Shown here: positions 1-34,110 of the stretch, in pieces
Numbering within the stretch: the first letter of the stretch is position 1
How the letters are laid out: each line of letters opens with the position of its first letter
Source: a virus
Reading direction: 5' to 3' (one strand)
Length of the DNA stretch: 34,110 bases
IMG/VR virus record: IMGVR_UViG_3300032117_000096
The notes under the pieces: model-generated
Told to the model about the DNA's origin: nothing
Databases searched by the model: none
What the model saw: only the letters and a program-made list of their open reading frames with translations
Made by a program: the position numbers and the translations under genes

Positions 1-127
1 CCAGCCGCTGATACTCCTTGAATATCGCTTGTCGCAGCATGCGTATGCGAACCGGCATTGCTGGTATTTGTCGTATTTGTGTTCAATCCCTGCACGGCAA
101 CACCTGCTCCGGCATTACCCTGAACCT
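1..127. repeat. Terminal direct repeat, copy 1 of 2 (identical to 33984..34110). Most simply a circular-assembly overlap.
   Basis: Read by eye. The string ccagccgctgatactccttgaatatcgcttgtcgcagcatgcg...ggcattaccctgaacct occurs at both window ends, 127/127 identical. A CDS reads in frame across the join. Confidence 0.95.
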
Positions 128-689
128 GTCCGCCTGATGTAACGTAGTTGTAAGTATGGTAATGATCTCCTGCGGCTGTGTTGGTTATGCCGTGCTGGTG
201 GCTTACAAGCACGGCATCCGTACTTCCTCCAGTTGCGCCAACAGACCCAAAATATGAACTTCCAGAACTATAACTCGCGATGAGCCTTCCAGTCCCATAG
301 GCTGACCAAGTACCAAACCCAAGAAGCGTCGCGGGATTTGTTCCCACCGAAGCGTTAAAATAAAGGCTTCCAACAGGATAAATTGTAGGCAAAATAGCTA
401 AAGCAAGTCCTGAAAGACTTGCTTTCCCTGATAAAATATTAAGTTCTGCCGCTGAGGATGTTATGGTTGTTCCTCCAACACTCCATCCACCTGAACCAAG
501 GTTTACGGTTCCGCTTGCAGCGTTCAAGGTTTTTCCGGTTCCAACATTCAGACTTACACTTGTTCCGGTCTGGCTGAAAACTGCATCAATGGTTGAAAAC
601 GCAGAATTAAGCTTTGTTCCCCAGGTGTCTTGACTGGATCCAACTTGCGGTTGGATAATTGAAATATTCGGGGTATAGGTATCACCCAT
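1..689 (-). CDS. Tail fibre protein with C-terminal collar-like HxH domain. This is the N-terminal part; the CDS crosses the circular junction and stops at 33932 (246 aa in total).
   Basis: Manual translation from the ATG at 689-687 gives MGDTYTPNISIIQPQVGSSQDTWGTKLNSAFSTIDAVF... It contains YPVGSLYFNASVGTNPATLLGFGTWSAYGTGR and three HxH motifs (SHQHGI, DHYHTY, SHTHAA). It continues in frame over 1/33983 to ...ANLPPFITVYIWQRTA and a TAA. These motifs are typical of phage tail-collar/short-fibre C-terminal domains. Confidence 0.8.
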   Translation of the reverse strand, partial: MGDTYTPNISIIQPQVGSSQDTWGTKLNSAFSTIDAVFSQTGTSVSLNVGTGKTLNAASGTVNLGSGGWSVGGTTITSSAAELNILSGKASLSGLALAILPTIYPVGSLYFNASVGTNPATLLGFGTWSAYGTGRLIASYSSGSSYFGSVGATGGSTDAVLVSHQHGITNTAAGDHYHTYNYVTSGGQVQGNAGAGVAVQGLNTNTTNTSNAGSHTHAATSDIQGVSAA

Positions 690-692
690 CTA

Positions 693-1343
693 TCATACTC
701 CTGAATAAAAGTTAGCTGCCGTATTGATTCCGCGCCGAGATATCGGATAATCTGTTCTTAGTATTGCCATTTGGTCATGTTGGCCTTCGTGAGTCTGCAC
801 CAAAATCATTGCCTCATCAAAAAGCCCTTGAAATGTCTGTAATCTATCCTCACCAGGCAAAAAAACCGCTGCCTGTGCAAGCGCTCCATAGAGGTAAACT
901 TGCGGGTAATTATCAAGTATCCAGTTGGACTGATTTGAAACAGAAAGGCTGTTTTGCGACCTATACCTGAAAAGAAGTTGATAAACGCCGCTAGCGTTGC
1001 AGTCAAAGGCGATTTTACCGTTATCAACACCCCAGAATGAAGGATATGTTGATACATTTGAGTATCCGAGCTGTTCTACCGGACGATAGAGAATTTCACG
1101 TCTTGGAGACCACAAGGTATACCATAATCCAATTGGTAGGTCATAATCCCAAGGGAGCGAAACATACCTGGATCCTGTAACTGTTGATAATGTCGCCTCG
1201 TTCTCATCGCTTTTTAATGCAAAAAGAATTGTCATCTTTCCTTCGGCAAGAGATATGAAGTCTACTATCTGGCTTGTCAGGTCTGAGCGATTAAGCCAAT
1301 CAGCAATTGCGCTCTGCAGGTTGGTGTAAGTGTCAAGAGCCAT
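693..1343 (-). CDS. Putative head-to-tail adaptor / virion structural protein (T7 gp11-equivalent position)
   Basis: 216-aa ORF downstream of the coat gene. It is TAATG-coupled to the upstream micro-ORF and ends 3 nt before the fibre gene. The N-terminus MALDTYTNLQSAIADWLNRSDL resembles podovirus adaptor proteins from memory. The function rests on position only. Confidence 0.45.
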   Translation of the reverse strand: MALDTYTNLQSAIADWLNRSDLTSQIVDFISLAEGKMTILFALKSDENEATLSTVTGSRYVSLPWDYDLPIGLWYTLWSPRREILYRPVEQLGYSNVSTYPSFWGVDNGKIAFDCNASGVYQLLFRYRSQNSLSVSNQSNWILDNYPQVYLYGALAQAAVFLPGEDRLQTFQGLFDEAMILVQTHEGQHDQMAILRTDYPISRRGINTAANFYSGV

Positions 1344-1516
1344 TATCCATTATCCTTTAATACCTTTCCTCTCCTGTTTGACGGTATTTTTGGGTTTATG
1401 TCCTCTTCAGGCTGACCAGATATTTCCAGTTCCTCTTCTTGGTTATTCACAATAACGTATTCTCCATCCGGCCCATTTGGCCAGATCATCTTTGGGTATT
1501 CCTGAAATTCCGGCAT
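1343..1516 (-). CDS. Small phage protein (57 aa) with YPKMIW-type motif
   Basis: Below the ORF-track cutoff; found by hand. The sequence is MPEFQEYPKMIWPNGPDGEYVIVNNQEEELEISGQPEEDINPKIPSNRRGKVLKDNG. Its stop overlaps the next ATG (TAATG). The motif Y/F-P-K-M-x-W/Y...G...V...EE recurs in small phage proteins. Confidence 0.5.
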   Translation of the reverse strand: MPEFQEYPKMIWPNGPDGEYVIVNNQEEELEISGQPEEDINPKIPSNRRGKVLKDNG

Positions 1517-1535
1517 CTCTTTTTGTTTACAGGTT

Positions 1536-1571
1536 TAAAATACCCCACCGGCTTAACAGACAAACCGGTGG
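1536..1571 (-). terminator. Intrinsic terminator-like hairpin after the major capsid gene
   Basis: On the minus strand the sequence reads CCACCGG-13 nt loop-CCGGTGG (1571-1565 pairs with 1551-1545), followed by GGTATTTTAAA. It lies 20 nt after the coat stop codon. Confidence 0.5.
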
Positions 1572-1590
1572 AGTTCAACGAAACAACTAC

Positions 1591-2808
1591 CTATTCAGTC
1601 ACCCTGCACGCATGCATCGGACGAACACCGGCAAACCCAAAGAGCACATCAACCCTTGTATTTTCAAGGTCATTCTTACCGTCTCCGAAGGTCATGACAC
1701 GGACGGCAAACCCGTCATCGTTATAGGTGTAACCTTCGCATGATGCAAGTACGGGAAGCGGAATAAACGCAGCTGTGAACGCATCCTTCTGGTAAGTAAG
1801 GTTCTGCCGATATGCTGTAGAAGCTGAACCGACAAAGGTCAGGGCTGCACTGTTTGCAGGTGATGCACTTACCGTTGCTCCTGGATTTGTAGAGCCACCG
1901 ACTACAATTGATGGATAGATTGGTAGTGTAACCGTTGTTGTTGATGCTGTGGTGTTCGCTGTTACAACAAACTGCCTGAGCCAAGGCAATGTTGTCTGTG
2001 TCAGTGGGTGCACTGCATAAACACCAGCAATGTTAAATACTTGTCCGGCATTCCACGTGTTCCCACTAGAAACACCTCCTACCACCAAGTTTGAACCGGT
2101 CTGAGATGCTCCTGATACCGTCACTCCCGATACCGTAGACCCGTTCGTGATGCTTGGTAATGCCGCAGTTTCAAAGAAATCCAAACCCTGCAACCTTCCG
2201 AGGGAGCCCTCAAGATACTGCTCTCCAATGTCCTTCGTTGGCGTGAACAGAGTTTTTGTTGTGTCTGTCAACTCGTTATTGGAGTCGTGCGATATCAGAG
2301 CGTACCTGTCACTTGAAGGAGCAAGAACATCTCCAAGGCGTGACCTAGCATACCCCCACGTCTTGAACGCCGTAGGAAGAGATCCTGCTGTGCCAACAAG
2401 GTTTGGAACCAACGGAATTGCCTGACTGAGCAAGTTTGCGTGTACTGATGCTCCAAGCGTATTGATAGCTGGTTTTATGAACCTATCACGATAATCTTCA
2501 ATCTTCAGCACCTTCTCAATCGAAGTAAACGTAAGAGGAACATGAAGCTGGGTGTTGATTGTCAGGGTGACAGGAAGCTCTGTCTGTGCCGGAGCGCTTC
2601 CGCCTCCTGCGAATATGGATCCAGAATACACGACATTGTCTGCGGGAACTCTGATCGTTACAGACGTTCCTTTCTTAATAGAGTTTATCGGAGTAAGAAA
2701 GTCAGATTCCCGAGCCCTGTTAATGTTTGTCAGGAATGGAACGGATTCCTTAAGCATGACAGCCGCTTCGCGGGCGATCATCTGATGGGTAAGAATGGTA
2801 TTGGCCAT
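1591..2808 (-). CDS. Major capsid protein, P22 coat-protein family
   Basis: 405 aa. The N-terminus MANTILTHQMIAREAAVMLKESVPFLTNINRARESDF...GTSVTIRVP matches the P22 gp5-like coat signature. It lies after the scaffold gene and is followed by a terminator hairpin. Confidence 0.85.
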   Translation of the reverse strand: MANTILTHQMIAREAAVMLKESVPFLTNINRARESDFLTPINSIKKGTSVTIRVPADNVVYSGSIFAGGGSAPAQTELPVTLTINTQLHVPLTFTSIEKVLKIEDYRDRFIKPAINTLGASVHANLLSQAIPLVPNLVGTAGSLPTAFKTWGYARSRLGDVLAPSSDRYALISHDSNNELTDTTKTLFTPTKDIGEQYLEGSLGRLQGLDFFETAALPSITNGSTVSGVTVSGASQTGSNLVVGGVSSGNTWNAGQVFNIAGVYAVHPLTQTTLPWLRQFVVTANTTASTTTVTLPIYPSIVVGGSTNPGATVSASPANSAALTFVGSASTAYRQNLTYQKDAFTAAFIPLPVLASCEGYTYNDDGFAVRVMTFGDGKNDLENTRVDVLFGFAGVRPMHACRVTE

Positions 2809-2814
2809 GATAAA

Positions 2815-3687
2815 TTATTTCTTTTGTCGTTGCTTTTGTCGATAGGCAGTCCACTCCGCATCTGTCATGCGATCTTCGCTTTTTGCTGTTGCCGGAGCTC
2901 TTCCGGAAACGCTGGTAGACGGCTTTACATCTATTGCGGTGGGCTGCTTACTTTGTTTTGCTTTTTGAATAACCTGCTCCCCTAAATAGGCCATATTGAG
3001 CAATTTGATGGATCGTACGTCACTCACTTGCCCTAACTCGTTAGGGGTGAATCCGAACTTTTCCTGGGCAAATTTCGTCAACTCTTCTGCCTTTTTTGGG
3101 GACCAGTCAGGGATTTCTTTTTGAAGCTTTAGTCGCCCTTCTTCGATCTGCTTAGCAGTATTCTGCTGCATTTCGATGGCCTGCTGCTGCTCTTTCTGAC
3201 TCATAGTTTGTCCTAATGCAGTTCGCTGATCTTTGATCTGCTGATACTGCATCCATGCCCGCTGCGTTGCTGCCGGATCCTGAGAAGATGCCGCCTGCCA
3301 GTCAATCTTTTCAAATACTCCAAGTTTGTCATCAAGACTTTGGATTTTTGCGTAATCAGATATATTGGCCTTCTGAAACTCAACCTGCTGCTGCAACTGC
3401 TTCTGCGCATCTTCGATTTGGCGGCGCTGCTCTGCGACCTGTTGAGTTTTCTGCGTATAGTCAGCATTCTTCATTAACGCTCCTTTGAGAGCCTTCGGAA
3501 CGCTATATTTCTTCCCGTCTTCCCATTCGACCTCTTCGATCTCTTCTGCTGGTTCAATTGGGTTTCCGGATTCGTCGAGTTCAGGAGCTTCTCCTGTTCC
3601 CTCTATTTCATGGTTATCGCTGTTGACTTCTACAGCATCCGTTACCGTTGTGTCTGCTGCTTGATTGGTCAATAATTCATCGGGCAT
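2815..3687 (-). CDS. Scaffolding protein
   Basis: 290 aa. It has an acidic N-terminus and a Q/E/K-rich, coiled-coil-like middle, and sits between the portal and coat genes. A strong SD is present (AAGGAGtgtaaacATG). Confidence 0.7.
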   Translation of the reverse strand: MPDELLTNQAADTTVTDAVEVNSDNHEIEGTGEAPELDESGNPIEPAEEIEEVEWEDGKKYSVPKALKGALMKNADYTQKTQQVAEQRRQIEDAQKQLQQQVEFQKANISDYAKIQSLDDKLGVFEKIDWQAASSQDPAATQRAWMQYQQIKDQRTALGQTMSQKEQQQAIEMQQNTAKQIEEGRLKLQKEIPDWSPKKAEELTKFAQEKFGFTPNELGQVSDVRSIKLLNMAYLGEQVIQKAKQSKQPTAIDVKPSTSVSGRAPATAKSEDRMTDAEWTAYRQKQRQKK

Positions 3688-3711
3688 GTTTACACTCCTT
3701 AATGGTTGGTG

Positions 3712-5850
3712 TTAATTGTTTGGTGATTGTGGTATTCGTGACGGGTTAATCATACCGTCATTTGATCTATTCGGAATAGGTATTGGATTTTGTAGATGCT
3801 GCGCGACAAGAGCAGCAAGTTCCGGACGAAGCCCTTGTGGCCGCAATCCGCTTAAAGCTATCCCGTTTTGATTCTGAGCGGGAATGGTTTGTGCAATCGG
3901 CTGAGTCATTCCTGGGCCTGCACCAGGCATAATATTACCTGCTGTTAAAAGTTGTTGCAATGTCTGCATGACGAGCGCCTGTACATCCTCAGGCCCCATG
4001 CCAACTTGAACGACCTTTAATCTGTCAGTCTCTGCGTTGTATGCGTCAATCTTTAACTTTTCAACGTCGATCGATGCATCCATTTGTGCTGTTTGCGCTT
4101 TTTGTGTCAATTGCGCTACCTGCTGCTGCAACTGCTGTATTGTTTGTTGAGCTTGCTGCATTTGAGGGTCTTGCCCTTGCAACTGCTTAAGGGACTCAAG
4201 CACCTCATCAGATCCAGGCCAATCAAGATTTTTAACCAGCGGAATAGCTAAAGCCGGAGCAGCGGACGGGATTGCCCGCACAAGATCTATCATCTGGTTA
4301 GCAGCCTCTTCTCTGCGCGTTGTGTATGATGGTCCTGTTTCGACTGTCAAATCATATTTTCCGGCTGACAAGTCAAAAACCTTTACATCACCGCTGGGAA
4401 GCGTAACCGGCCTGCCGAGCTGGACCGTTGACGGGTCTTTTCCGGATGGCCCTAGAATTCGAACCATTCGTTCGCCAGAGTATACTTTTGGTATCAGGTC
4501 AATCAGTATGCGGCCTGTATGACGTATGGCGCGGCTGACATTGTCGATATAATTAAACGTCGCAGTGTCTCCTTCGCGCTGCCTTCCAGTGATAGCAACT
4601 CCGGATGTTTCGTTTCCAGGCGCGCCCATCGAAGCGTCGAAGAGTCCTGTCACTGCCTGAATATCGGCAGCGCTTTGCATCGCCTCTTGAATCAACCCTG
4701 CAGGAGGGCCTGCGTATGGCTGTCTTTCTGGTGGCACTTGACCGTCATACTGGATGTATGGGAATGCGTTTACGTTAGCAAGCTGCCACTTTTGCTTGTC
4801 ACTGTTAAAAGCTCCAACAGGCCCGATGAACGGAGTTTTAGGGGATTGAAGAAGAACCTCGACCGTAGTTGACCTTGCGACATTGTATGACCTGCAAGGG
4901 TCTTTCATGTCTCTAACTATCCCTTTCCAGTACCGTTTTCCTTCAATATTTGCTTCCTGACCATAAACCGGACAAATGGGGATTATTGATCCAGCCCAGA
5001 CGTTTGTCTCCAGTATTTCTGCGCCGGTTATAATGCGCTGCGTTACTTTATGAGACTTTACTTTGCGATCTCTCGTTACAGTTAACCCTATAGCAGAAAT
5101 TATCTCTTTGTTGGATAGATACGTCTCCTCATCAAGTATTGTTCCGTCACTAAGCTGTACAATGCCTTTGTAATCTTCATCACGAGTCCACCACTCCGCG
5201 ATCAACAAATCATCTTTTGCAACCCACGAGTCATTGTTTGCGTCATATCCGGTAGAGCTCCAGTCAACCTGTTCAGCTTTTTTCCACTGTTTTTGAAAAG
5301 CCTCTTTTGTTATCCGCTCCACTACAAAAGCCACATTCCAATCGCTCCCGTCTGCCTCCTGTGAATGCGGATCTCCAAAAACTGAGAATGGGTTGTAGAT
5401 CGGTTTTATGCGCAGATCAGTGTCGAAAGTGTCGTCATCTGAATCGACAATATCAACCATCCAATATCCAAACCCACCCGTTACACTGCAGTCCACTGCA
5501 TTGTCGTATGCTATGTCAGCATTAGACGAGTACTGTATATTTTGTATCAACCCATTGTAGATATTGGCCGTAAGCGGGTCAGCTGCATCATCAGAGGGAT
5601 GTACTTTGATGCTTGGCTTATTTTGCCGTGCCTCATTGACGATCTGATTAATGATCGCTGTCGTCTTGTTGATCGTAAGACAAGGTCTACCGTCAAGCTC
5701 GCGTTGCCTTCTTGCAGATTCCGGCCACTGCTCAGCGAGTTTCGAAAACCGCATGTCATCAAGAGCCTCTGCGCGGTTATCGTGCTCGACATCTTCGCAA
5801 AGCTGAAATATTTTTTTTGCGTCCTCGATGAGCTGCGAGTCAGTAGCCAT
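3712..5850 (-). CDS. Portal protein (P22-like portal family)
   Basis: The sequence MATDSQLIEDAKKIFQLCEDVEHDNRAEALDDMRFSKLAEQWPESARRQRELDGRPCLTINK is a typical portal N-terminus, and the C-terminus is a Q-rich barrel. The ORF is open up to 5964, but that extension overlaps terL by 38 nt, so the ATG at 5850 is preferred. Confidence 0.85.
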   Translation of the reverse strand: MATDSQLIEDAKKIFQLCEDVEHDNRAEALDDMRFSKLAEQWPESARRQRELDGRPCLTINKTTAIINQIVNEARQNKPSIKVHPSDDAADPLTANIYNGLIQNIQYSSNADIAYDNAVDCSVTGGFGYWMVDIVDSDDDTFDTDLRIKPIYNPFSVFGDPHSQEADGSDWNVAFVVERITKEAFQKQWKKAEQVDWSSTGYDANNDSWVAKDDLLIAEWWTRDEDYKGIVQLSDGTILDEETYLSNKEIISAIGLTVTRDRKVKSHKVTQRIITGAEILETNVWAGSIIPICPVYGQEANIEGKRYWKGIVRDMKDPCRSYNVARSTTVEVLLQSPKTPFIGPVGAFNSDKQKWQLANVNAFPYIQYDGQVPPERQPYAGPPAGLIQEAMQSAADIQAVTGLFDASMGAPGNETSGVAITGRQREGDTATFNYIDNVSRAIRHTGRILIDLIPKVYSGERMVRILGPSGKDPSTVQLGRPVTLPSGDVKVFDLSAGKYDLTVETGPSYTTRREEAANQMIDLVRAIPSAAPALAIPLVKNLDWPGSDEVLESLKQLQGQDPQMQQAQQTIQQLQQQVAQLTQKAQTAQMDASIDVEKLKIDAYNAETDRLKVVQVGMGPEDVQALVMQTLQQLLTAGNIMPGAGPGMTQPIAQTIPAQNQNGIALSGLRPQGLRPELAALVAQHLQNPIPIPNRSNDGMINPSRIPQSPNN

Positions 5851-5926
5851 ATATCCATAAGTTGATTTAAACGAAAAATCAACACGTAAGTGAACTATTC
5901 CGCGCGATAAAATATTTTTTTGAAAA

Positions 5927-7351
5927 TCATCCCATCCACCCCACAAAAGCAGGCGAATAATCATCTTGTGGTATTCCGGTTGACGCTATCCTTAGTCCGG
6001 ACATGATGGCGTACCGTGTGGCATCCATAAGATGATCGTTATCCTTGACAATGCGCCCCTTGTCGTCACGACGGTACATCCGATACTCTTGCCGCCATTG
6101 CTGGCATGAGCGGAAAACCTTGAGTCTACCAGAACTCAGTCGCTGCCAAACCTCATACAGGCCAGACTCCACTGCATTGTCTGCAGGAGTCAAAGACAAT
6201 CCCAGGCTCCGGTAACTGTCAATCAGGCTGCTCCCGTCGTGCTGTGATCTGCCTCTTGCGGCAGGGTCGATAACTCCCTGCGTTACTTTGCGCGATCTTA
6301 TCCCATCCGCATGTATTGCTGGCTCCGCTTGCCCCCTATAGTACTCAGACCAGATATACGCGATATCGGCTTGCTTATCGACCGCCAGGAAAACAGCCGC
6401 AGTACGATTCCATCCGACATCAAGACCGTAGACTTTTGGCCAGTCCTCCGGTATTGCGAAATCATCGACAAAGACATCCGTTTCCGGCACTGGATATATC
6501 GCTCCGCTACCAATGTGCGGGATACCTTTTGTGCGGGCCTCCACGAGATGAGGTTCACACTGTGTCAGCATGCGCTTTTTTTCCGCCTCAGTCAGATGGG
6601 GCGCATCATCCCATCCCGCCATGACGAGCCCTTGATCTCCTCTAATAACGACTCTCTCGTCACGGTACCCATCCGGCATGTACTGCATGACGATTGGTGT
6701 TAAGCCTTTAAGCGGGGTAAAGGTCTCTATAAGATGCCCTCCGGTTGTCATGAGCCGGATAATGCACTCCGATCTTATACCCTCTGTCGCTTCCTCGTCT
6801 AACCAGATGAGGTCTTTTTCCGTCCCCTGAAAACTCTCTCTGCCCTGTTCGTAGCTTTTAAACCCAATCTCTGACCATCCCCCTGAAACATGCTTGATAC
6901 GTGCTGTGTCAATCGCCCCCGTGCCGTTTTGTCGATATCTAATCGTTCCGATGGTGTCACCAGGTATCAATCCTTCGCCGATACTGCCAGCCGATCCCAT
7001 GAGTTTGCGCTGTATGATCTCACGCACAGCTTCCATAGTCTCTCCGGCCACCCACACGCGGACTTGAGACTGATATCTCTTACCCTCCCACCATGTCGGA
7101 TATCTACCGGTGAGATGCACGGACACTTCATACGCCCCTGCACCTTCAGTCTTGCCGACACGATTAGCAGCCATAAAGCACCGTATCGAGCACTGAGAGC
7201 CGAGCCTAAAAAATGCTAGTTGTTGCTGATAGAGATCGCGCCTCAGGGTACCGGTATCGGGATAGTATGCGGATATGCGGTTACGTCTCTTACGTCGCTC
7301 TATCTCCGTGGTAACTTTGATCAAAGTCTCTTTTGCTTCGCGCTCCGTCAT
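5927..7351 (-). CDS. terL: Terminase large subunit
   Basis: 474 aa. Walker A-like AANRVGKTEG, Walker B LIWLDEE, and a C-terminal RNaseH-like nuclease region (GLDVGWNRTA...DHLMDATRY). It has an ATGA-type overlap with terS. Confidence 0.9.
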   Translation of the reverse strand: MTEREAKETLIKVTTEIERRKRRNRISAYYPDTGTLRRDLYQQQLAFFRLGSQCSIRCFMAANRVGKTEGAGAYEVSVHLTGRYPTWWEGKRYQSQVRVWVAGETMEAVREIIQRKLMGSAGSIGEGLIPGDTIGTIRYRQNGTGAIDTARIKHVSGGWSEIGFKSYEQGRESFQGTEKDLIWLDEEATEGIRSECIIRLMTTGGHLIETFTPLKGLTPIVMQYMPDGYRDERVVIRGDQGLVMAGWDDAPHLTEAEKKRMLTQCEPHLVEARTKGIPHIGSGAIYPVPETDVFVDDFAIPEDWPKVYGLDVGWNRTAAVFLAVDKQADIAYIWSEYYRGQAEPAIHADGIRSRKVTQGVIDPAARGRSQHDGSSLIDSYRSLGLSLTPADNAVESGLYEVWQRLSSGRLKVFRSCQQWRQEYRMYRRDDKGRIVKDNDHLMDATRYAIMSGLRIASTGIPQDDYSPAFVGWMG

Positions 7352-7851
7352 ATCTTGCCGCCAGCTTTAAGAGCTATGATAGCGTGATCGAGCATCTTAT
7401 CGAGCTCATCATCACTCTTTGTCGATAGCGTTACATCAGCGCTTATCTGCTGCTTGTCAGTCCACATCGCTAGATGCTTGCCGAGTAGCTCTGCGCCTTT
7501 TAGCACTGCGGCGGAGTCATACTTATATTCCCCCGTCACGTTGCCGTCTTTGTCTTTGACCGGCTCAGACTGCTTGCAGCGCTCAATTGTGTCTTGTATC
7601 GTAGTTAGTACGTATTCGGCTGTTATTTGCGTCGATTTTGCACGCTCTTGCTTGAGGGACTGAATCCTTGCAGTGACTATATTTTTTCTTAGCAGCTGCC
7701 ACCCTATGATCGCATGGCTTTTTTCCGAGTATCCAGCCCGCAAACTTGCTTGAGATGCGTTCAGATCGACAAGGTATTCCCTGCAAAACATTTCCTGCTT
7801 TGCAGTTAGCTTATTTCCTTGCGATGGTTTTTTTGCGCCTGGTTTGATCAT
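7348..7851 (-). CDS. terS: Terminase small subunit (Terminase_2-like)
   Basis: The sequence KLTAKQEMFCREYLVDLNASQASLRAGYSEKSHAIIGWQLLRKNIV is the classic small-terminase HTH signature. It is the first gene of the late block. Confidence 0.8.
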   Translation of the reverse strand: MIKPGAKKPSQGNKLTAKQEMFCREYLVDLNASQASLRAGYSEKSHAIIGWQLLRKNIVTARIQSLKQERAKSTQITAEYVLTTIQDTIERCKQSEPVKDKDGNVTGEYKYDSAAVLKGAELLGKHLAMWTDKQQISADVTLSTKSDDELDKMLDHAIIALKAGGKI

Positions 7852-7981
7852 GCTCTATCTTAAGCAGCGCTCGACACAATCCAAGCGACAATAATCTTTT
7901 CTCCTCTCAAAAAATATTACGCTACTTTTCCTAAAAATCTTTTATTTCTGAACATTATTTTGCATTATTTTATGTCTCAGC

Positions 7982-8011
7982 TTGCATCGTAAGAAAATAA
8001 TGTGCATATTT
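7982..8011 (+). promoter_or_regulatory. Candidate sigma70-type promoter for the plus-strand cassette
   Basis: TTGCAT (7982-7987), 17-nt spacer, CATATT (8005-8010), or TGcATATTT as an extended -10. GGAG lies at 8040-8043 and the ATG at 8051. Confidence 0.3.
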
Positions 8012-8050
8012 AATGAGTGGGTATGACAAACAACAAAACGGAGATTTAAA

Positions 8051-8425
8051 ATGACACAGACAAAACTTTACACTATACAGGATTCAGAAGAATATCCTGT
8101 ACCAACTCCAGAAGGGGATGAGTTGGTAGAAAAGCTAAATGGTCTTGACTTTAATGATTTTTTTGCGGGCAACGTTAAGCGTGAAAACGGGAAAATCATG
8201 TTTGACGGCATGCCTTTTGATTCCGTGAAGCAACTGCTTCAGTTTTGCAAAGAAAAAGGAGCTGTAATAAAAACTGTCGAGCGCGATAATCCTAAAGATT
8301 GGAGCGATGAGTTGAATATGCTTGAATATCAGGTGCGCGTAGGGGCTTCTAATTTGCCTTGGGTAGCAAAAAAACTCACAGAACAACGTGAAGAATTCTG
8401 GAAAGACCCTTCTGCACATAAATGA
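8051..8425 (+). CDS. Hypothetical protein, first gene of the IbrA/IbrB-like cassette
   Basis: 124-aa ORF with an SD (GGAG, 8 nt upstream) and an ATGA overlap with the next ORF. No family recognised. Confidence 0.6.
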   Translation: MTQTKLYTIQDSEEYPVPTPEGDELVEKLNGLDFNDFFAGNVKRENGKIMFDGMPFDSVKQLLQFCKEKGAVIKTVERDNPKDWSDELNMLEYQVRVGASNLPWVAKKLTEQREEFWKDPSAHK

Positions 8426-8799
8426 AAGCCTGCATTAAAATAGAGGCTATCGGAGAAAACATATTCCAAAGCATCGATAGGTATCGTTGCTTTGGAACAA
8501 TGGCAGATATTTTTTCAGTACCGAAATCATACTGGGTAGCAAAGATCACGGGATACTGTTCTGAGTTTGACGGATTTAAACGTGAGTTTGTTCATGGGAA
8601 TCGGGATTACGCAAAAGCTAACGGCAACGGAAGCCGCGGAATTTATGTCACTTACTTTCTTAATCCAGGACTCTATGAGGTAAAGCAAAAAACGTCATGG
8701 AAAAATACTGAAAGATACTTCTGTATGGTCACAGAAGAAGGAGAAATCATAAAGATGGACAAACCGGACATTGAGAAATGCCTACTAAAAAAGTGTTAG
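8422..8799 (+). CDS. Hypothetical protein, second gene of the cassette
   Basis: 125-aa ORF coupled on both sides. No family recognised. Confidence 0.6.
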   Translation: MKACIKIEAIGENIFQSIDRYRCFGTMADIFSVPKSYWVAKITGYCSEFDGFKREFVHGNRDYAKANGNGSRGIYVTYFLNPGLYEVKQKTSWKNTERYFCMVTEEGEIIKMDKPDIEKCLLKKC

Positions 8800-9977
8800 G
8801 GAAGAATGTTTTTGTTGCCGCAATAGACAGGGTAAATTACATCTTCGACAACTTCCCAAAGATTTATGTGAGCTTTTCTGGCGGTAAGGACAGCTCAGTA
8901 ATGACGCATATTGTTGCAAGTGAGGCGCGTAGGCGTGGGGTTAAAATCGGGCTATTATGCGTAGACCTTGAGGCGCAATACAGACTTACGATGGATCATG
9001 TAGCGGAGATGTACGAAATGTATGCGGATGTCATTGAGCCTTACTGGGTTGCATTGCCGTTAAATCTCCGCAATGCTGTATCTCAGTATATGCCGCAATG
9101 GAAGTGTTGGGATGTCGAAAAGGCAGATTCATGGGTACGGAATCCGCCAAAAATAGCAATTACTGAAACACACAAATTCCCGTTTTTCCATGACGGGATG
9201 GAGTTTGAGGAGTTCGTTCCAGCTTTTGGAAAATGGTACTCCGAAGGGAAGCCATGCGCCTGCTTTGTCGGTATACGGTCAGATGAAAGTCTTAATAGGT
9301 GGCGCACAATATCGGGCGGAAGAAAGCAGATGTCTGATGGTCATAAATGGACGACGTGGATCGGCGACAGCGTATTCAATGCTTACCCGATTTATGACTG
9401 GAAAACTGAGGATTTGTGGACGTTCTCAGGTAAAACGGGATTGCCATACAATAAACTTTACGACCGCATGTATCAAGCAGGGCTAACCCTACACCAGATG
9501 AGAATCTGCCAGCCCTACGGAGACGACCAAAGGAAAGGGCTATGGCTGTTTCATATCATCGAGCCAGAGACATGGGGTAAGGTTATTGCAAGGGTAAATG
9601 GGGCAAATCAGGGGGCTTTGTATGCCCAAGAGAGCGGAAATGTCCTTGGTAATCGGATTATCAATAAGCCCGACAATCACACGTGGAAAAGCTTTGCATT
9701 CATGCTTCTGGACTCTATGCCAGACAAGACAGGAGACCATTATAAAGACAAGATAGCTGTGTTCCTGAAATGGTATTCAGATCGTGGATATGAAAGGGGT
9801 ATCCCAGATGACGGCCCCATGGATAAATCAGCTCCATGCTGGAAAAGGGTATGCAAGGCTTTATTGCGGAATGATTATTGGTGCAAAGGATTAAGTTTTG
9901 GGCAGCACAAAAGCGAAGCTTACGAGAAGTATAAAAAGTTAATGAGAAAAAGGAGGTCGGAATGGGGGATAATATAG
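8778..9977 (+). CDS. ibrA: PP-loop ATP pyrophosphatase of the PAPS-reductase family with a long C-terminal extension (IbrA-like)
   Basis: PP-loop SFSGGKDSS (nt 8871-8897) and FVGIRSDESLNRW, with about 200 aa of extra C-terminal domain. Immediately followed by a ParB-domain gene, which is the IbrA/IbrB architecture. Confidence 0.8.
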   Translation: MPTKKVLGKNVFVAAIDRVNYIFDNFPKIYVSFSGGKDSSVMTHIVASEARRRGVKIGLLCVDLEAQYRLTMDHVAEMYEMYADVIEPYWVALPLNLRNAVSQYMPQWKCWDVEKADSWVRNPPKIAITETHKFPFFHDGMEFEEFVPAFGKWYSEGKPCACFVGIRSDESLNRWRTISGGRKQMSDGHKWTTWIGDSVFNAYPIYDWKTEDLWTFSGKTGLPYNKLYDRMYQAGLTLHQMRICQPYGDDQRKGLWLFHIIEPETWGKVIARVNGANQGALYAQESGNVLGNRIINKPDNHTWKSFAFMLLDSMPDKTGDHYKDKIAVFLKWYSDRGYERGIPDDGPMDKSAPCWKRVCKALLRNDYWCKGLSFGQHKSEAYEKYKKLMRKRRSEWGII

Positions 9978-10507
9978 CCTTAGATTTCGGTGAAGTTCCT
10001 GATTGGGTGAAAGGTCATCCTGTATCAAAGGTGCAATGGGTGCCGATTGACAAGGTGCACGCGAACGATTACAACCCTAACAGCGTCGCGCCGCCAGAAA
10101 TGAAGCTTTTGAAGCTGAGCATTGAGAATGATGGATATACTCAGCCCATTGTAGCATGGGAGACTGAAGAGGGCTTATATGAGGTTATAGACGGGTTTCA
10201 CCGGCACAAGGTCGGGCGTGATTTGGGGCTATCTCACTTGCCCGTTGTTGTGGTAAATGCCGACAGACAAGAGCGCGGTGATAGAATAGCCTCAACGATA
10301 CGACACAATAGAGCAAGAGGAAAGCACCAAGTGGGAGCAATGAGCGATATAGTACAAGAGCTATCCCGTAGGAATTGGAGCGACGCAAAGGTTGCAAAAG
10401 AGTTGGGAATGGAGCCGGATGAAGTGTTAAGATTGAAACAAGTATCTGGACTTGCTGAACTCTTTGCTGATAAAGATTTTTCCGAGGCATGGGAGGTTGA
10501 ACGATGA
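9962..10507 (+). CDS. ibrB: ParB/sulfiredoxin-like nuclease-domain protein (IbrB-like)
   Basis: VPIDKVHANDYNPNSV...YEVIDGFHRHKV...ASTIRHNRARGKH are ParB N-terminal-domain motifs. It overlaps the PAPS-reductase gene by 16 nt. Confidence 0.8.
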   Translation: MGDNIALDFGEVPDWVKGHPVSKVQWVPIDKVHANDYNPNSVAPPEMKLLKLSIENDGYTQPIVAWETEEGLYEVIDGFHRHKVGRDLGLSHLPVVVVNADRQERGDRIASTIRHNRARGKHQVGAMSDIVQELSRRNWSDAKVAKELGMEPDEVLRLKQVSGLAELFADKDFSEAWEVER

Positions 10508-10725
10508 ATTTTACCATCACGGAGGCGGAGGTAATCCGCCTCACGGGATACAGCCGGCAGCAGCTCAGGAGGCTGCGGCAAGGCTTCGCGCAAAATAAAG
10601 GAGGCAAGGAGTACGTTGCAGATCCGGTTTTGCGACAGGGCATTGACTGGCAACGTTATGGCAGGGCAGTACTCTATAATGATTGCGTTATCGGGTTACT
10701 GATGATTCGAAAAGATGGAGCGTGA
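10504..10725 (+). CDS. Small putative DNA-binding protein (HTH-like), last gene of the cassette
   Basis: 73 aa with an ATGA overlap with the previous gene. ITEAEVIRLTGYSRQQLRRLRQG looks like an AlpA/excisionase-type helix-turn-helix. Confidence 0.4.
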   Translation: MNFTITEAEVIRLTGYSRQQLRRLRQGFAQNKGGKEYVADPVLRQGIDWQRYGRAVLYNDCVIGLLMIRKDGA

Positions 10726-10785
10726 TAGCACGAAAAACATAAATTTCGAATTTAAAAATGAACCGTATGTAAAAAAGCATGCTTT

Positions 10786-11130
10786 TTAACCGGAAATAAT
10801 TTTTTTACAAAGGTTTTCGCATGCTTTTAGTTCTTCATGGAGTGCCTCAATGCTCTTTATGATCTTTCTTCTTCTGTAAAATATTTCAGCGCGATGTATC
10901 TCTTTCCGCGCCTTGATCTTTCTTGAAATATCACGGATAACATCTTCTCGTGAGCTCCCTTTCGTGATTATTTTTGCGTTATTGATTGAGCAGGTAGCAG
11001 TCCAAGAGTAGATATGAGACCTGCTTTTGATATCGCGGGTCTTTTTACCCAAGAGACAACTTTGATGTCGGTATTCGCCATTATGCTCGATAACGACGAT
11101 CTCAGTTTCAATATTAATCGTTTCAGGCAT
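10786..11130 (-). CDS. Hypothetical protein (last gene of the early block)
   Basis: 114-aa ORF convergent with the plus-strand cassette. No family recognised. Confidence 0.55.
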   Translation of the reverse strand: MPETINIETEIVVIEHNGEYRHQSCLLGKKTRDIKSRSHIYSWTATCSINNAKIITKGSSREDVIRDISRKIKARKEIHRAEIFYRRRKIIKSIEALHEELKACENLCKKIISG

Positions 11131-11244
11131 GTTTTAAGCTATCTTTTTTTGCTTAACCACTACTTTGTCATCCACCAACCTGTTTTTGCCTCCTGATGCC
11201 CTTCCTGTGCGTTATACGCTATTTTATAGCCTTGTCTGCAGGCA

Positions 11245-11472
11245 CTAATCCGTTGCGCTGTGAAAGTTGTGCTCTATGATCTCCGAAATTACCCTTTCGA
11301 GGAATTCAACAGTATGCACCTCCGCTTGAATATGTTTGTATCCAAATAAATCGCCCAAACGATTGATTGCTTCCTCGTGTTTATCAAATCTTCTTGTAAT
11401 TTTTCCTGTATTGGCAGCTTTAATCACGCCCCTCATATCTCCATCTTCTCCGTTCATCATCTCGTCCCCCAT
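11245..11472 (-). CDS. Hypothetical protein
   Basis: 75-aa ORF that overlaps the upstream gene end by 16 nt. Confidence 0.5.
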   Translation of the reverse strand: MGDEMMNGEDGDMRGVIKAANTGKITRRFDKHEEAINRLGDLFGYKHIQAEVHTVEFLERVISEIIEHNFHSATD

Positions 11473-11960
11473 TTTTTAAGGTTGAACTTCTCAACATCCT
11501 CCCGCCTTGCGAACCGAGGGTTATCGTGACCTAAATCAATCGGCTCGTAATCTGCAAAAACCAGCTCCCCTTTATCGTGAGCTGTGCATATCTGCGCATA
11601 AGTCAGTGCTGTTTTATCGTACTTAATAAAATTTGCGATGTTTGGTATCTTTCCGTACCCCTCATAGTTATCGATCACAAAGTTAACAGCATCCATCATG
11701 CGTCGATCCGTGAACCCGTTTTCAGCAAACCGATCTTTCAGTATTTCAGTTTGATCTGAACTCCATCCAGGGAAAGCCTTAACGATCTTTGCGGTAACAT
11801 CAGCAACTCCTTTCTTCGTTCTCTCCCCTGCATAAACTGAGATAAAGCATCCGTCAGGCGTATCGGTCATCGTCGGCGATACTTTGCATGATTCCCGGTA
11901 AATCTGCATGTGTGATTGGCTGTTGATATCCAAGTGTTCCATTGCGCTTGACATGTCCAT
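11457..11960 (-). CDS. Putative replication accessory protein (G39P-like helicase-loader pattern). Start uncertain.
   Basis: The pattern KIVKAFPGWSSDQTEILKDRFAENGFTDRRMMDAVNFVI...IPNIANF resembles the N-terminal domain of G39P-type loaders. Candidate in-frame ATGs lie at 11960, 11954, 11942, 11909 and 11870, none with a clear SD. Confidence 0.35.
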   Translation of the reverse strand: MDMSSAMEHLDINSQSHMQIYRESCKVSPTMTDTPDGCFISVYAGERTKKGVADVTAKIVKAFPGWSSDQTEILKDRFAENGFTDRRMMDAVNFVIDNYEGYGKIPNIANFIKYDKTALTYAQICTAHDKGELVFADYEPIDLGHDNPRFARREDVEKFNLKKWGTR

Positions 11961-12594
11961 TTGCGTTTGAATAATTTGTTTTTGAGTTTACCATCCACTT
12001 CTTTGCTGCAGATGTCCAATTCCGCATTTTTACCTTTCCACACATCCAGCCATTAGCGTCGTAGTGATACCAAAACTTTCCTGCTTCTTCGTTTGTGCTT
12101 CCGTTTTCTGTAAAAAAAGAAGCAGTCTCTTTTTTATCAGGAGCGAAGAACGACTTTTTTCTAACACTATCGATAGTAAGAGTCTTCTTTATTGGTTTAT
12201 GGTTAATGGTTAATGGTTTATGGTTAGGGTTCGATTCGCTTTCAGTTGGCAACCCAGTGGGTTCCGGTTGGGTTTTTATTTCCTTCTTAGGCCTACCACC
12301 CTTAGCTCCGTTGTTTCTGTTCGCCTTTGCTTTTTTACCATAACCTTCAATCTCTTTGGCGCATCTCGGGTGAAACCACCCGTTTTCGGTCTCAACGAAG
12401 AAGTCTTTTAATACTCTGGCTATCACTTCGGTATCCACTCGTAACCGACGTGAAACCCAGTGGGTTTTTAATGGGATTTCAGATTCGGTATCGTAATACA
12501 TATCAATCAAGCGCCGGTACGCAATGTCCTCTTCATTGCTTAAGTGAGCAGTATTTGATCGGTAATCTCCGATATGAAATTTGTAGTAATGCAT
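11854..12594 (-). CDS. DUF1376 (YdaU-like) phage replication protein
   Basis: The N-terminus MHYYKFHIGDYRSNTAHLSNEEDIAYRRLIDMYYDTE is the DUF1376 signature. A basic GAKGGRPKK tract follows it. Confidence 0.8.
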   Translation of the reverse strand: MHYYKFHIGDYRSNTAHLSNEEDIAYRRLIDMYYDTESEIPLKTHWVSRRLRVDTEVIARVLKDFFVETENGWFHPRCAKEIEGYGKKAKANRNNGAKGGRPKKEIKTQPEPTGLPTESESNPNHKPLTINHKPIKKTLTIDSVRKKSFFAPDKKETASFFTENGSTNEEAGKFWYHYDANGWMCGKVKMRNWTSAAKKWMVNSKTNYSNANGHVKRNGTLGYQQPITHADLPGIMQSIADDDRYA

Positions 12595-12632
12595 GATTAA
12601 AACATCCCTTGAATAATAAAAATGAACATACC

Positions 12633-12696
12633 ATCAACAGGTAGCTGTTGGGTAATAAGACTGGTCTTTGAGACCGGAGGGAATCCCTCTGTTGAT
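12633..12696. promoter_or_regulatory. Nested inverted-repeat cluster upstream of the replication gene (candidate origin/operator or structured RNA)
   Basis: An outer 8-bp stem pairs 12633-12640 with 12689-12696. Inside it are CAACAG-gtag-CTGTTG (12635-12650), CTGGT-ctttgag-ACCGG (12661-12677) and the palindrome GAGGGAaTCCCTC (12677-12689). Confidence 0.4.
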
Positions 12697-12818
12697 AGCA
12701 CGTTCATAAAATTCATATTGTCAAATTATTTAAGTCAGCTACGACTCTCATTAATCCATCATAATAAATAATCCCATCAACAAAAAACATTTTTACCCCT
12801 GTAACGCTGAGTTTGCCA

Positions 12819-12965
12819 TTATTCAAAATATTTCTGTTCTGTTGTTGGAGTTATTTTCACATAAACCCCAGGATTTTCGGAATATCTTTTCATAGTTGCC
12901 GTGTACCACTCCCATTGAGTAATCCGCCTGTGGATGGTTATAAATCCGTCGTTATCGGTTGCCAT
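12819..12965 (-). pseudogene. Chimeric gene remnant: replisome-organizer-like N-terminus fused to a RusA C-terminal paralogue
   Basis: 48 codons: MATDNDGFITIHRRITQWEWYTATMKRYSENPGVYVKITPTTEQKYFE. GFITIHRRI.QWEWY is the start of DnaD/replication-organizer proteins. MKRYSENPGVYVKITPT parallels MKRYAENPGVYITIIPT at the end of the intact RusA gene, and nucleotide similarity is visible between 12830-12900 and 13262-13330. Confidence 0.5.
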
Positions 12966-13238
12966 TTAGTAGAGCAAAAGATTTTTAGGTTTGTTTATCA
13001 GCTCCTTGAACCCGTTATCCCAAAAGTAAACTCCATCCATCGGTATAATTCCGCACTCTATAGCTGCATTTCTTGCCGATTCATGGTCTTTAAAAAACAA
13101 CGGGAAACCGTCTAACAAAACAATCTGGTCAATATGGTTTTTGATGCAATAAGTGTCATCTCCGCCAACGTTATGGTTTATCCATCCGCGTTGAGATGTG
13201 ATGTAATTCGTGTCGAAATTTAAGGTAAGTTGCATCAT
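12966..13238 (-). CDS. Hypothetical protein
   Basis: 90-aa ORF with an ATGA overlap with rusA. The next ATG follows its stop directly. Confidence 0.55.
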   Translation of the reverse strand: MMQLTLNFDTNYITSQRGWINHNVGGDDTYCIKNHIDQIVLLDGFPLFFKDHESARNAAIECGIIPMDGVYFWDNGFKELINKPKNLLLY

Positions 13239-13678
13239 ATCTTATTTTGTTTATCCGGCAAATAACCATCCTCTTCTGTTGGAATTATTGTGATATAAAC
13301 ACCAGGGTTTTCTGCATACCTTTTCATAATAAGAGCCCTTGAAATCAAGCTGTCATCATACCAGAATATCCCGTTTAGTGCATCCCCAATAAATTTATAA
13401 AGATTGTCACAGTCGGGCTTTGATGAGTGATAAAACGGCGCAGAATCCTTCAACCCTTTTTTACAGTAATGTGATTTTGGTCGCGGAAACCGGAACTCCA
13501 TTATTACTGTTAATGGTTGACGGAAAGGCTTATCAGGCTTGTGTTTATCGGCCATAACGGAAAAACTGTACTTCGCTTCTGCGCTCGGATCAACCTGCAC
13601 GTTAAAGCCTGATTTTGACCTGAATGTTCGGTGCCTTTTTAGGGCCTCCGGCTTCCCTGGTACGAAGAATTCTATCAA
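13235..13678 (-). CDS. rusA: RusA-family Holliday-junction resolvase
   Basis: VPGKPEALKRHR...SKPDCDNLYKFIGDALNGIFWYDDSLI is the RusA motif. The start is TTG, preceded by GGGAGGttaaa. Confidence 0.85.
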   Translation of the reverse strand: MIEFFVPGKPEALKRHRTFRSKSGFNVQVDPSAEAKYSFSVMADKHKPDKPFRQPLTVIMEFRFPRPKSHYCKKGLKDSAPFYHSSKPDCDNLYKFIGDALNGIFWYDDSLISRALIMKRYAENPGVYITIIPTEEDGYLPDKQNKI

Positions 13679-13806
13679 TTTAACCTCCCGTTTTTATCCA
13701 CAATTACGCAAAATCGCCACCATGAATATACCGTATGATTGCGCTGTTTTCTGCGCTCGAAACTCAACGAAGAGCCGTAGTTTGGAAGCCAAACAAAGTG
13801 AATCAT
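13675..13806 (-). CDS. Possible micro-ORF (43 aa)
   Basis: Found by hand: MIHFVWLPNYGSSLSFERRKQRNHTVYSWWRFCVIVDKNGRLN. Its stop overlaps the rusA TTG (TTGA). There is no SD and no recognised family. Confidence 0.25.
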   Translation of the reverse strand: MIHFVWLPNYGSSLSFERRKQRNHTVYSWWRFCVIVDKNGRLN

Positions 13807-13810
13807 GATC

Positions 13811-13939
13811 TTAGTTTAGAGTGTTAAAAACATCACAACCTTCTTGCATCGGAACGAGATAATAGTTGTAGAAAATCCTGTGATAAAAGCCGTTGATCGG
13901 AACGACAATCCAGTATATCCTCGTGGGAATGTCAATCAT
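13811..13939 (-). CDS. Possible micro-ORF (42 aa)
   Basis: Found by hand: MIDIPTRIYWIVVPINGFYHRIFYNYYLVPMQEGCDVFNTLN. It has an ATGA overlap with the MazG-like gene stop. Confidence 0.3.
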   Translation of the reverse strand: MIDIPTRIYWIVVPINGFYHRIFYNYYLVPMQEGCDVFNTLN

Positions 13940-14235
13940 TCTGCACATTCCTTATCGTTTATCGCTTTTTCGAGCTTAATTCTTGCCTGATTTATGTGTG
14001 CTGAAGCATCAAAACCTTGAATATCTCTCTCAAAAAGCCATATCTTTTGTACTCGCTGAAAGACAAACAACACATCATTAAGCTCCTTAATCACAGACAA
14101 AGCATCACCTTTACCTTGCGCATATCGCTGCACTGCAAAGTGTAATTCACCCGTCTCTTCCTGGAGTTTATGGATAGCTTCTGAAGGGCCGAGAATTGAT
14201 ATCGCGCGCTCATGAATAGTTTCGTCTTGCTTCAT
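13936..14235 (-). CDS. MazG-like nucleotide pyrophosphohydrolase-family protein
   Basis: 99 aa. KLQEETGELHFAVQRY...IKELNDVLFVF fits the EExxE...ExxD metal-binding pattern of small phage MazG proteins. Confidence 0.5.
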   Translation of the reverse strand: MKQDETIHERAISILGPSEAIHKLQEETGELHFAVQRYAQGKGDALSVIKELNDVLFVFQRVQKIWLFERDIQGFDASAHINQARIKLEKAINDKECAE

Positions 14236-14246
14236 TGTTTTTATGT

Positions 14247-14564
14247 TTATTCTGCGTTAGTGATCACCAAAATTACCTTCTCTACATTTTTTGTGTACAG
14301 ATCATCAATGGCCGAGTTATATTCAGAGTCAGTAAGGTTTGCATCAAAATAAAACCGATCGGCTATATCCTGACGAATGTCGCATTCTTTTGTATAAATC
14401 TTCTCATCGCTGGTATACCAATCACTTATCTTTACGTCACGCATATAATGGCCTATGTATCCATCATCGACAAACTCATCGCACCGGCTCAGAAAATGAA
14501 TCTCGAAATCAGGGTATTTTGCAGCAAGATCATTCAATCGGCTCAAAAGTTCTCTTTGTTGCAT
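14247..14564 (-). CDS. Hypothetical acidic protein
   Basis: 105-aa ORF in the early block. No family recognised. Confidence 0.55.
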   Translation of the reverse strand: MQQRELLSRLNDLAAKYPDFEIHFLSRCDEFVDDGYIGHYMRDVKISDWYTSDEKIYTKECDIRQDIADRFYFDANLTDSEYNSAIDDLYTKNVEKVILVITNAE

Positions 14565-15058
14565 CTTCCCCTCCGATCTATCTCATCGTTTAGCATCACA
14601 GCAAGCTTATCTTTTTCAGCCTTTATTTCGTTGATGAAATAGCTTCCTGGATAGCACAGCGACTTAGACCTGTGGTGATAAATAATCCTATGCCGACCGC
14701 TTACAGTGCATTCCCTGTTTGAGATATTCGTGTAAGACAACTCATAACTTGGAAGAGGAAACCTTGTAACCTCGTCAAGAAAATCAGCCATGCTTTTTAC
14801 CCTTTGGCCTCGTCTAAATCGCAAATTGTTCGCTTGAAAATCATCATAATTGACTGAAGAGAGAGTCTTCTTTTGTGTTTTCACTGGATCCTGAAACCCC
14901 AACATCCGGTACATCCTGTTTATGTCGTCCTGACTCATAAACCCTTTTCCATCCGTGATAATAACTGTCACCGGATTGCCTGACGGCTTGCAGTCATTAT
15001 GCACATCTCTAAATGGCGTTACCTCTCTGTAAGTCTTTCCTATTGCGTAGTCACTCAT
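14543..15058 (-). CDS. Hypothetical protein
   Basis: 171-aa ORF that overlaps both neighbours. No family recognised. Confidence 0.55.
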   Translation of the reverse strand: MSDYAIGKTYREVTPFRDVHNDCKPSGNPVTVIITDGKGFMSQDDINRMYRMLGFQDPVKTQKKTLSSVNYDDFQANNLRFRRGQRVKSMADFLDEVTRFPLPSYELSYTNISNRECTVSGRHRIIYHHRSKSLCYPGSYFINEIKAEKDKLAVMLNDEIDRRGRCNKENF

Positions 15059-15248
15059 TTTCGAAAATGTTTAATGTTCGCGATTCATGTTTATTGACAG
15101 CTTCCTGCATGTGATCAAGCATTTTATCGGTCTGCGTCTCGCTACTCACGATCTCGTCACGATTCAGCATGAGGGAAAATTTTACTTGATCTCGTTCCGG
15201 TAATTTTGCGTACAATCTCAAATACTCCTGCTCTTGTTGTTCTGTCAT
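15051..15248 (-). CDS. Hypothetical protein
   Basis: 65-aa ORF with an ATGA-type overlap with erf. Confidence 0.5.
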   Translation of the reverse strand: MTEQQEQEYLRLYAKLPERDQVKFSLMLNRDEIVSSETQTDKMLDHMQEAVNKHESRTLNIFENE

Positions 15249-15937
15249 ACCAACCCCTCTTTATTTTGCGCGGCTTCAACGCTTTTTCTTGAGTCAATCT
15301 CTTTATTAATCCAATCGATTATCTTTGTGCCGTCTGCAGTCCCCGCTTCGATCTTTGCGTCTATCCCTGCGCGCTCTTTATCAGTGATTACGTGAGACTT
15401 GTACAATTTTCTGATATACTCTGCCTGTTTTGCAGTACAGAAAGATTTTTCCGTTTGTAACGGCTCAGGTGATTGATCTGGAACTTTATCTTTTGATGCT
15501 TTCGCTTTGTTTGTCTTTTCATCTTTATTGTCATTATTACCCGAAGCGGCATTTCCATCATCGTCATCAGTTACAACTCCCGCCATTGATGCAAGCAAAT
15601 ACCTTCTGCCATAAGTAATAGCGGAACCTATTCCTTGAGGGTCACGCTTCGCAGGGACAAGCCGTAACGAACTCTCTACCCATTGTCCCGATGAATGGCA
15701 TAGTCTGCATGTGACGGTTATAGAATCAGCATCTGAATCTGTTCCCTGAATAACGCATAGCCCGTTTGATGTCAACGGGATTTTGGCCACATCCCACACA
15801 TCTGCCAGATCAGCATACTTAGACTTAAAGTATGGGTTATCGCTTGCCTTCTTAGCGTTATGCATTTGTGCCTGAGCCTTTGATAGTGCTCCATATATCT
15901 CAGTTACTATCTCACTCGTTATCAGTGCCATCTTCAC
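15245..15937 (-). CDS. erf: ERF-family single-strand annealing protein
   Basis: NPYFKSKYADLADVWDV...PLTSNGLCVIQ...HSSGQW...GSAITYGRRYLLASMAGV is the ERF signature. The ORF opens with GTG at 15937. The ATG at 15931, preceded by GGGGGGtgaag, is the likelier start. Confidence 0.85.
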   Translation of the reverse strand: MKMALITSEIVTEIYGALSKAQAQMHNAKKASDNPYFKSKYADLADVWDVAKIPLTSNGLCVIQGTDSDADSITVTCRLCHSSGQWVESSLRLVPAKRDPQGIGSAITYGRRYLLASMAGVVTDDDDGNAASGNNDNKDEKTNKAKASKDKVPDQSPEPLQTEKSFCTAKQAEYIRKLYKSHVITDKERAGIDAKIEAGTADGTKIIDWINKEIDSRKSVEAAQNKEGLV

Positions 15938-16055
15938 CCCCCCGTTTGGTTGTTATAATGTCATCCGCCTGCTCTATAGTCTTGTCCTGATCGTCAGGAG
16001 TAAACCTGTCCGGAAGAGCACCCCAAAACGAGGTGCTCATTTGCCGGTCGATCAT
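15912..16055 (-). CDS. Possible small acidic protein (47 aa)
   Basis: Found by hand: MIDRQMSTSFWGALPDRFTPDDQDKTIEQADDIITTKRGGEDGTDNE. It fills the Gp157-erf gap and overlaps the erf start. Confidence 0.3.
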   Translation of the reverse strand: MIDRQMSTSFWGALPDRFTPDDQDKTIEQADDIITTKRGGEDGTDNE

Positions 16056-16069
16056 CCTTTCGTAGCTGC

Positions 16070-16600
16070 TCATCTTATAGTGAGGGAGTTTTTTGAAGTC
16101 ACTTCTATGTATTCCGGAACATCAAAACCCTTATTAAACTCTTTTATTGCCGAAATCGACGGTTTGAAAACAAACTCAGCAAGTTTATTCGATACTAGGT
16201 ACTTTTGCGTAAGATTATTAATGTCATCTTTAACCTTCCAACTGTCCGTTACCCTAACTGAATAGTTGTGCTTTAATGTCTTAACCTTTGTCTCTCCGAG
16301 CTCAATCATTGCTTGCAATACCCGTTCACGCGCCGAATCAGAAGCGTTTATCATCGTTTTTGCTCTCTTAGTGTACTCTTCTGCCAGTCCTTTTAAGTAT
16401 TCCGCTTGACCCTTGCAGTAACCTATCCACTCGGTATATGCATCAAGTTTATCCTTAAGGGAGGTTTCGTTATCCTCTATCAGTTCGATAATCTCAACAG
16501 TCAATTCACCGCCAGCATCAAAAAGTAATTCTTCCGCAAGGTGGTGGCGCATTACGATTGAATTGAGCGTTCGTTTTTCCTGTGGTTGTTGGTTTTCCAT
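16070..16600 (-). CDS. Siphovirus Gp157-like protein
   Basis: The layout is a coiled-coil centre followed by ...KVKTLKHNYSVRVTDSWKV...VPEYIEVTSKNSLTIR, which matches the Gp157 family often found next to ERF/RecT. The ORF is open to 16678. The ATG at 16600 (MENQQPQEK) avoids an overlap with the repeat gene. Confidence 0.6.
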   Translation of the reverse strand: MENQQPQEKRTLNSIVMRHHLAEELLFDAGGELTVEIIELIEDNETSLKDKLDAYTEWIGYCKGQAEYLKGLAEEYTKRAKTMINASDSARERVLQAMIELGETKVKTLKHNYSVRVTDSWKVKDDINNLTQKYLVSNKLAEFVFKPSISAIKEFNKGFDVPEYIEVTSKNSLTIR

Positions 16601-16661
16601 TTTTTCCGTATTATTTATTGTTGATGTTGTTTCTATGAGTCTGTTGCTTGAATCAGCAGGC

Positions 16662-17276
16662 TCATGGCTTTTCCTCATCGCCTACATCTCCGATATTGAG
16701 GCATCCAAGCGTTTTAACCTGCAATCCAAGCTGAGACTGTAGTCTCTGCTCATTTGCCTTTTTAAGGTTCTCAGCATTCCATTTGCGTTGATACTCTCTT
16801 ACCTTTTCAGGGTTCTCAGCCCTCCATTTGCGTTGATTCTCTCTTGCCTTTTCAGGGTTCTCAGCATTCCATTTGCGTTGATTCTCTCTTGCCTTTTCAG
16901 GGTTCTCAGCATTCCATTTGCGTTGATACTCTCTTACCTTTTCAGGGTTCTCAGCCCTCCATTTGCGTTGATACTCTCTTACCTTTTCAGGGTTCTCAGC
17001 CCACCATTTGCGTTGCTTCTCTCTTGCCTTTTCAGGGTTCTCAGCCCTCCATTTGCGTTGATACTCTCTTGCCTTTTCAGGGTTCTCAGCCCTCTGTTTG
17101 CGTTGCTGCTCATTTACCTTTTCAAGGTTCTCAGCCATCCATTTGCGTTGATACTCTCTTACCTTTTCAGGGTTCTCAGCCCTCCATTTGCGTTCCTTCT
17201 CATTTACCTTTTCAAGGTTCGCAGCTCTCCACTTACGTTGATACTCCCGCTTTCGCTCCCGTTGCTCTTCAGTCAT
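16662..17276 (-). CDS. Tandem-repeat protein: eleven 15-aa repeats, consensus ENPEKVREYQRKWRA
   Basis: 204-aa ORF. Almost the whole protein is periodic, with Pro, Trp and Tyr at fixed positions and K/R/E rich. A short non-repeat C-terminal tail follows. Confidence 0.7.
   Translation of the reverse strand: MTEEQRERKREYQRKWRAANLEKVNEKERKWRAENPEKVREYQRKWMAENLEKVNEQQRKQRAENPEKAREYQRKWRAENPEKAREKQRKWWAENPEKVREYQRKWRAENPEKVREYQRKWNAENPEKARENQRKWNAENPEKARENQRKWRAENPEKVREYQRKWNAENLKKANEQRLQSQLGLQVKTLGCLNIGDVGDEEKP
16745..17270. repeat. 45-bp tandem repeat array, about 11.5 copies
   Basis: The anchor ccatttgcgttg recurs at 16779, 16824, 16869, 16914, 16959, 17004, 17049, (17094 variant), 17139, 17184 and (17229 variant), an exact 45-bp period. 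Confidence 0.95.
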
Positions 17277-17338
17277 AATTCTTATTGTTGTTGATGTTGT
17301 TTCCGAAGTCCCGATGTTAGCGCATTGGGATTTCGCTT

Positions 17339-17512
17339 TTAAAGACTATCACTTATCGTTGTCATAAGCCAGAATCCAAGTTCAGCCACCTTTTCTGCTA
17401 ATTCTGTTGTGATCTGCGAGCCAACAGCCGTTTCTGTTGCAGGCATATCTATACTTTCAATCTCTGCCATATACGAGCTTAAAAGCGCCCTGTCTTTATC
17501 GTAAAACTCCAT
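17339..17512 (-). CDS. Small acidic protein (57 aa)
   Basis: Found by hand: MEFYDKDRALLSSYMAEIESIDMPATETAVGSQITTELAEKVAELGFWLMTTISDSL. It fills the gap between the membrane-protein genes and the repeat gene. Confidence 0.4.
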   Translation of the reverse strand: MEFYDKDRALLSSYMAEIESIDMPATETAVGSQITTELAEKVAELGFWLMTTISDSL

Positions 17513-17536
17513 AGCCGTTATTGTTATTATTGTTGA

Positions 17537-17761
17537 TTAATACCAGTACTCCTTTACACCGTCGCCCTCTTTGTCCGCAATCATCTCTTCCTTCCTAAAA
17601 TCATAAATCAGATAACCGGTCTTTACGACAACGAGAGCTAACGCAATCCAGAACCCAATCGAGGCACACAAAGTCATTTGCTCACCATCAATCGCGGGGA
17701 CAGCAAAGAGCCCGACGATCATTAGCACCATCCCCGTTTTTACCACTTCAATTGTCTTCAT
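17537..17761 (-). CDS. Small two-TM membrane protein (paralogue of 17788..17973)
   Basis: 74 aa with two hydrophobic helices. SD GGAGAGGAAGA. Shares M.TI..VK...V.MI.GL...P.IDGE..T with the upstream gene. Confidence 0.6.
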   Translation of the reverse strand: MKTIEVVKTGMVLMIVGLFAVPAIDGEQMTLCASIGFWIALALVVVKTGYLIYDFRKEEMIADKEGDGVKEYWY

Positions 17762-17787
17762 TCTTCCTCTCCGTTTTTGATCGTTGA

Positions 17788-17973
17788 TTATAATGGCTTA
17801 GGTATATTCCACTCCGCTATCGCCTCAAGCGCCTGAATAATACCAAGAATTACGGCAGAACAGATTCCTGCAAAAGATGTCATGGTTATCGTTTCCCCGT
17901 CGATTACAGGAGCCATCATTAGCCCTATAATCATTATGACGAGTGTGTTCTTTATTATGTCGATAGTGCTCAT
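17788..17973 (-). CDS. Small two-TM membrane protein (paralogue of 17537..17761)
   Basis: 61 aa with two hydrophobic helices. ATGA overlap with the upstream micro-ORF. Confidence 0.6.
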   Translation of the reverse strand: MSTIDIIKNTLVIMIIGLMMAPVIDGETITMTSFAGICSAVILGIIQALEAIAEWNIPKPL

Positions 17974-18116
17974 CCTTCCTCCTCTATCGGTATCTGATAG
18001 CTGTCTTCAGCCATCAAAATGCCGGCCTCGGTAAACTTTACGATCTCATAAAACTTGGTCTCTCGTGTGATCGAGTACCTGATCACGCGCCCGATCTCCG
18101 CCAAAAGCTTTTTCAT
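17970..18116 (-). CDS. Small protein (48 aa)
   Basis: Found by hand: MKKLLAEIGRVIRYSITRETKFYEIVKFTEAGILMAEDSYQIPIEEEG. Strong SD AAAGGAGGAAGAatg. ATGA overlap with the next gene. Confidence 0.55.
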   Translation of the reverse strand: MKKLLAEIGRVIRYSITRETKFYEIVKFTEAGILMAEDSYQIPIEEEG

Positions 18117-18132
18117 TCTTCCTCCTTTTTAA

Positions 18133-18390
18133 TTATACATCGCCAGAGCCAGACCCATTGCCATCGCCATAGCCTTTGCCATCGCCAGAGCCATTGCCAT
18201 TGCCTTCGCCATCGCCAGAGCCTTCGCCATAGCCTTCGCCATAGCCTTCGCCAGAGCCAGACCCATTGCCATCGCCATAGCCTTTGCCATCGCCAGAGCC
18301 ATAGCCAGAGCCATCGCCATCGCCAGAGCCATAGCCAGAGCCATCGCCAGAGCCATCGCCATCGCCATAGCCATAGTTTATACCGTCCAT
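18133..18390 (-). CDS. Acidic (Gly-X)n low-complexity protein, 85 aa
   Basis: The sequence MDGINYGYGDGDGSGDGSGYGSGDG...GSGSGDV has Gly at every second position, with X = D/S/Y/E/N/K. This frame has a good SD (GAGGtggcggaATG) and overlaps the end of the upstream gene by 13 nt. Confidence 0.5.
   Translation of the reverse strand: MDGINYGYGDGDGSGDGSGYGSGDGDGSGYGSGDGKGYGDGNGSGSGEGYGEGYGEGSGDGEGNGNGSGDGKGYGDGNGSGSGDV
18136..18375. repeat. Hexanucleotide-periodic tract (gccatN/gccagN units) containing a longer internal duplication
   Basis: The tract consists of gccagagcc / gccatcgcc / gccatagcc units. The segment gccagagccagacccattgccatcgccatagcctttgccatcgccagagcc occurs twice (about 18141 and about 18249, 108 bp apart). 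Confidence 0.9.
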
Positions 18391-18722
18391 TCCGCCACCT
18401 CATTTAATGATTTCAAAGCGATATGAGATAGTGGTATAATCTCTATCGCTTGGGTTAGGATTATTGACTTTACCGTCAAAGATATCCGGCTTTCTTTGAC
18501 GTTTTTCAGCCCTTTTTCAGCTATGTCGGACAGTGTATTTGCCCCGTTCCACGACCATATTCGGCGAGCGTTATTTAACTCCACTTCCATCCCGTCATGC
18601 CTGACTAGTTCGCCAAAATGCACGCCAGCCGAATAAGTGCGTATCAATACGTGCTTAGCCGATTCCGTCGGTGGAATCTTTTTTGTGTAAATTTCCCCAT
18701 TAATCGTGATTTCATTTGACAT
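18378..18722 (-). CDS. Conserved phage protein of unknown function
   Basis: 114 aa. The motif VLIRTYSAGVHFGEL...LNNARRIWSWNGANTLSDIA recalls a widespread phage family that I cannot name with certainty. Confidence 0.55.
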   Translation of the reverse strand: MSNEITINGEIYTKKIPPTESAKHVLIRTYSAGVHFGELVRHDGMEVELNNARRIWSWNGANTLSDIAEKGLKNVKESRISLTVKSIILTQAIEIIPLSHIALKSLNEVAEWTV

Positions 18723-18921
18723 GTTGGTTCCTGTTTTGTTGTTTATGGATAATTAATTCGATGTCTTCCATTTTGTGAAGCCTTCCCAAGATGTCTCTGA
18801 TACTTCCAGTACCGAAATCGACTGTCTGCAGACAAAAGACATCGTTATCACCGAACTCATTTTTGTTACTGAATTTGTCCAGGTACGCGAACCTTGATTC
18901 GTTGAATTCTTCTCGTGTCAT
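18712..18921 (-). CDS. Hypothetical protein
   Basis: 69-aa ORF that overlaps the downstream gene by 11 nt. Confidence 0.5.
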   Translation of the reverse strand: MTREEFNESRFAYLDKFSNKNEFGDNDVFCLQTVDFGTGSIRDILGRLHKMEDIELIIHKQQNRNQHVK

Positions 18922-18933
18922 TTTCCTCCCCGA

Positions 18934-19302
18934 TTAAAATGTTGTTGAAAATTCAGCCGAAACGCCACCCTGTTTCGGAGCAACCCGAACACCACCAAGC
19001 CAGGCACCAACAGCTCCTCCAATCGCCCACTCCGACATATCCGCCATGCTGGCGTTTTTGTCGAGCAATTCTTCTTTACCAATTCCGATCATTGATGGTA
19101 CTATCCAGCTTACAACTGGACTTGCTCCCTGCGTCCTGAGCGCATACGCAATGCCGGCACCAAGAGCGATATGAGAAGTAACAGGTACCCACGAAGGATT
19201 GTTGTTGCTCCAGTCGCAAAACTGCCGATACGAACTTTCCGCCCTTGCGCTTGCCGATTGCCCAACGAGCAGGCCTATAATTAGCCATGCGATGCGCTTC
19301 AT
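18934..19302 (-). CDS. Secreted / outer-membrane-like small protein
   Basis: The ATG at 19302 is preferred because of the strong SD AAGGAGAGcatt. It has a signal peptide MKRIAWLIIGLLVGQSASA|RAE, Gly-zipper segments, and a C-terminus ...AEFSTTF ending in Phe, as in OMP beta-barrels. Confidence 0.55.
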   Translation of the reverse strand: MKRIAWLIIGLLVGQSASARAESSYRQFCDWSNNNPSWVPVTSHIALGAGIAYALRTQGASPVVSWIVPSMIGIGKEELLDKNASMADMSEWAIGGAVGAWLGGVRVAPKQGGVSAEFSTTF

Positions 19303-19342
19303 AATGCTCTCCTTTTCATTTACAGTGGTGGGTTTTTTTTGT

Positions 19343-19603
19343 TTAGTTGACATTTTCTGCCTCTTCAGTTAATTGGTTAATCTCCCATCTGATCTCTTCT
19401 CGCTTCAACTTTTCACTCTTTTTATCCCTCAGCATTTCTCCGTATATCGCCCTGTACTCTTCCATAACAATTGGGTTATCTCGGTGAAATCTTTTCTTGA
19501 CAGCTCCCACTGAAATGGACACCCCCTTTCTTTCTTCGAGCCTATCACGAACTCTCGGAAATATCCCCTTGAGCTTCCTGTTATCGAACTTTTCTTTCAT
19601 CAT
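19343..19603 (-). CDS. Hypothetical basic protein, first gene of the early leftward block (possible regulator)
   Basis: 86-aa ORF directly downstream of a near-consensus promoter. The K/R/E-rich segment GVSISVGAVKKRFHR is weakly HTH-like. Confidence 0.5.
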   Translation of the reverse strand: MMKEKFDNRKLKGIFPRVRDRLEERKGVSISVGAVKKRFHRDNPIVMEEYRAIYGEMLRDKKSEKLKREEIRWEINQLTEEAENVN

Positions 19604-19634
19604 GTCGCTTATGTGTATCTTTACTGTCTCTTAG

Positions 19635-19663
19635 TTGTCACAAAAGAATTATAACCAAATAAT
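19635..19663 (+). promoter_or_regulatory. Candidate rightward promoter overlapping the leftward one
   Basis: TTGTCA (19635-19640), 17-nt spacer, AATAAT (19658-19663). Its -10 box abuts the -10 of the opposite promoter. Confidence 0.3.
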
Positions 19664-19676
19664 TGGAAAACATCAA
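19648..19676 (-). promoter_or_regulatory. Candidate early leftward promoter
   Basis: On the minus strand: TTGATG (19676-19671), 17-nt spacer, TATAAT (19653-19648). It lies about 45 nt upstream of the ATG at 19603. Confidence 0.45.
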
Positions 19677-19704
19677 AAAAAAAGATAAAATAATTGGAGG
19701 TAAC

Positions 19705-19860
19705 ATGAAGAATAATGATCAAGAAGAGTACCGTGAAGATGAAATTGGCCGTAGTCTTGGTGAACTTAATGGGCATTGCCCCGGGGATTGCGCTAAGCCA
19801 GTAATCCGGAACCTCTCAGAAATGGGAGGTTTTTTTTTGTTGCCAACCCCCCTAAGTTAA
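19705..19860 (+). other. Short plus-strand unit: SD+ATG ORF of 51 codons that runs through an intrinsic terminator. Protein or sRNA is unresolved.
   Basis: GGAGGtaacATG at 19693-19707. The reading frame MKNNDQEEYREDEIGRSLGELNGHCPGDCAKPVIRNLSEMGGFFLLPTPLS has its stop at 19858-19860, about 20 nt beyond the terminator T-tract. Confidence 0.35.
19811..19839 (+). terminator. Rho-independent terminator (plus strand)
   Basis: The stem ACCTCTC (19811-19817) pairs with GGGAGGT (19824-19830), one G-U pair included. The loop is agaaat and a T8 run follows. Confidence 0.75.
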
Positions 19861-19863
19861 ACT

Positions 19864-19912
19864 TATGCGCCTATCCTTAACGTACCCGATAAACAAGTTA
19901 AGGCAGCGCATA
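19864..19912. other. Long imperfect hairpin in a non-coding region
   Basis: TATGCGC pairs with GCGCATA (19864-19870 with 19906-19912) and CCTTAAC pairs with GTTAAGG (19875-19881 with 19897-19903). That gives 14 bp in two helices with a 15-nt apical loop. Confidence 0.4.
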
Positions 19913-20178
19913 TATAACCGGCTTCTTGAGCTTGTCCAGATAATCAGACCATTCCTGCATCATCCTTTCAGCGCGGGTAACGGTTTGCCATCGGCAGTAT
20001 ATTTTTGTGGAGCGATCAAGAGGAAAAGACCGCCACCATCAAAAAGCGATTGCGCTTTATCGGTTGGCCTGGTTGTCTTTTGTCGGGGTTGCGGGAACCT
20101 ATGAATTAATACTGAAGGAACCTTGCGGAGCATGTCAATAAAAGTATACCTAAAGCTATACTTAATAATGTTATCATC

Positions 20179-20415
20179 TTAATTTAAATCTTTTCGATAA
20201 AATCCCCCTTCAGGCAGGTCTGCTGCCATAGGGATTGCAACTCCAGTGGAATCTTTAACCCACACTTTAACACCCTTCAAAGTTTCCCTGAGCTGGACCA
20301 TCTTGGTTGTACCACTACCGAGGTACACTACTCTATTTGAGCTGCTACACGCGCTTATCAACAACAGGGATATTAACCCAGCCGTCTTTTTGTGCCGACC
20401 GAATAAAGTTGTCAT
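20179..20415 (-). CDS. Lipoprotein, candidate o-spanin (overlapped-gene arrangement)
   Basis: The signal MTTLFGRHKKTAGLISLLLISAC carries a lipobox (LISAC). The gene starts inside 20345..20566 in another frame. It is the last gene of the lysis cassette. Confidence 0.5.
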   Translation of the reverse strand: MTTLFGRHKKTAGLISLLLISACSSSNRVVYLGSGTTKMVQLRETLKGVKVWVKDSTGVAIPMAADLPEGGFYRKDLN

Positions 20416-20566
20416 CGTCTTTTGTTGGTTTACTTGCGGTTAATTCCTGCGGCTCGTTCGCCAGCCGCCAGGCCCTGACAAGCCCTACCATCACGCCAGG
20501 CGACGATAGAGCTTTTGCAATACCATAGCATATCGCTATGGTGACTTTTTCAATCCAGTCCGTCAT
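20345..20566 (-). CDS. Lysis-cassette membrane-associated protein (i-spanin or holin-accessory candidate)
   Basis: 73 aa with the hydrophobic segment VTIAICYGIAKALSSPGVMVGLV. ATGA overlap with the upstream gene. It hosts the start of the lipoprotein gene. Confidence 0.4.
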   Translation of the reverse strand: MTDWIEKVTIAICYGIAKALSSPGVMVGLVRAWRLANEPQELTASKPTKDDDNFIRSAQKDGWVNIPVVDKRV

Positions 20567-20871
20567 GAGGCTGGCGTTGGATTAGTGACAGCGCTCTTTT
20601 TCAGGGCGATCCTTATCGCGCCAGGGATGTCCGAGGCAGTCTTCACGATCTGATTAAATTCGTCAAGACTGAGGCTATTGTCTGCGCTTGCCGATACGAC
20701 TTCGCCGAGCAGTGACAGCGTACCATCCGCGCCAGCTTTGACCGCTTGGAGCGCATTTTCAGCAAGGACAAGCTTATCCTTGTACTGATTGACGTAGGCA
20801 AATGCCTTCACTGCGCCCAGCGCGAAAATAATCGTCGGAGCGAGAAATGAAGAAATGCTTGAAAAGTCCAT
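20563..20871 (-). CDS. Single-TM lysis-cassette protein (holin or i-spanin candidate)
   Basis: 102 aa. The N-terminal TM is FLAPTIIFALGAVKAFAYV and a helical domain follows. SD AAGGAGaacaacacc. Confidence 0.45.
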   Translation of the reverse strand: MDFSSISSFLAPTIIFALGAVKAFAYVNQYKDKLVLAENALQAVKAGADGTLSLLGEVVSASADNSLSLDEFNQIVKTASDIPGAIRIALKKSAVTNPTPAS

Positions 20872-20905
20872 GGTGTTGTTCTCCTTTTGTTTTTGTTGGT
20901 TGTTA

Positions 20906-21325
20906 TTATTCAGGCAGGGTTTTCCCTGCTTGAAAATCTCTTAATGACAGACCGCCTGTAAACTGAAAATGCGGCTTTTCTGGAAAGCTCTTCCAATCTC
21001 CGGCCCACTCAAGGCCGCAAGATTTCCCGATGTGGCCGATGCTTAGCCATACCTGCATGTCGTCCCATACCGGCTTACCACAAATCACCGGAACGGTATC
21101 AAATGCGACGTGGTACTGGTGGAAACTTTGGCCTCCACGGGCATTTGTTACAATGTGTCCAGGGGTGGTTCTTCCCTGGGCATAAAGAGCGTTCTGGATC
21201 TCGATATCCCTGTAAGTGCTGGTAATCAGGATATCAATTCCTGACTTCTTGCACTCATCGAGAAACTTCTCGCAAAGTGGCTGCACTTTTATGTGCAGGT
21301 CGCTGATGTTTCGGCTGTTTATCAT
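20906..21325 (-). CDS. Endolysin, peptidase M15 (VanY / L-Ala-D-Glu peptidase-like)
   Basis: ILITSTYRDIEIQNALYAQGR...GGQSFHQYHVAFD...GLEWAGDW...EKPHFQF are the zinc-peptidase M15 motifs. The ATG at 21325 is ATGA-coupled to the upstream gene (the ORF is open to 21370). Confidence 0.85.
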   Translation of the reverse strand: MINSRNISDLHIKVQPLCEKFLDECKKSGIDILITSTYRDIEIQNALYAQGRTTPGHIVTNARGGQSFHQYHVAFDTVPVICGKPVWDDMQVWLSIGHIGKSCGLEWAGDWKSFPEKPHFQFTGGLSLRDFQAGKTLPE

Positions 21326-21663
21326 GATGCTTCGTTTGTTCTTGGGTTTAACCTTTTTAGCAATGCACACCCTTCTGCATGTTTCAGTTCGATTGTCCTG
21401 ATACGATCAAAGACTTCGCTAAGACTTTTATCAAGGTTCTCTTTCAGCAAAGACTGGTTATCGCTGATCTGCTTTACTGTTTGCGTTACTGTGCTGAGAG
21501 ACTTCGTGATATCCGCTTCTTTTAGAGAAACTTTCAACTCTGCGTTTTCTTTGTTAAGAGCGAATCCCATTTTTGCATAGTAAGCGGCAATTCCTGCCAG
21601 AAGAAGAACCGATGTTGTACCTATTGCGACAAAATCCGAGAAATCAACCTGAGTTATCTGCAT
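21322..21663 (-). CDS. Single-TM protein with coiled-coil tail (holin candidate)
   Basis: The ATG at 21663 gives MQITQVDFSDFVAIGTTSVLLLAGIAAYYAKMG followed by a helical tail. It lies immediately upstream of the endolysin. The ORF is open to 21780, but that would overlap the previous gene. Confidence 0.45.
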   Translation of the reverse strand: MQITQVDFSDFVAIGTTSVLLLAGIAAYYAKMGFALNKENAELKVSLKEADITKSLSTVTQTVKQISDNQSLLKENLDKSLSEVFDRIRTIELKHAEGCALLKRLNPRTNEAS

Positions 21664-21673
21664 GTTTATTTTT

Positions 21674-21949
21674 TTAAAGAGATGTTGGACGCAAAGCAAA
21701 TGTTGACTCTGTCTTCCCTGCGTTAGAACCGTAAACAGATTTCCATTGTGCCGTGTATTGTCCAGAGCCATTAGACCCACTCTGATAAATATATTGCCAC
21801 GTTCCGGTTCCTGAGTTATATGTTGCCGCCTGATTCAATACAGGAATAGTCCCGTCTGGAGCTAGAATAGATACCGTCACCGATGCCGGAGTCCCTCCTC
21901 CAACAATGGTTATTTGAGCGCTGAGCAAGACAGATGTTCCTAAAAACAT
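21674..21949 (-). CDS. Small beta-rich (Ig-like?) virion-associated protein
   Basis: 91 aa. The pattern TIVGGGTPASVTVSILAPDGT...GTWQYIY...GQYTAQW is beta-sandwich-like. The function is inferred from position only. Confidence 0.4.
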   Translation of the reverse strand: MFLGTSVLLSAQITIVGGGTPASVTVSILAPDGTIPVLNQAATYNSGTGTWQYIYQSGSNGSGQYTAQWKSVYGSNAGKTESTFALRPTSL

Positions 21950-21960
21950 GATTCAAACGT

Positions 21961-23706
21961 TTATTGCGTCGAAACGCTTTGGTTTATCAACTCTATTTCT
22001 GACATGCTTGCGCCAATATATTCACCACTCATTCCAGTTATGCTCATTTCATCGAGATCACTTGGCATAAATCCAATGAGATCACTGAGTGTGCGATTTT
22101 GAGCCATTATAAGCTCTCCTGATGCAGTTACAAACGAACAATGCTCTACTGCATGAAGGGCGTAGATTCCAATGTCCACGGTAATCCAGACTCCTGAAGC
22201 TACGTCCGTTATGTGTAGTGTTTCAGATGCAAGAAACGCTGTGCCGAATGTAGTATTATCGAAAAGTAAGGACGTTTCAGTTGGGGATATTGCTGAAATC
22301 GTATAGACTTTCTCGCTTATCGCAGAACTTTCTGATATGGAAGTTGAAACCGATATTCCTGCAAGGTCGTTGCTGTTTAATGTTTCGGTGGACTGTATTA
22401 TCACTTGACCAAACGACGCATCTGTTTGAGCTGACGTGTCATTGGTCGATATCGAGACAACAGCTCCAAATAAATCAAAAGACCCAGAGGAATCTGTCGT
22501 TTTGATTACGGATAAGACGTTTGTTAACGTATCATTTGATGAACTGGAATCGGTAACTGTTGACAGAACTACGATTCCTGTTGACTCTGATGTTGCTGAC
22601 GAATCAAGAGCCGACACAGAGATTATAACAGACTTTGTGTCTGTTGATGTAGACATCTCTGAAGGGTATGATGATATCACACATGAAATTGCATCTGCAG
22701 CTGATCCTGAGTCGGCTGCGTTCAGGGCAGATGTGAACGTAGCAACATCAGTCGATGAAGACGAATCAAATCTTGCTGTCGTTATTGATATTGATGAGCC
22801 TTCTGAACCAGAAACCCTCTCTGAAGGCGAATAGGTTGCAAAGTTTCCCTGGATAACGGAATCTGTCGCTACTGAAGAATCAATAGCTATCAGCGAAACA
22901 CCGATTACGTAAATATCAGTCGATGATGACGAATCAGTGGATGTTATGGCGGATACCAACCCTACCACATCCGATGAGCTTGACGAGTCAACAGAAACCG
23001 GAGTTACGTTAATGCCTGGTTTGTCGGATGATGATGACGAGTCAACAGAAACCGGAGTTACGTTAATGCCTGGTTTGTCGGATGATGATGACGAATCAGA
23101 AGGAGATGCGCTTGCAACAATTGCTGAAGCATCTGTTGCTGTCGATGAGTCGGCAGGGCTCTCCGTATCGCTTCCTGCACCCGTCGCGGTTATCTGGATT
23201 GTGAACGAATTGTCATTTGATGCCATGCTCCCGAAACTACCCGGTGTTTCGGAAGATGACGGTGACGATTTGTAGAATATTCCTGAAGATCTACTCGGAT
23301 TGTTCGTCGTGTTTCCTGTGGTATACCCCGTCGGATTTGACGGTGATGTTGATGTGGTGTTCGCTATAGCTGCAAGGCAGTAATCAGAGCTACTAAGCCC
23401 TGTTAATGTCGGGCCGTTCTGCCCATCAACAGTATAATTCCCTATTGCAGCGCCACTGAAAGTCGCCATAGATGCGGTAGCGTATCCGCTTATGGTGATA
23501 TTGAACGACGATGTTGAAGACACAGTCCTATAATAGATCGCTCCATTTGCCGCGCTGTCCAATAGTGTCCAACCTGATGGTGTCGTTATACTATTGTTTG
23601 ACACCACCATCACGGCAAGGTGGCCTGATGCCGTTCCAGCAGGATACGACATTGATATTGAAGCACTCGCGTATCCTCCAGAACCGCCAATGAACGCGAT
23701 GCTCAT
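21961..23706 (-). CDS. Ser/Thr/Asp-rich repeat protein, probable tail-associated/surface protein
   Basis: 581 aa. About 175 aa form an N-terminal globular part (…PSGWTLLDSAANGAIYY…). About 300 aa then consist of degenerate ~18-aa units built on hydrophobic strand + DSSxxxD. A non-repeat C-terminal domain completes the protein. Confidence 0.5.
   Translation of the reverse strand: MSIAFIGGSGGYASASISMSYPAGTASGHLAVMVVSNNSITTPSGWTLLDSAANGAIYYRTVSSTSSFNITISGYATASMATFSGAAIGNYTVDGQNGPTLTGLSSSDYCLAAIANTTSTSPSNPTGYTTGNTTNNPSRSSGIFYKSSPSSSETPGSFGSMASNDNSFTIQITATGAGSDTESPADSSTATDASAIVASASPSDSSSSSDKPGINVTPVSVDSSSSSDKPGINVTPVSVDSSSSSDVVGLVSAITSTDSSSSTDIYVIGVSLIAIDSSVATDSVIQGNFATYSPSERVSGSEGSSISITTARFDSSSSTDVATFTSALNAADSGSAADAISCVISSYPSEMSTSTDTKSVIISVSALDSSATSESTGIVVLSTVTDSSSSNDTLTNVLSVIKTTDSSGSFDLFGAVVSISTNDTSAQTDASFGQVIIQSTETLNSNDLAGISVSTSISESSAISEKVYTISAISPTETSLLFDNTTFGTAFLASETLHITDVASGVWITVDIGIYALHAVEHCSFVTASGELIMAQNRTLSDLIGFMPSDLDEMSITGMSGEYIGASMSEIELINQSVSTQ
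22982..23089. repeat. Perfect 54-bp tandem duplication inside the S/T/D-rich gene
   Basis: The unit gacgagtcaacagaaaccggagttacgttaatgcctggtttgtcggatgatgat occurs at 22982-23035 and again at 23036-23089. It encodes VSVDSSSSSDKPGINVTP twice. Confidence 0.95.
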
Positions 23707-23707
23707 A

Positions 23708-24208
23708 TCAACTAAACTGCACGGTGTAGTTTAGCGTCAGCTGGAATCCGTTGCTTGTCGTTACAGGCCCGATAAGTAGGTGACTTAGCATGGTTCCCGC
23801 GCTCGAAGCGTTAAAGATTCCCGCTTCCTGCACAGTGCTTGCTCCCGAAGCAGTCCATGTATAAGCGATCTTCAGTGTGTCGTTCGTGTAAGTCGTTGTG
23901 GTTCTCGAAACAGTGCCACCCGCTCTAGCTAGTGAGTTCGTTGAGATTTCGCCGCCAAGCGCCGTGTCTCCAACAACGGGTGTTGTTGCGCTTGTGCCAA
24001 CAGCGAGGTACGTAAACGCCGTTACGCTTCCCGTGTTACCAACAAGGCCCGCAATGGCGCCCTTGCCAGCACTGGTGATGATATTGTTGTAGGTTTCCTC
24101 ATGCACGACATTGCCTTCAGCATCTTGCAAGATGACCGTGCAAGTACCGTCAATTTTAACAATATTATCTTGTTGCTTTTCCTGTCCGAGAATTTCAGTT
24201 TCCGGCAT
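23708..24208 (-). CDS. Virion structural protein of unknown role (beta-rich)
   Basis: 166 aa with SD AGGAGcaaatt. The pattern NNIITSAGKGAIAGLVGN...YLAVGTSATTP...DTALGGE...VQEAGIFN recalls a conserved phage structural family that I cannot name. Confidence 0.45.
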   Translation of the reverse strand: MPETEILGQEKQQDNIVKIDGTCTVILQDAEGNVVHEETYNNIITSAGKGAIAGLVGNTGSVTAFTYLAVGTSATTPVVGDTALGGEISTNSLARAGGTVSRTTTTYTNDTLKIAYTWTASGASTVQEAGIFNASSAGTMLSHLLIGPVTTSNGFQLTLNYTVQFS

Positions 24209-24242
24209 AATTTGCTCCTATTGAGTGTTACTGTTAATTTGG

Positions 24243-24656
24243 TTATACACTTCTGAATATCACTCCGTTAACACGGAATCGCGCGTATCCTGTTGCCGTT
24301 CCGCTTGTCCATGCAGTGGCAACTACCTGAAAAAATTTCATGCTTAAAGGAAGATTCCATGCGCCATTTCCCGTGCAACTGGTTACTCCTGTTGCAGAAC
24401 CAACCGGCTGAGCGATAAGGTTAGACCAGTTTGTCGCGTCAAATGAACCCTGAAAGGTCAATGTTCCTACCCAAGTTCCTTGAATTTGGAAGCAAACATC
24501 GCCAAATTCCGAAACCTCAACAGGCGGAATGAGTAACCCGCCGTTTGCCGTAACCGAGTTTAAAACAAAATCCCTCACCAGTGCGCGGTGGGGTTCTCCA
24601 AGATTATTTATCTCCTGAATGACCTGTGTTGGTATTATTGCCTGAGATGCGGCCAT
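24243..24656 (-). CDS. Virion-associated protein of unknown role (beta-sandwich-like)
   Basis: 137-aa ORF, the first minus-strand gene after the opposite-strand insert. Confidence 0.45.
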   Translation of the reverse strand: MAASQAIIPTQVIQEINNLGEPHRALVRDFVLNSVTANGGLLIPPVEVSEFGDVCFQIQGTWVGTLTFQGSFDATNWSNLIAQPVGSATGVTSCTGNGAWNLPLSMKFFQVVATAWTSGTATGYARFRVNGVIFRSV

Positions 24657-24682
24657 GATGATGGGATGATGGAGTTAAAAAA

Positions 24683-24793
24683 ATGCTCCAAAGAAAATCC
24701 GAACATCTGAGAACTATTCCAGTGAGTAAAATATTTTGTAGATTTGTAGTGAAGGTATCTTCAACAAAGATTATTGAATCATGTGGGAAATAG
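24683..24793 (+). CDS. Possible leader micro-ORF (36 aa) upstream of the plus-strand membrane gene
   Basis: GGAGttaaaaaaATG. The sequence is MLQRKSEHLRTIPVSKIFCRFVVKVSSTKIIESCGK. Its TAG (24791-24793) lies 13 nt inside the next ORF. Confidence 0.3.
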   Translation: MLQRKSEHLRTIPVSKIFCRFVVKVSSTKIIESCGK

Positions 24794-24987
24794 CAGGAGG
24801 AATTCTTTTGGCGATGCTTGCCATTACTTTAGCGCCGATTGTTGTTGTGCTCTTCCTTATCGGCCTTTTGGTGTTGTTTGTTGTGGCTCTGTTCTATAAC
24901 CAAAATATGGTTATAATGTTTGGGTTATACCTATTAGTAGCCTTCCCTTTATTTCTTCTTAGAGAGCGATTATACAAAAAGAGATGA
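24781..24987 (+). CDS. Small two-TM membrane protein encoded opposite to the late operon (moron candidate)
   Basis: 68 aa, very hydrophobic (ILLAMLAITLAPIVVVLFLIGLLVLFVVALF ... FGLYLLVAFPLFLL), with a basic tail. It occupies a 331-bp gap that has no minus-strand ORF. Its stop abuts the stop of the convergent SLT gene. Confidence 0.5.
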   Translation: MWEIAGGILLAMLAITLAPIVVVLFLIGLLVLFVVALFYNQNMVIMFGLYLLVAFPLFLLRERLYKKR

Positions 24988-27324
24988 TCACTTATTGTAT
25001 TGCTCACCCACTGATGCCCCGAACGGTGTTAAGATAGTAGGCAAAAATCTTGGATATTTCGCAGGCAACTGGTTCAGTAAAGGCAGTCCATGGGTAAGAT
25101 ACGCTGCTGATATGGGATTGTCTGTCGCGCCAAGAATGAGGTTTGCAATCCCTGCTGAAGGAATTGCTGAGAGCGGATTCTGAGCAAGACTTTCGACAAA
25201 CGTTCTTGTTGCCGTTCCTGAATCGTTAAGAAGCCGCCAGTTTTTGTTCGCCTCCGCCAACCGTGCTATATCGACCAATGGGCCAGATATAGCACCTGTC
25301 TTATATGCATCACCATAGTAACTCTGCAATGCGTTCGCTACCGATAGAGGGTTTACATTACCATTGGTTACTGACTTTCCTTTTGTAAGGGTTTTCAGTG
25401 ACGAATACATTCTATCGGCCTTATCGAGTACGTCCTGAGAATTTTGAGGCAACGACTGGATAGCATTCTCTTGGAGGATCTTTTGTACATCCTTGAGAGC
25501 TGAACCAAGGGTAGTGTTTGGAGATGATGAATAGAGAGCATCGTCTGCAGCGTTTTTAAGCATTGTCCTACCGCCCTGATAGATATTCCCTGGTACGTCT
25601 CCTGCTCCGGTAAAGCTTGTGTATTTGTCGATTGCGTTATTCACACCTTGCCCAAGATCTCCAAAAGGAGCGTACTTTGACTTAATATCTGCGATCTGTT
25701 GCTGGAATTCAGGCCCAAACTGAATGTTTGTATCAGGAGAATAAACCTTGTTATAGAGCGATCCTATGTTATTCTTGGCTACACCGAGAACATCTGGCGT
25801 TATAGCATCTGCATCTTGGCCTATTGATTTTGCTGCAAGCGTGTTTAACGTTGACTGATTTCCCGTTACACGCGACTTCTTCCACCACGTCGCGCCAGGA
25901 ATATTCGACAACTGATCTTCTATGCTCATGAGACCTGGCTGTCCAGTCCTTTGTCCTGGAGTCAGGTTTATACCTATCTTATCAGCTAACGCAACACCAG
26001 CTTTTTCAGATGGCGAAAGATTTCCCATTGGTCGGAATATCGAGTTTGCAAGCTTTCCAACACCATATCCTGCTATTCCACCAAGCAATCCTCCACCAAT
26101 ATTGCCAGCGGACTGGCTTGCATAATCGCTGTTCTGCGTATCAACCGGCTGGAAAGAACCAAGAGCCCCTCCTATCGCAGCGGATCCGAAAAGCGTATTT
26201 GCGCCAGGAATAGACATTAAAGGAAGTCCTGCCGTTGCGTTCCCTAAAATCCTTCCCCAGTCTATATCAGACCCATTTTGAGTTTGATACGCTTTGTTGT
26301 AATCCCTAAGGCTATTTGATATATCCGCATCATTTTGGCCCATATTTTTGGTCAGCTTATCAATGATATCAGGCATAATAGGAGAAATTCCAGACATCAA
26401 AGGAGCTAACGAAGGAGCGGTCATTGCTCCAATATTTGGCAATACCGTGCTTAACGGAGTATCGGTAAGCGGAATATTATGTGTATTAATCCAGTCCATC
26501 AAGTGCATGGCTCGCTGGGCTGCTCCCTGACCAACATCTGTTAAACCCCTAACGAAACTATCACCAAAATTTAATTGATTATCAGGGGAAGATTGCTGTT
26601 GGTTATCATTTCCCTGTTCCGGTACAGGGCTCCACTGGTAATATTTTGAGTTCCACTGATGAGCGTTTCCATTAGCATCTTTATACCATTCGCCCTCCTT
26701 GATATCATGGGAACCGTCCCAATAGGAAATATTGCCTTGTTGCGCTTGCTGATTCTGAGGAGTTGTTGTTTCAGGATCCAAACCGAAAATATCAGCTCCT
26801 GTCGAACCAGAAGTATCTTGTTGCTGATTTTGCTCGCTCTGATTATTTTGAGATACCCCTCCAGGAGATAATCCAAAGATATCCGCACCATCAGAAGGGG
26901 TTTTTGCCTGGCTTGGAGAAAAAGCGGATGCCTGAGTTTGTTCAGGTTGCGGCCCATTTGAATTTGGAGAACCAAGAACTTTTGTGACATAATTTCTTGT
27001 TTCTGCAATATTTGGGATACCTCCAGAACGCCTTACATTTCCAGGTCCCGCATTATACGCTGCAACGGCAAGGTCAGGACTGCCGAAGTTATCAAGCTGC
27101 TGCTTAAGGTAACTTATGCCACCCCTTATATTCTGTGCCAAATCGCTTGGATCAACGCCAAGATCTTGAGCCGTTCCAGGCATTAATTGCATCACACCAA
27201 TAGCCCCAGCATCACTTACCTTTCCTTGATCGAATCCAGACTCTGCGTTCGCAACACGAAGAGCAAGGTCAGGATCTACGCCCTGGTTAATCGCCTCTTG
27301 TGATATTAAGCCTGTAATATCCAT
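24988..27324 (-). CDS. Internal virion / ejection protein with N-terminal lytic transglycosylase (SLT) domain
   Basis: ANAESGFDQGKVSDAGAIGVMQLMPGTAQDLGV...AAYNAGPGNV is the SLT catalytic region, followed by about 600 aa. The ATG at 27324 is TAATG-coupled to the upstream gene. An alternative ATG lies at 27360. Confidence 0.85.
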   Translation of the reverse strand: MDITGLISQEAINQGVDPDLALRVANAESGFDQGKVSDAGAIGVMQLMPGTAQDLGVDPSDLAQNIRGGISYLKQQLDNFGSPDLAVAAYNAGPGNVRRSGGIPNIAETRNYVTKVLGSPNSNGPQPEQTQASAFSPSQAKTPSDGADIFGLSPGGVSQNNQSEQNQQQDTSGSTGADIFGLDPETTTPQNQQAQQGNISYWDGSHDIKEGEWYKDANGNAHQWNSKYYQWSPVPEQGNDNQQQSSPDNQLNFGDSFVRGLTDVGQGAAQRAMHLMDWINTHNIPLTDTPLSTVLPNIGAMTAPSLAPLMSGISPIMPDIIDKLTKNMGQNDADISNSLRDYNKAYQTQNGSDIDWGRILGNATAGLPLMSIPGANTLFGSAAIGGALGSFQPVDTQNSDYASQSAGNIGGGLLGGIAGYGVGKLANSIFRPMGNLSPSEKAGVALADKIGINLTPGQRTGQPGLMSIEDQLSNIPGATWWKKSRVTGNQSTLNTLAAKSIGQDADAITPDVLGVAKNNIGSLYNKVYSPDTNIQFGPEFQQQIADIKSKYAPFGDLGQGVNNAIDKYTSFTGAGDVPGNIYQGGRTMLKNAADDALYSSSPNTTLGSALKDVQKILQENAIQSLPQNSQDVLDKADRMYSSLKTLTKGKSVTNGNVNPLSVANALQSYYGDAYKTGAISGPLVDIARLAEANKNWRLLNDSGTATRTFVESLAQNPLSAIPSAGIANLILGATDNPISAAYLTHGLPLLNQLPAKYPRFLPTILTPFGASVGEQYNK

Positions 27325-28796
27325 TACTGGTTCTGAAATATTGGGTTTTTCTGAGTCCATATATTCATGTAATCCTGAAACCCTTTTCCTGAGCTGTCAG
27401 GAGTATCTATTCTTCCAAACCTTTGCTGCCACTGTCGAGCCATATTTGCAGTTTGTATTTGCCTGTTAAGAAGAGCTATGGCGTTTTGTGCTATAAGATT
27501 TCTTCCGCCAGGCGTGTTGGCTAATGACGGAGTTACCTGATTAAATAATGAGACTTCATTGTCCGTCATCCTGGTGATTCCGGCATTTTTTATCAAATCC
27601 GGCACCATGCTTGTTGCCAGCGCTTTTGCTGCGTCTTTATTTGCAATATTCCCAGGGCCTATATTGAATCCAAGCGATTTTGCTGCACTTTGAATATCAT
27701 ATTGGTCTGGAGCAAGCTTTCCTCCGTTTTGATCTGCGAGAAGCTGCTGGATCTGCTGGTATTTAGCAATATTTGTTCTAGCAGAAATGGCATTATCCTG
27801 TATAGCGTTATACTCATTTGACGCTGATTTCGCGGTATTTGTTTGGTATTCGGTATTTCCAGCGACAGATGAGGGATTGAGCCCTACAATTGCTCCATTT
27901 CCTGAGTAGCTTCCTGTATCAGATGGTGAATAGTAACCTGTTCCGGTATAACTGCCAGTTTGTGGAGAATATGCTTGCCCGTTATTATCGGTCGGAACAT
28001 TTCTGACGACCATTCCCGTTTTTGGATCCACTGAATTGAAAGCTTCAAGGTTTTTCCCAAGAGCAGCCGTTGCTGCTTTTCCTGTGTTATACCCTGGTAT
28101 CCATGAATATGACCTCGTTGCTGGATCGTATTGCATTCCCTCAGGAACTTTTGGGGTTGCTGATATGGATCCATCTGCATTCTGAATCATGCTTCCCTCT
28201 CTTACAGCATTCCCAAAATTAGCCACCTTCCATGCGTCCAATGCGTCTTTAGGCAAAAAACCATATGATATTGCTCCCACGAGCTTGTCGAGAGGCATAC
28301 TTGCTAATCCTCCTGAATTGCCCTGCGATGACGGTTGATCTGGTTGCGCTTGTTGAGGCTGTATTTTTTGTAATAGCTGCATTCCATAATCAGGATTTAT
28401 GGACATAGGATTTAGGGCGGAAGACTGAAAGGGTGCAGGTTCTTGTGAATTCTCTTCATTATTCGCAGAATATCCTGTCGGTTGCTGCGCGCTTGACTGT
28501 TGACCGTAATTCATTAAATCATATCCTGTCGGTTGCTGCGCGCTTGACTGTTGGCCGCTATTCATTAAATCATTAAGGAACGCCATTTTTTGGCGCGCCA
28601 TATTCATCTGTATGGCTTGCTGCTGATTCTGAATACCCTGCTGATACCCCTGCTGACCTCCTGCCAAACCTTGTGCAATCACTTGCCCTATTCCTACAGG
28701 CATGCGGGATGGCGCGGATGCAGCAAGGAGACCTTGAGCTATTCCGAGTAAGCCTTGCGTCTGAGGATCAGCATAATTTATGTCAAGTAGTCCCAT
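27324..28796 (-). CDS. Q/N/G-rich internal virion (ejection) protein
   Basis: 490 aa of low complexity, positioned between two other ejection-type proteins in T7 gp14-16-like order. Confidence 0.55.
   Translation of the reverse strand: MGLLDINYADPQTQGLLGIAQGLLAASAPSRMPVGIGQVIAQGLAGGQQGYQQGIQNQQQAIQMNMARQKMAFLNDLMNSGQQSSAQQPTGYDLMNYGQQSSAQQPTGYSANNEENSQEPAPFQSSALNPMSINPDYGMQLLQKIQPQQAQPDQPSSQGNSGGLASMPLDKLVGAISYGFLPKDALDAWKVANFGNAVREGSMIQNADGSISATPKVPEGMQYDPATRSYSWIPGYNTGKAATAALGKNLEAFNSVDPKTGMVVRNVPTDNNGQAYSPQTGSYTGTGYYSPSDTGSYSGNGAIVGLNPSSVAGNTEYQTNTAKSASNEYNAIQDNAISARTNIAKYQQIQQLLADQNGGKLAPDQYDIQSAAKSLGFNIGPGNIANKDAAKALATSMVPDLIKNAGITRMTDNEVSLFNQVTPSLANTPGGRNLIAQNAIALLNRQIQTANMARQWQQRFGRIDTPDSSGKGFQDYMNIWTQKNPIFQNQ
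28472..28573. repeat. 51-bp tandem duplication (2 copies) inside the 490-aa gene
   Basis: atcctgtcggttgctgcgcgcttgactgttg[a/g]ccg... starts at 28472 and again at 28523. It encodes ...GQQSSAQQPTGY... twice. Confidence 0.9.
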
Positions 28797-28808
28797 GATG
28801 TCAGATTT

Positions 28809-29693
28809 TTAAATACCGAGTAAATTACCGATACCACCAAGAAGAGAAGTTCCTCCAACCCCACCGAGCGGTGTTGAAGCAGCAAGAGTTCCTCCTAATA
28901 TCCCTGCTAATGGATTTGTATAATATGGAGTTTGGGCTGTAGTTGTTGTGTTATATGGTTGACCTTTCATTGTACTCGCGAGCCCTGAAGCCGCTTGTTG
29001 TGGGTAAAGAAGGCCATAGAGATAATTCTGATAAGCAGTAGACAGCGCGTTCTGCTGTGTTGCTTGTGCAGTATTTCCCATTCCAAACAAGCTGTTTTGT
29101 GCTTGTTGTTGGGCGTTTATTCCAAGTCCTGCCTGTTGTGTTCCGAGTGTCTGTTGGGCGAGTGTGTTCTGAATGTCCTGATTCGCCATTGACTGAGCGT
29201 TGGTAAAATTAGCCTGGTTAAGTCCCGCGTCCGTATTCGCCATAACTTGGGCGTATCCACGATTCGTCTCTGCGTTCTGTACACCTAATCTATCACCACC
29301 AAAAGCACCAGCAGCAATGGCGTTATCTCCATTCCCTTGATTGGCAATAGTGTTCTGTCTCTGCAGCTCCGAATTTGTCGTATCAATGACGTTCTGCGTA
29401 TATGGGTTCATATACTGCGACAGGTTTGAGCCCGCTACCGTTCCAGCATTCTGACCCATTAGGCCTGATAATAGGCCATACCCATTAACGTTCTGCGCAT
29501 TATTGGCGTTCGTCGTAGCATTCGATATGCCGAGATTCTGAGCGGAGCTTAACGGAGCAGCAAGGGGTGCTGTGTAACTGTATGGCGTACTCGCTGCATT
29601 ACTCGCCATGCCATAAATATTGTTCCACTGAGCCTGCACAGCAGGATCTATGGTTGTTTGCTGGGTTTGTGTCGTACTTCCGCCTTTGCTCAT
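28809..29693 (-). CDS. Q/N/G/A-rich internal virion (ejection) protein
   Basis: 294 aa of low complexity, ending in the Gly-rich hydrophobic tail LLGGIGNLLGI. ATGA overlap with the upstream gene. Confidence 0.5.
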   Translation of the reverse strand: MSKGGSTTQTQQTTIDPAVQAQWNNIYGMASNAASTPYSYTAPLAAPLSSAQNLGISNATTNANNAQNVNGYGLLSGLMGQNAGTVAGSNLSQYMNPYTQNVIDTTNSELQRQNTIANQGNGDNAIAAGAFGGDRLGVQNAETNRGYAQVMANTDAGLNQANFTNAQSMANQDIQNTLAQQTLGTQQAGLGINAQQQAQNSLFGMGNTAQATQQNALSTAYQNYLYGLLYPQQAASGLASTMKGQPYNTTTTAQTPYYTNPLAGILGGTLAASTPLGGVGGTSLLGGIGNLLGI

Positions 29694-30064
29694 AATTCTT
29701 TTCCTATTAAGTTTTCGTCCTTAAACCCCTTGTCTCTGAAAACTCGCTTCCACCCAGACCGTCCTGAGATGAAAATTTTTACACATCCTGCAGAACGCGC
29801 TGCGAGTTCAATATTTTCATACATTACCAAGAGTTCTGATATATCCCCGCCAGCAAAATTTATTGTCACGCACCTGCCTAAATCGCCTATCCATTCTTCA
29901 GTGACTACTGCGGATTTTTCACCACACCATAAACACCATTTCAGATTAAGCACCTTTTCTTCGACTTGCTCAATGGAATAGACGCCATACTGTGTAGCCT
30001 TCTCTATGATTCCTTTTGCGAAATCCCACGAACCCTTAAGCTTTTCCGGATAATATGCGCTCAT
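29690..30064 (-). CDS. Hypothetical protein (124 aa)
   Basis: The ATG at 30064 is ATGA-coupled to the chaperone gene. The C-terminal ...CVKIFISGRSGWKRVFRDKGF pattern recurs in phage proteins, but I cannot assign a family. Confidence 0.45.
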   Translation of the reverse strand: MSAYYPEKLKGSWDFAKGIIEKATQYGVYSIEQVEEKVLNLKWCLWCGEKSAVVTEEWIGDLGRCVTINFAGGDISELLVMYENIELAARSAGCVKIFISGRSGWKRVFRDKGFKDENLIGKEL

Positions 30065-30570
30065 TCTGGCTTCTCCGGCCATACAATTTCAAGTGGAAAT
30101 CCGGATTGAGCTGGCAAATCTCTTAATGCTTGCCTATAGGGAACCCACTTTTTTTTAGTTTCTGGCACTTGATCATTTGTCTGTGTCCACTCGCAATCGG
30201 ATAGTAGTTTATCTCTTGTTGATCTTGCTTGAGTTGCGAGGTATCTAACTATTTCATCGTCAGACAGCTTTTTGACAGCAGACATGATTTTTATATCCCA
30301 CTCATAGCCGTACGGTACAGAGGATTTTGCAATGAGTTGATCTGCCGTGTAATCAGTGACAATACCGTCTTTTATGTATTGTTTCTCATCATTGGCAATC
30401 CCTTCAATAACGCTTTCTCCGGAACGAGCTTGCTGTGAGTGCTGCCCTTCATTTATCAGCTTTTCGTATGGCATCTTATTTTCATCATACGCGGTTATCG
30501 TTACGGGCCCAGGGCATTGCCCTGTCCTTAAGATTTCTCCCGTCGCCGTCTTGTAGACGATATAATTCAT
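30061..30570 (-). CDS. Tail fibre assembly protein / chaperone
   Basis: The C-terminal motif RDKLLSDCEWTQTNDQVPETKKKWVPYRQALRDLPAQSGFPLEIVWPEKP is typical of Caudo_TAP-type chaperones. It lies directly after the fibre gene. Confidence 0.7.
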   Translation of the reverse strand: MNYIVYKTATGEILRTGQCPGPVTITAYDENKMPYEKLINEGQHSQQARSGESVIEGIANDEKQYIKDGIVTDYTADQLIAKSSVPYGYEWDIKIMSAVKKLSDDEIVRYLATQARSTRDKLLSDCEWTQTNDQVPETKKKWVPYRQALRDLPAQSGFPLEIVWPEKPE

Positions 30571-32438
30571 CGCTTTAGTTCAATGATTGTTAATGATCGG
30601 TTGGAACACGTAGTCTGTATATTTAAGTAAAAAGAATTTGCTCCTCCTGGGAGTAAAGTAGAGAAAGTAAGCTGTCCGCTTACATTAATGGTGCTCCCTG
30701 TGACTGTGAATAAGCATGGGCACTGATAAATAGTTGTCGAGTCTATTACGATAAAGAGATTCGGGGAAGGCTGTAATTCGGTAGGAATCGTGCCATTAAT
30801 CGTGCAGCAGAACTGAATTAAAACATTTCCGGTGACGTTTGTGTAATTAACGCTTTGAGCAGTAAGTGTAGAGCCATCGCTATTCAACAGCGTTCCCGCT
30901 GTGTAGGCGGAGGCTATCCCTGTAACTGCTCCTGTTGATATCTGGGTGGTTCCAGTACTGCCAGAAATCAGTAATTGGCCGTTAATCTTCACTTGACCGC
31001 CTTCAACCTGAAAGGTTGCTGACGTTGCACCTGGTTTTATTATTTCAAAGTCGTCCGCATTTATCTTGAACGTCGAATAATTGCTGCCATTATTCATGAC
31101 AAACCCAGACACATACCCGTTAACGTCAAGCTTTACGCCATACAACGCCTGAAGTCCATTTATAGACGACCCGTATGTCGATAGGGTTGTCGTATGCCCT
31201 GAAACGGTTGTGCTTAACGTAGAGACTGTGCTGGATATCGCTGAATCCCCGCTTGCCCTTGCAGATGCTTCATTAATAATTGAAGCCGAATTTGTGTTTA
31301 TTTGGCCTTCAGGGCTGTAGGTTGTTGCAGGAAGTGTTCCCTGCTCAATCTTCGGCATTCGAAACCCAACAGACGTGATTGTTCCTGACGCAACCATCAC
31401 GAATCTACCGACCATATAGTTCGACCCTGACGGAGCTGTTACCTGTATCGCTATGGCGCTTCGATGGGAATTATCCATCGAGAAGTTATGATAGCCGTAC
31501 AGATCGCTCTGAGGCCCGTCGAGGAGAAGCGTTCCTGAACCATTATAAAACTGAAGATCGAAATACACATGATCTTCAGCAGGGTTGGTGGTGAACAGCA
31601 AACTGTCGCCACTAATGACGTATGGTTGCGTTGCGAAGCAAGGGATATTAGGGGTAGATGCCAGCATTAAGGTCCCGTTTCCCGACGTATTGGAGGTCAT
31701 GACGTTTCCCCACCCATTTATCGAGACCGCCATACCGTAACCGGCAGGTATCCATTGATCTACGTCTGGACACAGGTTTGGCCGAGATATAACCGAAGCG
31801 GAAAGGGTTGAGACTGTGCTGGATATCGCTGAATCTGCCGATGCTCTTGCCGTTGATTCTGCTGATACATTGGCTGCTGTTGCCGCAAGCCCTGTTGTTG
31901 GATTATTTACCTGAGCGGATAGAGTTGTAACCGTACTGGATATCGCTGAATCATTAGTCGCCAGCGTAGTAAGCGTTGTGCTTATTGTTGAAACGCTCTG
32001 ATTAAACGTTGATTGTAGAAGATTTATCTGTTCCGCAGTTGAACTTCTCAGATCAACGAGAGCGGACTGTATATCCATTATTCCGGCTGTGTTTCCATTC
32101 AATCCAGCCGTAACAACACTAATCTTCCGCGCAAACGATTCGGATGTTGTTTGAAGGGTAGTCTGCCATGTCTGAATACTTGCGCCATACTTGTTTGCAT
32201 AAGCTGCCAGTGAATCAAATAACGACTGAAGGCTGGTTCCGAGAGTGTTTATCTGATTCAGAATGCCCAAAACAACAGGATCGTTTGCCGATACCGAGCT
32301 TGTTGTTGTCGTTGAGTTAGATGAGGAATTGATGGCATCTATTGACGTTTGGATGTTGTCAAGCTGATCATTTATCCCTGTCAATGCGTTTGTGAACGTC
32401 AACTGATCGTATTCTTTTGGGATATATGGCAGAATCAT
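30567..32438 (-). CDS. Tail fibre protein
   Basis: 623 aa with a coiled-coil-like, Ser/Thr-rich N-terminal half. It carries three copies of the module ..(A)RAS.DSAISSTVSTLS.. and a beta-rich C-terminal domain. A chaperone gene follows. Confidence 0.75.
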   Translation of the reverse strand: MILPYIPKEYDQLTFTNALTGINDQLDNIQTSIDAINSSSNSTTTTSSVSANDPVVLGILNQINTLGTSLQSLFDSLAAYANKYGASIQTWQTTLQTTSESFARKISVVTAGLNGNTAGIMDIQSALVDLRSSTAEQINLLQSTFNQSVSTISTTLTTLATNDSAISSTVTTLSAQVNNPTTGLAATAANVSAESTARASADSAISSTVSTLSASVISRPNLCPDVDQWIPAGYGMAVSINGWGNVMTSNTSGNGTLMLASTPNIPCFATQPYVISGDSLLFTTNPAEDHVYFDLQFYNGSGTLLLDGPQSDLYGYHNFSMDNSHRSAIAIQVTAPSGSNYMVGRFVMVASGTITSVGFRMPKIEQGTLPATTYSPEGQINTNSASIINEASARASGDSAISSTVSTLSTTVSGHTTTLSTYGSSINGLQALYGVKLDVNGYVSGFVMNNGSNYSTFKINADDFEIIKPGATSATFQVEGGQVKINGQLLISGSTGTTQISTGAVTGIASAYTAGTLLNSDGSTLTAQSVNYTNVTGNVLIQFCCTINGTIPTELQPSPNLFIVIDSTTIYQCPCLFTVTGSTINVSGQLTFSTLLPGGANSFYLNIQTTCSNRSLTIIELKR

Positions 32439-33931
32439 CGTGACCCTCGCTGAACAACATTTGCACGCAAAACTCCAATACTGAAATCAGCATCCGTAAC
32501 ACCATCAACACGAATAGCCATTTGCCTGGCAGTTACTCTTAAATCTATTTTCCCATTACTTACCTGATAAGATGGTGTGGACTGCATGGGCGCTGTTGGG
32601 TACATGGAGTATTTTATCGTGTAGGTCAGTATATCCGCTCCAACTGTAAGCTCGTCCGGAATTAACCTGTCAACCATCATGACATTGTCTCCTTCCGAAA
32701 TTTCATTTGGAGCTGACTGTAAATACGGGATTAACGAACCAATACCACTCGAACCGCTCAGTGAGCCATTCTCATGCTCATAAATGACTCCTGCGTCATC
32801 TGAAAGTATCGCATTATCAAATACTGAAGATGTGTTCCAGGCTCCTCGAGTAAGACTTCCAATACTCCATAGATTGTCTGTTATTGACCATACAACGTAT
32901 TTGTTTGGTATGATTGAGGCCGTGCTCGAAAAAAACCACCAAACCTCATTATATTTTTCCTGGTATCCTCCAAATGTATAGGATTCATAGCCTGGATAGA
33001 TGTTGTTTGATATGAACCCATTTACAGGGTTATCTATCTGCATGTACTGACCGTTCCATGTGCCGATTCCGGTTTTGCTTAACCAGCAAAGAAAGTTTGG
33101 GGTACATACCACCGATCTGTTTGATAATGGAGAATCATACTTGTTTACAATGGTTTTTATGCCATAGACAAGCGTTCCTCCGACAAAATTTACCCTGTAA
33201 ACGGCTGAAGACGAGAAAATGTAAATATTACCATTCCAGTTTACAGCGTTATTGATATCATCTTCGCCAGGAATTGAAAGGCTTCCTGATAAGGTCGTTG
33301 CAGTTACATTCCAGTTGGTATAATCCTCTCTATCTGACCACTGGATCTTCCCTTTATTCCCAAGAGGACAGATTGCAAACAGGAATCTTTCGTCCGATGT
33401 GATACTCCATGACACACCATTTGGCGCATTTGGACATGTTGTAAGAATTGATGCTCCGGATGGAAGGATATAAATATTTCCATCACTTGTACAGCTCATT
33501 ACTAGAGTTGTACCGAAGGAACTGAAAGCATATGCGTAGGCTGTTGGAGAAAAAAGAGCGCTTGGAGTTGTTCTTGCGCTGCCATAATTTCCTGTTCCAT
33601 ACATTCCAGTACCATAGCCGACCGCTGTAAGTGTTCCTGTTGTTGGTGGCGTAAATCCGGATGGCGTTATATCGGTTAATGTTCCGTCGTATCGGTAAAC
33701 ATTTGATGTTGTTCCGATTATCAGCACGGGCAACTCTCCTATAGGATAAGAGTAAAGCCCTATTATCTGACCAGATATTGTCCCGTTAAAAAGAACAGTC
33801 CATCCCCCAATAGGGTGCGCTCTGCTATTTATCCACCTGACAAGATTGCTGTCAATCCATTGGCCCTTGTTACTGTAATCAGTGCCAACTTTAACAACAC
33901 CTGGTGTTGGCGTTATTGGAACTAATGCCAT
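32435..33931 (-). CDS. Tail structural protein, nozzle/tubular-protein candidate (T7 gp12-equivalent position)
   Basis: 498 aa. MALVPITPTPGVVKVGTDYSNKGQWIDSNLVRWINSRAHPIGGWT is followed by many short beta-strand/Gly-turn units that look propeller-like. The function is inferred from position. Confidence 0.4.
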   Translation of the reverse strand: MALVPITPTPGVVKVGTDYSNKGQWIDSNLVRWINSRAHPIGGWTVLFNGTISGQIIGLYSYPIGELPVLIIGTTSNVYRYDGTLTDITPSGFTPPTTGTLTAVGYGTGMYGTGNYGSARTTPSALFSPTAYAYAFSSFGTTLVMSCTSDGNIYILPSGASILTTCPNAPNGVSWSITSDERFLFAICPLGNKGKIQWSDREDYTNWNVTATTLSGSLSIPGEDDINNAVNWNGNIYIFSSSAVYRVNFVGGTLVYGIKTIVNKYDSPLSNRSVVCTPNFLCWLSKTGIGTWNGQYMQIDNPVNGFISNNIYPGYESYTFGGYQEKYNEVWWFFSSTASIIPNKYVVWSITDNLWSIGSLTRGAWNTSSVFDNAILSDDAGVIYEHENGSLSGSSGIGSLIPYLQSAPNEISEGDNVMMVDRLIPDELTVGADILTYTIKYSMYPTAPMQSTPSYQVSNGKIDLRVTARQMAIRVDGVTDADFSIGVLRANVVQRGSR

Positions 33932-34110
33932 TTATGCAGTCCTCTGCCAGATATAGACCGTTATAAAAGGTGGAAGATTCGCTCCAGCCGCTGATACTCC
34001 TTGAATATCGCTTGTCGCAGCATGCGTATGCGAACCGGCATTGCTGGTATTTGTCGTATTTGTGTTCAATCCCTGCACGGCAACACCTGCTCCGGCATTA
34101 CCCTGAACCT
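33932..34110 (-). CDS. C-terminal end of the collar-type tail fibre gene whose start is at 689 (33984..34110 duplicates 1..127)
   Basis: In-frame manual reading across the junction gives ...DIQGVSAAG-ANLPPFITVYIWQRTA-TAA (stop at 33932-33934). The next gene's ATG (33931) follows directly. Confidence 0.8.
   Translation of the reverse strand, partial: VQGNAGAGVAVQGLNTNTTNTSNAGSHTHAATSDIQGVSAAGANLPPFITVYIWQRTA
33984..34110. repeat. Terminal direct repeat, copy 2 of 2 (identical to 1..127)
   Basis: See copy 1. Confidence 0.95.

What the first reader, a model, noticed from the sequence alone, without database searches (positions are those of the whole stretch)
8051..10725. Five-gene plus-strand cassette built around an IbrA/IbrB-like PAPS-reductase + ParB pair: candidate DNA-modification or anti-defence module
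This is the only long plus-strand unit in a genome otherwise read leftwards. It sits between terS and the end of the early block and has its own promoter-like site (TTGCAT-17-CATATT). All four gene junctions overlap (ATGA at 8422 and 10504; 22-nt and 16-nt overlaps), so it looks like one translationally coupled operon. ORF3 carries the PP-loop SFSGGKDS and GIRSDES motifs of the PAPS-reductase / DndC / SspD ATP-pyrophosphatase superfamily, plus a large extra C-terminal domain. ORF4 is a ParB/sulfiredoxin-type domain protein (DGFHRHKV, IRHNRARG). This pairing is the IbrA/IbrB architecture, which is known genetically from E. coli prophage Eib expression but, as far as I know, has no defined biochemical activity. 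Related PP-loop enzymes (DndC, SspD) act on the DNA backbone, and ParB-type domains bind or nick DNA. A phage DNA-modification or counter-defence role is therefore plausible. The two upstream proteins (124 and 125 aa) and the 73-aa HTH-like protein belong to no family I recognise and may be the novel parts.
Basis: partly seen in the sequence, partly recalled or inferred. Interest (0 to 1): 0.75.

Follow-up and report, generated by a model that had tools for sequence, protein, structure and literature searches.

The report
Three-part IbrA/IbrB phage accessory operon
A P22-like phage carries the widespread but biochemically unexplained IbrA/IbrB gene pair, and comparison with about 170 related loci shows that the pair normally travels with a small third protein of unknown fold, here ORF2, which gives a sharper handle for working out what the system does.

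Summary
Five overlapping plus-strand genes lie at 8051-10725, between terS and the early genes of a P22-like metagenomic phage.

- **ORF3** is an IbrA-type enzyme: PAPS_reduct plus DUF3440, with an intact SGGKDS PP-loop.
- **ORF4** is its ParB/Srx-type partner IbrB, with a DGFHR motif and an HTH-like tail.

The five-gene reading is only partly right. Across 109 non-redundant IbrA loci, IbrB was adjacent in all 99 that had enough flanking DNA.

- **ORF2** belongs to a large unannotated family (about 1,100 representatives). It has a confident model with no PDB analogue. It always sits directly upstream of IbrA, overlapping it (24 clusters).
- **The same slot** is filled in 35 other clusters by an unrelated helical protein ("X0"), which is fused to IbrB in five more.
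- **ORF1** follows the cassette only in close relatives.
- **ORF5** is an independent MerR/excisionase-like gene that is also found beside integrases without IbrAB.
- **The proposed promoter** is no better than chance.

My best reading is a three-component, ATP-dependent system that modifies nucleic acid, probably DNA, with an anti-defence or regulatory role. That function is inferred, not shown. CysH, DndC and partition-ParB membership all fail. I rate it a new variant of a known, uncharacterised kind.

The parts
7982..8010 (+). Promoter-like site TTGCAT-17-CATATT in the 199-bp divergent intergenic region between terS and ORF1. It is weak and not distinguishable from chance.
   Evidence: The sequence was read and matches the consensus at 7 of 12 positions. 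The scan does not report it and finds 7 sites against 7.8 +/- 3.0 in shuffles. A GGAG Shine-Dalgarno sequence lies at 8040-8043, 7 nt before the ATG at 8051.
8051..8425 (+). ORF1, 124 aa, a lineage-specific accessory protein of unknown function. Its C-terminal ~80 aa are conserved and its N-terminus is variable.
   Evidence: No Pfam, PHROG, NCBIfam or PADLOC family; the CYTH hit at E=0.022 is below cut-off. Only 7 homologue clusters were found. The homologues P0013 and P0012 lie in the same ORF1-ORF2-IbrA-IbrB order. ORF1 is absent from all more distant IbrA loci.
8422..8799 (+). ORF2, 125 aa, a member of the 'X2' family. It is the conserved third component of this IbrAB subtype and always lies directly upstream of IbrA, overlapping it.
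   Evidence: A profile search found 1,097 representatives at E<=1e-3 and 787 at E<=1e-10. It is adjacent to IbrA in 24 non-redundant clusters, in 10 of 10 loci retrieved through ORF2 itself, and in 3 of 3 arbitrarily chosen divergent representatives. The AF2 model has pLDDT 92.5 and no significant PDB analogue (best E 0.15). The only BFVD matches are uncharacterised viral proteins. Relatives hit phrog_26647, 'unknown function'. Conserved residues are D62, Y63, N67, G70, R72, G73, Y85 and W93.
8778..9977 (+). IbrA-type enzyme, 399 aa: an N-terminal PP-loop ATP-pyrophosphatase domain of the PAPS-reductase superfamily (residues ~29-233) and a C-terminal DUF3440 domain (~235-399).
   Evidence: Pfam and PHROG hits. 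It is 48% identical to the annotated IbrA of Escherichia phage PhiR5_2. Invariant or near-invariant in 122 homologues: S32, S34, G36, K37, D38, S39, D63, E65, R167, E170, S171, D207, R242 and C244 (117 of 122); there is no conserved Cys cluster. No solved structure covers DUF3440.
9962..10507 (+). IbrB-type partner, 181 aa: a ParB/Srx-fold N-terminal domain (23-103) with a DGFHR P-motif, the conserved TIRHNRARG motif, and a C-terminal HTH-like segment (~123-160).
   Evidence: ParB_N at 4e-10 and phrog_2159 at 3e-67; phrog_769 (repressor HTH) gives a weak hit at residues 123-155. DGFHR aligns with GERR of Noc and with DGVHR of the kinase SbnI. IbrB is adjacent to IbrA in 99 of 99 non-redundant loci with adequate flanks. 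Conserved residues are listed.
10504..10725 (+). ORF5, 73 aa, a small protein that is probably a MerR/excisionase-like winged-helix DNA binder. It is co-transcribed here but is not a system component.
   Evidence: 15 homologue clusters. The homologues P0028 and P0026 sit downstream of integrases or after an Sf6-type terS with no IbrAB nearby. The AF2 model has pLDDT 91.3 with topology beta-alpha-alpha-beta-beta-beta-beta-alpha. Foldseek hits are not significant (E>1), but the best-superposing ones are MerR-type domains (CarH, GlnR/TnrA, BmrR, SoxR) and the GIsul2 excisionase.

Best explanation
The cassette is an accessory operon of a P22-like phage. It is built around a three-component IbrAB-type system: ORF2 (X2 family), IbrA and IbrB.

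Shown here: IbrA keeps every residue of a working PP-loop ATP pyrophosphatase and carries the family-specific DUF3440 domain. IbrB is a ParB/Srx-fold protein of the 'DGxHR' type with an HTH-like tail. The two genes are inseparable across phyla. A small third protein occupies the slot directly upstream of IbrA: X2 here, and the unrelated X0 elsewhere, where it is sometimes fused to IbrB.

Inferred: IbrB binds DNA and a nucleotide and brings IbrA to its target. IbrA uses ATP to adenylate, and so activate, a position on a nucleic acid, most likely phage or host DNA, for addition of a group. The near-invariant Cys244 may act as nucleophile or group carrier. The small subunit acts as an interchangeable adaptor, specificity factor or regulator bound to IbrB. 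The biological pay-off is most likely escape from host DNA-targeting defences. The altered gene expression reported genetically for E. coli IbrAB would then be a secondary consequence. ORF1 and ORF5 are lineage-specific passengers.
For: Family identity.

Obligate pairing: 99 of 99 non-redundant loci with flanks, in both gene orders (72 with IbrB downstream, 27 upstream). These span many bacterial phyla and Asgard archaeal contigs.

Intact catalytic motifs.

Third component: X2 in 24 clusters; X0 in 35, plus 5 IbrB-X0 fusions with X0 at residues ~235-375. X2 linkage was confirmed from the X2 side.

DNA-directed precedent for ParB-like partners of modification enzymes: 5mYOX-ParB (PMC13229309); DpdA-DpdB and DndC-DndB (PMC12839542; PMC10853773). 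IbrB's ParB domain also matches ParB-methyltransferase fusion families (phrog_498; PADLOC MTase_II).

Position in the phage: the cassette sits in a variable slot between the early genes and terS. PMC13551039 notes that phage PAPS-reductase genes cluster in variable, anti-defence-rich regions and cites a phage PAPS reductase that helps evade Dnd.
Against: No modification, substrate or phenotype has been measured for any IbrA-type protein in the literature I could search.

Most PP-loop enzymes act on tRNA or small molecules, so DNA as the target rests on the ParB/HTH partner alone.

The only published phenotype for IbrAB, as relayed by PMC6008420, is activation of prophage eib genes. A purely regulatory role could explain that.

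The role of X2 is inferred from position, and from fusions seen only for the unrelated X0.

No sulfur- or group-donor gene lies in the operon.

The phage PAPS reductase linked to Dnd evasion was not shown to be of the IbrA/DUF3440 subtype, and no Vibrio phage appeared in the listed rows or organism tallies of the two IbrA-type tblastn searches.
Confidence: 0.42

Rival explanations
1. IbrA/IbrB is a transcription regulatory device, a 'co-activator of prophage gene expression'. IbrB would act as a ParB-like, nucleotide-dependent DNA-binding activator or anti-silencer. IbrA would be an ATP-binding cofactor, and nothing would be covalently modified.
For: This is the only genetic phenotype attached to the family and the source of its name (annotation; PMC6008420 citing Sandt 2002). 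IbrB has an HTH-like tail. ParB-like proteins such as KorB and BisD regulate transcription (titles and abstracts listed).
Against: Every catalytic residue of the PP-loop enzyme is invariant across 122 divergent homologues, including a single near-invariant Cys. That is hard to explain for a non-enzymatic cofactor. The pair occurs in phages of unrelated hosts, including archaea, where a shared promoter target is unlikely. Activation of prophage genes could be a downstream effect of DNA modification or damage.
Confidence: 0.2
2. The system modifies RNA, for example host or phage tRNA, as most PP-loop ATPases do (TilS, TtcA, MnmA, ThiI). The effect would be to reprogram translation or to evade tRNA-targeting defences.
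For: IbrA gives weak profile similarity to TtcA and TilS PP-loop regions. The PP-loop superfamily is dominated by tRNA-modifying enzymes (established knowledge).
Against: The obligate partner is a ParB/HTH protein, a class tied to DNA. No tRNA genes or RNA families occur in the window. The matches to tRNA enzymes cover only the generic PP-loop and lie far below their cut-offs.
Confidence: 0.12
3. The system acts on free nucleotides or signalling molecules. IbrA would be an ATP pyrophosphatase or adenylyltransferase and IbrB a Srx/SbnI-like ATP-using phosphotransferase. Together they would drain or alter pools used by host immunity.
For: IbrB carries the DGxHR motif shared with the kinase SbnI rather than GERR of the CTP clamps. 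ParB/Srx proteins can be enzymes (PMC12704722). Members of the PAPS-reductase fold include the adenylyltransferases CysD and FAD synthase.
Against: The conserved HTH-like tail of IbrB and the large DUF3440 domain are not explained. No signalling-system neighbours are seen.
Confidence: 0.1
4. ORF3 is an ordinary auxiliary metabolic gene, a CysH-type PAPS reductase for sulfur assimilation, and ORF4 is a plasmid-type partition ParB.
For: This is how PHROG and GenBank commonly annotate these genes: 'phosphoadenosine phosphosulfate reductase' and 'ParB-like partition protein'.
Against: CysH models score 35.5 against a cut-off of 254 bits and 27.7 against 165. No ECGLH catalytic tail is present (sequence). 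A full SGGKDS PP-loop and DUF3440 are present instead. The partition ParB model scores 31.5 against 58.45 bits. No ParA gene is present.
Confidence: 0.03

Closest known systems
[quoted passage not shown]
   Same: The domain architecture matches: PAPS_reduct + DUF3440, followed by an overlapping ParB_N gene. IbrA is 48% identical and IbrB scores 7e-56.
   Different: The E. coli-type locus examined has no small gene directly upstream of IbrA. The window's version has the conserved X2 protein, plus ORF1 and ORF5. It sits in a P22-like phage that shows no integrase in the 34-kb window.
DndC-DndB of the DNA phosphorothioation system (and BrxP of type 4 BREX)
   Same: A PAPS-reductase-superfamily PP-loop enzyme is paired with a ParB-superfamily protein in a DNA-modification context (PMC10853773; PMC12839542). 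PADLOC gives weak hits to DndC and BrxP.
   Different: The score is far below the DndC cut-off. IbrA has no conserved cysteine dyad or cluster. There are no DndA/D/E or PglZ/BrxC neighbours. DUF3440 is present in place of the DndC or BrxP C-terminal elements.
ParB-dependent phage thymine dioxygenases (5mYOX-ParB) and DpdA-DpdB
   Same: A phage or mobile-element DNA-modifying enzyme needs a cognate orphan ParB-like partner encoded next to it (PMC13229309; PMC12839542).
   Different: The catalytic partner belongs to an unrelated enzyme class. [quoted passage not shown] IbrAB also has a third small subunit.
SbnI/SerK/sulfiredoxin branch of the ParB fold
   Same: IbrB's DGFHR aligns with DGVHR of SbnI. 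NCBIfam SbnI hits at 4.7e-06.
   Different: Similarity is confined to the N-terminal fold. The score is far below cut-off (26 against 350 bits), and the context is different.

Membership tests
IbrA family (PAPS_reduct + DUF3440) | Both Pfam domains above gathering score, in that order | tested here: met
   PAPS_reduct scores 54.3 bits against a cut-off of 22.5 (residues 29-233). DUF3440 scores 117.8 bits against 25 (from residue 235). phrog_2302 hits at 4e-80.
IbrA family (PAPS_reduct + DUF3440) | An adjacent, co-oriented ParB-domain (IbrB) gene | tested here: met
   ORF4 overlaps ORF3 by 16 nt. Adjacency holds in 99 of 99 non-redundant loci with flanks.
IbrA family (PAPS_reduct + DUF3440) | Activation of prophage eib-type gene expression, the phenotype that named the family | not testable with these tools
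   This is a genetic phenotype reported for E. coli only (PMC6008420 citing Sandt 2002).
IbrB family | ParB N-terminal domain with the conserved DGxHR and RHNRARG motifs, and similarity to an annotated IbrB | tested here: met
   ParB_N scores 40 bits against 26.3. phrog_2159 hits at 3e-67. The annotated IbrB in L003 scores 7e-56. The motifs are conserved in 131 homologues.
CysH PAPS/APS reductase (sulfur assimilation) | Equivalog-level HMM score and a C-terminal ECGLH catalytic cysteine motif | tested here: not met
   TIGR02057 scores 35.5 against 254.2 bits, TIGR00434 scores 27.7 against 165.1, and PRK02090 scores 30.7 against 154. No ECG[LI]H occurs in the sequence.
DndC (DNA phosphorothioation) | HMM score above cut-off, the conserved cysteine dyad or cluster, and DndA/D/E neighbours | tested here: not met
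   TIGR03183 scores 15.3 against 290.4 bits. Only C244 is near-invariant. The neighbours are ORF2, IbrB and phage genes.
BrxP (type 4 BREX) | A full-length match and PglZ/BrxC/BrxL neighbours | tested here: not met
   The PADLOC BrxP hit covers only residues 14-46, the PP-loop. There are no BREX genes in the window.
Partition ParB (ParABS) | The TIGR00180 cut-off, a neighbouring ParA, and a GERRxRA box II | tested here: not met
   The score is 31.5 against 58.45 bits. There is no ParA. Box II reads DGFHRH.
MerR/excisionase-type winged helix (for ORF5) | A significant sequence or structure match to an HTH family | tested here: inconclusive
   Pfam HTH_26 hits at E=0.085. The profile search against the PDB found nothing. 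All Foldseek hits have E>1, but the best superpositions are MerR-type domains and an excisionase (TM 0.5-0.6, rmsd 3-3.8 A).

The most novel reading that the evidence does not exclude
IbrAB systems are a widespread, three-component machine of phages and mobile elements that writes a so far undescribed covalent mark on DNA. IbrA would be the ATP-dependent adenylating catalyst, with Cys244 as nucleophile. IbrB would be the DNA-bound nucleotide-binding loader. The interchangeable small subunits (X2, X0 and others) would set target or donor specificity. The product would shield phage DNA from restriction-type defences.
Probability: 0.3. Interest if true: 0.8.

Novelty: new variant of a known kind. 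Interest (0 to 1): 0.55.

Why it matters
IbrA/IbrB pairs occur in phages of very different hosts, in prophages and in Asgard archaeal elements, yet no biochemical activity is known for them. They are routinely mislabelled as sulfur-metabolism and partition genes.

This analysis shows that the pair normally works with a third small protein, drawn from at least two unrelated families, one of which is fused to IbrB in some loci. That changes how the system should be reconstituted: attempts with IbrA and IbrB alone may fail. It also supplies a defined three-gene construct (8422-10507), a list of invariant residues to mutate, and a new protein family of about 1,100 representatives with no known fold. 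If the product is a new DNA modification, it would bear on phage-host conflict and could be useful as a tool.

Tried and rejected
- **Nucleotide-level matches.** Megablast of 7800-10900 found nothing in 50,697 phage records or 5,426 E. coli genomes. The phage has no close sequenced relative.
- **Homology between X2 and X0.** hhalign gave probability 0.1%, so I treat them as unrelated.
- **Pfam, PHROG, NCBIfam and PADLOC for ORF1, ORF2 and ORF5.** No family was found. The weak CYTH (ORF1) and HTH_26 (ORF5) hits fall below cut-off and were not used.
- **Structure of IbrA with a 56-sequence alignment.** Sequence and profile searches of the PDB match only the PP-loop core.
- **Promoter and terminator scans.** Neither rose above the shuffled background. 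No terminator was found in the 60-bp gap after ORF5.
- **Long X2 proteins.** I looked for informative fusions. The C-terminal extensions have no Pfam family.
- **Literature.** Ten searches found no biochemical study of IbrA/IbrB. Sandt 2002 and Piel 2022 are not held. I therefore could not determine whether Piel's anti-Dnd phage PAPS reductase is of the IbrA type. No Vibrio phage appears in the listed rows or organism tallies of the IbrA-type hits.
- **Host assignment.** The nearest IbrA in reference genomes is only 66% identical and the hits scatter across phyla.
- **Rfam and tRNA scans of the window.** Nothing was found.
Full report
**The observation**

The window is a 34-kb contig of a P22-like podovirus. 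It carries P22-type coat and portal, Terminase_6 TerL and Terminase_2 TerS. The identical IbrA protein is on record in 66 blocks of public assemblies, on contigs up to about 34 kb. Five plus-strand ORFs lie at 8051-8425, 8422-8799, 8778-9977, 9962-10507 and 10504-10725. Their overlaps of 4, 22, 16 and 4 nt are exactly as described. Independent gene calls on public contigs give the same products.

The block is the only multi-gene plus-strand unit. GC skew inverts over it, to +0.18 to +0.20. ORF1 has a good GGAG ribosome-binding site. The proposed promoter is present in the sequence but matches the consensus at only 7 of 12 positions, and promoter-like sites in the region are no more frequent than in shuffles. 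There is no nucleotide-level relative among 50,697 phage records or complete E. coli genomes.

**What the two central genes are**

ORF3 hits PAPS_reduct (54.3 bits) and DUF3440 (117.8 bits), both above gathering scores. ORF4 hits ParB_N (40 bits). PHROGs places them in phrog_2302 (4e-80) and phrog_2159 (3e-67). ORF3 is 48% identical to the annotated IbrA of Escherichia phage PhiR5_2, whose neighbour is annotated IbrB.

ORF3 is not CysH, DndC or BrxP. Curated models score far below their cut-offs (PADLOC), there is no ECGLH tail, and no cysteine cluster is conserved. In 122 homologues the PP-loop SxSGGKDS, D63, E65, R167, E170, S171, D207 and R242 are invariant or nearly so, and C244 is the only near-invariant cysteine (117 of 122). 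No solved structure covers DUF3440.

In IbrB the box II motif reads DGFHR. It aligns with GERR of Noc and with DGVHR of the ATP-using kinase SbnI. TIRHNRARG and an HTH-like C-terminal segment are also conserved.

**How far the cassette is conserved**

I collected IbrA-encoding loci from three sources: IMG/VR (242 relatives, 80 kept), GTDB genomes (67 loci), and annotated phages. All were searched with the five window proteins and with family profiles. After collapsing IbrA at 90% identity, 109 clusters remain.

- **IbrB adjacency.** All 99 clusters with adequate flanks have IbrB adjacent: 72 downstream and 27 upstream.
- **ORF2 family (X2).** It lies directly upstream of IbrA, overlapping it, in 24 clusters.
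- **X0.** An unrelated helical family of about 128 aa occupies the same slot in 35 clusters (hhalign X2 against X0, probability 0.1%). It is fused to the C-terminus of IbrB in 5 more clusters, at residues ~235-375 of proteins 375-388 aa long.
- **Neither family (41 clusters).** These include Clostridia-type loci with a 123-aa gene coupled between IbrA and IbrB. They also include the E. coli-type locus, which has none.

Approaching from the ORF2 side gives the same answer. All 10 loci retrieved with an ORF2 profile have IbrA immediately downstream. So do three arbitrarily chosen divergent representatives.

X2 is a large family: 1,097 representatives at E<=1e-3. It has no Pfam model, and relatives hit only phrog_26647, 'unknown function'. 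Its AlphaFold model is confident (pLDDT 92.5). The model has no significant analogue in the PDB (best E 0.15, TM<0.33), and BFVD returns only uncharacterised viral relatives.

**ORF1 and ORF5**

ORF1 has only seven homologue clusters. Those with context lie in the same ORF1-ORF2-IbrA-IbrB order, so ORF1 follows the cassette only within the close lineage.

ORF5 homologues occur downstream of integrases, or after an Sf6-type terS, with no IbrAB nearby. The ORF5 model (pLDDT 91.3) superposes best on MerR-type winged-helix domains and a transposon excisionase, but below Foldseek's significance threshold. I regard ORF5 as an independent small DNA-binding gene that happens to be co-transcribed here.

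**Mechanism**

Shown:
- an intact PP-loop ATP-pyrophosphatase active site in IbrA;
- an obligate ParB/Srx-fold partner with an HTH-like tail;
- a third small subunit that is positionally fixed but evolutionarily interchangeable, and that is physically fused to IbrB in some lineages.

Inferred: PP-loop enzymes adenylate a substrate oxygen so that a nucleophile can replace it (established enzymology of the superfamily). ParB-like partners are a recurring feature of DNA-modifying systems: 5mYOX-ParB (PMC13229309), and DpdA-DpdB and DndC-DndB. IbrB's ParB domain also resembles those fused to DNA methyltransferases.

I therefore favour an ATP-dependent modification of DNA, directed by IbrB and the small adaptor and used against host defences. 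This fits the cassette's position in a variable slot. It also fits the remark in PMC13551039 that phage PAPS-reductase genes cluster in anti-defence hotspots, and its citation of a phage PAPS reductase that helps evade Dnd. I could not verify that this enzyme is IbrA-type, and no Vibrio phage appears in the listed rows or organism tallies of the two IbrA-type searches.

The main rival is the purely regulatory 'co-activator' role that gave the family its name. RNA modification and nucleotide-pool chemistry remain possible. The sulfur-metabolism and partition readings are effectively excluded.

**Comparison with what is known, and novelty**

The IbrA/IbrB pair is a known, commonly annotated but biochemically uncharacterised kind. 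It is present in 223 of 50,697 GenBank phage records. No paper in the searchable library reports its activity or a third component.

The window's version differs from the E. coli-type IbrAB locus examined (Escherichia phage PhiR5_2, L003) in having the conserved X2 subunit. I therefore rate it a new variant of a known kind. It is of moderate interest because it makes an old open question, what IbrAB does, more directly testable.

Noticed in passing
P0015 (ENA contig of 1,058 bp; relative of window 8051-9977): A 126-aa protein joins ORF1 residues 1-72 directly to the last ~53 residues of IbrA. It is either a natural deletion variant that lacks ORF2 and the catalytic part of IbrA, or an assembly chimera.
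   Followed up: partly
L009 3616-4815 (IMGVR_UViG_3300029798_000238, the closest viral relative, 92% IbrA identity): IbrA carries a single in-frame stop at codon 160, where the window has Cys160. This is a nonsense mutation or a sequencing error.
   Followed up: partly
L149-L157, L159-L164 (Clostridium and Clostridia MAG contigs): In about a dozen MAG loci the IbrA ORF is cut short after ~280-310 codons (ORF calls). Translating one of them, L150, shows a frame change after '...VNRVN'. This could be an inherited pseudogene, a shared assembly problem or a programmed frameshift. I did not resolve it.
   Followed up: partly
L087/L088, L114, L117, L119, L120: IbrB and the X0 small protein are fused into one protein of 375-388 aa (ParB_N at the N-terminus, X0 at ~235-375). 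Two of these are on contigs binned as Thorarchaeota.
   Followed up: yes
P0043, P0039, P0042, P0165 (X2 family members): P0043 has two tandem X2 domains. P0039, P0042 and P0165 carry a ~130-aa helical C-terminal extension with no Pfam family. P0039 still sits upstream of IbrA-IbrB.
   Followed up: partly
L134 6280-6651, and Streptococcus phage records: In Clostridia and Streptococcus-phage type loci a ~123-aa unannotated gene lies between IbrA and IbrB, overlapping IbrA and abutting IbrB. It is a possible third family of small subunit.
   Followed up: partly
L117, L119, L125, L146, L147, L170: IbrA-IbrB pairs occur on contigs binned as Asgard archaea (Thor-, Heimdall- and Promethearchaeota). 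This agrees with the report of IbrA/IbrB in the Heimdallarchaeal element HeimV2.
   Followed up: no
L100-L106: ORF5 homologues lie a few genes downstream of tyrosine integrases in temperate-phage-like contigs. In L106 one lies opposite an Sf6-type terminase, in the same relative position as in the window but without IbrAB.
   Followed up: yes
window 13936-14235 (-), 16070-16678 (-), 18378-18722 (-), 20906-21370 (-): Early-region genes with family hits: a weak MazG-like pyrophosphohydrolase hit (21.2 bits, just under the cut-off), Sipho_Gp157, DUF6948, and a VanY/M15 peptidase that is the likely endolysin. No integrase or repressor was detected among the window proteins scanned.
   Followed up: no
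window 19865-20104 (+): A 79-aa plus-strand ORF lies in a stretch where minus-strand ORFs are short and sparse. It has no Pfam family and could be a second, small plus-strand gene.
   Followed up: partly

Follow-up and report, generated by a model that had tools for sequence, protein, structure and literature searches.

The window analysed here is the whole 34,110-nt stretch of IMG/VR virus record IMGVR_UViG_3300032117_000096, a complete circular genome with a 127-nt terminal overlap, whose large terminase is 52% identical to that of EBPR podovirus 1. A leftward early operon begins near 19.6 kb at a divergent promoter-like region, and about 2.3 kb into it lies a gene whose product is almost pure repeat. 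This gene is directly upstream of genes for a Sipho_Gp157/Gam-like protein, Erf, RusA and a DUF1376 replication protein, in agreement with a preliminary description of the same DNA, which had placed it next to the ERF/Gp157 recombination genes in the early block. The features of the locus are as follows.

15245-15937, minus strand: gene for the Erf single-strand annealing protein, in the same operon
16070-16600, minus strand: gene for the Sipho_Gp157/Mu-Gam-like protein (annotated ORF 16070-16678), downstream neighbour of the repeat gene
16618-16631, minus strand: leader motif AACAACATCAACAA, copy 2, 17 nt upstream of the probable gp157 start
16662-17276, minus strand: repeat-protein ORF with an ATG start, 204 aa, 25.5 kDa, pI 9.9, net charge +17
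16665-16772, minus strand: degenerate unit 12 and C-terminal tail, residues 169-204
16757-17246, no strand assigned: 45-bp tandem array (Tandem Repeats Finder: 10.9 copies, 88% matches, 0% indels, score 735)
16773-17222, minus strand: units 2-11, residues 19-168
17223-17267, minus strand: unit 1, EQRERKREYQRKWRA, residues 4-18, old and degenerate with no NPEK cap
17288-17301, minus strand: leader motif AACAACATCAACAA, copy 1, 11 nt upstream of the repeat-gene ATG
17304-17335, minus strand: RNA hairpin upstream of the leader (-11.9 kcal/mol, z = -2.6)

The true start of gp157 is probably the ATG at 16600 (MENQQ...). This start matches that of the orthologue in a related phage, L003, so the repeat gene and gp157 probably do not overlap, and 61 nt lie between the stop codon of the repeat gene and the next gene.

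The Tandem Repeats Finder output for the window contains one array only, which falls within the 204-aa minus-strand ORF and keeps the exact phase previously given for it (16779 + 45n to 17229). The encoded protein consists of 12 units in exact 15-residue register, of which units 1 and 12 are degenerate; about eleven copies of ENPEK[VA]RE[YNK]QRKW[RNW]A and a short tail had been described, and the ORF indeed holds 11-12 units. Units 2-11 follow the pattern [AE]N[PL]EK[VA][RN]E[YNKQ][QE]RK[WQ][RNWM]A. Unit 1 is the oldest, and among the array units compared, synonymous differences from the consensus are confined to it. Unit 12 merges into a tail (ENLKKANEQRLQSQL...; ...EQRLQSQLGLQVKTLGCLNIGDVGDEEKP), and 22-36 non-repeat residues follow the array. 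The array is young, as had been proposed: units 3 and 5-11 differ pairwise at 0-6 of 45 nt, with units 8 and 11 identical. Older still are units 2 and 4, which stand 7-10 nt from the remaining units as a pair and have lost conserved residues (Pro to Leu, Arg to Asn and Trp to Gln). A search for the repeat motif elsewhere in the window found none.

The minus frame, which the preliminary description had taken to be coding, is the coding frame because it is conserved in hundreds of protein homologues. On the plus strand the array also reads as two ORFs, of 168 and 144 aa; these have 0 homologues and were rejected as mirror products of the repeat. We conclude that the minus-strand ORF (16662-17276) is a genuine early gene of the phage, whose genome is complete at ~34 kb. 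The 204-aa product contains a single Cys, has its array from residue 4 onward and carries no CxxC...CxxC zinc ribbon; the ORF upstream of the repeat gene encodes 57 aa with 0 Cys. Pfam gave no nuclease-domain match in the repeat protein, even at E<=10. Megablast of positions 15000-19000 matched no phage record, indicating that the phage has no close cultured relative, and a pattern scan of genome contigs, using back-translated patterns that were overly specific, produced one MAG match and no host assignment.

The 204-aa protein recurs unchanged on at least 23 contigs (36 index blocks), which are about 33.7 kb long and come from different JGI samples; two of these loci match the window at 100% identity. 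Exact repeats inside the array reach 72 nt at most, every k-mer of at least 77 nt is unique, and 150-nt reads are therefore able to resolve it. An exhaustive search also recovered an 84-aa allele, with the same ends and exactly eight units shorter, on one scaffold that contains a 10-N gap and is otherwise 100% identical to the window outside the array. The deletion junction of this allele lies inside a 57-nt exact repeat, which would be short-circuited in a k=55 graph, and the allele is therefore probably a k=55 assembly collapse. It was rejected as a strain variant, the apparent SNPs being due to the scaffold gap and a mis-registered repeat alignment. The short allele, and the frequent mishandling of tandem repeats by short-read assemblies, could be taken to mean that the copy number in the window is itself an artefact of assembly expansion or collapse. 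This is extremely improbable given the identical assembly of the 204-aa form across the contigs and an array that resolves at k >=77, and the 84-aa scaffold shows what a k=55 shortcut leaves behind when a sample has poor coverage.

The 14-mer AACAACATCAACAA has exactly two exact copies in the genome, and these bracket the repeat gene. L003 is the nearest related phage (Gp157 69% identical); it has a hairpin at the same position before gp157, and its single gp157 leader, hairpin included, aligns to both of the leader copies in the window. L003 has neither the repeat gene nor the array, and a ParB-like ORF stands in their place. On the basis of the duplicated leader and the absence of the gene from L003, the repeat gene looks like a cassette inserted into the gp157 leader. 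Because it is missing from the closest related phage, the gene is dispensable for that lineage. No Shine-Dalgarno sequence precedes it, and several other early genes of the window phage have the same CA-rich leader type lacking a Shine-Dalgarno sequence. The position of the repeat gene near recombination genes may only mirror the usual layout of phage early operons.

A word-indexed search identified 218 relatives of the repeat protein (best homologue E 1.6e-46). The preliminary description had proposed a search for the 15-mer; an exhaustive HMMER search of 1.84 billion representatives (50%-identity clusters) yielded 1,227 cluster representatives at E<=1e-10 and 14,265 at E<=1e-3, although the latter count may include compositionally similar Glu/Lys/Arg-rich helices. 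The family consensus is [A/E]-N-P-E-K-x-R-E-x-x-R-K-[W/Y]-R-A, and the window protein belongs to this family, with units 3 and 5-11 fitting its logo at all conserved positions. The protein matches PHROG 14214 in four stretches (E 1.3e-17) as well as PHROGs 10829, 17714 and 24127, all annotated as unknown function, and weakly matches phrog_7091, 'HNH endonuclease'. The cluster names looked up read only 'hypothetical protein'. For the window protein, Pfam, NCBIfam and PADLOC returned only noise, and PDB sequence and profile searches gave nothing significant. The best PDB profile match, obtained with a four-unit profile, was to 'WLKDNPE' in the RecA C-terminal domain (E 0.07, insignificant), a helix junction that we treat as a local helix-cap analogy and not as evidence of homology. 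DUF4880 was also rejected: its borderline match (26.5 bits against a cut-off of 25) was obtained only with an idealised consensus array, no stretch of which passes alone, and was judged to reflect a local W-x-x-x-[DN]-P motif that does not extend to the real protein. For the NPEK-W repeat we found no Pfam model, NCBIfam model, solved structure or literature description; a paper on a Xanthomonas phage HNH enzyme concerns AP2-type enzymes, which are different from the 15-residue repeat.

Partner domains in the best 141 representatives comprise 61 HNH, 11 Endonuclease_7 and 2 GIY-YIG domains, with 1 TniQ and some HTH domains also present; no AP2 domain was found in the 141 scanned. The preliminary description, which had placed the motif in HNH/AP2-type proteins, was thus right about HNH, while endonuclease VII and GIY-YIG domains are found instead of AP2. 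An N-terminal CxxC...CxxC zinc ribbon is present in many relatives and absent from many others, and a common layout sets the array between this ribbon and a C-terminal nuclease. By tblastn, the repeat occurs in 49 deposited phage genomes from many hosts, where the proteins are annotated as HNH endonuclease, endonuclease VII or hypothetical; two of them were read whole and have H-N-H-type motifs at the end. The genomic contexts of relatives in JBD44 and a Sinorhizobium phage were uninformative. In more than half of the close relatives, the repeat serves as the non-catalytic arm, of varying length, of a phage or mobile-element nuclease, usually with a small zinc ribbon N-terminal to it.

Among the best 263 relatives the usual copy number is 4-5 and the maximum 11 or more, above the one to three copies that had been given for such proteins. 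The array spans 179 aa in the window protein versus a median of 123 aa in the relatives. Array-only proteins, defined by an N-flank of <30 aa and a C-flank of <40 aa, make up seven of the 262 other relatives (~3%), and the window array is longer than all seven, in line with the earlier expectation that a free-standing array of this length would be unusual. The window protein is a free-standing, very long form of a widespread, catalogued but uncharacterised repeat family.

A unit logo built from 1,248 units, located by their Asn at position 2, shows conservation at P3 (66%), E4, K5, R7, E8, R11, K12 and W/Y13 (79%), with R14 and A15 each at 49%; positions 6, 9, 10 and 14 are variable. Arg is favoured over Lys at 7, 11 and 14, and Lys is favoured at 5 and 12. 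The i, i+3/4, i+7 spacing supports the placement of R7, R11 and R14 on one helix face, adjoined by a hydrophobic 6/9-10/13 stripe (Val, Tyr and Trp at 6, 9 and 13); a regularly spaced basic/aromatic face had been predicted for the window protein, and the logo agrees with it. By the same alpha-helical spacing, E4/E8/K12 and E1/K5 form an opposite, salt-bridged face. Mean net charge per unit is +2.45 and the array is positive in 245 of 245 proteins; the window protein itself has 57 Lys+Arg versus 40 Asp+Glu.

An AlphaFold2 model from a 48-sequence alignment (pLDDT 93.5, pTM 0.56) predicts a 14-residue helix for every unit, interrupted for a single residue wherever Asn-Pro occurs, the helices occupying residues 21-34, 66-79, 81-94 and onward. 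Units 4 and 12 carry Leu instead of this Pro, and there the modelled helix runs on without a break. The last helix extends to about residue 191 (EQRLQSQLGLQVKTL), resembling the terminal amphipathic helix of nuclease-less relatives, and the final ~13 residues are predicted to be disordered. The helical-repeat solenoid of the preliminary description is borne out in having a helix per unit and a break at Pro, but not as a compact fold: the moderate pTM, together with the absence of any usable Foldseek match to PDB or BFVD, suggests that the overall shape is an open kinked rod or loose superhelix. This shape is read from the DSSP string, the pTM and the Foldseek result, and not from the coordinates.

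Variation within units 2-11 occurs only at codons 1, 3, 6, 7, 9, 10, 13 and 14, with ~15 nucleotide differences of which 0 are synonymous. Synonymous changes make up just 18% of the single-nucleotide changes possible, so the pattern falls short of significance as a sign of positive selection (p ~0.05). The young units (3 and 5-11) vary at three codons only, namely 6, 9 and 14, with no stops or frameshifts, and all three are among the four most variable positions of the family, a coincidence with a chance of ~4/455. The array therefore evolves under the protein-level constraints of the family, which argues against both a dead remnant and a purely DNA-level element.

The second of these readings is that the array works as DNA, whether as iterons, as an origin, as a set of sites bound by a phage protein or as a hotspot of recombination, and that the ORF is incidental. 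Eleven phased direct repeats in a replication/recombination region would suit such a role, and some phage origins lie inside genes. We nevertheless give it only a very slight chance, since the peptide repeat recurs in thousands of proteins whose coding DNA differs widely and the constraint is visible at the protein level. The unit has no strong dyad symmetry (by reading), L003 has no such array, and there is no local GC-skew change at the array; the window contains no Rfam or tRNA features.

Proteins consisting of a zinc ribbon, the array and a 45-aa tail occur at the same position on four distinct temperate-phage contigs. These orthologues are 197, 167, 152 and 137 aa long, corresponding to 7, 5, 4 and 3 units; there is a form of 182 aa as well. 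Nucleotide identity in the flanks is 88-96.5%, indicating that the four contigs represent different phages, and the longest internal exact repeats in their arrays are only 23-67 nt, making assembly collapse unlikely. Gaining and losing whole units therefore characterises the family, and the nuclease-less members are conserved genes. The copy-number variation anticipated in the preliminary description is accordingly found among orthologues of another phage lineage; in the window phage the single short allele is probably the k=55 collapse described above. The presence of syntenic nuclease-less versions in four diverged phages indicates that the array has a function without the nuclease. Nuclease-less relatives lie in early operons, upstream of ERF, YqaJ, or SbcC-like and RecT modules; this association with recombination is suggestive, and may only mirror the standard early-operon layout.

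These orthologues bear on the possibility that the repeat gene is a decaying remnant of a free-standing homing-type nuclease gene with no selected function, having lost its catalytic domain and zinc ribbon while the array expanded by replication slippage or unequal recombination. Most relatives are nucleases, and homing endonuclease genes are known to decay to forms that retain only the binding domain (PMC2248197). The gene is cassette-like and absent from L003, its units are young and near-identical, units 2 and 4 have lost conserved residues, and a Shine-Dalgarno sequence is lacking, all of which would fit decay. We consider this reading unlikely. The reading frame is uninterrupted, the young units vary only at positions that the family leaves unconstrained, the nuclease-less versions are conserved and syntenic across the four diverged phages, and other early genes of the phage share the same leader type.

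Our leading explanation, advanced tentatively and at a little under an even chance, is that the repeat protein is a stand-alone, nuclease-less derivative of the arm, with an extended polycationic array that binds nucleic acid and has an early role. Both nucleic-acid binding and the biological role are inferred, the former by analogy with the NUMOD1-4, IENR1 and AP2 accessory modules. Each helix begins with an Asn-Pro-Glu-Lys cap, is steadied by i/i+4 Glu-Lys/Arg pairs and is parted from the next by a one-residue break, and the net charge is about +2 per unit. The array would then form an extended, kinked, polycationic helical rod or open superhelix lying along nucleic acid, which it would contact via the Arg/aromatic face, and the number of units would set footprint length and avidity. 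In the window protein the zinc ribbon and catalytic domain would have been lost, or never present, and the cassette would have been dropped into the leader of the gp157-erf recombination operon. The protein may act early in infection as a non-cutting binder of DNA (or of ssDNA or RNA), possibly by covering or protecting DNA on behalf of the neighbouring end-protection and annealing proteins or, alternatively, by occupying sites that nucleases with the same arm would use.

The Val/Tyr/Trp stripe could instead be a protein-protein or inter-helix packing surface that does not contact bases, and the nuclease fusions are as compatible with spacing as with binding. The array might not bind DNA at all but act as a semi-rigid spacer, ruler or scaffold, a rod of capped, salt-bridged helices, in which case the unit count would set the distance between a DNA-anchoring zinc ribbon and the nuclease, or the rod would recruit a protein partner, and the free-standing form would serve as a scaffold or as a competitor for that partner. 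Consistent with this, the unit is rich in Glu, Lys and Arg with i/i+4 pairs as in ER/K single alpha-helices, orthologue lengths differ by whole units, and the array is usually flanked by a zinc ribbon on its N-terminal side and a nuclease on its C-terminal side. The low pTM and lack of a Foldseek match suggest an extended rod, and the terminal amphipathic helix of the nuclease-less members could be an oligomerisation element. A spacer, however, has no need for the conserved Trp/Tyr or the preference for Arg over Lys at 7, 11 and 14, nor for a net positive charge as uniform as that of the 245 proteins. Many relatives without a zinc ribbon have nothing to be spaced from, and array-only proteins exist. 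We therefore regard the spacer role as doubtful.

A more ambitious version of nucleic-acid binding, which we rate as very unlikely, is that the NPEK-W unit is a modular nucleic-acid-reading repeat, making the array a TALE-like, evolvable targeting arm of phage nucleases. One helix would engage one fixed step along DNA or RNA, residues 6, 9, 10 and 14 would tune specificity, and gain or loss of whole units would retarget the arm quickly. On this reading the free-standing 12-unit protein would either block or regulate in a sequence-selective manner or give immunity to nucleases bearing the same arm. In the window, variation is concentrated at positions 6, 9 and 14, to which the family adds position 10; relaxed constraint explains this equally well.

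The main interest of these observations is the family, which is large, nuclease-linked, varying by whole units and undescribed. It comprises ~1,200 to 14,000 clusters at 50% identity, and the repeat occurs on at least three kinds of nuclease from phages and mobile elements. If the array is a DNA-engaging arm, whole-unit gain and loss would give selfish nucleases a simple way to change footprint or affinity, and the nuclease-less versions would be binding-only derivatives residing in phage early/recombination operons. If it is only a spacer or a decaying remnant, the value is one of annotation only. The window protein is a convenient test case, being small, almost pure repeat, confidently predicted and present in many samples.

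The proposal that the array offers a decoy surface, as in DNA mimics of the Ocr/ArdA type with their acidic surfaces, is ruled out by the pI of 9.9 and net charge of +17; PADLOC had no matches for the protein. ER/K SAH domains resemble the window repeat in being charged, salt-bridged helices, but they contain no Pro and no conserved Trp and are approximately neutral, whereas the repeat breaks at Asn-Pro and is strongly basic. Apolipoprotein helices are likewise punctuated by Pro at a fixed period, in units of 11 or 22 residues with broad hydrophobic faces in contrast to the narrow stripe and strongly basic character seen here. TALE, PUF and PPR proteins share tandem helical units, a near-invariant scaffold with few variable positions, and near-identical DNA repeats; their units have 33-36 residues and two or three helices, compared with 15 residues and one helix in the window repeat.

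NUMOD1-4, IENR1 and AP2 are short homing-endonuclease modules that occur in variable number on unrelated nuclease folds in free-standing phage genes (PMC2248197). The 15-residue unit is likewise a short module of variable number with unrelated nuclease partners, and differs in being a single helix that is repeated up to 11 or more times in exact phase. Pfam models for NUMOD, IENR1 and AP2 matched neither the window protein, nor the idealised array, nor the 141 relatives. The repeat arms of phage HNH, endonuclease VII and GIY-YIG proteins have the 15-residue unit, register and logo in common with the window protein. These nucleases usually have 4-5 units, as opposed to 11-12, together with a catalytic domain and often a zinc ribbon, neither of which the window protein has. 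Its closest relatives, with 60-72% identity over the repeats, are the proteins composed of zinc ribbon, array and tail (P0008, P0021, P0078, P0120 and the P0004/P0019 group). Like the window gene, they lie in an early operon, show whole-unit changes and encode a similar terminal amphipathic helix; unlike the window protein, they have the CxxC...CxxC zinc ribbon, a longer conserved tail and only 3-7 units.

The first 127 nt of the window recur at its end (1-127 = 33984-34110). This is the overlap typical of a circular assembly at k=127, and we therefore conclude that the window covers the whole genome, whose length is about 33,983 bp.

The repeat gene (11-12 units of 15 aa) appears to overlap its neighbor in the early region as that neighbor was called:

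ATG at 16678, minus strand: Gp157/Gam-like gene (202 aa) with an overlap into the repeat gene.

The orthologue in L003, the nearest related phage, starts at a position equivalent to the window ATG at 16600 (MENQQ.../MEQTQ...). The actual product is therefore probably the 176-aa protein initiated at 16600, in which case the two genes would not overlap.

Besides the repeat gene, the window carries a second in-frame repeat gene:

18133-18390, minus strand: 85-aa ORF rich in Gly, Tyr, Asp and Ser, with a repeat array in frame at 18138-18376.

The sequence of this ORF includes MDGINYGYGDGDGSGDGSGYGSG, and the array has repeat units of 6/12/30/42 bp. This low-complexity protein is lineage-conserved, because L003 encodes a 68-aa counterpart of the GYGSGS type (L003 1365-1571) built on a 6-bp unit present 31 times.

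Two short tandem duplications were also observed, both within large ORFs of the structural region:

22981-23098: 54-bp tandem unit, 2.2 copies, 98% identical, inside a 581-aa ORF (21961-23706).
28470-28573: 51-bp tandem unit, 2.0 copies, 94% identical, inside a 490-aa ORF (27324-28796).

Several early-gene leaders (upstream of 8051, 16600, 17276, 17512 and 18722) lack a Shine-Dalgarno sequence and have in common a CA-rich, 'aacaacaa'-type composition, whereas other genes have clear GGAG sites. This difference suggests that translation starts in two different ways in this phage.

A gene pair that recurs in phages is encoded on the opposite strand, in the interval from the terminase to the early operon:

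8778-10507, plus strand: PAPS-reductase/DUF3440 protein (399 aa) and, next in order, a 181-aa protein with a ParB_N domain.

A shorter version of the repeat protein was found in a metagenome scaffold (L004):

2684-2938 of the 11.2-kb JGI 3300032859 scaffold: repeat protein of 84 aa, with exactly 8 units fewer than in the window.

The scaffold, which has a 10-N gap, is identical to the window apart from the short array, and the junction falls within a 57-nt exact repeat. The 84-aa allele is most likely an assembly collapse at k=55, a warning against taking copy-number variants in metagenome assemblies at face value.

Syntenic orthologues of the repeat protein (gene at 6001) are encoded by four related temperate phages, L006, L008, L009 and L010, at 197, 167, 152 and 137 aa, respectively; the length steps among them are exact multiples of 15 aa. 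The L006 gene also displays a higher-order repeat of 90 bp, corresponding to two units. The repeat is found in other protein architectures as well. Among the matches of an exhaustive HMMER search, it is present in six stretches of a 3527-aa protein (P0231), while in a 563-aa protein (P0134) a module of zinc-ribbon plus short array is itself repeated five times.

Follow-up and report, generated by a model that had tools for sequence, protein, structure and literature searches.

The repeat tract found in IMG/VR virus record IMGVR_UViG_3300032117_000096 is shown here to be a real phage gene, which encodes a small acidic protein with glycine at each second residue. Comparison of the loci that carry related genes shows, moreover, that the (Gly-X)n gene and the DUF6948 gene located directly upstream constitute a nearly obligate two-gene phage module that thousands of tailed phages and prophages carry. 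What appeared to be a junk repeat becomes in this way a defined, testable two-gene module. To our knowledge, perfect dipeptide-repeat proteins are rare, and they are routinely discarded by gene callers, low-complexity filters and annotators. The DNA analysed, a stretch of 34,110 nucleotides from the above-mentioned record, is referred to as the window, and its relevant features are the following.

18133 to 18390, minus strand: gene of the 85-aa (Gly-X)n protein (open reading frame and translation)
18138 to 18376, no strand assigned: hexanucleotide-periodic DNA tract (Tandem Repeats Finder, repeat and unit census)
18378 to 18401, minus strand: translation-coupling junction of the two genes (sequence)
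18378 to 18722, minus strand: partner gene, whose 114-aa product belongs to DUF6948 and has a predicted Sm-like small beta-barrel fold (Pfam PF22253, AlphaFold, Foldseek)
19648 to 19676, minus strand: match to a sigma-70-like promoter, TTGATG-17-TATAAT (consensus scan only)

The repeat tract and its product

Tandem Repeats Finder detected arrays of period 6, 12, 30 and 42 at positions 18138-18376, with 39.8 copies of the 6-nt unit, in agreement with the periodicity of gccatN/gccagN units noticed in a first-pass annotation. The coding strand of the tract can be written as (GGC NNN)n and the plus strand as GCCATN/GCCAGN, the most frequent plus-strand units being GCCAGA (11), GCCATC (10) and GCCATA (8). 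The tract contains an internal duplication of 108 nt (18140-18247 versus 18248-18355, 91% identical) with an exact core of 55 nt, which is the longest exact direct repeat (at 18140, offset 108); the repeat had previously been described with this same offset and a length of 52 bp, so that only its length needs correction. All three minus-strand frames and two of the plus-strand frames are free of stops across the tract, as had already been read, while the remaining plus-strand frame has 8 stops. Five open frames were found in none of 2000 mononucleotide shuffles of the tract, and the mRNA strand folds better than shuffled sequences (z = -4.4).

The 85-aa product, which begins with MDGINYGYGDG and ends with GSGSGDV (stop codon TAA at 18135-18133), is made up of a leader of 6 residues, MDGINY, followed by 39 unbroken G-X dipeptides and a terminal Val. 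It contains 40 G, 12 D, 4 E, 2 K, 8 Y, 11 S, 5 N and no R, and its X positions are occupied by D (11), S (11), Y (7), N (4), E (4) and K (2), with 8 GYG motifs. Its pI is 4.05 and its net charge -14.5. The alternation of Gly with these six residues, the strongly acidic character and a hand count of about 16 acidic and 2 basic residues, which proved exact, had all been put forward in the first-pass annotation. It had also been supposed that the protein was disordered, and this is probably so: the AlphaFold model has a mean pLDDT of 38.6 and no secondary structure, a result that constitutes weak evidence because it comes from a single-sequence prediction.

Since gene finders have predicted this exact 85-aa protein on no fewer than 24 public contigs (40 index blocks), an assembly artefact can be ruled out. 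The tract is rearranged with respect to near-identical relatives, in which the flanks are almost the same and the indels of the alignment, as read, are multiples of 6 nt; the closely related locus L001, for instance, has near-identical flanks and a Gly-X protein of 97 aa versus 85 aa in the window.

Codon usage and the translated frame

Over 63 loci, glycine is encoded by GGC (1779 codons), GGT (245), GGA (228) and GGG (129), with a choice that is nearly uniform inside a locus and varies from locus to locus. GGC is the sole Gly codon even in some loci of 35% GC (e.g., L026, L035 and L069). Serine is encoded by TCN in most loci, and exclusively by AGY in L007-L011 and L014. Because the Gly and Ser codons differ between loci, the amino acids that would be encoded in the other frames change, while the G-[S/Y/D] pattern is constant, being kept in all the relatives despite their differing Gly codons and both classes of Ser codons. 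On this comparative evidence, the Gly-X frame is the frame under selection, acting at the protein level, which supports the original choice of this frame as the translated one.

The family of Gly-X proteins

Composition filters removed almost all homology matches of the Gly-X protein, leaving 5 matches and 3 loci with HMMER and BLAST, and for this reason homologs were searched for by regular-expression scans of translated loci and by a degenerate DNA pattern scan. At the DNA level, comparison of the 2-kb region with 50,697 phage records rendered no match. A Pfam match of the Gly-X protein to TrAA12, below threshold and located on a low-complexity stretch of the profile, was rejected as compositional.

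The 139 Gly-X proteins analysed range from 23 to 262 aa (median, 85), have a median net charge of -9, which is never positive, and bear a median of 9 G[YFW]G motifs, a number that is never 0. Within strict repeat runs, X is Ser in 38%, Tyr in 28% and Asp in 25% of the cases (91% together) and Ala in only 0.6%; aliphatic residues, Pro and Thr hardly ever occur at X, even though a single mutation would produce them. E, N and K are more common in the window protein than is the norm in the family, and some homologs, consisting mostly of Gly, Ser and Tyr, have few acidic residues, such as L044 (3 D+E in 85 aa) and L031 (3 in 62 aa). Cys is present in some cores (e.g., L006-L009). The carriers of the module span 32-70% GC.

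The leader, with a median of 9 aa in the family and 6 in the window, has I, V or L at position 4 in 86 of the 139 proteins (62%), and a second class of leaders is of the type MKRWHKP... The window leader fits the family, as its fourth residue is aliphatic and its ATG lies within the last DUF6948 codons. As the overlapping C-terminus of DUF6948 partly constrains the leader, its conservation is not clean evidence of docking. Tandem or multiple copies are also found: L024 bears six tandem Gly-X genes and L054 about a dozen small Gly-X ORFs around one DUF6948 gene, and most of these paralogs keep a ME-[I/V/R]-x leader (MEIIISDF in L024, MEIKSYG in L054) even where there is no overlap with DUF6948.

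Two proteins join both elements. P0212 is a natural fusion, in which a single ORF of 173 aa encodes DUF6948, a leader-like KEIIYDV and a Gly-, Ser- and Tyr-rich tail that is looser than the strict alternation of the window; it is found on a single contig and could represent a sequencing error. P0251 is a DUF6948 protein with a fused acidic tail. Two candidates for a third component, namely the C-terminal domain that follows the Gly-X tract in L036 (weak DUF6745 match) and a 240-aa protein encoded after DUF6948 in L054 and L074, were discarded as not being general parts of the module; the two 240-aa proteins are related to each other, and the L036 domain is not detectably related to them.

A nearly obligate pair of genes

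A check proposed in the first-pass annotation was whether the upstream 114-aa family, which it described as conserved, is usually followed by a Gly-rich ORF. The upstream protein matches Pfam DUF6948 (PF22253) with an E value of 3e-31, and the answer is strongly positive: a (G-X)n tract on the same strand lies directly 3' of DUF6948 in 77 of 80 IMG/VR loci (38-96% identity), and in two of the three exceptions the locus is cut by the contig end. In genome contigs from GTDB, the pair was found in 51 of 61 cases by a strict rule, and four to five more have looser Gly-X ORFs recognised by eye. The reverse search, based on a degenerate DNA pattern for GSGDGSGYG with which 100 viral loci were found by the pattern only, rendered DUF6948 at a distance of up to 1200 nt upstream on the same strand in 93 of them; out of the other seven, five have divergent DUF6948 relatives, three of which are detected by the Pfam model. 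P0125, identified through the search with the Gly-X protein, is likewise encoded directly 3' of a DUF6948 gene. The product had been regarded as a stand-alone micro-protein, a description that misses this coupling to an Sm-like partner.

The two genes overlap in the window by 13 nt, the Gly-X gene being in the -1 frame: its ATG (18390-18388) is preceded by GAGG (18401-18398) with a 7-nt spacer, and the TAA of DUF6948 occupies 18380-18378. This arrangement had been described correctly, and the same 13-nt overlap is found in 39 of 63 loci and in 71 of 139 distinct pairs, that is, in about half of them, so that coupled translation is implied. A core GGAG/GAGG/AGGA motif precedes the Gly-X start in 28 of the 63 loci.

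Clustering of the neighbouring ORFs of 83 loci rendered no other conserved neighbour: the next commonest family, which is recombinase-like, is found in only 12 of them, and the module appears therefore to be self-contained. DUF6948 has 2673 representatives at 50% identity. Iodobacter phage PhiPLPE, Ralstonia phage NK-7 and the Pectobacterium phages Ymer and Sabo are cultured phages that carry the pair. The Gly-X homolog of PhiPLPE is left unannotated in RefSeq, and the GenBank record of NK-7 gives its Gly-X homolog the name 'fibroin heavy chain-like protein'.

No anti-restriction or other family was found for the Gly-X protein in Pfam, PHROGs or NCBIfam, the PADLOC-DB defence models match neither protein of the pair nor the NK-7 and Ymer homologs, and no description of the DUF6948/Gly-X pair or of a Gly-X family was found in the literature searched. 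We thus found the pair in no curated family, defence model or paper. The previous statement that no phage family of this composition had been described agrees with this literature search, but the family is large and conserved, and one of its members bears a name in GenBank.

The DUF6948 partner

A confident model of the DUF6948 protein was obtained, in the form of an Sm-like small beta-barrel. The Sm fold consists of a helix at the N-terminus and, after it, a five-stranded sheet with a strong bend, and the AlphaFold model of the window protein, with a mean pLDDT of 91.1, fits this fold. The best 50 Foldseek matches of this model in the PDB are all Sm/LSm chains (E about 2.5e-3), with TM scores by target of up to 0.71 and an rmsd of 2.5-3 A over some 80 columns, and the matches in BFVD are DUF6948 and 'Sm-like' phage proteins. 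At the sequence level, none of 62 DUF6948 members matches the LSM or Hfq families of Pfam even at E <= 10, hhalign of DUF6948 with SmD1 and Hfq gives probabilities of 0.1-0.2%, without detectable sequence relationship, and a search of PDB sequences rendered no match. Weak Pfam matches of DUF6948 members to YmiC-like proteins were rejected as spurious, since YmiC is a small membrane protein of E. coli.

The domain is about neutral, with a median net charge of +1 (-0.1 in the window protein), which is atypical for a nucleic-acid binder, and no covariation was found between its charge and either the charge or the length of the Gly-X partner. Proteins with two DUF6948 domains in tandem (P0127 and P0190) hint at self-association of the domain.

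Genomic setting

The operon containing the pair follows the lysis cassette and precedes a gene of the Gam-like/Sipho_Gp157 type and an Erf-like recombinase gene. It looks like an early or accessory operon, as would befit the early protein originally postulated, and across phages the usual location of the module is an early or accessory region close to recombination functions. The sigma-70-like promoter match lies in a gap of roughly 575 nt after the lysis cassette and may mark, on weak evidence, the start of an operon in which the pair would be the fourth and fifth genes; promoter-like sites are no more numerous in this region than expected from shuffled sequences. Searches of the window for Rfam families and tRNAs rendered no matches.

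A possible function for the module

A contact between the two proteins can be inferred from the coupling of their genes and from the single-contig fusion P0212. We propose, giving it about an even chance of being correct, that the Gly-X protein represents a disordered low-complexity tail that is supplied in trans to an Sm-like DUF6948 core. The leader would dock on the DUF6948 barrel, for instance by contributing a strand to it or by occupying its conserved RTYSAGVH/ARRIWxW pocket, and the flexible, acidic and Tyr-studded repeat would act like the Gly-rich or acidic tails of other small-barrel nucleic-acid-binding proteins. The repeat could gate the ligand surface of the core by charge mimicry. 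It could also be the case that it establishes many weak, Tyr-mediated contacts, by which basic partners would be recruited or sequestered or higher-order assembly would be driven. Selection would then maintain the composition, periodicity and length of the repeat and not its exact sequence, which would explain its rapid turnover. If this is correct, the module would represent a simple system in which to study how composition-only sequences function.

A more specific proposal, which we put forward as a doubtful one, is that of a phage two-component system in which a hypothetical Sm-like ring and a rapidly evolving (Gly-Ser/Tyr/Asp)n partner form a multivalent ribonucleoprotein or protein assembly, or else a polyanionic trap for a basic host or defence factor, with the dose being tuned by repeat length and copy number. 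The assembly version would be a bacterial-virus counterpart of the eukaryotic Sm/LSm cores with granule-nucleating low-complexity tails, and a module working as an anti-defence or host-takeover device would define a new class, based on disorder instead of on a folded mimic. Cultured carriers (Pectobacterium phage Ymer, Ralstonia phage NK-7 and Iodobacter phage PhiPLPE) are available for the construction of knock-outs.

Alternative explanations

The Gly-X protein could act alone as a polyanionic decoy. In this case the acidic disordered protein would itself imitate nucleic acid or capture a basic factor of the host or of its defences (a restriction enzyme, RecBCD or a nucleoid protein), with DUF6948 as a mere co-expressed neighbour or chaperone. 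This corresponds to the function suggested in the first-pass annotation, and the analysis rendered direct support neither for it nor for the Ca2+ binding considered there; we regard it as unlikely. The net charge, -14.5 in the window protein (pI 4.05) and never positive in the 139 homologs, would be appropriate for such a role, as would the proximity of Gam-like/Sipho_Gp157, Erf, RecT and exonuclease genes, given that anti-RecBCD and anti-restriction genes often sit beside phage recombination genes. The pair constitutes, moreover, an isolated cassette between genes of the opposite strand in Pectobacterium phages, and the 6-12 Gly-X copies of some genomes could reflect a dosage effect. However, a stand-alone role leaves unexplained the near-obligate, translationally coupled pairing with DUF6948, many homologs (such as L044 and L031) have few acidic residues, and the protein matches no anti-restriction family and has no predicted structure, whereas Ocr and ArdA are rigid and folded.

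An ordered polymer appears quite improbable. The strict alternation over 39 dipeptides, a periodicity like that of the crystalline regions of silk fibroin and reflected in the GenBank name of the NK-7 homolog, could produce silk-like beta-sheets, amyloid or an assembly bridged by Ca2+ or Mg2+, one face of which would consist of Gly and the opposite one of Ser, Tyr and Asp, and which would serve as structural or adhesive material; divalent cations could be bound by the Asp carboxylates, given their regular spacing. A net charge of -14.5 in 85 aa would nonetheless oppose the stacking of sheets without counter-ions, Ala-rich GAGAGS blocks and fibroin terminal domains are absent, and proteins as short as 23 aa would be poor polymer units. 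The GG.G.D motif of the RTX beta-roll nonapeptide (GGxGxDxUx) occurs in neither the window protein nor any of the 139 homologs, and AlphaFold predicts no strands, which is weak evidence since the prediction is a single-sequence one.

Very improbable, in our opinion, is a precursor peptide of the microcin B17 type (RiPP), in which the Gly-X protein would provide a leader and a Gly-, Ser- and Cys-rich core and DUF6948 would recognise the leader. A short conserved leader is indeed followed by a hypervariable core, with Cys in L006-L009, and arrays of paralogs are found beside one DUF6948 gene, but no gene for a modifying enzyme, a protease or an exporter is conserved nearby in 83 loci, where DUF6948 is the only conserved neighbour; a signal or double-glycine leader is absent, and the cores, of up to 262 aa, have no match in Pfam or NCBIfam.

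That the repeat acts as nucleic acid, for instance as an mRNA element that is structured or rich in G, as a hotspot of recombination or as a DNA array to which proteins bind, with an incidental ORF, has been largely refuted by the codon comparison of the 63 loci and is now scarcely credible. The five open frames, the better folding of the mRNA strand and the uniformity of Gly codons within a locus, including the exclusive use of GGC at 35% GC, could be taken in its favour, but codon uniformity is expected from repeat expansion and homogenisation, and extra RNA pairing from any internally repeated sequence. Some loci use GGA, GGT or GGG throughout, or switch between TCN and AGY, with the same amino-acid pattern, so that the loci have no nucleotide motif in common. 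Conservation is found, on the other hand, in the start codon, the overlap and the Shine-Dalgarno-like motif, and aliphatic residues, Pro and Thr are nearly missing at X.

Finally, a -1 ribosomal frameshift at the end of DUF6948, producing a DUF6948-(Gly-X)n fusion and no separate protein, would fit the -1 frame of the Gly-X ORF in most loci (offset 2) and the rare in-frame fusion P0212, but is extremely improbable, as the Gly-X ORF starts with a conserved ATG, often with a Shine-Dalgarno-like motif, other loci show an offset of +1 or 0, gaps of 1-6 nt or no overlap, a slippery heptamer is absent from ...GCGGAATGGACGGTATAA, and the L024 and L054 paralogs start independently of DUF6948.

Comparison with known systems

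The Gly-X protein can be compared with several low-complexity proteins. The heavy-chain crystalline regions of silk fibroin show a (Gly-X)n dipeptide periodicity in which, as in the phage protein, Gly alternates strictly with a small or aromatic residue (Ser or Tyr). In contrast to fibroin, in which Ala is the main X residue, the Gly-X family has 0.6% Ala and about 25% Asp at X and is strongly negative; its members are cytoplasmic phage proteins of 23-262 aa, versus thousands in fibroin, and the window protein has neither GAGAGS/GAGAGY blocks nor a fibroin Pfam domain. The resemblance is therefore compositional and not homologous. A collagen-like phage protein, with Gly at each third residue (G-X-Y), was considered and rejected, since the 6-nt period of the tract places Gly at each second residue.

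The Gly-Ala repeat of EBNA1 of Epstein-Barr virus, which is variable in length and encoded by a purine-rich periodic mRNA, is also a virus-encoded low-complexity repeat of Gly and one other residue. Unlike the Gly-X protein, it is internal to a large DNA-binding protein, uncharged and irregular (GGA/GA mixes), and its effects, exerted in cis in eukaryotic cells, concern proteasomal processing and translation. With the prion-like domains of the FUS type the Gly-X protein shares the Gly/Ser spacers, the regular Tyr ([G/S]Y[G/S]) and the conservation of composition over sequence, differing in being strongly acidic, perfectly periodic and not rich in Gln/Asn. Like the Gly-X protein, Ocr and ArdA are small, very acidic and encoded in early or accessory regions, but they mimic B-DNA by means of a rigid fold, whereas the Gly-X protein has no homology to them and no fold predicted by the single-sequence model.

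Small-barrel proteins offer the comparison on which the tail-in-trans proposal is built. Low-complexity tails are known in SmD1, with (GR)n, in SmD3 and LSm4, with RG repeats, and in Hfq of E. coli, which has an acidic C-terminal domain, and SSB combines a Gly-rich linker with an acidic tip. The Hfq protein of Acinetobacter bears a Gly-rich repetitive C-terminal domain (PMC5663733). As in the Sm/LSm/Hfq proteins, a small Sm-type barrel, here a predicted one, goes together with a Gly-containing, probably disordered low-complexity segment; SmD1 shares with the Gly-X protein a Gly-X dipeptide repeat and the Hfq tail tip its acidic character, and the rare fusion P0212 places the tail on the barrel itself. 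The differences are that the tail of the phage module is usually encoded by a separate, translationally coupled gene of a phage accessory region, that X is Ser, Tyr or Asp instead of Arg, and that the likeness of DUF6948, with no detectable sequence relationship, is one of predicted fold. If the Gly-X protein is indeed a tail supplied in trans, the module would show, naturally split in two, the combination of a barrel and a disordered tail that is seen in Hfq, the Sm proteins and SSB.

The tract and its reading frame

The minus strand of the window carries at 18133..18390 an ORF of 85 aa, MDGINYGYGDGDGSGDGSGYGSGDGDGSGYGSGDGKGYGDGNGSGSGEGYGEGYGEGSGDGEGNGNGSGDGKGYGDGNGSGSGDV, containing 40 Gly, 12 Asp, 4 Glu and 2 Lys residues, with a pI of 4.05 and a net charge of -14.5. 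In its DNA, Tandem Repeats Finder detects 39.8 copies of a 6-nt unit between 18138 and 18376, along with nested periods of 12, 30 and 42. The chief plus-strand units are GCCAGA, GCCATC and GCCATA; the longest exact repeat, of 55 nt at an offset of 108, sits in two 108-nt copies with 91% identity. Five of the six frames are free of stops over the tract, which was equalled by none of 2000 mononucleotide shuffles. The ATG, preceded by GAGG and a 7-nt spacer, lies within the final codons of the upstream DUF6948 gene, giving a 13-nt overlap. The hexanucleotide periodicity, the three minus-strand and two plus-strand open frames, the tally of about 16 acidic and 2 basic residues, and this start with its overlap had all been put forward in the first-pass annotation and are borne out here; as to the 52-bp segment that it described as repeated 108 bp apart, the offset holds and the length has to be corrected. 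Assembly error does not account for the tract, as gene calls on at least 24 public contigs include exactly the same protein. At 18125-18410 (minus strand) the mRNA folds at -114 kcal/mol, against -94 kcal/mol for shuffles (z = -4.4); this added stability probably follows from the internal repeats, and it might influence translation of the downstream 48-aa gene.

The Gly-X frame, already favoured as the coding one, reads G-[S/Y/D] in all of 63 related loci, despite codons that vary between them. Gly is encoded nearly exclusively by GGC in most loci, only by GGA in L012, L036, L050, L067 and L078, only by GGT in L013, L062 and L064, and only by GGG in L031 and L053; Ser is encoded by TCN in most, and by AGY throughout in L007-L011 and L014. 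Because of these differences the other frames give different residues in different phages, and by this comparison selection acts on the Gly-X frame. Strict repeat runs of 139 distinct proteins have Ser at 38% of X positions, Tyr at 28% and Asp at 25%, and aliphatic residues, Pro and Thr account for at most 0.3% each, though they are one substitution distant. With respect to near-identical relatives, the flanks of the window tract are almost unchanged and the tract itself is rearranged (a protein of 85 versus 97 aa), by indels that are multiples of 6 nt as read in the alignment. This rearrangement, together with codon uniformity within each locus, points to repeats that expand, contract and homogenise, and the sequences suggest selection on composition and periodicity, not on exact sequence.

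Pairing with DUF6948

The upstream 114-aa protein matches Pfam DUF6948 (E 3e-31). The question raised earlier, whether this family is usually followed by a Gly-rich ORF, has a positive answer: a same-strand (G-X)n tract was located directly 3' of DUF6948 in 77 of 80 IMG/VR loci, with homologs at 38-96% identity, and of the three loci without one, two are truncated by a contig end. Conversely, a search with nothing but a degenerate DNA pattern encoding GSGDGSGYG collected 120 viral loci; in 93 of the 100 with sufficient upstream sequence, a DUF6948 gene precedes the Gly-X tract on its own strand at a distance of no more than 1200 nt. In five of the remaining seven a divergent DUF6948 relative with the layout RGW..VG...IR.WGTT.GLG is present, and the Pfam model detects three of these relatives. 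Such a divergent branch (...LQRGWV.VG...NA.VIR.WGTT.GLGELA..GP), which scores above the Pfam threshold in some members only, was observed upstream of Gly-X ORFs in loci L124, L138, L155, L159 and L168. A strict test was passed by 51 of the 61 loci on GTDB genome contigs, and several failures show looser Gly-X ORFs.

The pair is also present in cultured phages, namely Ralstonia phage NK-7, in which the Gly-X gene is named 'fibroin heavy chain-like protein', and Pectobacterium phages Ymer and Sabo; DUF6948 matches, for which only that gene was looked at, extend to Pectobacterium phages Amona, Koroua, Pappous, Taid and Abuela. In Iodobacter phage PhiPLPE an 81-aa (G-X)n ORF directly follows the DUF6948 gene phiPLPE_84 (L083 1164-1409, equivalent to NC_011142.1 ~46045-46290, minus strand) and lacks RefSeq annotation, so that this class of genes is being missed by annotation. 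A library of 1.84 billion proteins contains 2673 DUF6948 representatives at 50% identity. No other conserved gene was found among the neighbours of the pair, and the module therefore consists of two genes only. Judged from gene order the pairing is nearly obligate, and we hold with high confidence that the tract is a real coding gene and an obligate partner of DUF6948.

The Gly-X family

In 139 distinct Gly-X/DUF6948 pairs, the Gly-X protein is 23-262 aa long (median 85), with a net charge whose median is -9 and which is positive in none, and a median aromatic content of 13% of residues; no member lacks a G-[Y/F/W]-G motif. The 13-nt overlap is found in 71 pairs. The leader has a median of 9 aa, Glu being commonest at position 2 and Ile, Val or Leu occupying position 4 in 62%; a minority have a basic leader (MKRWHKP...) and no overlap. 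Within this family the window gene is unexceptional.

Two large viral contigs contain arrays around one DUF6948 gene: L024 (4119-5778) has six Gly-X genes in tandem, and L054 (3106-8202) has roughly twelve small Gly-X ORFs. Their paralogs mostly retain an ME-[I/V/R]-x leader (MEIIISDF... and MEIKSYG..., respectively); in the L054 copies X can also be Lys, Arg, Trp or Asn, and at least two L024 copies end in S-W-K(-E), resembling the DUF6948 C-terminus. Among the collected proteins P0127, P0190, P0212 and P0251, some are two tandem DUF6948 domains (216 aa) and a few are tail fusions: P0212, from a single 1.5-kb contig, joins DUF6948, a leader-like KEIIYDV and a Gly-, Ser- and Tyr-rich tail in one ORF, and P0251 has an acidic C-terminal tail. 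In L036 (4263-5066) a Gly-X tract is fused with a C-terminal domain of 130 aa, which matches DUF6745 weakly (E 1.3e-4) and has no detectable relation to the ~240-aa protein, 40% identical between the two loci, that comes right after DUF6948 in L054 (4357-5082) and in L074 (4599-5315), the latter without a Gly-X ORF.

The Gly-X protein had no matches in PHROGs, NCBIfam or PADLOC, and a sub-threshold Pfam match was rejected as compositional. The literature searched holds no description of it or of DUF6948. The earlier statement that no such phage family has been described stands as far as the literature goes; it was incomplete, in that the gene belongs to a widespread DUF6948-paired family. Both this family and the coupling with an Sm-like protein appear to be uncharacterised.

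Genomic setting

The window represents most of a phage genome of ~34 kb with a P22-like portal; the portal proteins of the nearest cultured relatives are just 35-39% identical, and no DNA match to known phages was found.

Features of the window, in order along the minus strand
Virion, tail and ejection genes, then endolysin, holin-like and spanin-like genes (lysis 21370-20179), minus strand
19604-20178, gap of ~575 nt after the lysis genes, no ORF above ~80 aa
19808-19833, plus strand, terminator-like hairpin in the gap
19604-20178, both strands, promoter-like sequence matches including a sigma-70-like one, at a frequency not above shuffles
After the gap, minus strand, small-gene operon: 86 aa, 139 aa, 69 aa, DUF6948 (18378..18722), Gly-X gene, 48 aa
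Operon, continued: two small membrane proteins, 57 aa, 204-aa repeat protein (16662-17276, minus strand)
Operon, further on: Gam-like/Sipho_Gp157 protein, Erf-like recombinase, replication genes

The gap may be a late/early boundary or a regulatory region and, given the gene order after the lysis genes and the gap, the Gly-X gene can reasonably be read as early or accessory.

Other repeats occur in the window. The 204-aa ORF is made of ~11 tandem 15-aa units, ENPEKVREYQRKWRA (period 45 nt, 10.9 copies, 88% matches by Tandem Repeats Finder), the opposite strand is likewise open over its repeat, and its only matches are PHROG families of unknown function and, weakly, an HNH-associated family. 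Near-perfect tandem duplications at 22981-23098 (54 nt x 2.2, 98%) and 28470-28573 (51 nt x 2.0, 94%) fall, one each, in ORFs of 581 and 490 aa among the tail and ejection genes, neither of which matched a PHROG family. A plus-strand ORF block (8051-10507) between the minus-strand replication and packaging genes ends with PAPS-reductase-like (399 aa) and ParB-like (181 aa) genes (8778-10507), a pair that may relate to DNA modification or counter-defence.

Structure and possible function of the pair

The AlphaFold model of DUF6948 is confident (mean pLDDT 91.1), and its best 50 Foldseek matches in the PDB are all Sm/LSm proteins (archaeal SmAP heptamers, spliceosomal Sm, Lsm1-7/2-8), with target-normalised TM up to 0.71 and rmsd of 2.5-3 A, at E values of only ~2.5e-3. 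Its matches in BFVD are DUF6948 proteins, together with phage proteins that carry an Sm-like or RNA-binding label. Because no sequence-level link to LSM or Hfq was found, the protein is termed Sm-like in its predicted fold only, and not a member of the LSM/Hfq family. The Gly-X protein, predicted as a single sequence, gave a mean pLDDT of 38.6 and no secondary structure, consistent with disorder.

Coupled translation, near-obligate co-occurrence and the rare in-frame fusions (P0212 and P0251) argue that the two proteins act together. The known design that would fit best is a small nucleic-acid-binding barrel with a disordered Gly-rich or acidic tail, here supplied in trans: the leader would anchor the Gly-X polypeptide on the DUF6948 barrel, and the acidic, Tyr-studded repeat would either gate its binding surface or provide multivalent weak contacts. 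We propose this specific mechanism tentatively, as the likeliest of the readings considered though with fairly low confidence; against it, DUF6948 is about neutral and its charge does not covary with that of its partner. It is unlikely that the protein is a stand-alone polyanionic decoy, as proposed in the first-pass annotation, which would leave the pairing unexplained and does not suit those homologs that are poor in acidic residues. A silk-like or metal-bridged ordered polymer is still less probable, since the protein is strongly charged, RTX motifs are absent and some family members are very short. Production of a DUF6948-Gly-X fusion by frameshifting is unlikely given the conserved ATG, the frame offsets that vary between loci and the lack of a slippery site, and so is a RiPP precursor, with no conserved enzymes near the pair. 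A role of the tract as nucleic acid is essentially excluded by the codon diversity between loci, and the folding excess (z = -4.4) is expected of any internal repeat.

The module is real, widespread, unusual and open to experiment, with candidate functions only proposed so far. Small barrels bearing low-complexity tails include SmD1 and SmD3, with RG dipeptide tails, and a Gly-rich linker with an acidic tip is found in SSB. The putative design also resembles Hfq, whose C-terminal domain is a tail on a small barrel and which in Acinetobacter has a repetitive Gly-rich tail (PMC5663733). The Gly-X/DUF6948 pair differs from all these designs in that it is split over two genes and uses an acidic Gly-Ser/Tyr/Asp dipeptide code.
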